Of a DNA stretch of 64,000 nucleotides, positions 1 to 64,000 are shown piece after piece. The notes beneath the pieces are model-generated. The model had not been told where the DNA came from. It was given only the letters and a program-made list of their open reading frames with translations, and did not search any database. The DNA comes from Owenia fusiformis (Eukaryota). The translations under genes and the position numbers were made by a program. Location: contig CAIIXF020000001.1 of assembly GCA_903813345.2 (NCBI GenBank), forward strand, positions 2,418,001-2,482,000, in the 5' to 3' direction. How positions within the stretch are numbered: the first letter of the stretch is position 1; every line of letters starts with the position of its first letter.

Positions 1-366
1 GCTCCGACCGAGCTCCGGCCGATGTGGGACAGAGCATCGGCCAGTCACTGTTCAAAGCCCGTTAACAACCCGGCCGGCGATCGCACGGTGTCCTGTTACC
101 TGCTCGGGTACCGGCCGTATTCCTTCCGATGTCCGGCCGACCTCCGGCCGGTAGTTGCTGCCACATCGGCAGAAAAAAACTACCATTTTGAGACAGACTC
201 CGTACGGTCACCAGCCGGTGTTCGGTCGGTCGCCTGAAGATGTCCGGACGGAGTCCGTTCACGTCACCGAGCTCTGCTTCCGATGAGGAGAGCTCGGTGG
301 CACCAAAAAAATCCACCGAGCTCTACCGATGCCGGACATCGGCCGGGCTATGTGACTAGGCCATTA
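1..366. mobile_element. Partial GC-rich non-autonomous DNA transposon (PIF/Harbinger-like end) in an NPC1 intron
   Basis: GC-rich island ending tgtgactaggcca-tta, similar to the terminus of the MITE at 3665-3810 (tgtgacccaggca-tta). The left end lies outside the window. Confidence 0.5.
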
Positions 367-382
367 ATCTTCACTTTTCCAG

Positions 383-3300
383 AGGCCATGCAGCCTACGG
401 GACTGCCGTAGACCTGAAAACAAATGACACCCAAATAAACAGCACAAATTCAAGTACAACTTCCATAGGAGCAACATATTTCATGACCTACCACAGTATA
501 CTGAAAAACTCAACAGACTATATAGAGGCATTGAAATATGCTAGGAAGATCTCAGATAACATAACAGCTAGTATATTAGCTGAAAGACACAACAATATTC
601 CTCCAGGGGAACCAGGCCATTATTCTAATATGAGTGTTACTGATAAAACATACAAGGTGTTTCCTTACAGGTGAGTACTTACTTTCTTACAATATACAGA
701 GTGGGCCAAAAATAACCACCCAAGAAAAACTTAGGGACTCAATTGTTTGTAGCTAATATTTAAGTAATATAGACAGAAGAGCCGGGGTGATATTGTCAAA
801 TACACCCCGCAGGCAGGGCTAGTCACAAACGTTTTCTGTACCCTAATGACCGAAGGGAGTGAGGTGTTCGAAAACTTTTGTGCCTAGCCCTAAGGGGTGT
901 ATTCGACAATATTACCCCTGATCTTAGGTCTATATTACGATTCGAACATGAAAACTCACCAAAATGTTTCGAATATTCATTATGGTTCCCAACTTCGACG
1001 ACCCGCTGTTATGACGTCACACATTACACGTATTACCAGGGGTATTCTTCGCGAATATACCCTGGGTGAAATGTTGACTTTGTTTACAGTTTATAGAAGG
1101 CGTGAATACAGTCATGTTCGAATGTTGTTTATATCATATCCCTGTCAGAATGCTCTTATTTGGTGCTTTGCTTAATGATCTTCAGAACTTTTTCGCTTGT
1201 AATTTCATGGGAGTTGAATAAGAGGGTCTACAAATGGGTTGGAACTGATTCCAACTGAGTTTCCTCTTGATTTGCTCTCATTTTAACATGATAAATAACC
1301 CAAATGTTCACAAAATAAATTAGTAACAGTCATGTTTTATAATGTGATATATTTAAATAATTTTTGTATTTTATTTCCAGTATCTTCTATGTATTCTATG
1401 AGCAGTACCTTACCATTGTACATGAGACCATAATCAACTTGAGTACATGTATTGGCTCCATCTTTGCCATCTCATTCATCTGCCTGGGCTTAGATAGGTA
1501 TTCAGCAATAATCATCACCTTTGTGATTGGTATGATACTGTTGTCTATGTTTGGCTTGATGTTCCTGTGGAATATCTCTCTGAATGCGATATCACTCGTC
1601 AACTTGGTCATGGTGAGTTGATGATGTTTATTTGTTAAACATTATATTAGAAATAGGATGTTATTCTTATATCGAAATTGATTTGAAAGCAGATTATTTA
1701 AAGTGGAATAAAGTTACTTGAAGATACGAAGTGTGATTTACAGAATTAAATCCTTTGCAAAGGGCTGTGCAAAAGTCAGTCCATCCCAGTGAACAGATAG
1801 TACTACAAATATCAAATATTGATGTTAGGACATAGGGTTTTCAAAGATATTGTAACAGTCTATATTATATTATGTCAAAACTGTACCAGGAATGATTTTA
1901 TTTTTTCAAATGCTATATATCTGTTTTTTGCAGTGTGTTGGTATATCAGTCGAGTTCTGTTCACATATAGTTCGAGCATTTGCGATCAGTGTGCATGAAA
2001 CACGAGTGCTTAGAGCTAAACATTCACTGGCTCACATGGGAAGTTCAGTAAGTACTACCTGATTCTTCTGTTCAATTATCAAATCCTGGCAAAAAAATTT
2101 CAAATCTTTTGACATGTTATCAAAATATCCAAGAGAGAAAACCAGATCATAAATAAGAATTCTTAATGGTTGTTACAAAGGTCAAAGTAAGGGAGAATAA
2201 GAATTCTTAATGGTTGTTACAAAGGTCAAAGTAAGGGAACATGAAACATTTATTGAATTCATAACTATACAAAGTTTCTGTTAAAACCGATATTTTTTTC
2301 AGGTGCTAAGTGGTATTACATTAACTAAACTAGGTGGTATAATTGTGCTTGGGTTCGCACATAGTCAACTCTTCAAAGTGTTTTACTTCCGAATGTACTT
2401 AGGAATTGTACTGTTTGGAGCTACGCATGGCCTTATATTCCTACCAGTATTATTAAGTTTCATAGGTGAGTTTTATAAATTATAATGTTATTGTTTTCCA
2501 GTTTGGCTTTCATAACGTGTATTTCAGTAATAGTAAGTGTACATTTGAATTAAAACTATTTCCCATAAGATTTACAATATGATAACAATATGTCTTTATC
2601 ACTATTATGTACATATATTTATATGATTTTAATAAATAAAAAAAAGATTGTGACATGAATTTCATGCTTTTGGGAGTAAAAGTAAAGTTTCTGTGATAGC
2701 AAACTAAACAACATTTGTCCATGTAGCTTCTAATTGCTTATAAGGTGCTAAGAACAGGCGTTGAGTACATGTGTTTGGTGATTGTACAAATGTACATAAC
2801 ATAACACATGGTACTGTCTGGATGTCTTTGAATATAGAATCAAAAACTTAATATCTGTAAATCTGTGTCCTCGATATGCTCCTAGTTGCTTCAGTTATTT
2901 TACTATTCTTTGTAGTGACACTAAATGATGTAATAATAGGCATAGCTAATTATGAGTGAACTGCCTCTCAAGCATATTTAGACTAAAACTGAAAATTATA
3001 TCCCACAGATCTATGATATTCTCTACTTTGACATTCATTTTGTCTTTTCTATTATTAAATTTTGCCTCACCTATTTTAGTTCTTTTGGTCGTTGGATACT
3101 GACTGACTGCGCTCTTGAACTGACTGCGCTCTTGAACTGACTGCGCTCTTGAACTGACTGCGCTCTTGAACTGACTGCGCTCTTGAACTGACTGCGCTCT
3201 TGAACTGACTGCGCTCTTGAACTGACTGCGCTCTTGAACTGACTGCGCTCTTGAACTGACTGCGCTCTTGAACTGACTGCGCTCTTGAACTGACTGCGCT

Positions 3301-4646
3301 CTTGAACTGACTGCGCTCTTGAACTGACTGCGCTCTTGAACTGACTGCGCTCTTGAACTGACTGCACTCTTGAACTGACTGCGCTCTTGAACTGACTACA
3401 CTCTTGAACTGACTGCGCTCTCGAATTGACTACGCTCTTGAACTGACTACACTCTTGAACTGACTGCGCTCTTGAACTGACTACATTCTTGAACTGACTG
3501 CGCTCTTGAACTGACTACACTCTTGAACTGACTAAGCTCCTGCTAAATGGATGCATGAACAATCGATGACCATGCTCTGACTGTGCATTATTTAGTTTTT
3601 CATCAATGTTCATTCTATTATGGAAATATGTTTGTTAAATGTTAGCCTTTAATATGCTGTTTGCTAATGCCTTGGTCACATTTGCTTCGATTTTCACTAC
3701 GGCGCCCAGCTGATTGAGTATTTTGTTCAAAATTGAATACAATATTGAGCAAAACACTCAATCAGCCAGGTGCCGGCCGATGGATCGGAGCAAATGTGAC
3801 CCAGGCATTAATGGGAGCCTTTATTATGTTGCAGGTCCTCCTATAAATAAAGCCAGATTGTATCAAGCCCAAAATAAATATTCCAGGCTAGAGTATGTCA
3901 TATATCGAGTTAACATCTGAATATCTGCATTTTTGTTTTCTGCTTAGTTCTGCATACCTTATATAACATGTATAATGTTGTGTTTGGATTTATGCACCAA
4001 ATGATGCTTTTAGGCACCAAATGCTGTTTTTCTCTTACTTGAACATTTGCCTTGATCTGTGACAAGTGGACTGTTTTGTAATTATCATTCAATTTTAATA
4101 TTAACTTTTACATTAATATTTATTCTTTGGTCACTTGGTAACTACTAATTGATACTAATTCAATGAGCCTGATAAAGGCAATGATGGGTATTACTAATTC
4201 TTTAATTAATAATGATGGGCATACATACATGTATTATTCTTTCCCTAATGTAGTGCAACTTTCTCCAGCATAAACCTGCAAGCTTTTCGACATCACATTC
4301 TCTGACTTGAACCTTCCATGTTAACATATTTATCTTCTGATCTGAATAAACGGTATGAATTATAGTTTAATACTAGTGTGTAGAAATCAAATGACTTTAA
4401 AAGAGATATGCGATTTTAAACAAAAACATAGGCTACAATAACATTAATATACGCTCTTCATATCAGAGCATATTTAATAATGCATTTTCTTTTCCACTTG
4501 CAGGGCCTCCGATTAACAAAGCAAGGCTATTTGAGGCTTATCAGAAAAATTCCAACAAACATAGAGTGTCGTCAACAGAAGAAAGAGAAGCCTTACTCAA
4601 GAGTGCTATCAACAGTGATAGTGCAAAAAGATATGAGGCTATATGA
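383..4646 (+). CDS. NPC1: NPC1 (Niemann-Pick C1 lysosomal cholesterol transporter), 3' part. Exons 383-670, 1381-1612, 1934-2047, 2303-2465, terminal exon B 4504-4646 (alternative terminal exon A 3835-3920)
   Basis: Spliced translation GHAAYGTAV...[12 protein letters not shown]...[17 protein letters not shown]...[29 protein letters not shown]...[67 protein letters not shown] matches the NPC1 C-terminus. All introns are GT-AG with consistent phases. The tail has the dileucine motif EREALL. A likely polyA signal AATAAA at 7567-7572 is followed by a GT-rich tract. Confidence 0.96.
3103..3537. repeat. 17-bp minisatellite (TGACTGCGCTCTTGAAC) x about 25
   Basis: Perfect tandem copies that degenerate toward the 3' end. 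It explains the spurious 17-aa-periodic ORF at 3071-3367. Confidence 0.97.
3665..3810. mobile_element. Palindromic MITE, PIF/Harbinger-like (TAA/TTA ends)
   Basis: taatgccttggtcacatttgc ... gcaaatgtgacccaggcatta; the interior is also self-complementary (ctgattgagt...actcaatcag). Confidence 0.75.
3835..3920 (+). CDS. NPC1: NPC1 alternative terminal exon A ([28 protein letters not shown])
   Basis: Acceptor ttgcag at 3829-3834, in the phase that matches the donor after 2465. It encodes the same GPPINKARL start as exon B, using different synonymous codons. AATAAA at 4345-4350 lies between exons A and B. Confidence 0.75.
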
Positions 4647-5479
4647 GAAAATATTGAAACTAGAAAATCAAAAAACAGACTCTTATGTGCAAGGACTGGT
4701 TCAACTTCACTTGTGAAATTTAAGAGCTGATGACCAAACTTTCATCAGGGACTGAAAACTGAAATTAAAACTTCATATTGGGTAAGATATAACTCAGATG
4801 TTTCACTGATCTGAAATGGAATCAATGAAATGGACAAATGCTGGAAGTGATATTCCCAGATTGATTTGTATCATGCCGAAGGGATTGTGTAATACTAGCT
4901 ATGACAAACATTGGTCAGGGATCAAGTGAAGATCATTTCATGATTTACGGGCAACAGTTCTGTAAACAGGGATGAGTGCACTCACCACAATGAAGTGTAC
5001 AATACTAGAGAACAATTTCAGTACTACAAACCATGGTACAATACTAAAGTACAATATCATTGTTCTAATAATGGTAGACTACAGTGCCAGAGAACAATAC
5101 CTCTGTACTAACTACACTGTAGAGTGTAGACTACAATACAAGAGTACAATATTAGAGCACAATACTTGGGTACAATACCAATATCATGTTGGCCTAACAG
5201 CATTGATAATCAAAATGTTTTCAAGTTACAGGAATGGATATGTATCAAAAGTTTTATGACAATTGAAGTAGTAGACGTATAGGGAATGTTGAGAAATATC
5301 TCTCAACCACCTGCTGTAATGTGGTATTTGTACTCCCCATCTTGGCTGTCCACTCCAAAGGAATACTGTTATATTCTGAAGAAAGAATTCAACATTCTTA
5401 GATATTTCATATTAACCTTTTTGTTAATACAATACACAAATATCTTGATCAAAAGCTGTTTTTATTAGTATACTTAAGG

Positions 5480-5648
5480 AATAAAAACCGAGATTTTATG
5501 ATTTATGGCGTAATATATAACCGAAAATTTAATTCTGTTCATTGTTAAAAGACCGAAATCGCGTAGCGATTGAGGTCTTTGGCAATGGCCAGAGTAAAGT
5601 TTGAGGTCATATATTTGATGTAAATCATAAAATCGAGGTCTTTGTTAC
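5480..5648. repeat. Imperfect hairpin element in the NPC1 3' UTR
   Basis: gattttatgattta...aaagaccgaaatcgc-gta-gcgattgaggtcttt...taaatcataaaatc. Confidence 0.7.
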
Positions 5649-7635
5649 GATTCTAATATGATAAACTGTGAAGAAACAAAACTATTTGCATTAATGAATT
5701 TTAGTGGTCATACATACTCCAATACTGACCAGTAAATCAATTGTTCTAGCTATTGTGACGTCACGTGTCATATTAGAATCATATAGAATGCCAAAGATTT
5801 TGTTATTCTTCAAACATTAAATTGTCTGATTATGTTATTGACTCTCTATAAAAGATGATTAATATATTATTAATATATAATATACAATTTACGATGTGGT
5901 CAATGGGAAAGAGGTAAATTGCTTCATAATGGAATTATGCAAACTCCTAGCTCAGATATTAAAGAAATTAAGGCAATTGGACTAGAAGTATTGAGAGTTT
6001 TGCATTCAATGCAATGCGATGATCATAACCTCAGAAGGAAAGCTGGAACGTGCCATGTGAGTCTCAGCCAACATGTTTACAATCATAAACTGATAGCTAT
6101 TAGGAGCATGGGCTTTCAAGAGTCTGTTGAAAGCCCATGTTAGGAGCCACCATTTGTTCTCAGATGATGATTATATAAACGATGTTGAACCACATGGCCA
6201 TTTTCTACATTCCTCAAAGACCATATTGATAAGTCTGAGATCCAAATGGTAGCTGTATAATTATGTACTTGTATATATAGGCCTGCTGTACCATTGATCA
6301 TTCTAATTAAAAGTTGTATTTATTGTGTTTTAAATGGCTGACTAGTAATATGTATATTCCATTGACTGTGTTGGAAATTTTATTGTTTTGGCACAATACA
6401 CAACAATCTCAGTAGCAGTTTGTTCAGTCATTGTACCTCCTTCATTCTCTCTTCAAGATGTTTAATTTATTTATAATTTTGACCATATTCATTTATGTCG
6501 TTCCTGACACTAAATGTCATTAAATCAAAGTTAAATCAAATGTTCAGATATGTGTCACAAATTGAGAGTAAGCGATTTCATCTCAAGTTCAAGTGAGTTG
6601 AATCATTTTCCAGTAAGACTGAGTTTCCTTGGGATAAATGTCCATAGAAAGAGGTATCTGAGAGAATGTACTGAACAAACTGCTATCCAGATATGAATGC
6701 ACAACTCAGGATTCCACTGTTGCTATTAGATTGACACTATTTATTTGAACAGTAACACTCTCAAGTTACTACACTTAGGTTTTACAAACCATTTTTCAGG
6801 CCTTGCAAAATACATATTATTAAAGGATGGGAAAATACTCTTTGAAGAAATCTTGATTTAAAATGTATTATTTAACTTTTAGTTTGTTTTTTTTTATAAA
6901 AAATGTAAATATTTAAAACCTTGAAAAAACAGGATTACAAAATGCTAAACATGTGAAATCTCCAGTAAGATACAGAGCTGTTAATTTTGTGTTAAGAGTG
7001 ACTATGATATGTTAAATATCCTTTTCACATGAACATTTATCATTTTTACATGTAAATCAAACTCAAATCAGAAAAGTATATATTCCTCTATGGAAAGCGA
7101 AGGGAGAATTCCAACTTAGTATTTCTCTTGTTCTATGAAATTGTACATGTAATTCAATTACTCATTGTACATGTGTATGTTATGCTCCCTAAGATATCAT
7201 TTATTCAAACTGTTTTAGTGATATTTTAATTTTGCTGTATTGTAAGGGGGTTGATTTTCACTATACCGATAAGGGGATACAAATATCTTGGTTAGCATAA
7301 TAATAAGCCACTTGTGATCCAACCAATCAATTCATAGGTCATTATATCTGAATATGCACCGAGTACCAAAACCAAGACTGTTATTCGCTTCATGTAGTCG
7401 ATGAGTGCTTGTATGCCATCTTAAATTCTATTAGAAGTATAAATTATATTTAGAAGCTGGTTATTGCCTGGGTCAATCACTGTTTATGTAAGCATCGTTT
7501 TCTTTACAAAAATGTAAATATGATTTCAATTTAGTATTTTTGTAACATATGAATTGTTTTAATAAGAATAAATGTGGATTGGAAAATTAATTCTGTGTGT
7601 GTGTTTTTAAGTCTACTAGAGGTCCTATATTTAGA

Positions 7636-8005
7636 GGTTATGTCACTATCGTGGCATATATGCCCGAGGTCTCAGTGATGGCCCGACCTTGGGAGGGACA
7701 TTGATCTCTGAGAACCGAGGGCATATGTGCCACGATAGTGACATAAGCGATTTATAACATACCTAATATGATGATGTAGACTGGTCAGAGAGTACCGTTT
7801 TTTATAGAATTGACAAACAAATGGTTTGAAAATGATTGAAATGAGTAAAGAAAAATTGCTCGCGCAGTTTTATCTTGGATTGATTGGTTATGACGTCAGC
7901 GCCTTGACCAATCAGAAAGTTAGCGGGCGCAGGCTTTTCACAACTTATATTGGCCCGCTGTCTTGTGTTCACTTTACACTATACATCATCATAGGTATGT
8001 TATAA
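7636..8005. mobile_element. Interspersed element made of a hairpin plus an inner inverted repeat (related copy at 43231-43327)
   Basis: ttatgtcactatcgtggcatata...tatgtgccacgatagtgacataa hairpin, followed by ttataacatacct...aggtatgttataa arms. The same tatgtcacta...tagtgacata stem recurs near 43.2 kb. Confidence 0.6.
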
Positions 8006-8009
8006 TTAA

Positions 8010-10878
8010 ACATTTGGTATGTGAATTTGACAAATTGGTATGGGAACATAATGATATCAGCAGAAGGTTCAGCCTAAGACCCCCGCCAAATTTTGTACAC
8101 AGTGAACCCCCTGGGTGCGGATGTTCTAGACATCAGAGACAACAGAGCTCTCGTAGAATTGGAAGGGTTTCCCAACCAGTACTCCTGGGAGGATTTGACT
8201 GCCAACTGGCGCAATTTTTTAAAGAAACAGGTAATTATAAAACATCAAAAAACACAATACTAAACACTAATACAAGAATCAATGTTATGTCAAATCACCC
8301 CCCCCCCATTCCTTAACTTATACTAATACCAGAACAAATGTTCACCCCTGTCCCCCCATCAGCTGACATATGTATTTATATGAAACATGAAAGTTCAACC
8401 CATGAATACTAGTATGAGACACAAGAAACGGTTCATCTGATTCTCCCAATGTAATGTACCTTTCATGCTGATGCTATGAAATATTCACTCCCCCCCCCCC
8501 TTAATAGGTTGTTCTAATAGCATTGGTGTTACACACAGTACGCCAGTGCGTACCAAATGAATTGGAAAAAAATCAAAAATGTGTTAAAAATGCATTAATT
8601 TGTTTGCACATTTATTGATTATTCTGTATTTGTAGATTCAACTATTAAGTTTTATCAGAAAAGAACTATTTAAAGTTGATAAAAACGCTCAAATTGCATC
8701 AAATAATGTCTTTACAAAGACATTTCCCGGGGAGCATACCCCTGGATGCCCCAAGATGTGTGGCCTTTGGCCACGCGATCCACACATCCACAACTGGGCG
8801 TACCAACTCAAAATGTAGCCCTACGCCCATGAATAGGGGAATTTAAGGCAAAGATCATTACTAATATGGTACAATTATAAACAAATTCAAGTATAAGCTG
8901 TATATTATTATGTCACCACCAAAAGTGGTGACATATTGTTATGGTCTCCGTTTTTTTATGTCACCACCAAAAGTGGTGACATATTGTTATGGTCTCCGTT
9001 TTTTTTGCGACGGCGTCTGGCGGTTGGAGGTTGGCGTCCGGCGGTTGGCGTCCGGCGGTTGGCGTCCGGCGTCTGTAACAATTTCTTACAACTTCCTATA
9101 ACTTAACAAATACTGTTTAGACTGACTTCAATTTTTTTCTAAATCATCTACATGTTCTCAGAAGTTCAAATCTGACTTTAGATTTGACATTTGACCTTCA
9201 ATGACCTTCTCAAGGTCAAAAAGGTCTTTTTTCAACTTGCTTCACATTGACAATTTTTTTTTTCAAAATCATCTACATGTTCTCAGAAATTCAAATCTGA
9301 CTTTAGATTTGACTTTAGATTTGACCTTCACATCTGACTTTAGATTTGACATTTGACCTTCAATGACCTTCTCAAGGTCAAAAAAGGTCAAAAAGGTCTA
9401 TTTTCAACTTGCTTCAAATTGACTAAATTTTGTTTTCAAAATCATCTACGTGTTCTCAGAAATTCAAATCTGACTTAAGATTTGACATTTGACCTTCAAT
9501 GACCTTCTCAAGGTCAAAAAAGGTCAAAAAGGTATTTTTTCATCTTGCTTCCAATTGAAAAAAAAATTTTTTCAAAATCATCTACATGTTCTCAGAAATT
9601 CAAATCTGACTTTAGATTTGACATTTGACCTTCAATGACTTTCTCAATGTCAAAAAAGGTCAAAAAGGTATTTTTTCATCTTGCTTCAAATTGACTAAAT
9701 TTTTTTTTCAAAATCATCTACATGTTCTCAGAAATTCAAATATGACTTTAGATTTGACTTTAGATTTGACATTTGACCTTCAATGACCTTCTCAAGGTCA
9801 AAAAAGGTCAAAAAGGTCTTTTTTCAACTTGCTTCAAATTGACTATTTTTTTTTCAAAATCATCTACATGTTCTCAGAAATTCAAATCTGACTTTAGATT
9901 TGACATTTGACCTTTAATGACCTTCTCAAGGTCAAAAAGGTCTGTTTTCAACTTGCTTCAAATTGACCAATTTTTTTTTTCAAAATCATCTACATCTTTT
10001 CAGCAGTTCAAATTTGACTTTACAAGTTCTCAGAAGTTCAAATCTGACTTTAGATTTGACCTTTGACCTTCAATGATCTTCTCAAGGTCAAAAAGGTCTT
10101 TTTTTAACTTGCTTCAGATTGAACAATTTCTTTTTTCAAAATCATCTACAAGATCCCAGAAGTTCAAATCTTCAAAAACCTTCTTAAGGTCAAAAGGTAT
10201 TTTCCAACTTGCTTTAAATTGACCAAATTGTTTTAGGTGGTGACATTTTGTCATGTTAATGCCTTGTTCATCCAATGTAAATGCATTATTTTATTATTTA
10301 CAAGTCGTTGACACATATATACTTTCAATCTTATACATTCAGTCTGTCCATGATAAAGTATTTTAATGCAAATAAACATATAGCAGTTATGTATATATAT
10401 ATATTGCAGGAACATTCCTACAGCTCAACATGGGCAACAAAAGAACTGAGACAGAAGTCCAGCAACACCAGAGCATTGCCTCAAGATATATACAGGGTGG
10501 ACCACCCTGTACATATATAATTGGGATATTCGAGAGGGTTGAATATGACAACACATTGTGCCTCAGGTATTGTTCATATAGTATTCGTATGACTTAAACA
10601 TGTTATATGTATGTAAAACATGAAGGTCAGGATGCAAGAAGTATCAGAATATACTAGCCTAAGGATAACATTAAATAATCAGTCAATTATGAAAATAACC
10701 TTTCATGAATGAGTGAACTATCTCATAATGTACAATATTTAGTTTTTTATTTTCCAGATGCAATCATAATGGTCAAGGAGAGACCATGGCAATGCAATCC
10801 GGTAGGGGAGCTCCTCGTGCCTGGACCCACTCACATTTCCTTGACATTTGCTTTGACAAGAGGAAAGAACTGGAGTAA
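8010..10878 (+). pseudogene. Remnants of a spliced ORF with a chromodomain-like segment. Tentative exons about 8010-8230, 10410-10567, 10759-10878
   Basis: The frame starting at 8102 reads VNPLGADVLDIRDNRALVELEGFPNQYSWEDLTANWRNFLKKQ up to a CAG|gtaatt donor (phase 0). The acceptor ttgcag|10410 continues in phase 0 as EHSYSSTWATKELRQK. A further donor follows 10567 and an acceptor precedes 10759. The ORF is broken by a stop or frameshift and by a collapsed Tc1-type TIR footprint (tacagggtggaccaccctgta, about 10491-10511). Confidence 0.35.
8905..10268 (+). mobile_element. DINE-1/HINE-like (Helentron-associated) element with an internal tandem array of about 120-bp units
   Basis: Subterminal inverted repeats atgtcaccacc ... 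ggtggtgacat, a duplicated 48-bp head, a GGCGTCC-type microsatellite at 9010-9075, about 8 tandem units (aatctgactttagatttgacatttgaccttcaatgaccttctcaaggtcaaaa...), and a 3' end ending cttgtt. Confidence 0.7.
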
Positions 10879-13249
10879 GTTTGACCTTTAGCTACCAATA
10901 ATATTGAGGGAGATGAGTACTAGTGTTTCTATGGTCCTCTTTTCTATAGAATATTCCACTTTCACTTTGTCTTATACTTCCATTTCCTGTTCCTCAGGGT
11001 ACACAAAGTTTAATCTCTCTTGCATTGATCTATTAAATGCATCAAGTCCATCTTCTGTGTAGTTGTTAGCTCTCTTTTGTCTCTCAACTTTGTATAATTT
11101 CCCTGGCAATTGATGATTTTCCCATTGCATAATCTGGAATCAGGTCAAAACAACATTTTAAGAACAAGATTTTTTATACAAGAATACATCTGTATAATGG
11201 TTAAGACATTTGGCAAAAATCTTAGTTTGCATTACATGAAACACTTATGCAGCTTAGAGTTTAATTTGAAGGTTTAAGAGTTTAATTTGTTTAATATGTA
11301 GGTCGTACATACAATTTCAAACTGGTAATTTCTTGCTTTTACCAGGAATATAATAATGATTAAAGTTTTCTGTTCATAATTTTTCATTTCAGGTGAATGT
11401 TAATACTTGAAATCAGTACCTGCGAGGAAACCTTGCTATTCACCCCATCCCTTCTGGTGCTGCTCTGGTAAAGCTTATGATGGACATGGTTCTTCTGTTC
11501 AAGACAGTGTGTTCCAAGGCAGTGAATATTTCCATATCTCTGCAGGAAGTATGGAATGTGGTAAACTAGACCTGTAATATATAGATCCAGAAAGGATATT
11601 GTACAATACATCATAACAAATTGAATATATACAAGAAACAAAAAGTGAACACAGATTGTTTAAAGTGTGCGCCAAAGTTTAAAACTGCGCAGGCGCACCG
11701 CTCTCGCTAAACTATATAAAGAGATTACCACGGTACACGATTCAGAGGTAAGCCAGGAAGGCGAACGATCTTCGTCTCGTGATGATTTCCCATATAATCG
11801 TAACCAGGGAAGTTTCACCATTGAAATTGAAAATTACTATTAGATATACATTGTAGATGTTATTTATGAAGCTATTTAGTGTTTGCATCAATCAAATGGC
11901 TCATTTTAAACATATAAAAAGTATTTGTGTTTTGTTTCCCAGGGAATTGTATTGTACGTAGTACACACATAAATAGTGTACATTATACAGTACTTGAATA
12001 GCCTGGTTTACATAATATTGAAGGGCATGCTGATTACATGCACACGAGTACATGAATGAAGGCCTAATATTGATATACGTAGCTTGCATACCTAAATAAA
12101 AAATAAACTCTTCTAATCCCCTAATGTAAACACGGCGGTATACGTAGCCCGATTTATCGGGGACTTTAAGGATTGCATTGGATATCACACCAAATCAAAT
12201 GGATCACACATCATGTGTGAGTACATGTTAATGAAAATTTATATTCGTTTGAGCGAAGCGAATTAAGAATATAAATACTTTCTATATATGTGCAGTGAAG
12301 TGAAGAAAAGGCATGAATCATGATTTGGTAATGTAGCATGCTGTTCGAGTTGAGCAAAGATTTTTGTGTGTTAGGCCTTGTTTAGTGAGTGAGTTTTATG
12401 AATAGAGAAGTCATTCTGGGCTTGGTCGCCGAACAGTCAACTCCAAAAAATGTTAAGCAAAATTTTTTAAAAAGCTATTTCTGCATTCAAACAGAGTTGA
12501 TCTATGATTGGGTCTGATGGGTTGAGAGGTGGGGTTATACCTTTCCATAGGGCATCGACTTCAGTCGAATAGCATCTTTGGTTTTAATGGTGATCAACCA
12601 CCTTGATATCAATCAGGCAACAATTAAACGTTGCATACAACCTGTTTTACTAATTGTACAATATACCCGGCACAGTTTCTGCCATATGTACACGTATACT
12701 AGGATTTACAATGAGCAGGCCATGCAAACAGTCTTACAAAACGATATCTATTAAAAGTATTGTAAAGATCTTGTCACATGTACACATATACTAGTATTTA
12801 CAAATAAAGGGTAGCGACCACAAGCCAAAGCTAGATCTAAATTAAAGCTGTGTTGTGTTGTGTATCATGCCGTGTACGTAACGTAACGTACAGAATAGAA
12901 AACATATTTTATAAATTGAGGATTGATTGAGTGAATTGCCAACTAGACAATGTCTCAAATAGTCAGAAATCCAAAGGAATAGCCTGGATAGTTTCTTTAC
13001 TTGTATTTACACATGCACTTACATTCCAAAGTGTCTGGATGGTTTCAACGAACAGTCTAAAAGTCCCATTTGCCATATGTTGTTGCTGTCTTCCAAGTAT
13101 CTGAAGACATGAATGTGAATAAATGTAAAATTTACTAAATCAAATATATTTTAATATTTTTCTATTAGATAAGATATATGATAAATCATTAGGATATTTG
13201 TTAGGATATCCTTAAAAAGGGACTGAATAGATGTAAGGGGTTCATGGTA

Positions 13250-13801
13250 AACCAATTCTGTTCGTTCTCCCAACAAGTGGAAGTTGCAGACATTGACATC
13301 GGATGGTCCAATCATGTTGTTTATGGACCATCATGATATGAGCTCATTTTTGAATCATTACATTTTCCAACAAGATGGAGCTCCAAGTAATAGATCCCAC
13401 AAGAGTGTCAAATGTTTAAAGGAATCAGTCCCTTAAGGACAGAATTGTTGAGAAGTGGAATTCATTGTCTCAACATGTCAATGATGCTTTGACCAGTTTG
13501 GCCAAAATTGAGGGCTATAATTGATCAAAATGGTGGCAAATTAAGCGTCTGATTATGTAAATCAAGTTGACAAAAAACTTGGTTTTTGGAAGTTTTCGAA
13601 AACCCGTTTTGAAACGAAAATGACATCATTTATATTATGGATGCTGGTTTACAGGCATCATAATAAATTTGAACTTATGATATACCAAATCAAAGATAAG
13701 TAAATTCCCTATCCACTGGTATATAATATGACATGTTTTCATGAAGAATATCAATATTTATTTTTGAAATATGAGTGTCCCATTTTTGAAACCACCCTGT
13801 A
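13250..13801 (+). mobile_element. Tc1/mariner remnant inside a transposase intron
   Basis: TTCCAACAAGATGGAGCTCCA encodes the FQQDGAP motif at about 13365-13385. The 3' end tttgaaaccaccctg-ta is typical of a Tc1/mariner TIR followed by TA. Confidence 0.65.
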
Positions 13802-14227
13802 AATGAGAGATGATCAATGTTTTTAAAACATAAATCAGGGACATATTACAATTTTTGGCAATTTGAAAACTTCTGATTCTTTACAATCACTTTATTTTGA
13901 GATTTGAGTGAAACATACTCCAACACCAGCATTCTTTAATCTTTCCACCAGAAGAGCTTTATTCCCATTAGTTGGTAGATCCCTCCTGGCACATTCAGTA
14001 ATCAGCTGCTGTTTGGGCAGGACATTGACTGGTTCCAAACACCGGTCTTCGATGTCTCCAAGGACATTTTGCAAGTTGATCGCTGTCCTTACCTTGTGTA
14101 ACTCATCACCTAAGAATGTATAGTTTATTTATAATTATATAGTTTTTCATTGTTACAAGATACATGCCCTTGATATCAATTTTAGTACAGTGCAACTAGT
14201 TTTCTCATCTTAAGGTAGAACTAGATA

Positions 14228-14513
14228 CTGTAGAAGCAGAAATTATAGCGGGAACATACTATAACGAAATATAGGCCTAGCCAAAATCATAAAACGCGAA
14301 AATAAATTATAGCGTTTTAAGGCTGGTTTATTTTTCTATTTTGGGTTCAAATCGCCAGAAGGATCGGAGAATTTATTTTTATTTTTTTCGTCTTCATATT
14401 TTTTCACCTGTGAAGGTCTAGATGTTATTATCATGGAATTAAATGTAACGATCGAAGTTAGACGCTATTTTTTCGCTATAATATCTTCCTCGTTATAATT
14501 ACTGCTTCTACAG
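14228..14513. mobile_element. MITE with TA target duplication
   Basis: ta|ctgtagaagcagaaattatagcg ... cgttataattactgcttctacag|ta. Confidence 0.75.
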
Positions 14514-16629
14514 TATATATGCAAGCAACATCTACAGCTGACATTTTAATGATAAAAATGGTAACCATAAAATAGAAAAATAGTACATTATTGTAAAAAT
14601 CTTTAGTATTCCTGAACACATTTTAGTTAAGAAAACATTAATCAACATGATCAATGTACTTCTTTCTTTTTACATTTTACTACTGTTTCAAAAAGAGGCT
14701 CTAGGAGTTTTCTTATCTAAGAACAGTATTATTTACAATATCTGTACATCGTTACTGATATGGGAGATTGATACGATATAGGTATGATTTAAGATTTATT
14801 TACCATTTAGGGAAGAAGATTTTCGAATGGATTTGCTGCCGACTGTGGCTTCCTTGTCCTGCCAGAAGTGGAATTTGACATCAAATTGAGCATTTCCGCG
14901 CAGAGTTGGTCTTCTAAGTTTTGTACCATGACCCATACAATCACCTTCATTAAATTAATCAATTTAATTAAGTTATTTTACACTTTATATAAACTATATA
15001 TATACATATTATTACATCTTTGATTTTGACTAATGATGCCAAATACTCTCAAGGTTCAAGGTAACCTCAGAGTAAATTTTCAGGAAAATTAGTATTTTAT
15101 GATTTAAACTTATACTAACCAACACTGCCTTGTCAGCCACTCTATGAATAATTTATTGGACTAACTTATTCCTTACCTGGTTCAGAAGCTTTTCTGCGAT
15201 TCTCATATCCATGTGTAAGGTGTCGGGAATTATGGAGGAGAATTCAATCGGAAGGAGGGGTTGCCTCACATGGCGGCCCCTTTCGGGGGATTTTCCACAT
15301 TCAAGTAATGGCAGATACTTTGAAGTGTCCTGCTCACCTGCATGTACCATATTAAATTATGTGAAAATTATCCTAATAGCCCCCATATGTGCCTTCATTG
15401 TCCAATGAGTCTTAAGTTATTTCCTGTGCCAATGATATTTTTTGTAAGTGAAACAGATACGAAATGGTTACTTTTTCACACAAAGTTTACATTTATGACT
15501 ATCCTGTATTTATATTAGCTTCATTATACTCAAATGAAATAAATATTAACACTCACTTCCAAAGTTGCTGATTTCCGCCTTTGTGCAGTGACACCATATA
15601 CAGAAATATTTGGAATTGGCGGGACTGAGGCCCATTATGATGGCACTATCCTTCCAGTCACATTCCATTTTCCTGTTAAGACATGTAACAGTAAAGTCAT
15701 ATAAAAATTAATAATGATCCTTTAATACTGAGTAAGATCTTTATCTGGCAAAATTCGGTTACAATTTCAAATATTAATCGGAAATGAAACAATTGCTTAT
15801 GATAACATACAATACAGACTTACTCAATTAATTATTTTTCTAATAATATGGTTTACTTCTATATTTCATTGTGAATTTTATTTATGAATGACTCTACATC
15901 AATGCTTTGAATAAGTCCTACCAAAAAACTGAAATGTGTCGAGCTCATCAAAATCCAGGCCATCTCCCTTTAACAAAATCATATCTTGAAACGATGTGTT
16001 GCCACACATGGCCTCATTTTCCACATCCTCTTTTCCTGAAATCAAAACTTTTTGCAATTGCCAATTCTACAAACATTTGACATAAAAATCATCCATGAAT
16101 AAACTTTAATTTGAGAGCTCAATGAAGTAACCAGCATGTTTAAAGGGAGTATCAGATCTTGGGAATGCTCTTAACCATGTTAAGAACAATTGTTTCAACT
16201 TAAGAATATTTTTGACTTATACCATTCCTTGCAATTCTTGTTATCTAAAAATCTCCATCAGAGTGCATACTTTGTTTGATGAAAACAGATGTTTGAAGAC
16301 ACAGGTCTGATTCTACCTTTAAATATCATGAGATAAATGTACTTGGAAACTAATATACAAGATTATCCGACACTTAGTGTACTAAATGTATAATAACATT
16401 AAAGAATAAATTTGATATTTATTGGCAAAATGAATAACCAGAGGATATCGTAACGATATACTCCGGGCAGAGGATATCGTGACGATATACTACCCAATAT
16501 GCGGAGGATATTGTGACGATATACTCCGCTTGTTGATTTCATGCCAAATTGACTCTATTTGGCATGAAATTCATTTTGCAATGATATAATAGATTTATTA
16601 CACTTCTTGTAAGTGTAGGATAATAAGAA

Positions 16630-16747
16630 CATCCTATGATTTTTTTCAGAATATCATTTTAATCTACTCGGTGATATTGATATATGAAATATCAATATCA
16701 CCTCGTAGATAAAAATGATATTCCTCAAAATCATAGGATATCCTATA
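16630..16747. repeat. Hairpin element
   Basis: atcctatgatttt...tctactcggtgatattgatat / atatcaatatcacctcgtaga...aaaatcataggat. Confidence 0.75.
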
Positions 16748-17689
16748 AATATACCTTAGGTCCAGTGACTATTGGCTAGTAGGAAAACAGAAAATAGTCT
16801 TGCTGCAATTAATTTCAAAAAGCTACTCATGCTAATCATGCTATTCGATTTTCTTTAAAAGATCTATCAATAATAGATCAATAATGTTTATTGTTTACTT
16901 AATGTTTAATGTTTATTGTTTACTTAATACTGTACCTTTATAGACTTTATAAACTTAATACTGTTCCTTTATAAAAGTAAAATGGGTGTTCTGTAGTTAG
17001 GTAAAGAGGATTCTGGCTCTTGACACTAAAGGCCCCTTGAACAGAATTGATGTTCATTGTCAGCTTTGCACCATCCGTTTCCAATATAAGCTCTACTGTT
17101 CATATCTAGCATCAGTGCTTTCTTGACAATCTGTTTCAGGTACCGCCTAGCACCATCTTGACATGAACTCTGGAAACAAAAATAAATTAATTCTTAACTA
17201 TCTTGAATTGATATATTTTGAATTTTCTGAACCCAGAATTAGAAAAGGATACAATATTTGTAATACACTATAAATTGCCTTTCATTTGAGTATAATGAAG
17301 TTATAGCAAGATCTCAAAATTAACAAAATTTCCTATTTGCCCCATCCCTAGGGGTAGTGCCAAAAACTTGGAGTAATATATGTCATAAAGATTATTTGGA
17401 TAAACTACCCAAATTCCAAAAAGGAATACTTGAATTACTTTGGTTAGAAATGCAATAAAATACCATCATCTTCAAAGCTAAGGCCATCCAAACTTTGTTG
17501 GCATATTAACTCGGCTTCATTATGCTTCAACTTACAGATTATACTTCATATAATTGTGAAAAATAACCAGTTTTGTGAAAAAGTGTAATGCATTGTAAAA
17601 CTTTCGTTCCGGATATGAAAGGGTGTCCCGAAAGTATGCCCCCCCAGGCAGACATATACCAATGTCTCCATAGTATGTGTCATATACAT

Positions 17690-19521
17690 TTTAAAGTTTC
17701 GCAAGGATCCTGCCATGACCGTGGTAGTGTTATCATGAAATCCTGGTATAACCGTGACAATGTACAGTTGGGGACAAAAATAAATGACAGGTCGATTTTC
17801 GATCACCATTTCCTAATTATGGTGGTCTGAAAGCCCATAATTTCCAATATTGTCTAGATATATATCCCTTAAAATTTGTATATTTTACATTTTGTATAAT
17901 CTCATCCACTGATATATGGCCTCTTGTAAATTCTCTTATTTTTAACATGGGAAATCCTCACTTCAGCAAATCCACCTGTCATTTATTTATGTCCCCAACT
18001 GTAATATTATATTGCAAGGCCTGTCATGACCGTGGTAATATTAAAGCCTGATATGGCCGTGACAATGTTTACGTTCTTGAATGAGATTAGAATTATAGTT
18101 TATGGAAATAAATTATGAGTTAAGTAGTAGCAGTACTACAGTAGTCTAGATTTACATATTTAAGGTAGATAAACGATGAAAGGAGAACCTCCGATAAGGA
18201 GAGCTTTTTAGAAGGACATTGCTTTTTTATTCTGGATGTGATAATCATGGAAGTTTAACACTACATCAGAGATGATCTTAGATATTAGGTGATCTTAGAT
18301 ATTCCCAAAACAACTTGTGTGATATAGAAATTGCTTTTTTAAGAACATTTTTTGCAAGGCAATGAACTCGTTTTTTAAGGTTAGACTCTTTATTTGTGGT
18401 TAAAATCCGTGTATGGCCTGATGGGATAGGCACAAAGTGTCACAGTTGTAAGATACCTATTTATCTGAACTCTCAGAAAATAAAAAGAAATCAATGGGCG
18501 TTTCCCTAGAAATATGTTTTTGAGACCTTTTCCACTCATGAGAATGACGGAATAATAGAACCAATTCATAAAAAATTCTTAAAATATATTTCTGGTGGAG
18601 CGCCCATCGATTTCTTTACGAATACTAAGACTTTGCTTCATTATGTTACTTAGCCACATTCTATTTTGCTCGTACAGTAAAGGAAAAGTTATTGATTTTA
18701 AGCAAAATGTAACGGTTAAATATGGGAAATTGAATTATATCGATTCACAAAAACCGTTCTTCAAACGCACGTTTTAATAATTTGAAGAAAATATTTCAGG
18801 ATGTATAAATTCACTTCATTTGTAAAAGTATGTATGTGCTTTTACATTACCACAGTCATGACAGGCCTTGCAACCATTGTCACTGTCATATCAGGCTTTA
18901 ACATTACCATGGTCATGACAGGCCTTGCAACCATTGTCACGGTCATATCAGGCTTTAACATTACCACGGTCACGACAGGCCCTACTATAGCATTGTCACG
19001 GTCATATCAGGCTTTAACTTTACCACAGTCATGACAGGCCTTGCAATATAGTATAGCATTGTCATTTGTCACGGTCATATCAGGCTTTAACATTACCACG
19101 GTCATGACAGGCCTTGCAATATAGTGTAGTATTGTCACGGTCATATCAGGCTTTAACATTACCACGGTCATGACAGGCCTTGCAATATAGTGTAGTATTG
19201 TCACGGTCATATCAGGCTTTAACATTACCACGGTCATGACAGGCCTTGCAATATAGTGTAGTATTGTCACGGTCATATCAGGCTTTAACATTACCATGGT
19301 CATGACAGGCCTTGCAATATAGTGTAGTATTGTCACGGTCATATCAGGCTTTAACATTACCACGGTCATGACAGGACTAGCAATATAATATAGCATCGTC
19401 ACTGTTATACCAGGCTTTCACGATAACACTACCACAGTCATGGCAGGATCCTTGCGAAACTTAAAAACACTTAATAACACGGTGACGGTTGTGCCAGGCG
19501 TAAGTCTTGCAACAGATAGGG
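17690..19521. mobile_element. Foldback non-autonomous DNA transposon, copy 1, with arms built from tandem subrepeats of about 54-66 bp
   Basis: The left arm (cgcaaggatcctgccatgaccgtggta...) is inverted relative to the right arm at 18840-19521, which ends gtcttgcaacagataggg. It explains the repetitive ORFs 18801-19034 and 19007-19402. Confidence 0.8.
17765..18001 (+). mobile_element. 237-bp Tc1/mariner-type MITE, copy 1, nested in the foldback arm
   Basis: ta|cagttggggacaaaaataaatgacagg ... cctgtcatttatttatgtccccaactg|ta. Confidence 0.88.
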
Positions 19522-20172
19522 TGACCTCAGCTTGACCCCCCAACTTAATTCCTGTGACACATGAAGAGATTCATCCCTTTCTTGCAAAGCAAGTGGAAGT
19601 GCATTCATCTGTTGCCCAGATGGCAGAATTTTTCTTCGGAAATACCCCCATCTGTCATTTATGCCTAGTCTAGCTAATCTAGTTCCAGAACTTGAAAATT
19701 CTGCCATCGTGAAGGTAAATTGCAAATAACTGCTCAAATTTTAACTGAATAATGAAGATTGATAGTGCTCACTGTGGGTTACTCGAGTCTCTAGCTAATT
19801 CTCGCGATCGTGGCCTTAGAAGAAGGTAAACTGTGGGTATTTTTCACATTCAACCAAATATTTGCGAATTTGTATACTCCCGCCATAATTAGTCAATCTT
19901 CCGGTACAAGTGTACTTAGATCTAGATTTGCGCCCTCTATAATTTCAGTATGAAATATACTTGCGACCATCTTTCAACATTGATTCCGTGATCTTCTTGG
20001 TTTTAAAATCACAACAAGGTATGTATATAGGTATATTTGATCAAATGCTAATGCTTTACTATTAGTTCGACATAATTTTACACGAATTAATTGCTTTATG
20101 ATCTCATAATACGCCATTTCAGACCAGACTTCTCTATTATCGCCCACAACCAATGACACAATTCACTCCTAG

Positions 20173-20561
20173 AGTCCATTTCACTGCTTCAGTTCGTCAG
20201 TAGAACGGCAAAAATAAGAAATTGGGAGACCATTGTGCAATAATATGTGGAAAAGTATATTCATAATGTACATGAATGACATTTGTATATCTTGGATTGC
20301 TTCTAGTTTGACTTATAAAGTGTGTGGCCTCTTATATTTGGATGTTTCTCTGCCATGTTATTTTCAATAAGATTAACATGGCTGAAATTCTTTAAATTAC
20401 AAGACGACACAGGCTTATTGCACAAAAAACTAAAAAATCTGAAATATACAAATGTCATTCATGTACATTATGAATATACTTTTCCATATATTATTGCACA
20501 ATGGTCTCCCAATTTCTTATTTTTGCCGTTCTACTGACGAACTGAAGCAGTGAAATGGACT
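20173..20561. mobile_element. MITE with near-perfect TIRs of about 118 bp
   Basis: agtccatttcactgcttcagttcgtcagtagaacggcaaaaataag... matches the inverted ...cttatttttgccgttctactgacgaactgaagcagtgaaatggact. Confidence 0.85.
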
Positions 20562-20732
20562 TTAGACTATCATGGGCTTTCAATGCCCATGCTCCTATGC
20601 AGTGTCCCAGAATAGCACCACAGTTGGCACTATCTATCTTCAGATATTCAGATATTAGATTGATATTAGCCAAATCTGACATCGTTTGCCTCACCCCCTC
20701 AAGCCATCTTTATTTGACATACAGTTGGGAGA

Positions 20733-21720
20733 CCCTATCTGTTGCAAGACTAACGCCTGGCGTAACCGTCACTATGTTATTCGGTGTTTTTTAAGTAGCG
20801 CAAGGATCCTGCCATGACCGTGGTAATGTTATCGTGAAAGCCTGGTATAACCGCGACAATGCTGTATTATATTAAAATGCCTGCCATGACCGTGGTAGTG
20901 TAATCGTGTAAGCCTGGCGCGACCGCAACCTTTATATGACATTAATGACCTCCATGTTTCGCCTGTTGCTGTTGGTATTTTTTATGGATAAATCTTATTA
21001 ATTGATCATTATAGAAAGTATATGCTTTCGAATCGAAGCTCCTTGAATGAGAGTAGAGATATAGTTTGTTCGCAAATTATTTATGAGTAAAAATTAGGGT
21101 TTCGTCGTGAAATTAATACACATTTTTAGTAGTCTTTATTTACATTTAAGGTAGATAAACACGAAGAAAAATTGTCATTACGATGTTCTCATGCTACTTT
21201 AAATACAACCACGGTCATGAGAGGCCTTGCAACTATTGTCACGGTCATACGGGCCTTTAACATTACCACGGTCATGACAGGCCTTGCAATATAATATAGC
21301 ATTGTCACGGTCATATCAGGCTTTAACCTTACCACGGGCCTTTCAATCATTATGACAGTCATATAATATTTACGGCAATATAACATAGCATTTCAATCAT
21401 TATGACAGTCATATAATATTTACGGCAATATAACATAGCATTGTCAAGGTCATGGCAGGCTTTACAAGCATTGTCACGGTCATACTGGGCTTTAACATTA
21501 CCATGGTCATGACAGGCCATGCAACCATTGTCACGGTCATACGGGGCTTTTACATTGCCACGGTCATGACAGGCCTTGCAATATAATACAGCGTTGTCAC
21601 GGTTATACCAGGCTTACAAAATAACACTGCCACGGTCATGGCAGGATCCTTGCGCTACTTAAAAAACACAGAATAACATGGTGACGGTTACACCAGGCGT
21701 TAGTCTTGCAATAGATAGCA
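20733..21720. mobile_element. Foldback element, copy 2 (same family as 17690-19521)
   Basis: ccctatctgttgcaagactaacgcctgg ... ccaggcgttagtcttgcaatagatag. It shares the internal segment tttaaggtagataaac with copy 1. Confidence 0.8.
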
Positions 21721-21725
21721 TGTGA

Positions 21726-21962
21726 CAGTTGGGGACATAAATAAATGACAGGTGGATTTGCTGAAGTGAGGATTTCCCATGTTAAAAATAAGAGAATTTA
21801 CAAGAGGCCACAAATCAATGGATGAGATTATACAAAATGTAAAATATACAAATTTTAAGGAATATGTATCTAGACAATATTGGAAATTATGGGCTTTCAG
21901 ACCACCATAATTAGGAAATGGCGATCAAAAATCGACCTGTCATTTATTTTTGTCCCCAACTG
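21726..21962 (-). mobile_element. 237-bp Tc1/mariner-type MITE, copy 2 (opposite orientation)
   Basis: Near-identical reverse complement of 17765-18001. Confidence 0.88.
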
Positions 21963-23167
21963 TATTTACAGTCTGTTAACTGTTAAAAATAATAACAACA
22001 TAACTTCGACATATGAGTGTTACCTGATGAATGGGACCCTCACGTGCCTTCCAAATGGTAGTACACGAACTCTAGTGTAACTACATCAGCTTATCTTTCC
22101 GTCCGATCAACAATAAGTACAGTTATACAAGAAATGTAAACGAAGTGAAAATATTCCCAAAGATTTTCCGCCAACATAGGGACTCATTTTTAGGTAAAAT
22201 CCCTGATTCAACGATGAAAATTAACGAATAAAGTAGTTCCTGTTTACGGGACCATATTCTTGCCAACTTCAATGGTGTGTATAGTAGGTTTAAGTGTATG
22301 CACTATGGCCATTTGAGGTATGTATGTAAAGCTGAGGCCAAGTACTTTCTAAATGTGCCATTTTTAGAAAAAAATCTCAATTCATTTACTACTAGAATAT
22401 AGGACTACACTTATTTTATATGTCAGTTTTCAATTTAGTACATGTTTCATAATTGAATCTAATGTATTCATGCTAAATGTGTCAAATAAAGATGGCTTGA
22501 GGGGGTTCACTTTGGCAAATTTGGCCAAAAATCACACGAAAAGTGGTCAAAATGGTGAAAAAGTGCATGATTTTGAAAGAATTTTTGGCCATGGGGGGTT
22601 CACCTGAACCCCCTGGCTACGGGCCTGACATGTATATCAGTATAAATACTATGTAGATTAAGTTTGATCACTGTGCTAACTTTATTTAAATATGAATTGC
22701 ATGGTCTTCAGATCCATAATAATTCTATACATATGAGATATCTTACGTTCATATTTGAGAGCACATTCAAATTAAAGATCAATGTGTACATGTAAATTCA
22801 GGGATTATTTCCATTCTTCTATTCGAAACGAAATCAAATTTGTAATTATTGAGAATCTTCAAAAATCGATTCCTATTTTTATGTTTTTGTGAAATATTTA
22901 TTTTTCATCGGTCTGAGAAATAAAATTTGAGAGGCCTGTATGTACTTGGTGTACATGTAGCTATTCCACTGCTTCTTTATGCATAATTGTGGCAAAGATC
23001 CTTCATCAAAGATTCTTTCTTTTGTCTCGATCACAACTTTTAACACATTCTCCGAAAAGTTTGACTCAATGTCATGGAAGAATATTTCTGAAGTATTCCT
23101 AGAAAAGATTTTGATTTTTAGTTATATATTGTTCTAATAACTCTGATTAACTTTTCAGGCCATCAGC

Positions 23168-25135
23168 ATGACTGATTGTGTTGATGTCCAAAATAAACCA
23201 ACTGAAACAGTTGAAGACTCGATGGCCATCTGTCCTCCAGATTCTGAGCAGTTAGAACAGAACATTGAAGAAAAGACTACATTGATTGAAGTGAAATGTG
23301 AACAACCTGAGTATGATGAACATACGGAAGAGTCCCTAAATACAGTCACTGTGTACCAGCCGGATGTCTGGCAACAAAAGGTTACGCCACCTCCAAGAGC
23401 AGCCAAGAGGAAAGCAAGAGACAAATGCAAAAAGATAGCTGTAGATGATTCAGGTATAGATGTCTCTGATCGTACTTTCAGTGTGCGTTCAACATGTAGA
23501 AGAAAGCATAAAACATACTATTGTGAACATTGTACATATGCAATTGGAAAACATGATCTCATGCAAAGTCATTATAGAACGGAACACCCAAAATTGGCCA
23601 AAATGCACAAATGTACATATAAGGGATGTGATTATTCATGTAACTGTCGCAAGTCCATCCAAGCTCATATATTAGCTATACATAAGAACGTCAAGTTCAG
23701 GTGTACACACCCTGATTGTACATTTGAGACAAACAGCAGAACTAAACTGAGGTATCATACCAAATCTCAACATTTAGCTGTGGAGGAATTTAAACCTTGG
23801 AAGTGTGATGAATGCGAGTTAAGATTTTGCCATGTTTATGATTTGAATAGACATCATTATGTACGCCACATGCCGGAGAAGCCATACTCCTGCGATGAAA
23901 AAGACTGCAATTACAAATGTAAATCAACTTGGGAATTGAAAAGTCACAAGTCACAAAGTCACAGTGATATTAGACCATATAAGTGTGGACAATGCGGATT
24001 ACGTACCAAGGTTCTTTCAGATCTTCGAAAACACATGATAAGACATTTGAATGTTCGAGAACACCAATGTGGTATTTGTGATAAGAAATTTATTTGTGCA
24101 GCAGATGCTAAACGACATAGGGATGATATACATAGTGATTTACAAATAAAATGTGAATACTGCCCCTATATTGCCAAATCAAGAGCCAAATTTAGAAAAC
24201 ATTTAGAAAAACATGGTTCAAGGTGGTTCAGTTGTGCTCACTGTTCTCAGAAGTATCATTCAAAATCTTCTCTCAAACAGCACATAAGAACACATGATCC
24301 GGATCGTCCCTTTCCTTGTCCCATCTGCGAGGAATACGTAGCAACTTCTGTATTCACATTAGTTGTTCACATTGGAAAACTTCATAAAGATTATCGGTAC
24401 CTGTATGAGTGCATTGTCTGTAGGAGATCTTATAACAAAAGTTGCCAACTGAGGCAACATTTTGAAACTGATTTACACAAGATGACTAAAGCAGCTGATC
24501 CCGCACTAAAGGATGAACCAGATGATCTGTATAAAGGACTCATGGAAAAGCTTTACTCAGTCAATGGAGTAAAGAAAACTACTAAGAAAAAAGAGAAATA
24601 CAAATGGGCAGACAACTTAAAGGGCCCTCGTCCCAAAATCAGTCCTAAGTCAAATGATTTAGTCAATGGTACATCCAAGGCGATACCTAAGAAACCTCCC
24701 AGCCGCAAGAGGAAAACATGTGAGAAGGCTACAAAATCCAGAAAAGGAAATACTCGCAATAAAAAGAGAAAGGGACAAATGTCTAATGAAAAAAAAGATT
24801 CTCATGTAGGAACTGTTAAGGAAGAATGTGAAGATACACCTATACATGATGAAAGCAAAAGAAAGCGGAAATCCAATAACTGTTATGCAACTGCAACTGA
24901 GAGCACTTGTGAAAATACTGATCAAATGGATGTACTCTCAAATGGTCACGAGAGCCATCCGACAGAATCAAGTGAAAAATTATTATCTGATTTTGTGAGC
25001 AACGCAGATGTAGGAACTCTTGAGAATGTGGTTGTTAAGATTGAGAAAGATGATGGTGAACAGGAAATGTATGGTTTCCAAGTTTTACCAAGTGAAACAC
25101 TGGAGCAAAGAGAGATAGACCCTTTAATGACATAG
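23168..25135 (+). CDS. C2H2 zinc-finger protein (655 aa, about 11 fingers, basic low-complexity C-terminus)
   Basis: Intact ORF with repeated CxxC/CxxxxC...HxxxH/HxxxxH fingers and EKPY/IRPY/DRPF-type linkers. An acceptor ttttcag at 23152-23158 lies just before the ATG. A probable non-coding upstream exon ends at 22317 (gag|gtatgt). Confidence 0.93.
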   Translation: MTDCVDVQNKPTETVEDSMAICPPDSEQLEQNIEEKTTLIEVKCEQPEYDEHTEESLNTVTVYQPDVWQQKVTPPPRAAKRKARDKCKKIAVDDSGIDVSDRTFSVRSTCRRKHKTYYCEHCTYAIGKHDLMQSHYRTEHPKLAKMHKCTYKGCDYSCNCRKSIQAHILAIHKNVKFRCTHPDCTFETNSRTKLRYHTKSQHLAVEEFKPWKCDECELRFCHVYDLNRHHYVRHMPEKPYSCDEKDCNYKCKSTWELKSHKSQSHSDIRPYKCGQCGLRTKVLSDLRKHMIRHLNVREHQCGICDKKFICAADAKRHRDDIHSDLQIKCEYCPYIAKSRAKFRKHLEKHGSRWFSCAHCSQKYHSKSSLKQHIRTHDPDRPFPCPICEEYVATSVFTLVVHIGKLHKDYRYLYECIVCRRSYNKSCQLRQHFETDLHKMTKAADPALKDEPDDLYKGLMEKLYSVNGVKKTTKKKEKYKWADNLKGPRPKISPKSNDLVNGTSKAIPKKPPSRKRKTCEKATKSRKGNTRNKKRKGQMSNEKKDSHVGTVKEECEDTPIHDESKRKRKSNNCYATATESTCENTDQMDVLSNGHESHPTESSEKLLSDFVSNADVGTLENVVVKIEKDDGEQEMYGFQVLPSETLEQREIDPLMT

Positions 25136-27254
25136 TCATTACCTCAGTTCTAGTGAAATATACTATCATGTCACATTGTGACACTATCTAAATTAACTTT
25201 ATTTTTGGTTGATATGAGGTGAATACCAAGTGGACCTTTTGGACTTCCTGCAATATCACTTTGAAATAGAATGAAATATTTGTTTTATTGAATAACTGTC
25301 AAGTTTACCATATTCACGTCATTATTCATTTGTTTAACATTGATTTATACATTCATGGAAGATGATAATTAGAAAGTTCACAGCAATAGAAAATCAAGGT
25401 AGAAAGCGACATAAAGTAAATCTACTTCTTTATTTATATTTATACAGATCATTAGCAACAGTGAAGAAGGACATACGTGAAGTACTGGCTGACCCCAAAA
25501 ATTGACACTTATTTTGAAATAACTTATATATTATATGTTCAATTTAATTGATGAAGATAGTCTGTCAAAATTGAGAAAGTTATTCCAAAATCAGATTGTT
25601 GCATATTTTGGGTCACCTTGTATTTTCAAATTTCTTCAAAGATTTGGCTTATATTCTATCAAAACACAAGATGTCCACAAAGTCTTTTTACACTTTACAT
25701 AGGCTTTGTATTGTAATTGTAGAGACTTTATGGACACCCTGTATATGAAATGTAGATTTATAATTTATTTTCCACAGGTGAAGTTTCAAATATACTCGTA
25801 ACTTGTAGGATACAGTATACTACTTTTCTGTCACCAAGAAGTTGTGACATTGTTTTTGTCACCATTTGTTGTGATTCAGTGCCAATTTCAGTATAAATGG
25901 CAAATTGTTAAACATGTGAAAAATATTGTCATACCTATGTGTTGTTTACATTCATTATACTGAGCCAAAGCAATATTTCTTTTTGAAGTCCATCATAAAC
26001 ATGTTACTTTAACTTTTATGATTGTATATCTATATCATGTCATGTACATTGTGTTTGACATGTACTTATTTATTTATTACAGAACTTAATGCACTTATGT
26101 ACATGTACAATGTTATGTACATTGTGCTTGATATGACAATATATACTTATTTATTGATAATAGAACTTAGTTCTCTTATGTATAAAATGTTACGTACTTG
26201 ATTGACATGAACTTGCCATGTTGTTTATTTATTACAGAACTTAGTTCAATTATTCATATACCTATCCATGTTATTTCCATCATATATTGTAGCCACATAA
26301 TTACTACTAGTCTTATTTATGAATATAATAGTTCTATTTATTTACAAAATGTGATGTACAGATATGGTACACTGTATTTATGTTGTCTCATGGTTTGTAT
26401 TAGAATAATATGTTACTTTTATATTAGTAAATTTAGTAAATTGTTGTGAACAAGGGTGATTTCATAAAGTAGTGTACATTTTGATCTCATACCAAAAGTA
26501 TACATTCAATCATCTTCAATGCGTATCTCTTGCAAATTTGGAAATGTTTGTAACATTTTCTGACATACATGGACACATATTTACTTTCTTTATTTTATTG
26601 TTGAGCATAAACTTTGTAATTTAACGTAAATTGTTTATTTACTTATGAGCTGTCACAGTGTTACAAGTAGACATATCATTCTTTATAGTATAGTGAAACC
26701 TGTAAAGTGGAACACTTTTCCAGCCGACCAACTGACTTACACACTACTGATGCAAGACTATAAGTGGAACACCTCCCAAGTGGATTACTTTTTAGAGGTA
26801 ACAAATGTGTTAAACTTGGACAGGTTTTACTTACTTACAATGTTCTTTATTATCAATATTCAAATTGTGTTATCAGACAATGATATCCATTTTATCTCGG
26901 GAAGGATGAAAACAATAATTGTGAATAGCAAATGTGAAATTATGACAATTTTCTCTCAACTTGTCTCAAGTCTTTAGTAGCACCTTTCAGTATAAAATGA
27001 AATGTTCATGTAAAATGAAACCTTTCTAATTATATAAGTTGTAGGTGTAAGAAGTTGTACCAATATAGTATCTGATGTTGAAAATAAATGTCTCAAATTT
27101 AAACATTCATCTATTTATATTATCTATTTATTCATTTATTCGTATTGTAGTATGAATATTAAAGGAGTGTAAAGTATGTATCTGAACCGGCAATTACTGC
27201 CTTGACTTCAAACCCAGACATAACTTAGGATGTTTTCATAATGAAAACGTTGGT

Positions 27255-27730
27255 ATTGATATTGGATTTGACTTTAATAGTGACAACATTGGCATTGATA
27301 TTAAGGGCTTTGACTTAAATAGTGACAACATAGGTATTGATATTAAGGGGTTCGACTTTAATAATGACACCATTGGCTATGATATTAAAGGCTTTGACTT
27401 TAATAGTGACACCATTGGCTATGATATTAAGGGCTTTGACTTTAATAGTGACAACATTGGCTATGATATTAAGGACATTGACTTTAATAGTGACAACATT
27501 GGCTACGATATTAAGGGCTTTGACTTATTAGTGAAAACATTGGCTGTGTTATTAAGGGCTTTGACTTTAATAGTGAAAACATTGGCTATGATATTATAGT
27601 GACAACATTGGCTATGATATTAAGGGCGTTGACTTTAATAGTGGAAACATTGACACTGATATTGAGGGCTTTGACTTTAATAGTGGATACATTGATATTA
27701 AGGCCTTTGACTTCAATAGTAAAACATTGA
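27255..27730. repeat. 42-bp minisatellite x about 11
   Basis: Unit gatattaagggctttgactttaatagtgacaacattggctat. Confidence 0.93.
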
Positions 27731-27845
27731 CGTATCACTGACATCAACTGGATAAATAATAGACATACGATTAATAATTTTCACAAAAACTGAAGTGCTT
27801 TTACAGTGTTATGCCCCTACCCATTCATCTAGATTTAGAAATTAA

Positions 27846-28020
27846 AGGCCCATTTTGCGTATTTTCAACGTTTTTGGGCAAAATAAAGACTTAGATTTGA
27901 ATTTCATAGTTTGTACAATGTATTGATAAGAACCTTATCTTTCATTTGACACCAACAACAGCTCAAATGGACCATGTCAAAGCTTACAATAAATTATCAA
28001 AAAATATTTTAGATCTGCCT
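27846..28020. mobile_element. Short TTAA-flanked MITE (Kolobok-like termini)
   Basis: ttaa|aggc ... gcct|ttaa; the TIR is short and degenerate. Confidence 0.4.
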
Positions 28021-31000
28021 TTAAGGTACATGGACAACTGACAGAAAAATTAATATGAACAATAACATTACAAGAGTCACTTGGAATGATAATATTTTCT
28101 CTGATAGTGCAAAAGAAATCATTGATAATGTTGTTTTGATATTTTGGCACTATTGGGCAAGAAACTCCACAAGTACCACGGTTGACGACAGAGGAGGAAA
28201 TCTTAAGGATCTGAACATAAGAACTTATAAAAGAAGTTATTTTGAATAAGAAATGTATTCAAAATCCCAATGGAAAAAAATATAGTAGGTTTTCAAGGCA
28301 GTACTCTTCACTTATTTCCATCAAAACTTTATGAAAACACCAATTTAGATTTTACAATGCAAAAATCAAAAACACCATTTTGTAAAAGTTCATTTATTTG
28401 TTACTATATTACAATGTACACTACAGTTTTTTATATACACTTGTAATAATAAATAGTATAATTCATGATTGATCCGACCTACTGCATAATTAGACATATT
28501 GAATGAAAAGAAAATATGATGTACATATACCTCTAAAACGATGTTGTTTCTACAAGAACGTGCCATAATTTCAACTGAGGCATATCTAAGGTTTGTACAT
28601 AGTAGTTCAGGATGTTGGTATGATGCAATTTAAACCAAAGAGTAGCTCCATCAGTGTATGATACTGTACTAAATATTAGCTGAACATATGAGCTTGGGAA
28701 AATATCACATTCTACATTAATGCATCCAGGAACATTTATTCTTTTAGTGAAAGTTATATTTTGAATTCTTATCACGCCCCTATGCAGGTATAACTTACAA
28801 TAATTTTTATTGTATCTCCTGCAACCGTATCATCAAGATTGTTGCTAAGAATACCTAAATCCAAATTCAATGAAAATATATATTTTTGATATTTACAGTT
28901 TAAGTATAGTATAACCACTTTTGTCTACATGAGAGAAAACATATTAAGTATTCATTGTTTTGTATAATTACATCTGGAACTCAATAAGGATTCGTTATAA
29001 AACCTTAAATATAGACTTAACAGTGATTCTAGCAACAGTGGTGCTAATACTCATTTTACATTAAACACAATTCAAACACAACTTCTATTTCAATTTTCTC
29101 AATGATTTGCAATATACAACTCATATACTTGTGAAACAACAATGAGAAATTATGACCAACCAGGCAAATAGCAGATGAAAATGAATAGAGGGGATGGATT
29201 TCTTGAAAATGTAGATGATGTACATGTATACAATATAAGTGTATGAATGGTACCAAGCTTATGCATTGTTCCTCCATATAGTTCTTGAAAATCAGAGAAG
29301 GGGTACAAATACTTGAAATAATATCTAAAATATTAACTACTGCTTTTGTTTTCAGCGTTTATGCTACTCTAGTACTATATGCTAATATACACAATCAAAA
29401 ATAGCTCTGACAATATATTGCAATATTTTAGGACGTCAATAAAATAATTGTTAATTTGTATTTAGCAATATGACAAACTAGATGTGAATAATTTACAACA
29501 GAAGTTTTTCATAAAAACCCAAGTATATCCTTGTCTTATGCTACATTAAAACTGTTCGCAATAACAATACTGTAATACAATACAATAAATTTCATTTTAT
29601 TTGTTCAACTCCATCCCAACACAAATGTTAATAATTAACTACAAATATTGTCTCATTTCCAACTATAAAACAATCAGATGACAATATATTAACACTGAAA
29701 TAAATTCAAATGACTCGTAACACAATTTGCTTTTTGTACAAATCACAATTTTGGCCTAGATGACCTCATTAATCTAAATTATTAGGAAAATGATACATTG
29801 CTAGCATGATTAATAACTAAATCTATAGTTAAAGAACTCTACAAGCAATACAGTCTATACAGCACCTAACTAATGTACTTGCAATGATGAGATATATCTC
29901 CATCAATTGATTAGTTTATGATGAAAAATTAGTAATCAAAATGAAGGCACAACATATCCAACCAAAACAACACATAGTGATCTCAATTAATAATTTACAG
30001 CAAACAATTAAAATTGTTCTCGATAGACAGTAGATGGAGATCAATCCGAGTCTTAAATATGACAAAATGTCACCACCTTGTTACACTTACAAAAGTGTAA
30101 CCATTTGTGACAGATGACTAATGATTAAACACATAGTTACATAAATGATGGATATAACAAGATTTCACCATTTCTTGATGGTGACATAAAAGTTAATAGA
30201 ATGAAAATGTTATTTAAAACATGCCATGGATCCAACAGCTACTGCGAATCCCAATCTATGCATGTTATGATTATTATCATTAAACGTGGGAAAAATCATA
30301 ACCAGGGCTCTAGATGAAGAGAGGTCCAATGGTCACTGTTATTTTACTTTTGATACATACCAGCTTATATTTTCAATATATAGAGATATCAAAATAAAAT
30401 AACAGTGCAATTGGAACTCAAATCTATAACTAAAGCACTGAATACATTACAGGGTTAACCCAATTCTTAAAACAATTAACATGATAAATTTTCAGAGCTT
30501 TCACATGTTATCTGTAACTACATGATTAATAACAGCTTTTAATTCTTTTTTAAACTCAAAACGAGCAAAAGTTTTGTACAAGGACAATGAATGTCTGATC
30601 AACAGAGAAGTCAATGTACATACAAGGTTTATCAAAAATACTTGTATGGATGAGGAATCTTACAGAGGTCTACAAGGACTGGACACAAGAGAGGGATATC
30701 CCAGAATTCATAGATGAACTCTTAGAGGTTCATCTTTACATGGAGATGAATTCTGGGATATTTCCCCCTCTTGAATGGACACCCAATCGTGCATATATAA
30801 TCAAAACTGAAAGGAATTCAAAGCAATAAAGGTGATTCAAATACAAAATCGGTGTGATTAGTTTCATAACACCCTAGTTAGCCTAAAAATCCATAATTTT
30901 CAGTGTACTTTTTAGTTCCTTTGAACATGCTGCAAACATAATATAATCAGATAATATACACAGTATACAACCTTGCAGTCACATTTACCTCTTAATTTGG

Positions 31001-32306
31001 CATTTTAAGAGAAGCTTATTAATCTGCTTTACTCCCCCATATTTGCTTTCTACTAAAGCCTACAATAATAAAATATCTATGCTTCTGTACAAAATAAGTA
31101 TAATGATTTGTTCCAATTCAGGCTAAATAACCCATACCTCTACATACTTCCATACTGATTTGACTATGCACACATCCAACCTGAAACCTAATCTACATGT
31201 ACTCCATTATTTCCTATACTTTATTTCTAACTTTGCTGCTATTGAGCTTCATCAAGGTATGCCAAGTAGAGTAAGTTAGTGGACTAAACAACTTGGACAT
31301 GTTGTGTCACCAATTGGTTTTTATCCTACTTGGCCCACCTTAATATGACTACATGTTAGAGACCTGAATGACAAACACAATCTAGTATTGATAAATTGTG
31401 TTGAACTTTAATTACCAAAATTGTTTCATCTGATAATAGTATATCATTTCCTTATTTCCTGATGACATCATTTGGAAGCTGACTTTATTTTCCTTAAATG
31501 TCACTACAGTCTCTGTGGCATTAAATTATCATTGATATATAATGTAATTTGAAAAGAATTTATAACACCATTGTGGCTCTCAAATTAAGTGCTTTAAAGT
31601 GATTTAGGAACTCTTAAGGAATTTCATGTGACATATGAGTAAAAAAATACAACAAAAAAGTACAATTTCCATCACTCACAACAAATTGATTTGTCATTCA
31701 GGCTCTTTTCAGGCTTTACATCATTTTATTTGAGTGCTTTCTAATCCTATGCTCTACATTTCTTTAGCTGCTCTTTGTTTCACTTAATCTCTTACAAACA
31801 CTAAACTCTGTTTTATGTACAATATATATCAATTCTCACGCTATGTACAACTTATTTTCTTTTTTAAATTTCCTATTATTGTGTTAGTTTAGAAGCTCTA
31901 AAATTACCTGACACCCTGTATATTATAGTAAGTCATGGTTAGTCATTAGCTGAATTTGGACACACCTTTCTATGAGCCCAATACACTTGTGGGTGTACAC
32001 TCATTGGGGATACACTTCTACATTCTAACAATACTGTTAGAACACTAAATTGCACAATAAATTTCAGTATTAAGGCAATTCAATGTTTCCATTGAATGAA
32101 ATTCATATACAATTGTAATCAATTAAATAATGTATAAACATGATTTTGTGTAATGATATTTTTATAAGTAAGATACTCAATTGATCATTCATAATATCAA
32201 ATGAAGCATGGCCTTGGTTAACATGATTAAAAATAATAGAAATGTCTCTTATGTATGGGACAAGACAACGCTATTGCACATGCTCTAGCGTATGGTCTGG
32301 AATGTG

Positions 32307-46908
<14,602 letters not shown>

Positions 46909-47299
46909 TTTGGAAAATTATGGGATAGCGTAAATTATTTCAAAACGAGGCTGGCCTAATTGATACGTATCTTGAAAGATACATTGTGATTGGTTAATCA
47001 ATCTAGCTCATTTATCGTATTTTTATCAATTATATGTAAAATATAGAAATTTTGGTACATCCTTGCCATCAAGTGAAGTCTAAACAACTGGTGAATATTG
47101 TTTATATCATTCTTTTGGCTGAGTTAATGATATTACACAAAACAAATGCTTAAAACTCTGCAGTGTGTGAAAGAAGAATCAACCAATCAAATCATGTTTT
47201 ACTAAGCATCACTTGAAGGCATAGCAACCTGACTCTCTAATTTTTGAAAAGTTGTAAATGTGAAGTTTTACCCCAAAACAAAATAGTTTAGGAAACAGT
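46909..47299. promoter_or_regulatory. Bidirectional promoter of MIER (-) and DNAI4 (+)
   Basis: The two start codons are only 391 bp apart. CCAAT boxes occur in opposite orientations (attgg at about 46989, ccaat at about 47183). There is an RFX X-box half site catagcaac at 47220-47228, and a YY1-like caaaatggcgg overlaps the MIER ATG. Confidence 0.75.
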
Positions 47300-50200
47300 A
47301 TGTCGCAACATAGAAAGAGCCTATACCCGGGGTATGTTAAAACAAATTTTCAACTGCTTAATTTCCAGGAATTTGATTTTCTGAAGAGATCTGAAAAATT
47401 TCATGATCAGTGATTCTAAAAAATGATGAACCAACTTGATTTTCAAGTTCAGAGTTTTTGATTTTGACTCATACGCTTACCTCACAAAACAAAGGGGGAC
47501 TTATTTTAGCATCATGTATATGATGGAGTTTATATTCAGTACAGTCGAGCGGAATTTCATTTGCATTCCCATCCATATTGCAAGACTTACAGTAGACTAT
47601 GCCTGGCACAACCGTCACCATGTTATTAGTGTTTTTAAGTTTCGCAAGGATCCTGCCATGACCGTGGTTTTGTTATCGTGAAAGCCTGGTATAACCATCA
47701 CAATGCTATATTATATTGCAAGGCCTGTCATGACTGTGGTAATGTTAAAGCCTGATATGACCGTGACAATGCTATATTATATTGCAAGGCCTGTCATGAC
47801 CGTGGTAATGTTAAAGTCTTATATGACTGTGGCAATGGTTGTAAGGCCTGTCATGACTGTGGTAATGCCCCATTGCCCCCCCCCCCCCCCCAGGATCCGC
47901 CACTGATCTGGTATATATTTATCGCATCCTACGACCCCTTTAGATTGTGGTCGTACGCCCGATTCATTGGTAAGCCTGTCTTTCTATAATGTCGGAGAAT
48001 GAACTACGCATTGCACTATTAAATGACCTACCTCGATACATTCCAGAGTATTTTAGAATTCTTTTTATGTTGTTAGATCGCGAATTGTATGGGTTTATCG
48101 GCAGAACGAAGATATTTTCGTTTTTGATAGCAATATTTGCGTGTAATATTTAACTTATTTCAACCGTCAAATTCCTCCATTCAGTTCCCGGCATGCACCA
48201 GTCATAAGGGAAATCCCTGGGGAATTCCCCTTCCGACATTTTGAAAATTGCTGACATATTTCCGATGTAAAAACTAAAATCTCTTCATTCTGCCGATAAA
48301 CCCATACAATTGGCGATCTAACAACATAAAAAGAATTCTAAAATACTCTGGAATGTATCGACTGAGGTAGGTCATTAAATAGTGCAATGCTTAGTTCATT
48401 CTCCGACATTGTAGAAAGACAGGCTTACCAATGAATCAGGCGTACGACCACAATCTAAAGTGGTCGGTAGGATACGATAAGTATATATAATATTGAACCA
48501 TTGTTTGTCCCATCGGTTCATTTTTGCATGTACATTTTTAGGGCAGATTGAATTTTTCAATTGATTTTAGAATTATGCTTCCATATTATAAAAACTATAT
48601 TAAGCCTACCAAGTGGGCTCACTGGAATGATTGAGTACTCAATAATTCTTATTTTCTGTTTATACAGTGGCCAAGGAGTTGGTGCAAGTACAGCCTCTCG
48701 TAAGAGTAACCAGGTGGTTTCTGTTGCGAGCAAAAGTCGAGTTGGTGGTGGAAGACAAACAACAATCGCTGGTTCACGTACCACTGTACTGTCATCTGGA
48801 AGCAGGAGGAAGATAGGAGGATCAGAAGACAAAGCAAGCGTCAGTAGAGCCCCTGTGCAGGTAAATATCCTATCTGACCTGAGATCTGACAAACTGATGA
48901 TTTTATAGTACCATAAACTCTTTAAATCCACTTTTATTTCATGGTCTTTTATTAGATTGTGTGATTGTGAAATGAATCAGACTTGCCAACCTCCCATTTT
49001 TTTACGGGAATCTCCCGTAAATTTTTTGTTTTTCCGTAAAAAATACTAAACTCTACTCCCGTACCGTTTTCTCCCGTAAACTCCCGTACCGTATTTCTAC
49101 TAAAATCTCCCGTAATTTTTTTTAAAAATATGGTTGTAAAATCTCCCGTATTTTTGCTGAAATCTCCCGTATTCTGGTGTAACTCCTGTAAAATCTCCCG
49201 TATTCTTGGTATAACTCCCGTAAAATCTCCCGTTTTCTGGTATAACTCCCGTAAAATCTCCCGTATTCTTGGTATAACTCCTGTAAAATCTCCGTTTTTT
49301 GCTGTCGAAATCTACCGTATTTAAAAGGAATTTGACAAATTTGTGACCTTGATTATTGCAGGCACGCTTCTTTCTTTTACTCCAAGAAGGTTGGCTCCCA
49401 TGGTTCACTATCGATACTTTCATAAATAACTTAAAAGTACTTCATTCCCATGATTCAAATTGCTTTTCTGCGATCAGTTCGGTATAAGTTTGCACACCAA
49501 ATGTCCACAAATGGGGGCCAGTTCATATTCTGTCATACTTCTGTCAGGAGAATACATTTTATTTTTATATGGCGCTAAACAAAATATTGCCGCAATATAA
49601 GGTGCATTATGGATAGGGACTGCTGTGAAATAATGAACGTAAGTGACATCCATCTTAGATTATAAGTTCTAATTAATTTATTAACTGCGCATGCGTCGTA
49701 ATAATTTCAACCAATTAAATCGCTGGATTTAATGCTCATAAATCTTCCGTAAAAACTCCCTTTTTTCAAAATCTAAAGTAAAAACTCCCGTTATTTCAGA
49801 AATCTATCGTAAAAACTCACGTTTTTTTTCAAAATTTACCGTAAAAACACCAGTTTTTCCAGAAACCTACCGTTAGAACTCCCGTTTTTTTTCCGAAATC
49901 TACCGAAAAAACTCCTGTTCTTTCAAAATCTACCGTAAAAACTCCAGTTTTTTCAAAATCTACCGTAAAAACTCCAGTTTTTTCAAAATCTAAAGTAAAA
50001 ACTCCAGTTTTTTCAAAATCTAAAGTAAAAACTCCTGTTTTTTCAGAGATCTACCGTAAAAACTCCTGTTTTTTCAAAATCTACCGTAGAAACTCCCATT
50101 TTTCAGAAATCTACCGTAAAAACTCCAGTTTTTCCGAAATCTACCGTAAAAGCTCCTGTTTTTTCAGAAATCTACCGTAAAAACTCCTGTTTTTTCAGAA

Positions 50201-53200
50201 TCTACCGTAAAAACTCCAGTTTTTTCAGAAATCTACCGTAAAAACTCCCGTTTTTTCAGAAATCTACCGTAAAAACTCCCGTTTTTTCGGAAATCTACCG
50301 TAAAAACTCCCATTTTTTTTAAAAATCTACCGCAAAAAACTCCCGTTTTTTTCAAAACCTACCGTAAAAACTCCCGTTTTTTGAGAATCTACCGCAAAAA
50401 CTCCTGTTTTTTCTGAAATCTTCCGTAAAAAAGTCAAGTTTTTTAAAATTTACCGCGAAAAATAGCTTTTTTAAAAAATCTCCCGTAAAAACTCCCGTTT
50501 TTTCAAAATCTCCTGTAAAAACTCCCGTTTTTTTTAAAAAATTTACCGCAAAAACCCCCGTTTTTTTTAATCTCCCGTAAAAACTACTGTTTTTTTTCAA
50601 AAATCTCCCGTAAAAACTACCGGATTTTGAAAAAAACTCCCGTAAAAGTACCGCAATTTTTTTTAAATCTCCTGTAAATTTTTCATTTTAGGTTGGCAAG
50701 TCTGTGAATGCTATAAACTTGTAGGCATATCATGTTATCAATGAGATGTTTTAAATCTATGATGCTTGTAGGTAATTGATGAAACTGGGGCAGATGTGAC
50801 TCCTCTTCCACTTCTCCATACAGATCCTAATTCAGTGAGACAGAAACAGAGTAATCTCTTAGGAGATGGCTCTATTGGAACAGTGAGTGAAATATATTTG
50901 AATCATTTGATTACAGTGAAACCTGTATATCTGAACACCTCTCTAATCAGAACACCTCCCAATGTGAACACTTTTCCCCAGTCTCAATTTTGTTATCTCC
51001 CATAGATTCACATATTAAAAAACCTTGAGATGCACACACCTGCCAATTCAAACACTTGACTGGTCCAAGTAATGTTCAGACAGGTTTAGGTTTTACTGTA
51101 TTTATGGAAAACACCTATATATGGTACATGTTTCAGAAGCATATTATTGTCATATAGAGAGATTATGATACAAAATGTTCTTATCAGGATTTAAGTCTGA
51201 AAAGTGTTTTCATTTGAGAGAAATGTTCATGAGAAATGACAATTACAATTTTACTTTAAATCATTATTTTCCATCTAAAGTTTAAACCACTTTGTCTCGT
51301 AATATGCATTTATAGGTATGTATTTTTTTAATTTGAAAAAGTGATTTTGAATGACTTTTTATTTGAAAACTTGTGAATTCAAATATTCTTGTTCTCATGA
51401 AAAATTGTCACATTTATCAATTTAGAATAAGCAATGAATAGCATTACTGTATAGCATATATCCTAATCTGTTTTATCGAGTAAGAAAGAAGATCAGTTGA
51501 AAACTTTTCTTCATATTTCAACTTTTTTAAATGTTTGTTAACAGATTTTTAATTCGCAAGAAATGCTATCAATTTCAAACTTAAGGTATTGAATTTTAAA
51601 CTTCAATTGCATTGATTTTCAGCCTACAGATCTTATGTCCCAGGCATCTATTTACCAAACAGGGACTGTGTCCGCCAGTACATTTGGAGGAGGACCTTTT
51701 ACAAGGTAAAACTTGCCTTTCTCATACATCTATTCACTGATTCAAAATTATTTGTTCAAAACAAAGAACCTTGTAAAAGTTTGTAAAATCTTTGACAAGC
51801 CAATCATGAATTATTGCAGTTCCAAATTTTGGAGACATTCTTTCTATCAATCTGGTGTCATGCACTGCTAAAGGAACTTTGATTTTCTTGCCACCCTGTA
51901 TTTATATATAATTTGATTCACCCTGTAGGTCTGTGTTCAGTCAGTCCCAGTCAGGTGCCTCTGAGTCAGTGGTAGATGATATAGCAGAACCAGCTGCGGA
52001 GATGCCGTCTGCTTTTGCTCGTAAGTGTTGTACATGGAAAGATTTTTTTTAATAAAATTTATCCAACATGGAAACCAATTAAAAGATAACATTTAAATAT
52101 AACACTCTGTAAGTGAAACAATTTTCAGAGCCCTATGAACAATTGAATTAATGTTATATAAACCTCTGCAAGTGGAATACTTTCCAAGTGGAAAATATTT
52201 TTTGGACGTACCACACATGTTCCACTTGCACATGTTTTTCAGTATATATATATTTAAATGATAAATTATATCGCCTCAGAATATACCCCATATATAATGT
52301 AAAATCTCTGATTTTCAGAAATCACTCACGTGAGAGAAGATGTCAAAGAAGAGCTTACAGAGAGTGACTTGGAGAAGATGGTTGATATAAAACTGACAGA
52401 GACAGATACAATATGGATGCTAGACATGCCTGGTGTTTGCGTGCCTGCGGACAGTGATGAAGCAGTCACCGTCAAAGAACAAAATGAACTTTATAAAGAA
52501 GTGAGTTTTTGTATTTTTATTCATTTTGAAATGTAAAGATTATGTACAAAGTAGTTTACTGAATCATTGACTTAATGATGAATTTTGTCTGTAGTATTAT
52601 ATTTCTATTGGTTTGCGTTTGCTATTAAAATATGGCTTGCTTTCAGCTGTGTAAAACAAGAGTCGGCAATGACCGCTATGTTGAGAGAGGAGTTACAACA
52701 TTCAATGAACCACCAAAACTGAAGGTTGTACAGACAACCCGGATAAATCATAATGTAAGTACTTATAAATATGTAGATAGAATTCTAATCTATTTCATTA
52801 CCATTAAAGAATAATTAAATCAATTTATGTCATGCTTTGTGAATCTCTCGTATTTGCCACCCTGTTGCCCTATTGGGATTTTAGATCGAAGACCAAGTTG
52901 TCATAAATAGTTCATGTAAGTGTGGAATGAAAGATCAAAATGTATTGTACAGTTATACCTTTTTATCCCATACTTGGACGTGTTACAGGTACATAAAGCC
53001 GGTTTGTAAAAACTTATATTTTCATCAGCGGGCAGATATAGCTTTACGTCCCGCTCCGAGCGGGCAGATATAGTATATCTGCCCGCTACGTCACAATCGC
53101 TACTCGCATATTTGTTCATAATTTGTAACGTTCGCGTAATGACTGTAAACGACAATGGAGAAAACACAGACAATCGGGATCTGTTTGATGGTTTAAAAAA

Positions 53201-56200
53201 GAGAAGGAGCATCAACTTAATCAATCAGAAATTTGGGAAAATAAATGTGGGAATATTTGAGAGAACAGGAAAATCCGCCCACGGCCGAGAAAACAAAACT
53301 GGACATGAATATTCTAAAATATTTCCACAATTGAACAATGTGAACCAGATGACCAAGATTGGTATGGGATAAACATATTATCCTATAGTCGGTTCAGGAT
53401 ATTGGGATTATCCCTTGGCCAATATAATATATTTTCCCTCGGGACCTGCGGCCCTCGGGCAAATATATTATATTTGCCTCGGGATAATCCCAATATCCTG
53501 AACCTCATATAGGATAATCTCTATATATCCAAACAGCTCTCTCATCTGAATACCTCTTTTTTAATTGGCTGTATATTTCCATGTTAAAATAACGCGAACA
53601 CCTGTTAATTCAAACAGTTTTTGCCACAGTGGCCCAATGGTGGCCCAATGGTGCTAGACAGGTCTACTGCACTTATAGCACATTGAAGCTGTTGTCAAGC
53701 CAAACATTATTCCAAGCATATCCATCCTTTTTAAAGCAACATATTTTTTCTTCAGGATATTGGGATAATGGCAACCACATGGGACATGTATGACACCTAT
53801 AAACTTGCTGAGGAACTAGAAAAGGGTAGGTGAACATCTGATTGTTTTACAAAGGTAGAAAAGACAGATGAATGGACAAGTAGGCGATTCCATAAGCACA
53901 TAGATTATAATTTGTTCCTTTAATTTACACTGACACTACCTGCAATGCTAAAGGTCATTGGTAGGCGGTACTTTCTCTAATTTTCACTATCAGTATTTCT
54001 TGGAGTTAGCATTGACCTCTACCCAGATTTACGAATGTGGACAATTCAAGGATGCTTTTCTGGAGAAAAAAGTACAATGTACATGCATTATGAGCATATA
54101 GACGTTTTCCAATATTTGATTAATGTTCTTCAATGCAACGATTACAGCCAAAGAAAAGGAAGCAGAAGATGAGGAGAATGAAGAAGAGGGTGAACCAAAG
54201 GAAGAAAAAACAGATGAAGAGAAAAAAGATGACAGTGCTTCACAAAAAGAGGGTACTGGTATTACAAAACAAGGCACACAAATCAGTATCATGAAATCAG
54301 GCTTAGGTATGTATCATATATATACATATATTTTTGCACTTTCCAGTTTTTGGTGTCTATACAACAGTAATTTAATTTTCACAAATTCACACCAGCCACA
54401 CAAGTATTTCCAAAGCTACAAACATTTAGTGTGGTATGTCAGTTTACAAAGTGATTTCCAAATGTAAAAGAGTAGCGGTTGATAACAAGGCAGTGATTCA
54501 AATTAAGAGAGAATTTGAATTTAAATAAAGAATTGTGAGAATTATGTATTGATTATATATTTTCTGGTGTTTAATAATGGACTCAATCACAAACATAATA
54601 TATTTGCTTTTTCTTTGTAAATATTAAGTTTCAAACTTTTTTTATTATAATTGGATACGTTTTGCCAAATAATAACTCTGTTACTCCTCAATCTAATTAA
54701 TATCATGTTTGTATGTCTATAAGAATTATCTTGGTATATTTTCAATGAATCTTCAGTTTTCATTGAGTTTGAACATGGCCTTTGATATATTGCCATTCTT
54801 CAAGTCCTTGAATGCATCATCAAAGCCATCAAGGCTGTAGACCTTGACCCCTAGCTTTTCATAATCCAGGTAGCGTTCCCCCATAGCAGCTACTAATGGG
54901 ACTGCCTTAATGAAGGTATAGGGGTTGATCAGGGAACCTACGATTCTTAGCTCCTTCATCATGATATCAGCAGGGCAGATGTTAGCCTTAGACCCACTAG
55001 GGCAGCATCCAAAAGTACACAATGTAGCACCTCTACAAAGTAAGGGAAATATGGCCTCAATAGCTCGGGGAGACCCTGTACAATCCATGATTAAATCAAA
55101 CCCATGAACTGCTGTGTCTACGTCTTTGTACTGTGTTGCTAAGATGTCTGGTGTAAGCACTTTCAAATTGAGCCCAAGGTTCTTTGCAAGTTTTCTTCTC
55201 CCATCAGTCGGTTCAGAAAGAGTGATATTTCTGTAGCCTTTGTGGTGAAGCAGAGAGGCCCAGAGGAGTCCAATCATACCAGCGCCAGTTATGAGTATCT
55301 TGGCATCATCAAGTAATGGCTGAATCATGTCCCATCCACGTTGGAGGCAGGACATTGGCTCACATAGGGCACTGGTAGCAAGACTCAAATCTGCTGGGAG
55401 GGAAAACACCTGGGCTACAGGGACCACACAATACTCTGCCCACCCTCCATTCTGGAACATTCCAATTGCTGACCTACCACCCCCTGTTGGGCAGTAATTA
55501 GGCTGGCCTTTGAGACAGAATGCACATTTCATACAGGAGCTGTTTGGATCAACTGCAACATTATCTCCAATTTTGAATCCAGTCACCTCTCCTCCAATAT
55601 TCTCTACAGTTCCAGTAAACTCATGCCCCATGACAACTTTTTCAGCTGCTGGAAACTCTTGTTTCATAACATGGAGATCAGTCCCACATACGCCACTGTA
55701 AGCCACCTTGATGAGCAGTTGGTCTGGCTTGGTAATCTGGGGTTTCTCCAGTGAGACCAGTTTCACTGACCCTCTGCTAGCATCCCAGTGGAGAGCCTGC
55801 ATTTCTGAAATGCAGAAATAAACAAATAGGTGAAAATCGCTTATTTTGTGAAAATCTTCTTTTTATTGGAAAACTTGAGAGAACAGATCTTAGAATCCAA
55901 GAATGGGGAGACTATATTCCCATCCTTCGTCAAATATTGTTGTTTAAAAAAAAACAAGTATGATTGAATAACAGGATTTTAAACAGAATTTTTTGTCAGT
56001 ATAAATGAGTTCATTGCTTTTTACCTAATATCATGAGTTATATTGGTTGCAAATCTGCTTTTACTCCACAGTTACTGACATTCATAGGTAAGGATATCAT
56101 GTCAAAATAATTTTTCTGTAACCAGTGTAAAGATAGATATACCATTTGGCAAATTTTCACTTAACCATGAGATACAGCATCATATCCATTACAGATTCTT

Positions 56201-59200
56201 ACTACTTGACTCGAAATGAGGCTGATAGGAATCAGTCAGTTTGGAAAATTTAATTTGAATCATTTAAACACTCTTTAACTACTGTATTGAATAGAAAGAA
56301 CATCTTATGATTTACTCATGGTATGATTTTTATCCACTTCTTGATATTAATTTTCTTAACATACTCATTCAGCATTCTTGTAAAGATATCATATCCATTT
56401 GCCATAAGAATCATATCTCTAACAAAACAGACAAAAATCATATCACTGATAAATCAAAGGATTTCCTCTTGATATAAATCATAGGATCCTAGGATATCAT
56501 CTAGATCTTCATATTCAATGTATTTTGTGTATACTAACTTGAAAATTGAGGTTGTCCTGTAGAGTTTGAATTGATAGACTAGTCCCATGCAGTACAGGAG
56601 AGAAAGGGGAGTGTTATCACCAAATTGTTATTATTATGTATGTATGTAACAAATTAGATCACTGGACTCCTTGAACTGATAGTACTCCAATGAATGGTTT
56701 ATCATTAACTTGATAGTTCAAGGCTAAATCCCTATTCATCAAATTCATTATGGTAATGCTACCGTAAGGTGAATTGCATTAATTTTTCGCCAGAGGTAGG
56801 AACAACTGAAGCCTTGTGAATTAAGATGTTTTTCACATCATCCTGAAAAGTTGCCATTGCAAATACACACTTATCAGCAATGCTCATTGTGCCTATATAA
56901 ACATGAAATAACTGGAAACATTAATTATGTGATTCCATATATTTATTCAGTCAACTTACCTCAATTCAAGACTGGACTCTTTGGATTTCTTAATTCCCAC
57001 ATTATGAAAAATATAATGAAGAGAGATGACAATGATGAATCTTACTTGTATTGTAATTTTCAATATTTGAAGACTTATGTGTTGATATGAGCTTTGGTTT
57101 CAGTTTCAGTTTCAATAATCATAATGTACAGAATATGTGAAGGGGTCAAGGGCAGAGTACCAAAATGACACTTATTCCTGACAAAAGATGAAAAGAAACA
57201 TGTTTTCCATAAATCCTGCATGGACTCTATGTTTATGTTGATTAAAACAAAAGTTATTTGAAAATCTTTGTAATTCAAATATTTTGTTTATTTAAAACTT
57301 ATGAAAACATATGGGACAATAGTATAAAACAGATAAGATATGCTGACCACTTCTAACTTGAATTGCATTTCAGTTTTCTTTATGCAATGCAAATACAAAT
57401 AATAAGTAAATAAATAAGATATGTTTTTTTTCACAATTTATTCACAGTAAAACCTGTATAAGTGGAACACATTTGGTACTTCTAAAAAAGTGATTGATTT
57501 GGCAGGTTACCCAGGTTACTTTAACATTGAGTCAATAACACAAATGCGAGTACTTATTATTGTATTTCTTTTCAATGATGTTCATATGTGTATTACAGAG
57601 AGTCAAGGAACTATGATGTCTACTGCTAGTAGTATATTTGGTAGCAAAGAATCTGGAGTCAGTGCAGTTTCTGATGTACAATCAACTGGAAAAGATGATA
57701 TTCTAAAGGTAAACAAACATTGACCAACATGTTGCACCATATTTTTGACCATGTTTCCTCGAAGAACCTCATTTATGAAAATCAGTCCGGGTTCTTACCA
57801 GGCCATAATACACAGAAGCAACTATTTTCTATTGTTTATATGTTAGCCGATAATTTTGACTCTAACCTAGCAACCCGTGGAATATTTTTAGACGTGGAAG
57901 GTGCATTTGACGCAGTCCCACATTTTTTGTTACTCCATAAGATGAAATCTTATGGATTAGGCAACAATATTATAGAGTTATTGACCTCATATCTAACAGA
58001 TAGGAAATTAAAAGTAAGGATCAATGATACTTATTCAGACATTTCATGTAATGCTGAAACTGGTGCAAATATTCCTCAAAATCTTCAAAATCGAGACTCT
58101 AGATCCTATGAAATAAATAGTGGGGTTCCCCAAGGATCAATTCTTGGCCCCCTATTATTTTTGTTATATATTAATGACTTAGCAGACTCAGTTCATAATT
58201 GTAAACTTTTCTTATATGCTGATGATAGTTTGATCTTCTTGACAGTACCAAAGAATGAATCAGTTGAAACAACAAATCAAAAAATTCAATCAGATATCAA
58301 TGAAATGGCTAATTGGTCCACTAAATGGAAACTCAAATTTAAGGCATCTAAGAGTAAGGAGGTTATCTTTCAATCTAAACACACACGAAAAGTTAAGAAA
58401 CAAATTCCAGTAACAATGAATAATGAGCAAATACCTCTTGTAAATAGCCATAAACATTTAGGCATCATTTTAGACAAACACCTTAGCTTTGAAGAACACA
58501 TTAACTCAGTGATTACTAGGTGTAATAAAATGTTAAATCCATTAAAAGCACTCAAATTTTCAGTAAGATCAAAACACTTACAGACAATTTACATGGCATT
58601 CATTCTCCCACATCTCGAATATGGCAATATTATTTTTGACAGCGCAAATCTAAACCTCTTAGCAAGTTTAGATAGAGTCCAATATAGAGCGGGTCTTATT
58701 GTAAGTGGTTGCATCCAAGGGTCAAACTCTGAGAAGGTGATGGCATGTCTTGGATGGAGATCCTTATCCAATCGAAGAAAAGAAAAAAAACTAGTTTTTA
58801 TGTTTGACTTTGTAAATAATTATAAGATGCCTTCATATGTTTCAAATGTTTTTGAACAGTATAAGAATCAGGTAACCCACCAAAGACTTCGTCGTAGCAA
58901 TGATTTTAAGATCCCATTCAAAGCATCTGCTAAACTTAGAAAGTTTACAGCTTTATCCAGTATTAAATTATGGGATAATTTACCTGATGAACTGAAACAA
59001 GCACACTCACGCAACTCATTTAAGTATAAAATTAGAACATTTTTGAATGGGAAAAAGAAAGAATTCACAACCCCAAGATTAAACCTATCCAGAGATAAAG
59101 AAATTGTCTTAAATAAAACGAGATGTGATCTCATTTTTAGGCAGCATCTTTTTACACATAACTTCAAAAATATTCCAAATGCCAAATGTAAATGTGGTCA

Positions 59201-62200
59201 CTCTACTGAATCAACCAAACACCTATTGCTCCATTGCCCTCTTTTTAACACTCAAAGACTCAATTTTCACAGAGAACTAGGGGGACTGCCATCCTTTAAT
59301 TTAAACTCTTTTAATAATAGAAAACAGGAGGACAGGGTAGACTTTTTACTTTTTGCAGATCCTTCTCTTGACACAATTACAAATAAAAAGGCTATTGAAT
59401 TAACAGCCGAGTTTTTACACTCTATTGTCAAGGAAGTTAAATAGTCCAATATTCATTAATTTATACATATATCTCTGACCTGTCTTCATGTTTTCAAGAT
59501 TATTTTCATGTTCATAAATATGTTCTATATCTATCATTTTTACATTATGACCTATTTTAACTTATATTGTAACTACTTCAACAGGGCCAATAATGCTTCG
59601 GCGTAGGCCCTGTATCTGTTTGTATGATGTATTATGAAATAAAGGAAATATAAAAATTTAAAAAAACATGTTGCACCCAGGCTGGTTGAAGTTTCCAATT
59701 TTCAGACATGCTTGCATTTTTTACCTTATTTCTAAGAACTGGGCCAAAACTTGACCATCTTGACTAAATAGTTTATTGAAATTTGTCTTTTTTGACCAAA
59801 AATCTCATTTTCAAGAAATTGTTGAATTCCTTTTGAGAACCTATCCTGGGTCTGTGTACTATCCACCAATTATGCTATACTCCTGCTCATGCACATTTAA
59901 AGTGTTTAACCCAGTTAAGGCACATAACTGATACCATTAAGAAATGTGATGATCCATTGTCTCTTTCTGAATTATGCATTTTTAATATTTTATCAGATTT
60001 ACATTAAATAGACCTTTAAATTAAAAATGAACCTTTAAGTTGTTCCATGGATTTCATTTGTAAATTGTAATACTGTTATTTTACTATACATGTACTTGTA
60101 TATATTTTACTTTTAGTCTGATAGTTTGCGTAAAGATCTGTTCGTCATGGAGCGTGTGGTGAATAATAACACATACCAACCTAAACAAGCCTGCTACAGG
60201 GGCTTTGACATAATACCAGGTATACTGTTTTAATATTCTTCAGCAGAAGGGGCAATTTCATATTAATCTGATCGAGCAAGTTAACTTTACAAAAATATTT
60301 CATTTTGAAACAGTGAAGAATACACTGGTTTGCCAATTGTACATGTCACCCCTAATATCACTGATTCTGCCTTTAAAGTTCATAAACATCATAATAACTT
60401 TCCTGCAAAATGAATTCGTCTTTCAATGTTTTTAACTTTAAAAAGTAGGCTTTTAACCTTCTCCTAAAATAGAATTAACGGTCAAACATAATCAAGACTT
60501 GTAATACTAATACTATTAGTGTCTGAACTCTGAATGGAGTTCTTGAATACATAATAGCATATGTATAATACAATTAGTATTCACATGTACAAAAACATGA
60601 ATTGATTGCAGACATTGACAAAGTGACAAAGGAAGACACAATGCTTGGGGCACTGGAGGAGATGGGGCCCAACTTAGACAGACTTTGGTCATTCTCATGT
60701 CCACTTACAAAGGGAAGGAATGTTAGCTGCATGTCTTGGAACAGAGCAAATCCTGTAAGTTAATGTTCAGTTGTTTATCATGGAATACACAGTCAATGTG
60801 CAACAAATATGGCACCATTTGAGCTACAGTATCATACAGTACAATGATATCGGAGTGGTGATTGAGGGTGAAAGGGAATAACAGGATAATTTTATTCAGC
60901 AAAAGATATGAACATTTAAATCATATTTGCAACATTATAAAGTAAGAAAAAAGAAAATATTCAAGGATATAATAACAACAAATGCCAAAGAGCTGTAACT
61001 TTTGCTATGTTTGCTGTAACAGCAATAATAGATACTACATAATAGATACTATTGATGTTTACTTTTCAGGACTTAGTTGCAATAGGGTACAGTCAGTTTG
61101 AGTTTACCAATCAGAAAGGAGGCTTAATATGCTGCTGGTCTTTGAAAAATCCAGAGGTAAGTTGAAATGAAGTTTGATGTTCATTGTTGTTCAAATAAAG
61201 AATGATTGAATTGTACCACATAAACCTTTTTAATGAACAGAAGTACTGAAAGGATAAGGGTGGTTTTACTGAACATTTTATTTATCTCCAACATCAGTGA
61301 GTGGATTAATTTCTAAACTGTACATTTCAGTATCCAGAGCGTATCTACACTTGTAGTTCTGGGGTGACTGCCATGGACTTCTCCACTGCACATGCAAATC
61401 TGCTGGCTGTAAGTACCATTTTTTTTATGTACATTATCCCTCATCAAATTTTATATCATTTGCAATGTGATTTCCACGGAAAGTGGTGCAAGTTTCATGA
61501 ACAACAGAGAAAAATCTAGATTGTGTCAGATCAGCAGAGATATTTTTTAAAGATTATAACTTTGAAAAAAGTAACTAATGTTCCAATACATTTTTGATGT
61601 GGGTCAACCTGAAATATAATTGAAGGGGATAACAGTGGGTTTCTGGCCTGATCCCTTTACCAACTAAATGTATAGTATAAATGACATATTAGGAAATCTC
61701 AAGACATGGGAAGTAGCCTGTTTTACTTACTCTGAATATCCAACAAGTGTATATTACATCATTTTGTAGGTTGGATTGTATGATGGCACAGTAGCAGTGT
61801 ATAATGTTCGCAATACAATCAATGCCCCCATCCTTGATAGCCTGTAAGTATGAACTGTAATTTTGTAAAGAAGGCTTTTAAATATTCAGGATTATCAGGG
61901 GTATCCAGTCAGGATTCATTGTTGATGAATACTTGTAAATATTTCTGTAGGAGGGAATTGTCATTAAAATTCGGCTTAAAATCAACCATTGTATTTCTGC
62001 TCTACCTTCCAACAACATTAGAAAAAATATTTGATAAAGGATGACATGAGATAAAAAGTTGAGACTAATAAATTGTAAAATGTTTCTCCCTATCACTTTC
62101 ATGAATGCAAATACAATTTTATAATAAGAAATATCTCGATTCAAAATTAAAACGAATGAGCTTATAGGTTGCTTAGGTTATACTGTATAACATACTGATG

Positions 62201-63837
62201 CTTTTTAGAGATTTGAAGATCGACCCACAGAGGTATGCTATCGCACGTAACAGAGAATCTCATCTAGTGAATTGTCTATGTTTTTTATAATGTAATAATG
62301 TATGTGTCTGTCAATGTATCATACTTCTTCTAACAGCCTCACTGAGGAATTCTTTCATGCACGTAATGTTAATAAAGCACATATATTGTAATGATATTCT
62401 GTTTTATAATAGTCTTGCATCAGACCCCTTATTTACCTCATTTTCTCAAGACTTGGGTAAATCCATGTACCGTAGATTAGATAGTAAGGACATGGTTGAA
62501 ACTTGTATGTAAGACTATGTTAATTAATATTTGTCTTCTATTTTAATAGTATTTGTCCAATACTCTATTCTTTTAAGAAACAATCTTAATTTAAAATATT
62601 ATCCAATAATTTTAGAAACCCGCAGAAAATGCCAAGTGTTCTAAAATGTGTGTTCAAAGAACAGAAATGGGATAAACAATAAACAGATCATTCTATACTC
62701 ATTTCATGATGTTAGGCCTATCCCTGGGCCAACATAATATATCTGCCCTTTGGGCTTCAGGCCCTCAGGCAGATACATAATACTGGCCTAGGGATAATCC
62801 CAGTATTCTGATTCTGAACCTCATATAGTATAATCTCTATAGATTTACCATCACTTTAATATTGATGTATTTTGCATCAAGAACTAGCTTTATATGAGTT
62901 TTTAAAAATGATGTCTGAACATTGCACAATGTTAATTGCATTACCATTACCTTAAAGATTTTAATTTAAGAGGAAAAAAGGCTCCAAAACTTAAATTTCA
63001 TTAGAAATTTCTCTTTCATTGGAAATAAATCACATCAACCAATGTATAATATGCAACTCGTGATTCAATACTTCAGTCAAATAGCCTTCATTTTTTATTA
63101 TGATGTGTATATTTCAAGGAATTTTGTGTATTGTTTGTGGAATAATGGACTGTCTGTGTGAAATGCTAATATTCTTTTAGACATAATCTATTTTTTGGTA
63201 TTGTTTTGAACATGAAAGTATATGTTAAAATGTTGATGTTGTTGGGCATGTATCTTATCCTTGTACCATTAGAAATTGTTACTTTATTTGTAATTTTTTC
63301 GAAAAGAAAACTTAAATCAGTATCACCAATTTAATATGTTTTATGATCAGATATGCCTTAGACGAATTCTCAATGAAAATTCATGTCACAGGAACAGAGT
63401 GGATGATGACTGGTGAATTGTGGAGACATAGTGTTTTTTGGCTTACAGAATAGGTTAGATATGTCCAGGTTAAAGAATTATGGTTTGACACAATCCCCCA
63501 AGAAATCTTGCTTCAATACTGTCGACCCCCCTTATCTTCTTCACCAACATAGAAGACCTTGTGAGAAGGTGTGTAGTGGTGAGGGGAGGGGTGGGTCACA
63601 AGGGCCTGTAGTTAGACTATCCTCCTAGGACAGTTGGATCTAGAAGCTATAAATATTAATCGCTCTATTGTTTATATTTTAGTGAATCATCCGGCAAGCA
63701 TACTGGTCCTGTGTGGCAATTGAGTTGGATTGAGAAGGAGAGAGGGTCAGGAGATGAGAGAATGGAGGTGTTGGTTTCAATATCAACAGATGGAAGAGTT
63801 ACACAATGGTATATAAGGAAAGGTTTTGAATGTGCAG
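47300..63837 (+). CDS. DNAI4: Dynein axonemal intermediate chain 4 (WDR78), 5' part. Exons 47300-47331, 48668-48860, 50772-50882, 51623-51705, 51929-52020, 52319-52500, 52647-52754, 53756-53825, 54148-54306, 57599-57708, 60117-60219, 60612-60754, 61070-61156, 61331-61408, 61770-61843, 63683-63837; continues beyond the window
   Basis: In-phase GT-AG chain giving VIDETGADVTPLPL, DIKLTETDTIWMLDMP, GNDRYVERGVTTFN, ATTWDMYDTY, LFVMERVVNNNTYQPKQACYR, LDRLWSFSCPLTKGRNVSCMSWNRANPDLVAIGY, CCWSLKNPEYPERI, KHTGPVWQLSWI, LVSISTDGRVTQWYIRKGF, typical of WDR78. Exon 1 is the least certain. Confidence 0.93.
47577..47868 (+). mobile_element. Single arm of the foldback family seen at 17.7-21.7 kb
   Basis: ttgcaagact...gcctggcacaaccgtcacc...cgcaaggatcctgccatgaccgtgg followed by tandem subrepeats. 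Confidence 0.8.
47912..48488. mobile_element. Element with inverted arms of about 215 bp in DNAI4 intron 1
   Basis: 47912-48125 is the near-perfect reverse complement of 48269-48488; both ends are TA-rich. Confidence 0.85.
48978..50704. mobile_element. hAT-like non-autonomous element with a 5-bp TSD (TGAAT) and subterminal tandem arrays of about 30-bp units
   Basis: tgaat|cagacttgccaacct ... aggttggcaagtctg|tgaat; arrays of aaatctaccgtaaaaactcccgttttttca. Confidence 0.85.
53375..53520. repeat. Hairpin element (related copy at 62714-62838)
   Basis: attatcctat..ggttcaggatattgggattatccc...ccctcgggacctgcggccctcggg...gggataatcccaatatcctgaacc..ataggataat. Confidence 0.75.
54753..55802 (-). CDS. 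Zn-dependent medium-chain dehydrogenase (polyol/sugar-alcohol or threonine-dehydrogenase-like), nested antisense in a DNAI4 intron
   Basis: Intact 349-aa ORF with GVCGTDLH, MGHEFTG, structural Zn site CMKCAFC...YC, CEP and the Rossmann motif GAGMIG. A minus-strand acceptor tttcag sits immediately before AA-ATG at 55804. Confidence 0.93.
   Translation of the reverse strand: MQALHWDASRGSVKLVSLEKPQITKPDQLLIKVAYSGVCGTDLHVMKQEFPAAEKVVMGHEFTGTVENIGGEVTGFKIGDNVAVDPNSSCMKCAFCLKGQPNYCPTGGGRSAIGMFQNGGWAEYCVVPVAQVFSLPADLSLATSALCEPMSCLQRGWDMIQPLLDDAKILITGAGMIGLLWASLLHHKGYRNITLSEPTDGRRKLAKNLGLNLKVLTPDILATQYKDVDTAVHGFDLIMDCTGSPRAIEAIFPLLCRGATLCTFGCCPSGSKANICPADIMMKELRIVGSLINPYTFIKAVPLVAAMGERYLDYEKLGVKVYSLDGFDDAFKDLKNGNISKAMFKLNEN
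57739..59664 (+). mobile_element. 5'-truncated non-LTR retrotransposon (CR1/L2-group LINE); RT ORF open to 59444
   Basis: RT motifs NQSGF, FLDVEGAFDAV, GVPQGSILGPLLFLLYIND, YADD and HKHLG; C-terminal CKCG..ESTKHLLLHC; 3' stem-loop acagggcc..ggccctgt at 59581-59613; A-rich tail; 13-bp TSD aacatgttgcacc at 57726-57738 and 59665-59677. Confidence 0.95.
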
Positions 63838-64000
63838 GTAAGGATTGAGTATAAAGCTGAACAATATTTTAAAGAGTACTTATATCCTTTTATGTCGCAA
63901 TTTCGAAATTTTGCAGAGAAAATATAATCATTGAATTTGTTTACAATGATTGAACCACTGTGAACCACCATGTGATAACTTATATCTCCACTTGAACACA

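Follow-up and report, generated by a model that had tools for sequence, protein, structure and literature searches.

Duplicated tail exons, one of them a frameshifting cassette, in tandem NPC1 genes of Owenia fusiformis

Background

NPC1 is treated as a lysosomal protein, and uptake at the cell surface is left to the separate genes NPC1L1 and NPC1b. The window analyzed here, a 64,000-nucleotide stretch of the Owenia fusiformis genome (contig CAIIXF020000001.1, positions 2,418,001 to 2,482,000), opens inside the 3' part of an NPC1 gene in which two exons, A and B, can each lead into the tail of the protein. An earlier note on this DNA took the two for alternative last exons, chosen by splicing or polyadenylation, that would give isoforms with different sorting signals from one gene. 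The question raised by the locus is which transcripts are made from A and B, from which gene copy, and whether the resulting proteins would differ in location. A tail switch, if true, would give invertebrates two NPC1 locations from one gene.

Two exons that open the NPC1 tail

When the genome was searched with exon A, a second copy turned up 36.5 kb upstream; it belongs to a tandem NPC1 gene that we call U, and the copy in the window is called W. The following parts of W lie in the window (positions count from its first letter), exons 18 to 20 being placed by tblastn with homologs, GT-AG boundaries and an open frame:

383..670, plus strand: coding exon 18 of the 21 mapped
1381..1612, plus strand: coding exon 19
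1934..2047, plus strand: coding exon 20
2303..2465, plus strand: exon 21, the last transmembrane exon, equal to human NPC1 1199-1251, with a phase-1 donor (GT at 2466)
3102..3533, no strand: 17-bp tandem array of 25.4 copies in the intron 3' of exon 21, with no counterpart in the U intron
3665..3810, no strand: MITE-like insertion with 27-nt inverted ends, stopping 24 nt 5' of the A acceptor and absent in U (gap in the W/U alignment)
3835..3892, plus strand: exon A, a 58-nt internal cassette that duplicates the start of B, with YSRL at 3879-3890 and the donor GTATGT at 3893; joined from 3892 to 4504
4504..4646, plus strand: coding part of exon B, the true last exon, with EREALL at 4581-4598 and YEAI at 4632-4643; covered by RNA

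In each of the two copies the 21 exons correspond to residues 19-1298 of Lingula NPC1 with no stop, the signal-peptide exon lying outside the mapped part, and the N-terminal, middle and C-terminal luminal domains and the sterol-sensing domain stand in one frame. Exon 21 of W scores 72.3 bits against human NPC1 and 43.9 bits against NPC1L1; exon 12 of U scores 41.5 bits against NPC1 and 35.3-35.6 bits against NPC1L1. Judged by sequence, W and U are NPC1-type rather than NPC1L1/NPC1b, and they group with lophotrochozoan sequences with a support of 99 (FastTree, midpoint root, no NPC1L1 sequence included).

That two phase-compatible exons both begin with GPPINKARL had been seen in the earlier note and stands: exon 21 ends in phase 1, the last letter of the acceptor AG is 3834 for A and 4503 for B, and the frame of exon 21 continues into either exon as GPPINKARL. 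The synonymous differences between them were also read correctly, six of the eight shared full codons differing and all of them synonymously, in a stretch picked because its residues match, which overstates the significance of the synonymy. Most homologs have this same motif at the start of the tail. The motifs assigned to the two exons are likewise found, with an acidic dileucine and a YxxPhi motif in B (EREALL and YEAI) and YSRL with no dileucine in A. The acidic dileucine belongs to the form of W that skips A and is missing from all tails that contain A.

The MITE-like element at 3665-3810 is 146 bp long, with nested inverted repeats and many genome matches to its end; it and the region ~7627-8005 are abundant repeats with many RNA reads running off both ends.

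Exon A is spliced as an internal cassette

We used raw-read runs (X17-X19, 6-12% of each read) and contigs (X1-X4). None of the runs listed is recorded as RNA; X1, X3 and X4 were taken as RNA from their spliced contigs, and X2 shows none. The first read mapping covered 3560-8300 at likeness 95 and the second 3812-4760 at likeness 90. Junctions with exon 21, which is separated from A by the intronic tandem array, were read from loose ends, whose letters are identical in W and U. The features that bear on the transcripts are:

3893..3920, plus strand: read-through extension of A, in minor or nascent RNA only and without raw reads; in U a stop is its second codon
4345..4350, plus strand: AATAAA, unsupported as a poly(A) signal, with no molecule ends listed there
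4514-4516, plus strand: stop in B in the reading frame that includes A
4647..7500 (end approximate), plus strand: long 3' UTR common to both isoforms; stranded X17-X19 coverage drops in bin 7376-7534

A GT..AG joint from 3892 to 4504 is present in four of four runs at likeness 95. It is carried by two, three and two reads in X17, X18 and X19 at this likeness (the X17 pair has a single start), and in X1 the contig with the A-B joint has a depth of 354 and the B contig a depth of 818. At likeness 90 the joint is listed in two of four runs, as a contig of depth 965 in X4 and as 17 reads from 15 starts in X18; in X3 it shows as a loose end, and X2, having no spliced contig, is without it. Letters of exon 21 hang over ahead of 3833 (A) in X3, X4 and 20 X18 reads, and ahead of 4502 (B) in X3, X4 and seven X18 reads, all at likeness 90. 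Both junctions that the earlier note had set against each other, 2465-3835 and 2465-4504, are thus represented, with exon-21 letters joined to 3835 and to 4504. The three junctions 21 to A, A to B and 21 to B are all present and the length of A is not a multiple of 3, so that A is a frameshifting cassette; as A is joined to B in RNA, the two are not mutually exclusive exons and exclude each other only as reading frames. The donor suspected at about 3893 is the one in use.

The raw depth in bin 3878-4036 is exactly the two, three and two reads of X17-X19 that end at 3892. No raw read extends beyond 3892 in any of the three raw runs, and the raw depth of X18 is zero from 3908 to 4483. The reads end at 3892 and join 4504, and A is therefore a 58-nt internal cassette. 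We hold this splice anatomy of A and B with high confidence.

A model in which A serves as an alternative last exon with polyadenylation near 4365 has to account for these same reads. An X4 contig does run from exon 21 through a W-type A into the intron, to 4229, and low intron contigs occur in X1-X4, as such an exon would predict; but the depth of the X4 contig, 23 versus 611 for skipping, is that of unspliced intron contigs (10-24). Nascent RNA explains it, and an ending in YVIYRVNI is at most a minor form. The AATAAA at 4345 exists as described, but in its supposed role it is at chance level (0.62 expected per shuffled intron, with a probability of 0.46 for at least one) and it is not conserved, U reading GATAAA; the extension of A, too, is closed by a stop in U. 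With A spliced on to B and the raw reads stopping at 3892, we consider a polyadenylated exon A very improbable.

Skipping of A gives a 47-residue tail with EREALL and YEAI, and inclusion shifts the frame and gives a 23-residue tail with YSRL only. By the established rule, a stop in the last exon does not expose an mRNA to junction-dependent decay; because the stop of the A-included form lies in the last exon, such decay of its mRNA is not expected. This weighs on the idea that A is a down-regulating switch, through which the mRNA for the short tail, or the protein made from it, would be degraded instead of serving elsewhere. The frameshift, the loss of two sorting motifs on inclusion and a 3' UTR of ~3 kb would fit such a switch, but besides the position of the stop, the abundance of A-containing transcripts (X4 depth 965) and the family's membrane-proximal motif retained in A make it improbable in our view.

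A tandem paralog that carries both exons

U is a complete gene at G000:C1 ~2343000 to 2387800, and its start lies 54 kb before the start of W. All 21 mapped exons have GT-AG boundaries (21/21) and the frame is open over 1285 codons. In a genome search with exon 21, only the W and U loci match among the five candidates scored, which makes two a lower bound. The two proteins are 88.7% identical, with a coding divergence of 6%, dS of 0.14 and dN/dS of 0.34. U carries both A and B, and the exon duplication is therefore older than the gene duplication. Exon A is 93% identical between W and U (54/58, two of the four differences being non-synonymous), compared with a coding average of 94%, 84% for the aligned intron and 21/29 for the extension of A. 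At this degree of conservation, A is a genuine exon duplicate and is constrained as coding sequence.

We considered whether U might be a divergent allele assembled in tandem, its differences from W being allelic. The runs are very polymorphic relative to the assembly, and U-type reads lack the indels that the assembly has in exon B, as might be expected of alleles; but a coding divergence of 6% with dS of 0.14, the presence of both types in X2, X3, X4 and X18 as well as in the assembly, and the order of W and U on one 62-Mb contig leave this explanation with very little probability.

U is transcribed, and its contigs are deeper than those of W in X3 and X4. Its branch is four times as long as that of W (0.11 versus 0.026, FastTree), and 28 of the 137 W/U differences are changes in U at a residue at least 90% conserved in 233 homologs, compared with one in W. 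Residues conserved in the sterol-sensing and late transmembrane parts are not kept by the assembled U, from which alone these changes were read. The residue equivalent to human Tyr634, which is Tyr in 232/232 homologs, is Cys in U and has a four-residue insertion beside it (L005:1880-2020), and the whole invariant GITLTK stretch is lost (L002:844-1021). We take the change at the Tyr634 equivalent to be linked to loss of function; a literature search on Y635C found no paper. All length changes in U are in-frame. From its sequence, U would be either repurposed or decaying.

Three more specific readings of U were rejected. It is not a broken pseudogene, since exon 21 reads in frame starting at L002:844 and no stop interrupts any of the mapped coding sequence. 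Decay of the exon B frame after A became constitutive is a feature of the assembly only, the X2 and X4 U-type contigs and the X18 reads being without those indels. A change at Asp786, which we take to be a sterol-sensing position, proved to be a change at the equivalent of Asp771 that is also found in 7/229 homologs.

The U locus has further peculiarities. At L005:4143-5918 (G000:C1:2362143-2363918), directly ahead of the intact exon 12, a 90-bp unit is repeated ~19 times in tandem; it combines the acceptor of exon 12 with the beginning of that exon, many units have an open frame, and they are possible decoy acceptors. A 1984-bp direct repeat in a U intron (L006:5574-7557 and L007:776-2759), 100% identical and with its copies 5.2 kb apart, may have arisen very recently by duplication or may be an artefact of assembly. 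The exon-2 region (L003:7695-9001 and L008:9379-L009:675) is 97% identical between W and U, and dS is 0.04 across the first 250 codons versus 0.14-0.19 elsewhere; this low divergence suggests gene conversion. A third, inverted part-copy of the exon-2 region lies in a U intron (L004:9080-9960, reverse).

Use of exon A is divided between the paralogs

The four letters that mark exon A of U are found on 23/27 and 19/22 X18 reads, and all four are on the deep contigs of X3 (580) and X4 (965), the latter running from exon 21 through A to B with U letters throughout. The contigs that skip from exon 21 to B in X3 (335) and X4 (611) carry no U letter, and an unspliced X2 contig ties the U-type letters of B to the U intron. 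Most exon-A reads derive from U, and because U letters are on the A-containing contigs and reads and on none of the skip contigs, with the linkage given by X2, nearly all U transcripts in these samples include A.

For W, inclusion by junction reads is ~2/15, 3/11 and 2/11 in the three raw runs (about 13-30%, with skip counts back-calculated from bin depth), and likely ~43% in X1, where the contig is attributed to W on the basis of the likeness threshold. The evidence for inclusion in W thus consists of seven raw reads and one contig (X1), and a W-type A-B contig is listed in neither X3 nor X4. W mostly skips A, with variation from sample to sample. We consider it probable that the use of A is divided between the paralogs in this way. 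The earlier view that both isoforms come from one gene holds in that W makes both, but it is incomplete, as U supplies most exon-A transcripts.

The donor of A is GTAAGT in U versus GTATGT in W. A consensus donor, together with an acceptor that has no MITE next to it, would account for the higher inclusion of A in U, and the pair would represent a partial separation of splice forms after gene duplication. Subfunctionalization, with one ancestral form retained by each copy, may describe the pair: inclusion of A is almost constant in U, but both forms come from W, and U is possibly in decay.

Alternative NPC1 tails in other species

We looked up 20 non-vertebrate homolog clusters, mostly chosen for having several members or isoform labels, and read tails from all or part of their members (7/15 of those listed for Anopheles, 8/15 for Cherax). 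Alternative tails within one species occur in ten of the 20: Lingula, Pecten, Haliotis asinina, Nasonia, Cephus, Temnothorax (one isoform drawn from a separate listing), Anopheles, Bacillus, Cherax and Nymphon (in one of six models). No tail variants were found in the other ten, two of which have a single member; Lineus has one tail. In ten of the 11 isoform pairs tested, the bodies are identical and the tails part at the NPC1 junction seen here. Both tails of Lingula, Pecten and Haliotis start with GPP-x-NKA, as in the window gene, and Nasonia and Cephus have three tails that resemble the skip, frameshifted-cassette and read-through forms. These isoforms are automated annotations, compared as proteins, and the tail switch may stem from either one old duplication or a repeated origin. 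A search with the exon B tail found no relatives, none of 18 candidates reaching E<=10.

Some clam NPC1 proteins are ~1820-1850 aa long, some 500 longer than usual (Mactra, Ruditapes, Mercenaria, Dreissena and one more; search hits P0086, P0131, P0194, P0204 and P0212), and three of these list an extra Pfam entry, PF27572.

The comparison across species also bears on whether exon A is a leftover duplicate that is tolerated in W as splicing noise, its high use in U reflecting a decaying paralog. The fourfold longer branch of U, its 28 changes at near-invariant residues, among them the equivalent of Tyr634 and the human 1201-1210 motif, the small number of W reads with A and the broken exon B frame of the assembled U are all consistent with such an origin. 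It is harder to reconcile with a shared eight-codon stretch in which every A/B change is synonymous, with an exon older than the gene duplication and as conserved as coding sequence, with inclusion in W of up to ~43% in X1, with an open U frame that has only in-frame length changes and gives contigs deeper than those of W in X3 and X4, and with similar tail pairs in three other lophotrochozoans. We therefore regard noise as unlikely.

Other features of the window

At 23147-25135 (plus strand) the sequence holds a single 662-aa frame with many C2H2-like zinc-finger motifs, and at 57699-59444 (plus strand) a 581-aa reverse-transcriptase-like frame of a non-LTR retroelement. An intronless 369-aa frame at 54753-55862 (minus strand), which presumably resembles a zinc-dependent medium-chain (sorbitol/arabitol-type) dehydrogenase, stands in an intron-rich genome and is possibly a retrocopy or an old horizontal transfer. 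The open frames at 32307-32996 and 41377-41844 (minus strand) may belong, as exons, to a single gene for a nuclear protein; we take the 41377 piece to resemble MIER-family N-termini.

Possible consequences for trafficking

YSRL can itself act as a lysosomal or endocytic signal, and we take it to be a tyrosine motif of the TGN38 type. The form that skips A would bind AP-1/2/3 via EREALL and act at the late endosome or lysosome. The A-included form would retain tyrosine-based endocytosis only, and may cycle via the surface, endosomes or TGN. Two papers describe the dileucine of the NPC1 tail as a lysosomal targeting signal that binds AP-1 (PMC13080411, PMC12057685), and one of them has NPC1 at the plasma membrane when adaptor handover fails (PMC12057685). 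According to the other, the sterol-sensing domain holds a further targeting signal (PMC13080411), and because of this signal, loss of the tail may not relocate NPC1.

Our preferred reading, in which we have moderate confidence, is that the cassette switches NPC1 between a tail with dileucine and tyrosine signals and a tail with YSRL only, the latter likely being lysosomal with less efficiency. For a real difference in trafficking between the two forms, which would follow from the motifs, we see about even chances. Given the 28 changes in U at residues with a conservation of 90% or more, its splicing may reflect relaxed selection. A larger scenario would have an old protostome NPC1 tail switch give rise, from the gene that also makes the lysosomal protein, to a non-lysosomal, surface-cycling sterol transporter; this form would now be undergoing fixation in U, whose sterol-sensing and transmembrane core would have been remodelled, as the birth of an NPC1L1/NPC1b-like paralog. 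We think this doubtful.

Comparison with known systems

Vertebrate NPC1 is of the same family and has the same exon position, and EREALL in B matches the ERERLL type of the vertebrate hits. The vertebrate tail is a single acidic-dileucine tail, whereas in this gene the dileucine can be lost through a duplicated cassette and B adds a terminal YEAI. Annotated isoforms with a similar arrangement occur in Lingula anatina (XP_013397956.1/957.1), Pecten maximus (XP_033726498.1/499.1) and Haliotis asinina (XP_067666139.1/140.1), each a pair with identical bodies in which GPP-x-NKA opens both tails at the same junction and one tail is shorter. Unlike B, these tails are without a strict [DE]xxxL[LI], and the likeness is one between proteins annotated automatically. 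Arthropod NPC1a (Nasonia, Cephus, Temnothorax, Anopheles, Bacillus, Cherax) has a similar tail switch, and the skip tail of Hymenoptera has LL and YAS[IV]; it differs in that the last exon is no longer cassette-like and in that read-through forms are annotated as regular isoforms. Our literature search, which covered few subscription journals, found no report of alternative NPC1 tails and none of this NPC1 gene duplication.

LAMP-2A/B/C is a lysosomal membrane protein whose sorting tail is swapped through duplicated exons. Those are alternative last exons that include the transmembrane helix, whereas the exon described here is a frameshifting internal cassette. NPC1L1 and insect NPC1b offer an analogy only, that of another member of the NPC1 family with a possible role outside lysosomes; W is far closer to NPC1 than to NPC1L1, and has U as its recent sister.

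A split use of homologous alternative exons between paralogs has been described (PMC4494069). Compared with the isoform separation in that account (PMC4494069), W and U each keep both exons, which do not exclude each other in splicing, and differ in how often A is included. The mechanisms brought together at this locus, a duplicated exon, a frameshifting cassette and isoform separation, are thus already known, and the isoforms themselves sit in public annotations. A second paper, PMC4417111, is said to deal with the separation of splice isoforms after gene duplication. To such cases the young W/U pair would add a small and testable one, that of a splice form becoming a separate gene.

Follow-up and report, generated by a model that had tools for sequence, protein, structure and literature searches.

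RAG1 is a descendant of the transposase clade that contains Transib. The EnSpm, Mirage, Chapaev, Transib and RAG1 proteins have in common a C(2)C plus H(3-4)H signature, and the elements of this clade have 5′-CA..TG-3′ termini and a target duplication of 2-5 bp (PMC12730594, excerpts). Since the signature is clade-wide, it is not specific to RAG1. Canonical Transib elements produce a 5-bp duplication and carry RSS-like terminal repeats (PMC1131882). Chapaev and Chapaev3 are animal elements of the CMC superfamily whose cores are only distantly related to Transib, and they have been put in the Transib superfamily (PMC4411706, excerpts); the Fig. 2 legend of the same paper already lists elements of this superfamily from the annelid Helobdella robusta. 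The Chapaev N-terminal Chapa zinc-finger domain has the motifs H-x3-L-x3-C-R-x-C-G and D-x3-I-h-P-x2-F-C-x2-C. RAGL transposons, which are known in protostomes, carry a convergent RAG2-like gene with kelch and PHD domains (PMC7204232, excerpts).

Here, a window of 64,000 nucleotides from the annelid Owenia fusiformis (contig CAIIXF020000001.1, positions 2,418,001 to 2,482,000) was analyzed; all coordinates below are counted from its first base. A broken multi-exon gene on its minus strand is probably a decayed relic of the EnSpm/CACTA-Mirage-Chapaev-Transib(-RAG1) clade of DDE transposases. A sequence-only reading of the window had proposed a hidden, inactivated RAG1/Transib/Chapaev-like transposase assembled from at least nine short minus-strand exons, and every peptide that it quoted was recovered from the minus-strand translation at the place where it had been reported. 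We counted ten minus-strand coding pieces within 10972-17169, most of them with AG/GT borders (Table 1). An AG precedes and a GT follows every piece, with the exception of one 3′ end, and the last exon closes with TAA; the AGs preceding the first-His piece (12949..12994) and one further exon (exon_i) are weak. Four joins are in frame (15557>15337, 14804>14109, 13919>13100 and 11420>11133). The gene was hidden only in part: the 3′ exons belong to the public protein model P0006 (183 aa), a truncated ORF that covers the 3′ part of the gene, omits two exons and cuts through the SAP motif.

Table 1. Features of the locus, ordered by window position.
Feature	Position	Strand	Remarks
Last exon	10972..11133	-	53 codons + TAA; AG acceptor; in frame from 11420; in P0006; highest minus-strand RNA depth, 2-3
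Glu exon	11420..11571	-	VYHIPYF...LEQKNH; second His 11560-11558, candidate catalytic Glu 11500-11498, 20 residues apart; 100% identity with P0006
Insertion	11572..12948	-	1,377 bp; separates the H-x4-H pair; ends GT...AG
First-His piece	12949..12994	-	ends in His 12952-12950; absent from P0006
Spacer	12995..13022	-	28 nt; GTAAGT start, AAG end
Exon (..FRLFVETIQTLWN)	13023..13100	-	in frame from 13919; absent from P0006
SAP exon	13919..14109	-	both joins in frame; RNA at depth 2.5, with the first mate only on +
Exon (..GHGTKLRRPTLRGNAQFDVKFHFWQDKE..)	14804..14944	-	join to 14109 used by P0006; zero RNA reads in bin (X21, 6% read)
Speculative micro-exon	15047..15065	-	19 nt; would link 15177 to 14944 in frame; by eye only
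D-x2-H exon	15177..15337	-	DTLHMDMR; Asp 15224-15222, His 15215-15213; RNA at depth 1.4-1.5, with the first mate only on +
Second-Asp and C-x2-C exon	15557..15672	-	ECDWK...GL...YFCIWC; Asp 15659-15657, Cys 15602-15600 and 15593-15591 (span 15602-15591), D to C = 19; in frame to 15337
Exon	15922..16035	-	one base off frame relative to 15672 in the window
First-Asp exon	17002..17169	-	ETDGAK; Asp 17075-17073; reading frame shifts near 17100; 3′ border tentative
Candidate upstream ORF (MAEFSS..)	19571..19726	-	first N-terminal piece of the sequence-only reading; enters repeat at 19522; no Pfam family match
Candidate upstream ORF	20494..20709	-	second N-terminal piece of the sequence-only reading; partial overlap with foldback repeat

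The motifs follow one another on the co-linear exons as D, D-x18-C-x2-C, D-x2-H and H-x4-H-x19-E, which is the order of the RAG1 core and Transib. A putative catalytic triad of acids, D, D and E, is thus present in order, and a C(2)C motif follows the second D, with its first Cys 19 residues on. The H-x4-H motif (codons 12952-12950 and 11560-11558) exists only after excising the 1,377-bp insertion together with one copy of an 8-bp repeat. The spacings from D to C (19), C to C (3), H to H (5) and H to E (20) are identical to those of mouse RAG1, numbered D708/C727/C730/H937/H942/E962 (PMC4914335, excerpts). Unlike RAG1, in which the first and second Asp are 108 residues apart, the locus has ~60-85 residues between them, and it differs from the RAG1 core and Transib in its many introns and in the SAP motif found between D-x2-H and the His pair. 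The motif context suggests that the three acids were catalytic residues and that the Cys and His pairs were zinc ligands. In an intact ancestor, DNA would have been cut and joined by an RNase H-like center with D at 17075, D at 15659 and E at 11500 as its carboxylates, and a zinc site would have been built from the Cys pair downstream of the second Asp and the His pair upstream of the Glu.

Of all domains, only SAP gave a significant Pfam match (exon 13919..14109; E 2.4e-9, 37 bits, cut-off 23.9). No transposase or RAG1 family was detected with Pfam, including its RAG1 and EnSpm-type models, in 14 exon ORFs, P0006 and the 289-aa read-through P0007, and phmmer against PDB sequences (E≤10) gave nothing relevant for three exons, P0006 and P0007. 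The similarity to known profiles or structures for which the sequence-only reading had proposed to look was therefore not obtained from single exons, P0006 and one read-through, queries whose shortness gives, by our estimate, low power at ~30% identity in short blocks. What stood of the proposed RAG1/Transib/Chapaev likeness is the order and spacing of the residues, and its hedge across these groups was of the right width. The remoteness of the Chapaev core from Transib would fit the lack of matches to RAG1 models. When the D-x2-H exon was compared by HMMER with 1.84 billion representatives, five matches at E≤0.001 were obtained, and all were tandem-repeat artefacts. In word-index searches the C-x2-C exon found no homologue, the Glu exon found only P0006, the locus's own model, and P0006 at a longer setting gave 238 candidates, none of which scored. 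Furthermore, a metagenome scan with P0006 (39 pattern matches) and a viral scan with one exon (48 pattern matches) yielded no relatives.

The AlphaFold2 model of P0006 had a mean pLDDT of 33.9. In the Atlas, the D-x2-H exon had no usable match. The C-terminal part of P0006 led to unnamed eukaryote clusters at 0.92-0.94 and to a cnidarian 'SAP domain-containing protein' cluster (TM 0.55), both of which are leads only. Among the Atlas clusters that have a Pfam family, the one closest to this part of P0006 carries DUF4218, an EnSpm-associated family, at a score of 0.75, below lead level. None of the papers searched joins 'Chapaev' with 'SAP domain' or 'N-RAG-TP' with 'Chapaev'. Annelid or similar sequences may already be present in the species lists of PMC9435367 or in the alignments of PMC7204232 and PMC12730594.

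The ends and the N-terminus of the gene were searched for in the window. The terminal inverted repeats and target duplication that the sequence-only reading had suggested looking for were not found as a pair bounding this single decayed copy, whose 5′ limit is undefined; likewise, neither RSS-like ends nor a 5-bp duplication was seen. The two upstream pieces offered as the N-terminus fared poorly. Two frame changes are required to read the piece at 19525-19700, and no RAG1 N-terminal zinc motif was found in frame anywhere in the window; the piece at 20570-20720 corresponds to an ORF (20491-20709) that extends into one arm of a foldback repeat of 397 bp (20169-20565). In the six-frame translation of the upstream region, the Chapa zinc-finger motifs were not matched in frame, and a partial match near 19600 appeared only after frame changes.

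Likenesses and differences with respect to the described groups are divided. The locus has the C(2)C and H(3-4)H signature of Chapaev/Chapaev3, but their defining N-terminal domain was not found in frame upstream of it. It shares the same signature with EnSpm/CACTA and Mirage, but a Pfam EnSpm-type match and the CA..TG ends with a 2-5 bp duplication were not found. The placement stops at the level of the clade, and a Transib-like, a Chapaev-like or another lineage would all be compatible with the motifs.

Decay of the gene is supported by several disruptions and by the roughly neutral ratio of the exon differences between individuals (see below). The frame changes within the first-Asp exon, is interrupted by the 28-nt spacer, and breaks at the 15177>14944 junction unless the 19-nt micro-exon is used. 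The spacer was rejected as a normal intron, being too short; it represents a break of the frame or, alternatively, what is left of an intron that has shortened. The insertion 11572..12948 has a copy of the 8-bp direct repeat GTCTAGTT at either end (12948-12941 and 11571-11564); excising the insertion with one repeat copy yields H-C-L-V-Y-H. The DNA word depth within the insertion is 1.4e3 to 2.8e5, compared with 38-168 over the exons, and no second copy of the insertion was found in the window. We infer that a working protein is no longer made. The frame break of the 15922..16035 exon, however, is allele-specific: in DNA run X1 it is mended by one additional base at 15944/15945, which a single contig carries (depth 85.2 of 85.2). 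The breaks and the insertion reported as the marks of a 'fossil' are thus real, but one frameshift is absent from another individual's DNA, and the gene is less dead than that word suggests. The frame change of the first-Asp exon is shared by X1, one contig of which matches the window letter for letter across 17096-17260.

The locus is single copy by DNA depth in run X1: exon bins have a word depth of 38-168, whereas the surrounding repeats reach 1e3-7.7e5, with one exon bin (13836-14113, the SAP exon) lacking X1 coverage. A second copy of the gene was not found in the window by tblastn. In the roughly 6% of raw RNA run X21 that was read, most exon bins had a depth of 0.17-3.1, with the first mate always on the plus strand and a depth of 0 on the opposite strand, which fits a minus-strand transcript; two exon bins had no reads, and no splice joints were listed in this part of the run. 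In X4 and X6, two runs presumed to be RNA, contigs cross exon-intron borders and hence represent unspliced sequence.

We consider that these data are best explained, with moderate confidence, by the remnant, single copy and decaying, of a multi-exon DDE transposase gene from the clade that comprises EnSpm/CACTA, Mirage, Chapaev and Transib and, via Transib, RAG1; formerly, the gene would have encoded a transposase. It is unlikely that we are dealing with an unrelated SAP-motif gene or pseudogene whose resemblance to the transposase signature is due to chance. Such a reading would account for the profile, PDB and fold tests, all of them negative or of little power, and for SAP as the sole significant domain match, and the locus was drawn from a scan of very many windows. 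In addition, chance alone often produces the bare spacings, at about one occurrence per window: translated in six frames, the window contained 2 instances of D-x18-C-x2-C (1.0 expected) and 46 of H-x19-E (32.5 expected). On the other hand, all four spacings equal those of the published RAG1 numbering, and the ordered chain of RAG1 strings taken from the sequence-only reading scored 78 in the exon peptide, a value reached by none of 180,515 composition-preserving shuffles (mean 28.7, sd 7.0). When the upstream His piece was left out, the score was 70, and 4 of 187,276 shuffles reached it; the bare four-part signature appeared in 3 of 20,000. The motif strings, part of the exon choice and the join that makes the His pair were picked after the sequence had been seen, so that these figures flatter the match.

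An origin by domestication was also considered, in which a functional or recently disabled host gene derived from such a transposase is represented in the window by an allele or assembly with private errors. The single copy, the four in-frame GT-AG junctions, the strand-specific RNA, the partial annotation as P0006 and the repair of the 16035-15922 frame break in X1 would all be expected of such a gene, and with the GTAAAG at 13001|13000 as an alternative donor, the join to the acceptor at 11572 would be in frame. We nevertheless find it rather improbable: the 15 exon differences listed between individuals comprise 11 nonsynonymous and 4 synonymous changes, about the neutral ratio, X1 retains the frame change of the first-Asp exon, and the insertion, whose own donor is weak, parts the two His. 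Furthermore, no protein search returned a homologue, and the public P0006 is itself a truncated 183-aa ORF that lacks two exons and part of the SAP motif. A RAGL transposon proper, with its pair of RAG1-like and RAG2-like genes, is close to refuted. As in the protostome RAGL elements (PMC7204232, excerpts), the host is a spiralian, the transposase gene has several exons and fossil copies are common, and the residue spacing is that of RAG1. Yet none of the 18 plus-strand ORFs of at least 55 aa at the convergent position (3714-10891, i.e., 3.7-10.9 kb) matched kelch or PHD, a screen that short exons could escape; the locus is far more divergent than the RAG1L genes described in those excerpts, and neither a Pfam RAG1 match, a phmmer match to any PDB chain nor an in-frame N-terminal zinc-finger motif was obtained.

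Within the favored reading of a decaying clade-level transposase remnant, a more specific proposal can be made, although we regard it as a long shot. The locus might belong to a so far undescribed lineage of the Transib/Chapaev clade, marked by its many introns and by a SAP DNA-binding motif between D-x2-H and the zinc His pair, with relatives across Cnidaria, Mollusca and Annelida. In this annelid the lineage would be represented by a gene of one copy, part-way between domestication and loss, with some alleles perhaps still open. Splicing might treat the insertion in the exon, with its 8-bp duplication, as a new GT..AG intron and remove it. If confirmed in spiralians and cnidarians, a SAP-bearing lineage would add a branch to the tree of RAG1 and its related transposases. 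Because RAG1 arose from this clade, divergent members of the clade are useful for dating the gains of RAG1 domains and for putting them in order. As one broken copy characterized at the level of motifs, the locus is mainly of value as a starting point for profile searches and phylogeny, and it illustrates how an insertion into an exon can mimic an intron.

Ten coding pieces were traced by eye and with a script on the minus strand, from 17169 to 10972, in what is AT-rich animal DNA (G+C 29-41%). Every piece is preceded by AG and followed by GT, except at the 3′ end of 17169-17002; ahead of 14944 and 12994 the AG acceptor is weak. Four junctions are in frame (15557 to 15337, 14804 to 14109, 13919 to 13100, and 11420 to 11133); the joint from 15177 to 14944 fits solely via a speculative 19-nt micro-exon, and a 28-nt spacer (GTAAGT...AAG) lies between 13023 and 12994. 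In exon 14109-13919 Pfam recognises a SAP motif (E 2.4e-9). Exon 11571-11420 matches, at 100% identity, a public protein of 183 aa, P0006, which is recorded as 'unnamed protein product [Owenia fusiformis]' from a 62-Mb contig. The P0006 model strings together 14944-14804, a portion of the SAP exon, then 11571-11420 and the terminal exon; two pieces in between are passed over and the SAP motif is cut. The gene, which the sequence-only reading had called hidden, is therefore hidden in part only, and P0006 itself is a truncated ORF.

Coding pieces and signature residues of the locus, with RNA depth in the raw RNA run X21 (first mate on the plus strand)
Feature	Position	Strand	Remark	RNA depth
Piece 1 (first-Asp exon)	17169-17002	-	by eye and script	0.58
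Piece 2	16035-15922	-	by eye and script	
Piece 3 (C-x2-C exon)	15672-15557	-	by eye and script	0.48
Piece 4 (D-x2-H exon)	15337-15177	-	by eye and script	1.4-1.5
Piece 5	14944-14804	-	by eye and script	
Piece 6 (SAP exon)	14109-13919	-	by eye and script	2.5
Piece 7	13100-13023	-	by eye and script	
Piece 8 (upstream His piece)	12994-12949	-	by eye and script	
Piece 9 (Glu exon)	11571-11420	-	by eye and script	0.17
Piece 10 (last)	11133-10972	-	by eye and script; ends in TAA	
3′ end				2.0-3.1
First D	17075-17073	-	translation of exons	
Second D	15659-15657	-	then C-x2-C after 19 residues	
D-x2-H	15224-15213	-	translation of exons	
His pair	12952-12950 and 11560-11558	-	one H per piece, insertion between	
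E	11500-11498	-	20 residues past second His	

All peptides quoted in the earlier reading were recovered in the minus-strand translation, and the D, D, E triad with zinc-type Cys and His residues that it had proposed is present, in that order, on co-linear exons; the roles of these residues are predicted from sequence. For mouse RAG1, PMC4914335 numbers the acidic residues D600, D708 and E962 and the zinc ligands C727/C730 and H937/H942; the spacings that follow from this numbering (19, 3, 5 and 20) are the same in the locus. The bare spacings are not rare in the six-frame translation of the whole window (D-x18-C-x2-C, 2 seen vs 1.0 expected; H-x19-E, 46 vs 32.5). For the exon peptide, by contrast, the bare four-part signature arose in only 3 of 20,000 shuffles. 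We also scored the ordered chain of quoted RAG1 strings, with spacings set by the published numbering, against the shuffled exon peptide. The score was 78, whereas the 180,515 shuffles averaged 28.7 (sd 7.0), peaked at 71 and never reached it; without the upstream His piece the score was 70, which was reached by 4 of 187,276 shuffles. The true significance is weaker than these figures, because the strings and one join were picked after the sequence had been seen.

The gene is broken at several points, the joint from 15177 to 14944 and the 28-nt spacer among them, in line with the inactivation by frameshifts and insertions proposed earlier. In the first-Asp exon the reading frame shifts near 17100, and this change is shared by the DNA sequencing run X1, in which a contig spanning 17096-17260 matches the window exactly. 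Piece 16035-15922 lies one base off the frame of 15672; a single extra base at 15944/15945 in X1 (depth 85.2/85.2, one contig) puts it back in frame, and hence this break is allele- or assembly-specific. X1 also carries two substitutions at 15944-15952. A 1,377-bp insertion (11572-12948), with the 8-bp direct repeat GTCTAGTT on either side, separates the two His, and removal of the insertion with one repeat copy yields H-C-L-V-Y-H. DNA word depth is 38-168 over the exons vs 1.4e3 to 2.8e5 in the insertion interior, which indicates single-copy exons and a repetitive insertion. With both repeat copies the inserted region covers 11564-12948. The insertion starts with GT (from the repeat) and ends with AG, and in principle splicing might remove it precisely, as it would an insertion-derived intron; P0006 uses its acceptor, and its donor looks weak. 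Among the differences between individuals that are listed, 15 fall in exons, 11 nonsynonymous and 4 synonymous, which is close to what neutrality predicts; another 126 differences lie beyond those listed.

With about 6% of run X21 read, the opposite strand had a depth of 0 in all covered exon bins, two exon bins lacked reads, and no splice joints were listed. The strand-specific RNA fits a weak minus-strand transcript.

Pfam, its RAG1 and EnSpm-type models included, returned no transposase family for 14 exon ORFs, P0006 or P0007 (289 aa, translated in one frame through 15671-14805 with stops replaced by X). Phmmer against PDB sequences (E≤10) gave nothing relevant for three exons, P0006 and P0007, and HMMER with the D-x2-H exon against 1.84 billion representatives gave only 5 matches, all tandem-repeat artefacts. 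Word-index homologue searches retrieved nothing besides P0006, and scans of sequence collections with locus queries found no relatives. These negatives have little power, because a 30%-identity block of ∼30 residues would, by our estimate, score ∼20 bits, far below search thresholds; clade membership is still unproven after them. AlphaFold2 of P0006 was unusable (mean pLDDT 33.9). The Atlas matches serve as leads only: unnamed eukaryote clusters, found most often in Cnidaria and Chordata, at 0.92-0.94 to the C-terminal part of P0006; at TM 0.55, a cluster of cnidarian origin named 'SAP domain-containing protein'; and, as the nearest cluster having a Pfam family, one carrying DUF4218 (score 0.75).

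We favor, with some reserve, a decaying single-copy relic of an EnSpm-Mirage-Chapaev-Transib clade transposase with RAG1-like residue spacing. Since the C(2)C and H(3-4)H signature is common to the clade (PMC12730594), the locus is placed there and not with RAG1 or Transib specifically. The same source describes CA..TG termini and duplications of 2-5 bp for most clade members; PMC4411706 assigns Chapaev and Chapaev3 to the Transib superfamily as distant clades, and names the annelid Helobdella robusta in a tree legend. No flanking inverted ends with target duplication were found around the locus, and the window holds no second copy of the gene. A RAG-like transposon proper would share the residue spacing, but is very improbable: 18 plus-strand ORFs downstream of the gene gave no kelch or PHD match, and thus no RAG2-like partner was found.

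That the locus is an unrelated SAP-motif gene, resembling RAG1 by chance, is doubtful; the SAP motif, its only significant domain match, favors this reading, but coincidence by itself would hardly account for these exons. A partly open domesticated gene is a rather unlikely reading; the strand-specific RNA speaks for it, and the proportion of nonsynonymous exon differences against it. A decaying clade relic would be an ordinary to moderately interesting finding, because invertebrate genomes can be expected to contain relics of this kind; the only unusual points are the SAP motif and that no homologue could be retrieved.

Beyond 17170, 5′ of the gene, the DNA is a nest of repeats. Of two N-terminal pieces suggested earlier, the one at 20570-20720 belongs to an ORF (20491-20709) that overlaps a foldback at 20169-20565, and the one at 19525-19700 requires two frame changes; no published RAG1 N-terminal zinc motif was found in frame. 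The foldback is 397 bp long and 84% self-complementary; its 130-nt arms are 96% alike. A short element present at very high copy number has two inverted 250-nt copies, 96% alike, at 17763-18012 and 21715-21964, with terminal inverted repeats starting CAGTTGGGGACA, TA on both sides and DNA word depth up to 7.7e5. Tandem arrays at 18838-19418 and 21208-21581 (57-, 66- and 132-bp units on the core CACGGTCATGACAGGCCTTGCAA) lie within a more extensive repeat family, whose arms occupy 19354-19522 and 20732-20903. Directly 3′ of the gene end, 9327-10171 holds ∼6 copies of a 136-bp tandem repeat.

Elsewhere in the window, a 662-aa plus-strand frame (23147-25135) has C2H2 zinc fingers (zf-H2C2_2 2.3e-13, zf-C2H2 1e-8), and an unbroken 369-aa minus-strand frame (54753-55862) belongs to the zinc-type alcohol dehydrogenase family (ADH_N 1.7e-30, ADH_zinc_N 4.4e-13). 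The 581-aa plus-strand frame at 57699-59444 has a reverse transcriptase domain (RVT_1 2.9e-26) and is probably a non-LTR retrotransposon. Three short plus-strand frames at 1361-2485 may be C-terminal exons of a membrane protein of NPC1/Patched type; the sole Pfam match was a weak one to ACR_tran (E 0.41). On the minus strand, the long open frames at 2946-3514 consist of a repeated 17-residue unit, a tandem repeat open in three overlapping frames.

Follow-up and report, generated by a model that had tools for sequence, protein, structure and literature searches.

A SAP motif in an alternatively spliced exon of an intron-rich, probably Transib-derived gene of Owenia fusiformis

We found a genuine SAP DNA-binding motif in an internal exon of a minus-strand gene of Owenia fusiformis. 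The gene lies in a 64,000-nt stretch of contig CAIIXF020000001.1, referred to as the window, and all positions given here count from its first nucleotide. Two public proteins are encoded at this locus, one with the motif and one that has lost its core by splicing. The explanation that we favor, with a probability of roughly 55%, is that the locus is a remnant or domesticated gene derived from a Transib transposase, that its SAP module is optional, and that the SAP motif was inserted into a ZnH2-like region. The exon and the motif are laid out as follows.

13919..14109, minus strand: exon F, 191 nt, AG/GT borders, contained exactly in the public protein P0001, Pfam SAP match
13928..14020, minus strand: SAP HMM match, LPKQQLITECARRDLPTNGNKALLVERLKNA, residues 37-67 of the ORF aligned to profile positions 5-35 of 37
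13957..14042, minus strand: exitron, an 86-nt internal GT..AG intron; the public protein P0002 is exact only with these 86 nt removed

In minus-strand orientation (14109..13919), exon F is flanked by ...ttcttAG on its 5' side and by GTATGT on its 3' side. It begins in phase 1, finishes at a codon boundary and translates as GDELHKVRTAINLQNVLGDIEDRCLEPVNVLPKQQLITECARRDLPTNGNKALLVERLKNAG(VG), with ~21 codons of non-SAP sequence at its start and the SAP motif after them. With ORFs read from stop to stop, the 78-aa ORF 14128..13895 matched Pfam family PF02037 (SAP) at 37.0 bits (E-value 2.4e-9), where the curated cut-off is 23.9 bits. The six frames of the window contain 8126 such ORFs, and correction for this number still leaves an E-value of ~2e-5. 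One Pfam scan covered six exon ORFs; SAP was matched by one of them, and the other five did not reach the cut-off of any family. P0001 itself scored 35.7 bits against the SAP profile. Both the exon ORF and P0001 thus lie above the cut-off in the Pfam scan that the initial annotation of this sequence had proposed as a check, and its reading of a SAP motif in an exon at 13919..14109 is confirmed: the peptide reads as quoted there, the borders are AG/GT, and P0001 contains the exon exactly. The match is not a chance event. In an AF2 model of P0001, residues 77-85 and 95-104 are helical, at the positions of both expected SAP helices, but the model itself is unusable (mean pLDDT 36.3; P0002, 33.9, equally unusable). 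A phmmer search of the PDB with P0001 matched no solved SAP chain.

Two Owenia fusiformis database proteins could be rebuilt letter for letter from window coordinates by a script:

14936..14804 + 14109..13919 + 11133..10975, minus strand: P0001, 161 aa, exact reconstruction
14936..14804 + 14109..14043 + 13956..13919 + 11571..11420 + 11133..10975, minus strand: P0002, 183 aa, exact reconstruction

P0001 goes by the names 'unnamed protein product [Owenia fusiformis]' and 'SAP domain-containing protein', so its SAP label is already in the public record, and P0002 is named 'Uncharacterized protein'. Both begin at a methionine in the exon directly upstream of the SAP exon. Their start lies downstream of the putative D1 and D2 exons described below, and neither protein contains the candidate catalytic aspartates. 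The exitron removes SAP helix 1 and the loop from P0002 and shifts the frame of helix 2; P0002 matched no family in Pfam. Past the exitron, P0002 reads on into exon H, which carries an Hx4H motif. Frame arithmetic explains both isoforms: exons F and G together (273 nt) and exon F without the exitron (105 nt) both stay in frame into exon H, while G and H add up to 234 nt and can be skipped as a pair, as happens in P0001. A form bearing both the SAP motif and exon H would require exon G, and none of the public isoforms is of this kind. The public gene models are the source of all splicing support given here.

The other exons of the gene model, several of them putative, are listed from the 5' side of the gene.

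16955..17099, minus strand: exon A, putative; contains 'ETDG' with a candidate for the first catalytic aspartate (D1); a stop codon lies immediately upstream
15930..16035, minus strand: exon B, putative; weak in-frame donor TCA/GTTTTT; its bin is nearly without RNA
15557..15672, minus strand: exon C, putative; acceptor ttaaCAG, donor GTGAGT, in frame; contains a CxxC motif (YFCIWC)
15166..15337, minus strand: exon D, putative; contains ...PLLPIEFSSIIPDTLHMDMRI...; acceptor catgCAG, donor GTTAGT, in frame
14804..14936, minus strand: exon E', the public form of exon E; start codon at 14936; ends in ...SSSLNG
13019..13100, minus strand: exon G, putative cassette exon of 82 nt; ILGRQQQHMANGTFRLFVETIQTLWNV; acceptor gtcttCAG, donor GTGCAT
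11420..11571, minus strand: exon H; Hx4H motif (IHCLGTH); exact in P0002 and present only there
10972..11133, minus strand: exon L, the last exon; IMQWENHQLPGKLYK...EEQEMEV followed by the stop codon; exact in P0001 and P0002

The public proteins confirm the donor of exon E, the acceptors and donors of exons F and H and the acceptor of exon L. Exons C, D and G are predicted from the sequence; C and D have good sites (CAG/G acceptors and GTGAGT or GTTAGT donors), and exon D is absent from every public protein found. The in-frame donors of exons A (GTTTAT, weak) and B are doubtful. Exon E may have an internal acceptor, at 14913, through which it would follow exon D in frame. When exons B, C, D, E (14913..14804), F, G, H and L are joined conceptually, the eight GT-AG exons form one frame of 362 codons with a stop only at its end, and exon A extends this frame to 411 codons. 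The probability that 362 random codons stay open at the composition of the window (66% A+T) is 1.9e-12. The gene has at least seven introns, and eight in the model with exon A. We also considered the ORF 17193..17029 ('ALMLDMN'-type) as a PreR-like exon and rejected it, because it overlaps exon A in another frame and leaves no room for an intron. As a separate observation, exons C to E share one frame, and reading through them unspliced gives 14 stop codons.

The initial annotation had placed the SAP motif in frame between the motifs SSLNG and IQTLWN. Both motifs exist. 'SSSLNG' closes the upstream exon at 14804, and its junction to exon F is confirmed by P0001. 'IQTLWN' sits in the ORF 13139..12966, where the putative exon G (13100..13019) would join in frame and is required to bring the SAP reading frame into exon H; however, this exon is in neither P0001 nor P0002.

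Transcription was assessed with two raw RNA-seq runs (X21 and X22), of each of which about 6 in 100 were read. Depths of the first mate are given as plus versus minus.

16773-17339 (exon A): X21 0.66 vs 0; X22 1.8 vs 0
15639-16205 (exon B plus the initial 34 nt of exon C): X21 0.05 vs 0.03; X22 0.5 vs 0
15072-15638 (exon D and most of exon C): X21 1.61 vs 0.08; X22 0.72 vs 0.04
13938-14504 (exon F): X21 1.4 vs 0; X22 0.96 vs 0
12804-13370 (exon G): X21 0.8 vs 0.05; X22 0.42 vs 0.03
10536-11102 (exon L): X21 2.56 vs 0; X22 3.26 vs 0.58

The depth is low, at most ~3 in the non-repeat exon bins, but strongly one-sided, which indicates RNA from the minus strand if the libraries are of the usual stranded type. 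The bin of exon E' also has repeat-derived reads on both strands. Among the 15 splice joints listed from the RNA reads (there were 296 others), none lies in the SAP gene, and the reads neither support nor contradict the unannotated junctions, that is, the path from F through G to H and those of exons A to D.

We consider it likely that the gene descends from a transposase. A feature search of the ESM Atlas with P0002 found clusters of the families RAG1_ZnH2, ZnC2 and RAG1_C, which we treat as leads and not as a test. The hit at rank 4 (score 0.91, where scores of 0.9 also occur for 4-10 of 100 shuffled proteins) is a 'V(D)J recombination-activating protein 1 (Fragment)' with RAG1_ZnH2 at 67%, RAG1_ZnC2 at 56% and RAG1_C at 42%. 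The hit at rank 6 (score 0.90) has RAG1_ZnH2 at 84%, with six hits carrying that set; ranks 15, 19 and 23 show RAG1 families too, and a common family or clan is shared by 9 of the 10 best family-bearing hits. RAG1 is the family that had been predicted beforehand from motifs in the initial annotation. With exon D alone, the Atlas returned no usable hit.

The arrangement of motifs in the conceptual frame points in the same direction. The CxxC of exon C lies upstream and the Hx4H of exon H downstream of the SAP exon, which gives a zinc-ligand pattern of two cysteines and two histidines in the order ZnC2, then ZnH2, with a putative equivalence of positions. In RAG1 and RAG1-like proteins, ZnC2 and ZnH2 jointly coordinate one zinc, according to PMC7204232. 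Candidates for a DDE triad are the aspartate of 'ETDG' (exon A), an aspartate 19 residues ahead of the CxxC (exon C, candidate D2) and the glutamate of 'QWEN' (exon L). We take these residues to correspond to RAG1 D600, D708, E962, C727, C730, H937 and H942, with the SAP insertion at about position 848. The gap of 19 residues in exon C would then be the same as that between D708 and C727. From 'LNG' on, the spacing presumably matches that around RAG1 positions 848-850, and the 18 residues from the histidine to the tryptophan of 'IQTLW' are, on our assumption, as in the helices after these positions. The intervening segment appears to be ~46 residues longer than that of RAG1, and the extra part holds the SAP motif, which begins ~21 residues after 'LNG' and thus presumably near RAG1 848.

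Alignment-based searches recovered no such relationship. RAG1 families of Pfam were matched by none of 10 distinct exon ORFs or proteins at E-values up to 10; nor did one appear for P0001 at E-values up to 1, or for the ORF of exon B and the A0 stretch at 0.01. Five phmmer searches of the PDB (exons A, C and D, P0001 and P0002; E-values up to 10) returned weak, unrelated rows and no RAG1, RAG1L or Transib chain. The queries in these Pfam and PDB searches were single exons or short isoforms. When 1.84 billion representatives were searched by HMMER with exon D, five matches came up, four of which were inspected and proved to be tandem-repeat proteins (artefacts); the fifth consists of 8 matched stretches. 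The transposase context assumed in the initial annotation thus gains Atlas leads and the order of CxxC and Hx4H, whereas its more specific 'transposase catalytic region' found no support in HMM, PDB or library searches.

Next to the gene, in the place expected for N-terminal exons, lies a block of repeats.

17689..21964, no strand assigned: foldback/minisatellite block directly upstream of exon A, with very high contig depth

The arms of the foldback (17763-18012 and 21715-21964) are 250 nt long and 96% complementary, and the block contains tandem arrays of 57 and 66 bp. The neighboring gene beyond this block is a C2H2 zinc-finger ORF on the opposite strand. Between the two, we found no N-terminal exons of the NBD/DDBD type, and no coding-looking minus-strand ORF is present in 21965-23146. 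Contig depth was taken from two runs (X4 and X5) that behave as low-coverage DNA, with unspliced pieces across an exon border. It is ~4-20 in the exon bins and 10^3-10^5 in intronic repeats, which suggests that the exons are single-copy at 95% identity or above; several introns hold high-copy repeats, with intronic or adjacent stretches of high depth at 11670-12236, 16206-16772 and 17340-18473. The 25 longest of 78 pairs of inverted repeats in 8500-23200 all fall within 16642-21964. None of these 25 brackets the gene, and no TIRs with an RSS-like heptamer and a 5-bp target duplication were seen among them. None of the 16 window ORFs scanned matched a Kelch or RAG2 family, and the downstream plus-strand ORFs resemble, by eye, a multi-pass transporter. 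Altogether, the locus looks unlike an active transposon or a working element.

Searches for relatives were negative throughout. In a homologue search for longer proteins, exon D gave 10 candidates and P0002 gave 238, none of which passed; of the 42 candidates for the SAP ORF, only P0001 and P0002, from the same locus, passed. Metagenome contigs searched with P0001 gave 104 pattern matches, of which none was confirmed. No relative of the Owenia gene was thus found in the protein and metagenome collections searched. The literature gave a similar picture. No work was found that combines Transib with 'SAP domain' or Owenia fusiformis with RAG1. In the available portions of the texts, those pairing RAG1 with 'SAP domain' dealt with NHEJ and Ku or with unrelated topics and mentioned no SAP domain in RAG1, those pairing Owenia with Transib dealt with Kolobok elements, and those on SAP domain, transposase and DNA transposon were unrelated work only. 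The earlier statement that RAG1 and canonical Transib have no SAP domain at this place agrees with these texts as far as they were available; no RAG1/Transib member with a SAP motif appeared in the literature searched. Nor did the papers searched describe a SAP motif placed within a RAG1/Transib-like frame.

The initial annotation had envisaged an intact Transib-type transposase whose family had acquired a SAP domain, located between D2 and E, that helps in the recognition of AT-rich targets or ends. The unbroken conceptual frame of 411 codons would fit such an enzyme, as would the candidate D, D, E, CxxC and Hx4H in RAG1-like order and the position of the SAP motif ~21 residues past 'LNG', presumably near RAG1 position 848. 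The ZnC2 and ZnH2 regions, moreover, form a positively charged patch that contacts the DNA flanking the RSS or TIR (bioRxiv 10.1101/2023.08.20.553239). However, only an active transposase could have its recognition of targets or ends steered, and this locus is single-copy by depth and has eight introns, several of them with high-copy repeats. The foldback repeat in place of the N-terminal DNA-binding exons and the lack of bracketing inverted repeats among the 25 listed pairs also count against an intact element. In addition, the junctions of exons A and B are weak, the public products start past both candidate aspartates, and no family member was found in any searched collection. We consider an intact transposase very improbable. 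A gene of no transposase ancestry at all, that is, a lineage-specific orphan for a small SAP protein with RAG1-like motifs arising by chance, would agree with the negative alignment-based RAG1 and Transib tests, with the Atlas scores reached by shuffled proteins and with a public annotation that says only 'SAP domain-containing protein'. Yet the Atlas repeatedly (ranks 4, 6, 15, 19 and 23) gave the family that had been predicted in advance, and the SAP motif cannot account for these hits because the querying P0002 has lost its core. CxxC and Hx4H are in the right order, and exons C and D are open and in frame upstream of the annotated start. An orphan origin thus appears improbable, though less so than an intact enzyme.

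It is also possible that the locus is a decaying Transib relic, a dead fossil whose isoforms and low RNA are noise and whose SAP motif no longer has a function. The very low RNA depth, the mixed splicing (use of the exitron, omission of exons G and H), the weak junctions and missing part at the 5' end and the failure to find homologues in other organisms are all what one would expect of a gene in decay. However, an old neutral relic would have lost its open frame and its splice sites, whereas here no stop interrupts 362-411 codons over 8-9 exons at 66% A+T (1.9e-12), and even exons C and D, although unannotated, have kept an open frame and good splice sites. We regard a dead relic as unlikely, but as the most serious of these alternatives. 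The long open frame, maintained over so many introns, speaks for selection in the past or at present (domestication). In a further reading, a domesticated Transib-derived gene without a RAG2 partner, and with SAP in its ZnH2 region beside the surface in contact with flanking or target DNA, would now encode a splicing-regulated chromatin or DNA-binding factor made from a recombinase scaffold; in this full form it is likewise unlikely. The weak 5' junctions, the missing N-terminus, the low RNA, the mixed splicing and the absence of orthologues in turn speak for decay. For the locus as it is now, we see the evidence as favoring a non-mobile remnant or a domesticated gene in which the SAP module is optional, our preferred reading.

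According to this preferred reading, the host gene would descend from a transposase of the Transib/RAG1 superfamily and would now be single-copy and host-like, with its 5' part missing or decayed. The SAP helix-loop-helix of exon F would be an insertion of ~45-50 residues in an all-helical ZnH2-like region. Since the same exon also codes for ~21 non-SAP, RAG1-like residues, SAP probably arrived by insertion into the open frame itself rather than by shuffling of a separate exon. In the ancestral active enzyme, it seems structurally reasonable that a SAP motif at this place would have strengthened the hold on flanking or target DNA. The present transcripts either retain SAP (P0001) or remove its core (P0002), and their products would be catalytically incompetent remnants. 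Alternative splicing may thereby toggle between a form with SAP and a form with the Hx4H zinc site. SAP could supply DNA tethering that is sequence-unspecific, AT-rich or scaffold-type, although any present function of the gene is inferred. The initial annotation had named two observations that would speak against it, a missing SAP HMM match and intact family members that do without the exon. The profile did match, whereas the removal of the SAP core from P0002 by the exitron goes part of the way towards the second.

If both the ancestry and the long isoform are real, this locus would show that a complete DNA-binding module can be accommodated in the helical ZnH2 region, and that in an annelid a frame derived from a recombinase has stayed open across many introns. 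If they are not, the locus is an orphan SAP-protein gene, already so labelled in databases. The RAG1/Transib superfamily is a textbook case of transposase domestication. To our knowledge, a role as host genes has been discussed for few of its members outside the RAG and RAGL lineages. Domestication at this locus, if true, would be a rare RAG1-superfamily case without a RAG2 partner.

Compared with the core of RAG1 and of Transib elements such as HzTransib, the Owenia gene shows a lead-level C-terminal similarity to the RAG1 ZnH2, ZnC2 and C families, and its CxxC, Hx4H and candidate acidic residues come in the same order (with a putative equivalence of residues). It differs from them in the SAP insertion in the ZnH2-like region, the many introns and the apparent single copy; no TIRs were seen, no NBD/DDBD exons were found, and no Pfam or PDB sequence search linked the gene to them. 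Like Transib, it has no RAG2-like partner in the window; Transib elements encode no RAG2-like protein, as stated in bioRxiv 10.1101/2023.08.20.553239. As a multi-exon, TIR-less and apparently single-copy gene with an open frame, it resembles the invertebrate RAG1L genes, some of them domesticated multi-exon genes of sea urchin; for sea urchin SpRAG1L, PMC8355894 reports several exons, no TIRs and possibly alternative splicing. Essentially all invertebrate RAG1L proteins carry a Cx2Cx3GHx4C tail (PMC7204232). In contrast, the last exon of the Owenia gene has no cysteine and hence no such CCGHC tail. Unlike RAGL elements, the locus has no convergent RAG2L gene in the window, and neither zinc-finger nor NBD exons for an N-terminal part were found. 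Going by these sequence features, we would read the gene as Transib-like rather than RAGL.

SAP domains are known from proteins of the SAF-A, PIAS and Ku70 types. The Owenia motif resembles other members of PF02037 in its length of 35 residues and in its conserved leucine, Gly-x-Lys and Arg-Leu positions. It differs in that the usual glycine of 'RGL' is an aspartate and in that it lies inside a transposase-like helical region and not at a protein terminus. The combination of a DDE-type core or remnant with a small DNA-binding domain is shared with transposases, or genes derived from them, that have added DNA-binding modules. The Owenia SAP motif, however, appears to be inserted inside the core rather than appended to it, and its host is seemingly immobile.

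We could also observe polymorphism at the exon of the RAG1-like gene that encodes the SAP domain. At its last base, window position 13919, contigs from two sequencing runs carry a T>C change on the plus strand. This is a synonymous glycine change that also alters the base adjoining the splice donor. The contigs with this variant display 5–6 differences per 166–195 nt, and the locus is therefore rather polymorphic.

The surroundings of this minus-strand gene contain several repeats and ORFs:

360-2485 (+), series of hydrophobic, transporter-like ORFs, recognized by eye
3102-3533, 17-bp tandem repeat, 25 copies, 94% matches
9327-10171, 136-bp tandem repeat, 5–6 copies, 82–87% matches
17689-21964, foldback-like repeat block, from inverted-repeat and tandem-repeat scans and contig depth
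23147-25135 (+), C2H2 zinc-finger ORF, single and uninterrupted, 662 aa
54753-55862 (-), zinc alcohol/polyol-type dehydrogenase ORF, intronless, 369 aa
57699-59444 (+), reverse-transcriptase ORF, 581 aa, RVT_1 E 2.9e-26

The foldback-like block has inverted arms of 250 nt (17763-18012 and 21715-21964) that are 96% complementary, and between them lie tandem arrays of 57-, 66- and 50-bp units (18838-19418, 21341-21581). Its very high contig depth marks it as a high-copy element. The block occupies the place expected for the 5' exons of the RAG1-like gene. The divergent neighbor of this gene is the zinc-finger ORF, whose many C2H2 fingers match Pfam zf-H2C2_2 (E 2.3e-13) and zf-C2H2 (E 1e-8).

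RNA depth over the 136-bp repeat is very high and strongly one-sided (285–382, first mate on the minus strand), and numerous reads link its units with position ~10234. The array looks like a transcribed satellite or a portion of an abundant repeat-derived RNA. In three frames, the 17-bp repeat generates long ORFs of the [17 protein letters not shown] type, which are artificial.

Among the remaining ORFs, the dehydrogenase matches ADH_N (E 1.7e-30) and ADH_zinc_N (E 4.4e-13) in Pfam, and the reverse transcriptase probably belongs to a copy of a non-LTR retrotransposon. Four of the plus-strand ORFs at the window start gave no Pfam match at E 0.01; plus-strand RNA goes on beyond this series, at 6000-7700. 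By eye, the series resembles the C-terminal region of a protein of the NPC1/Patched type.
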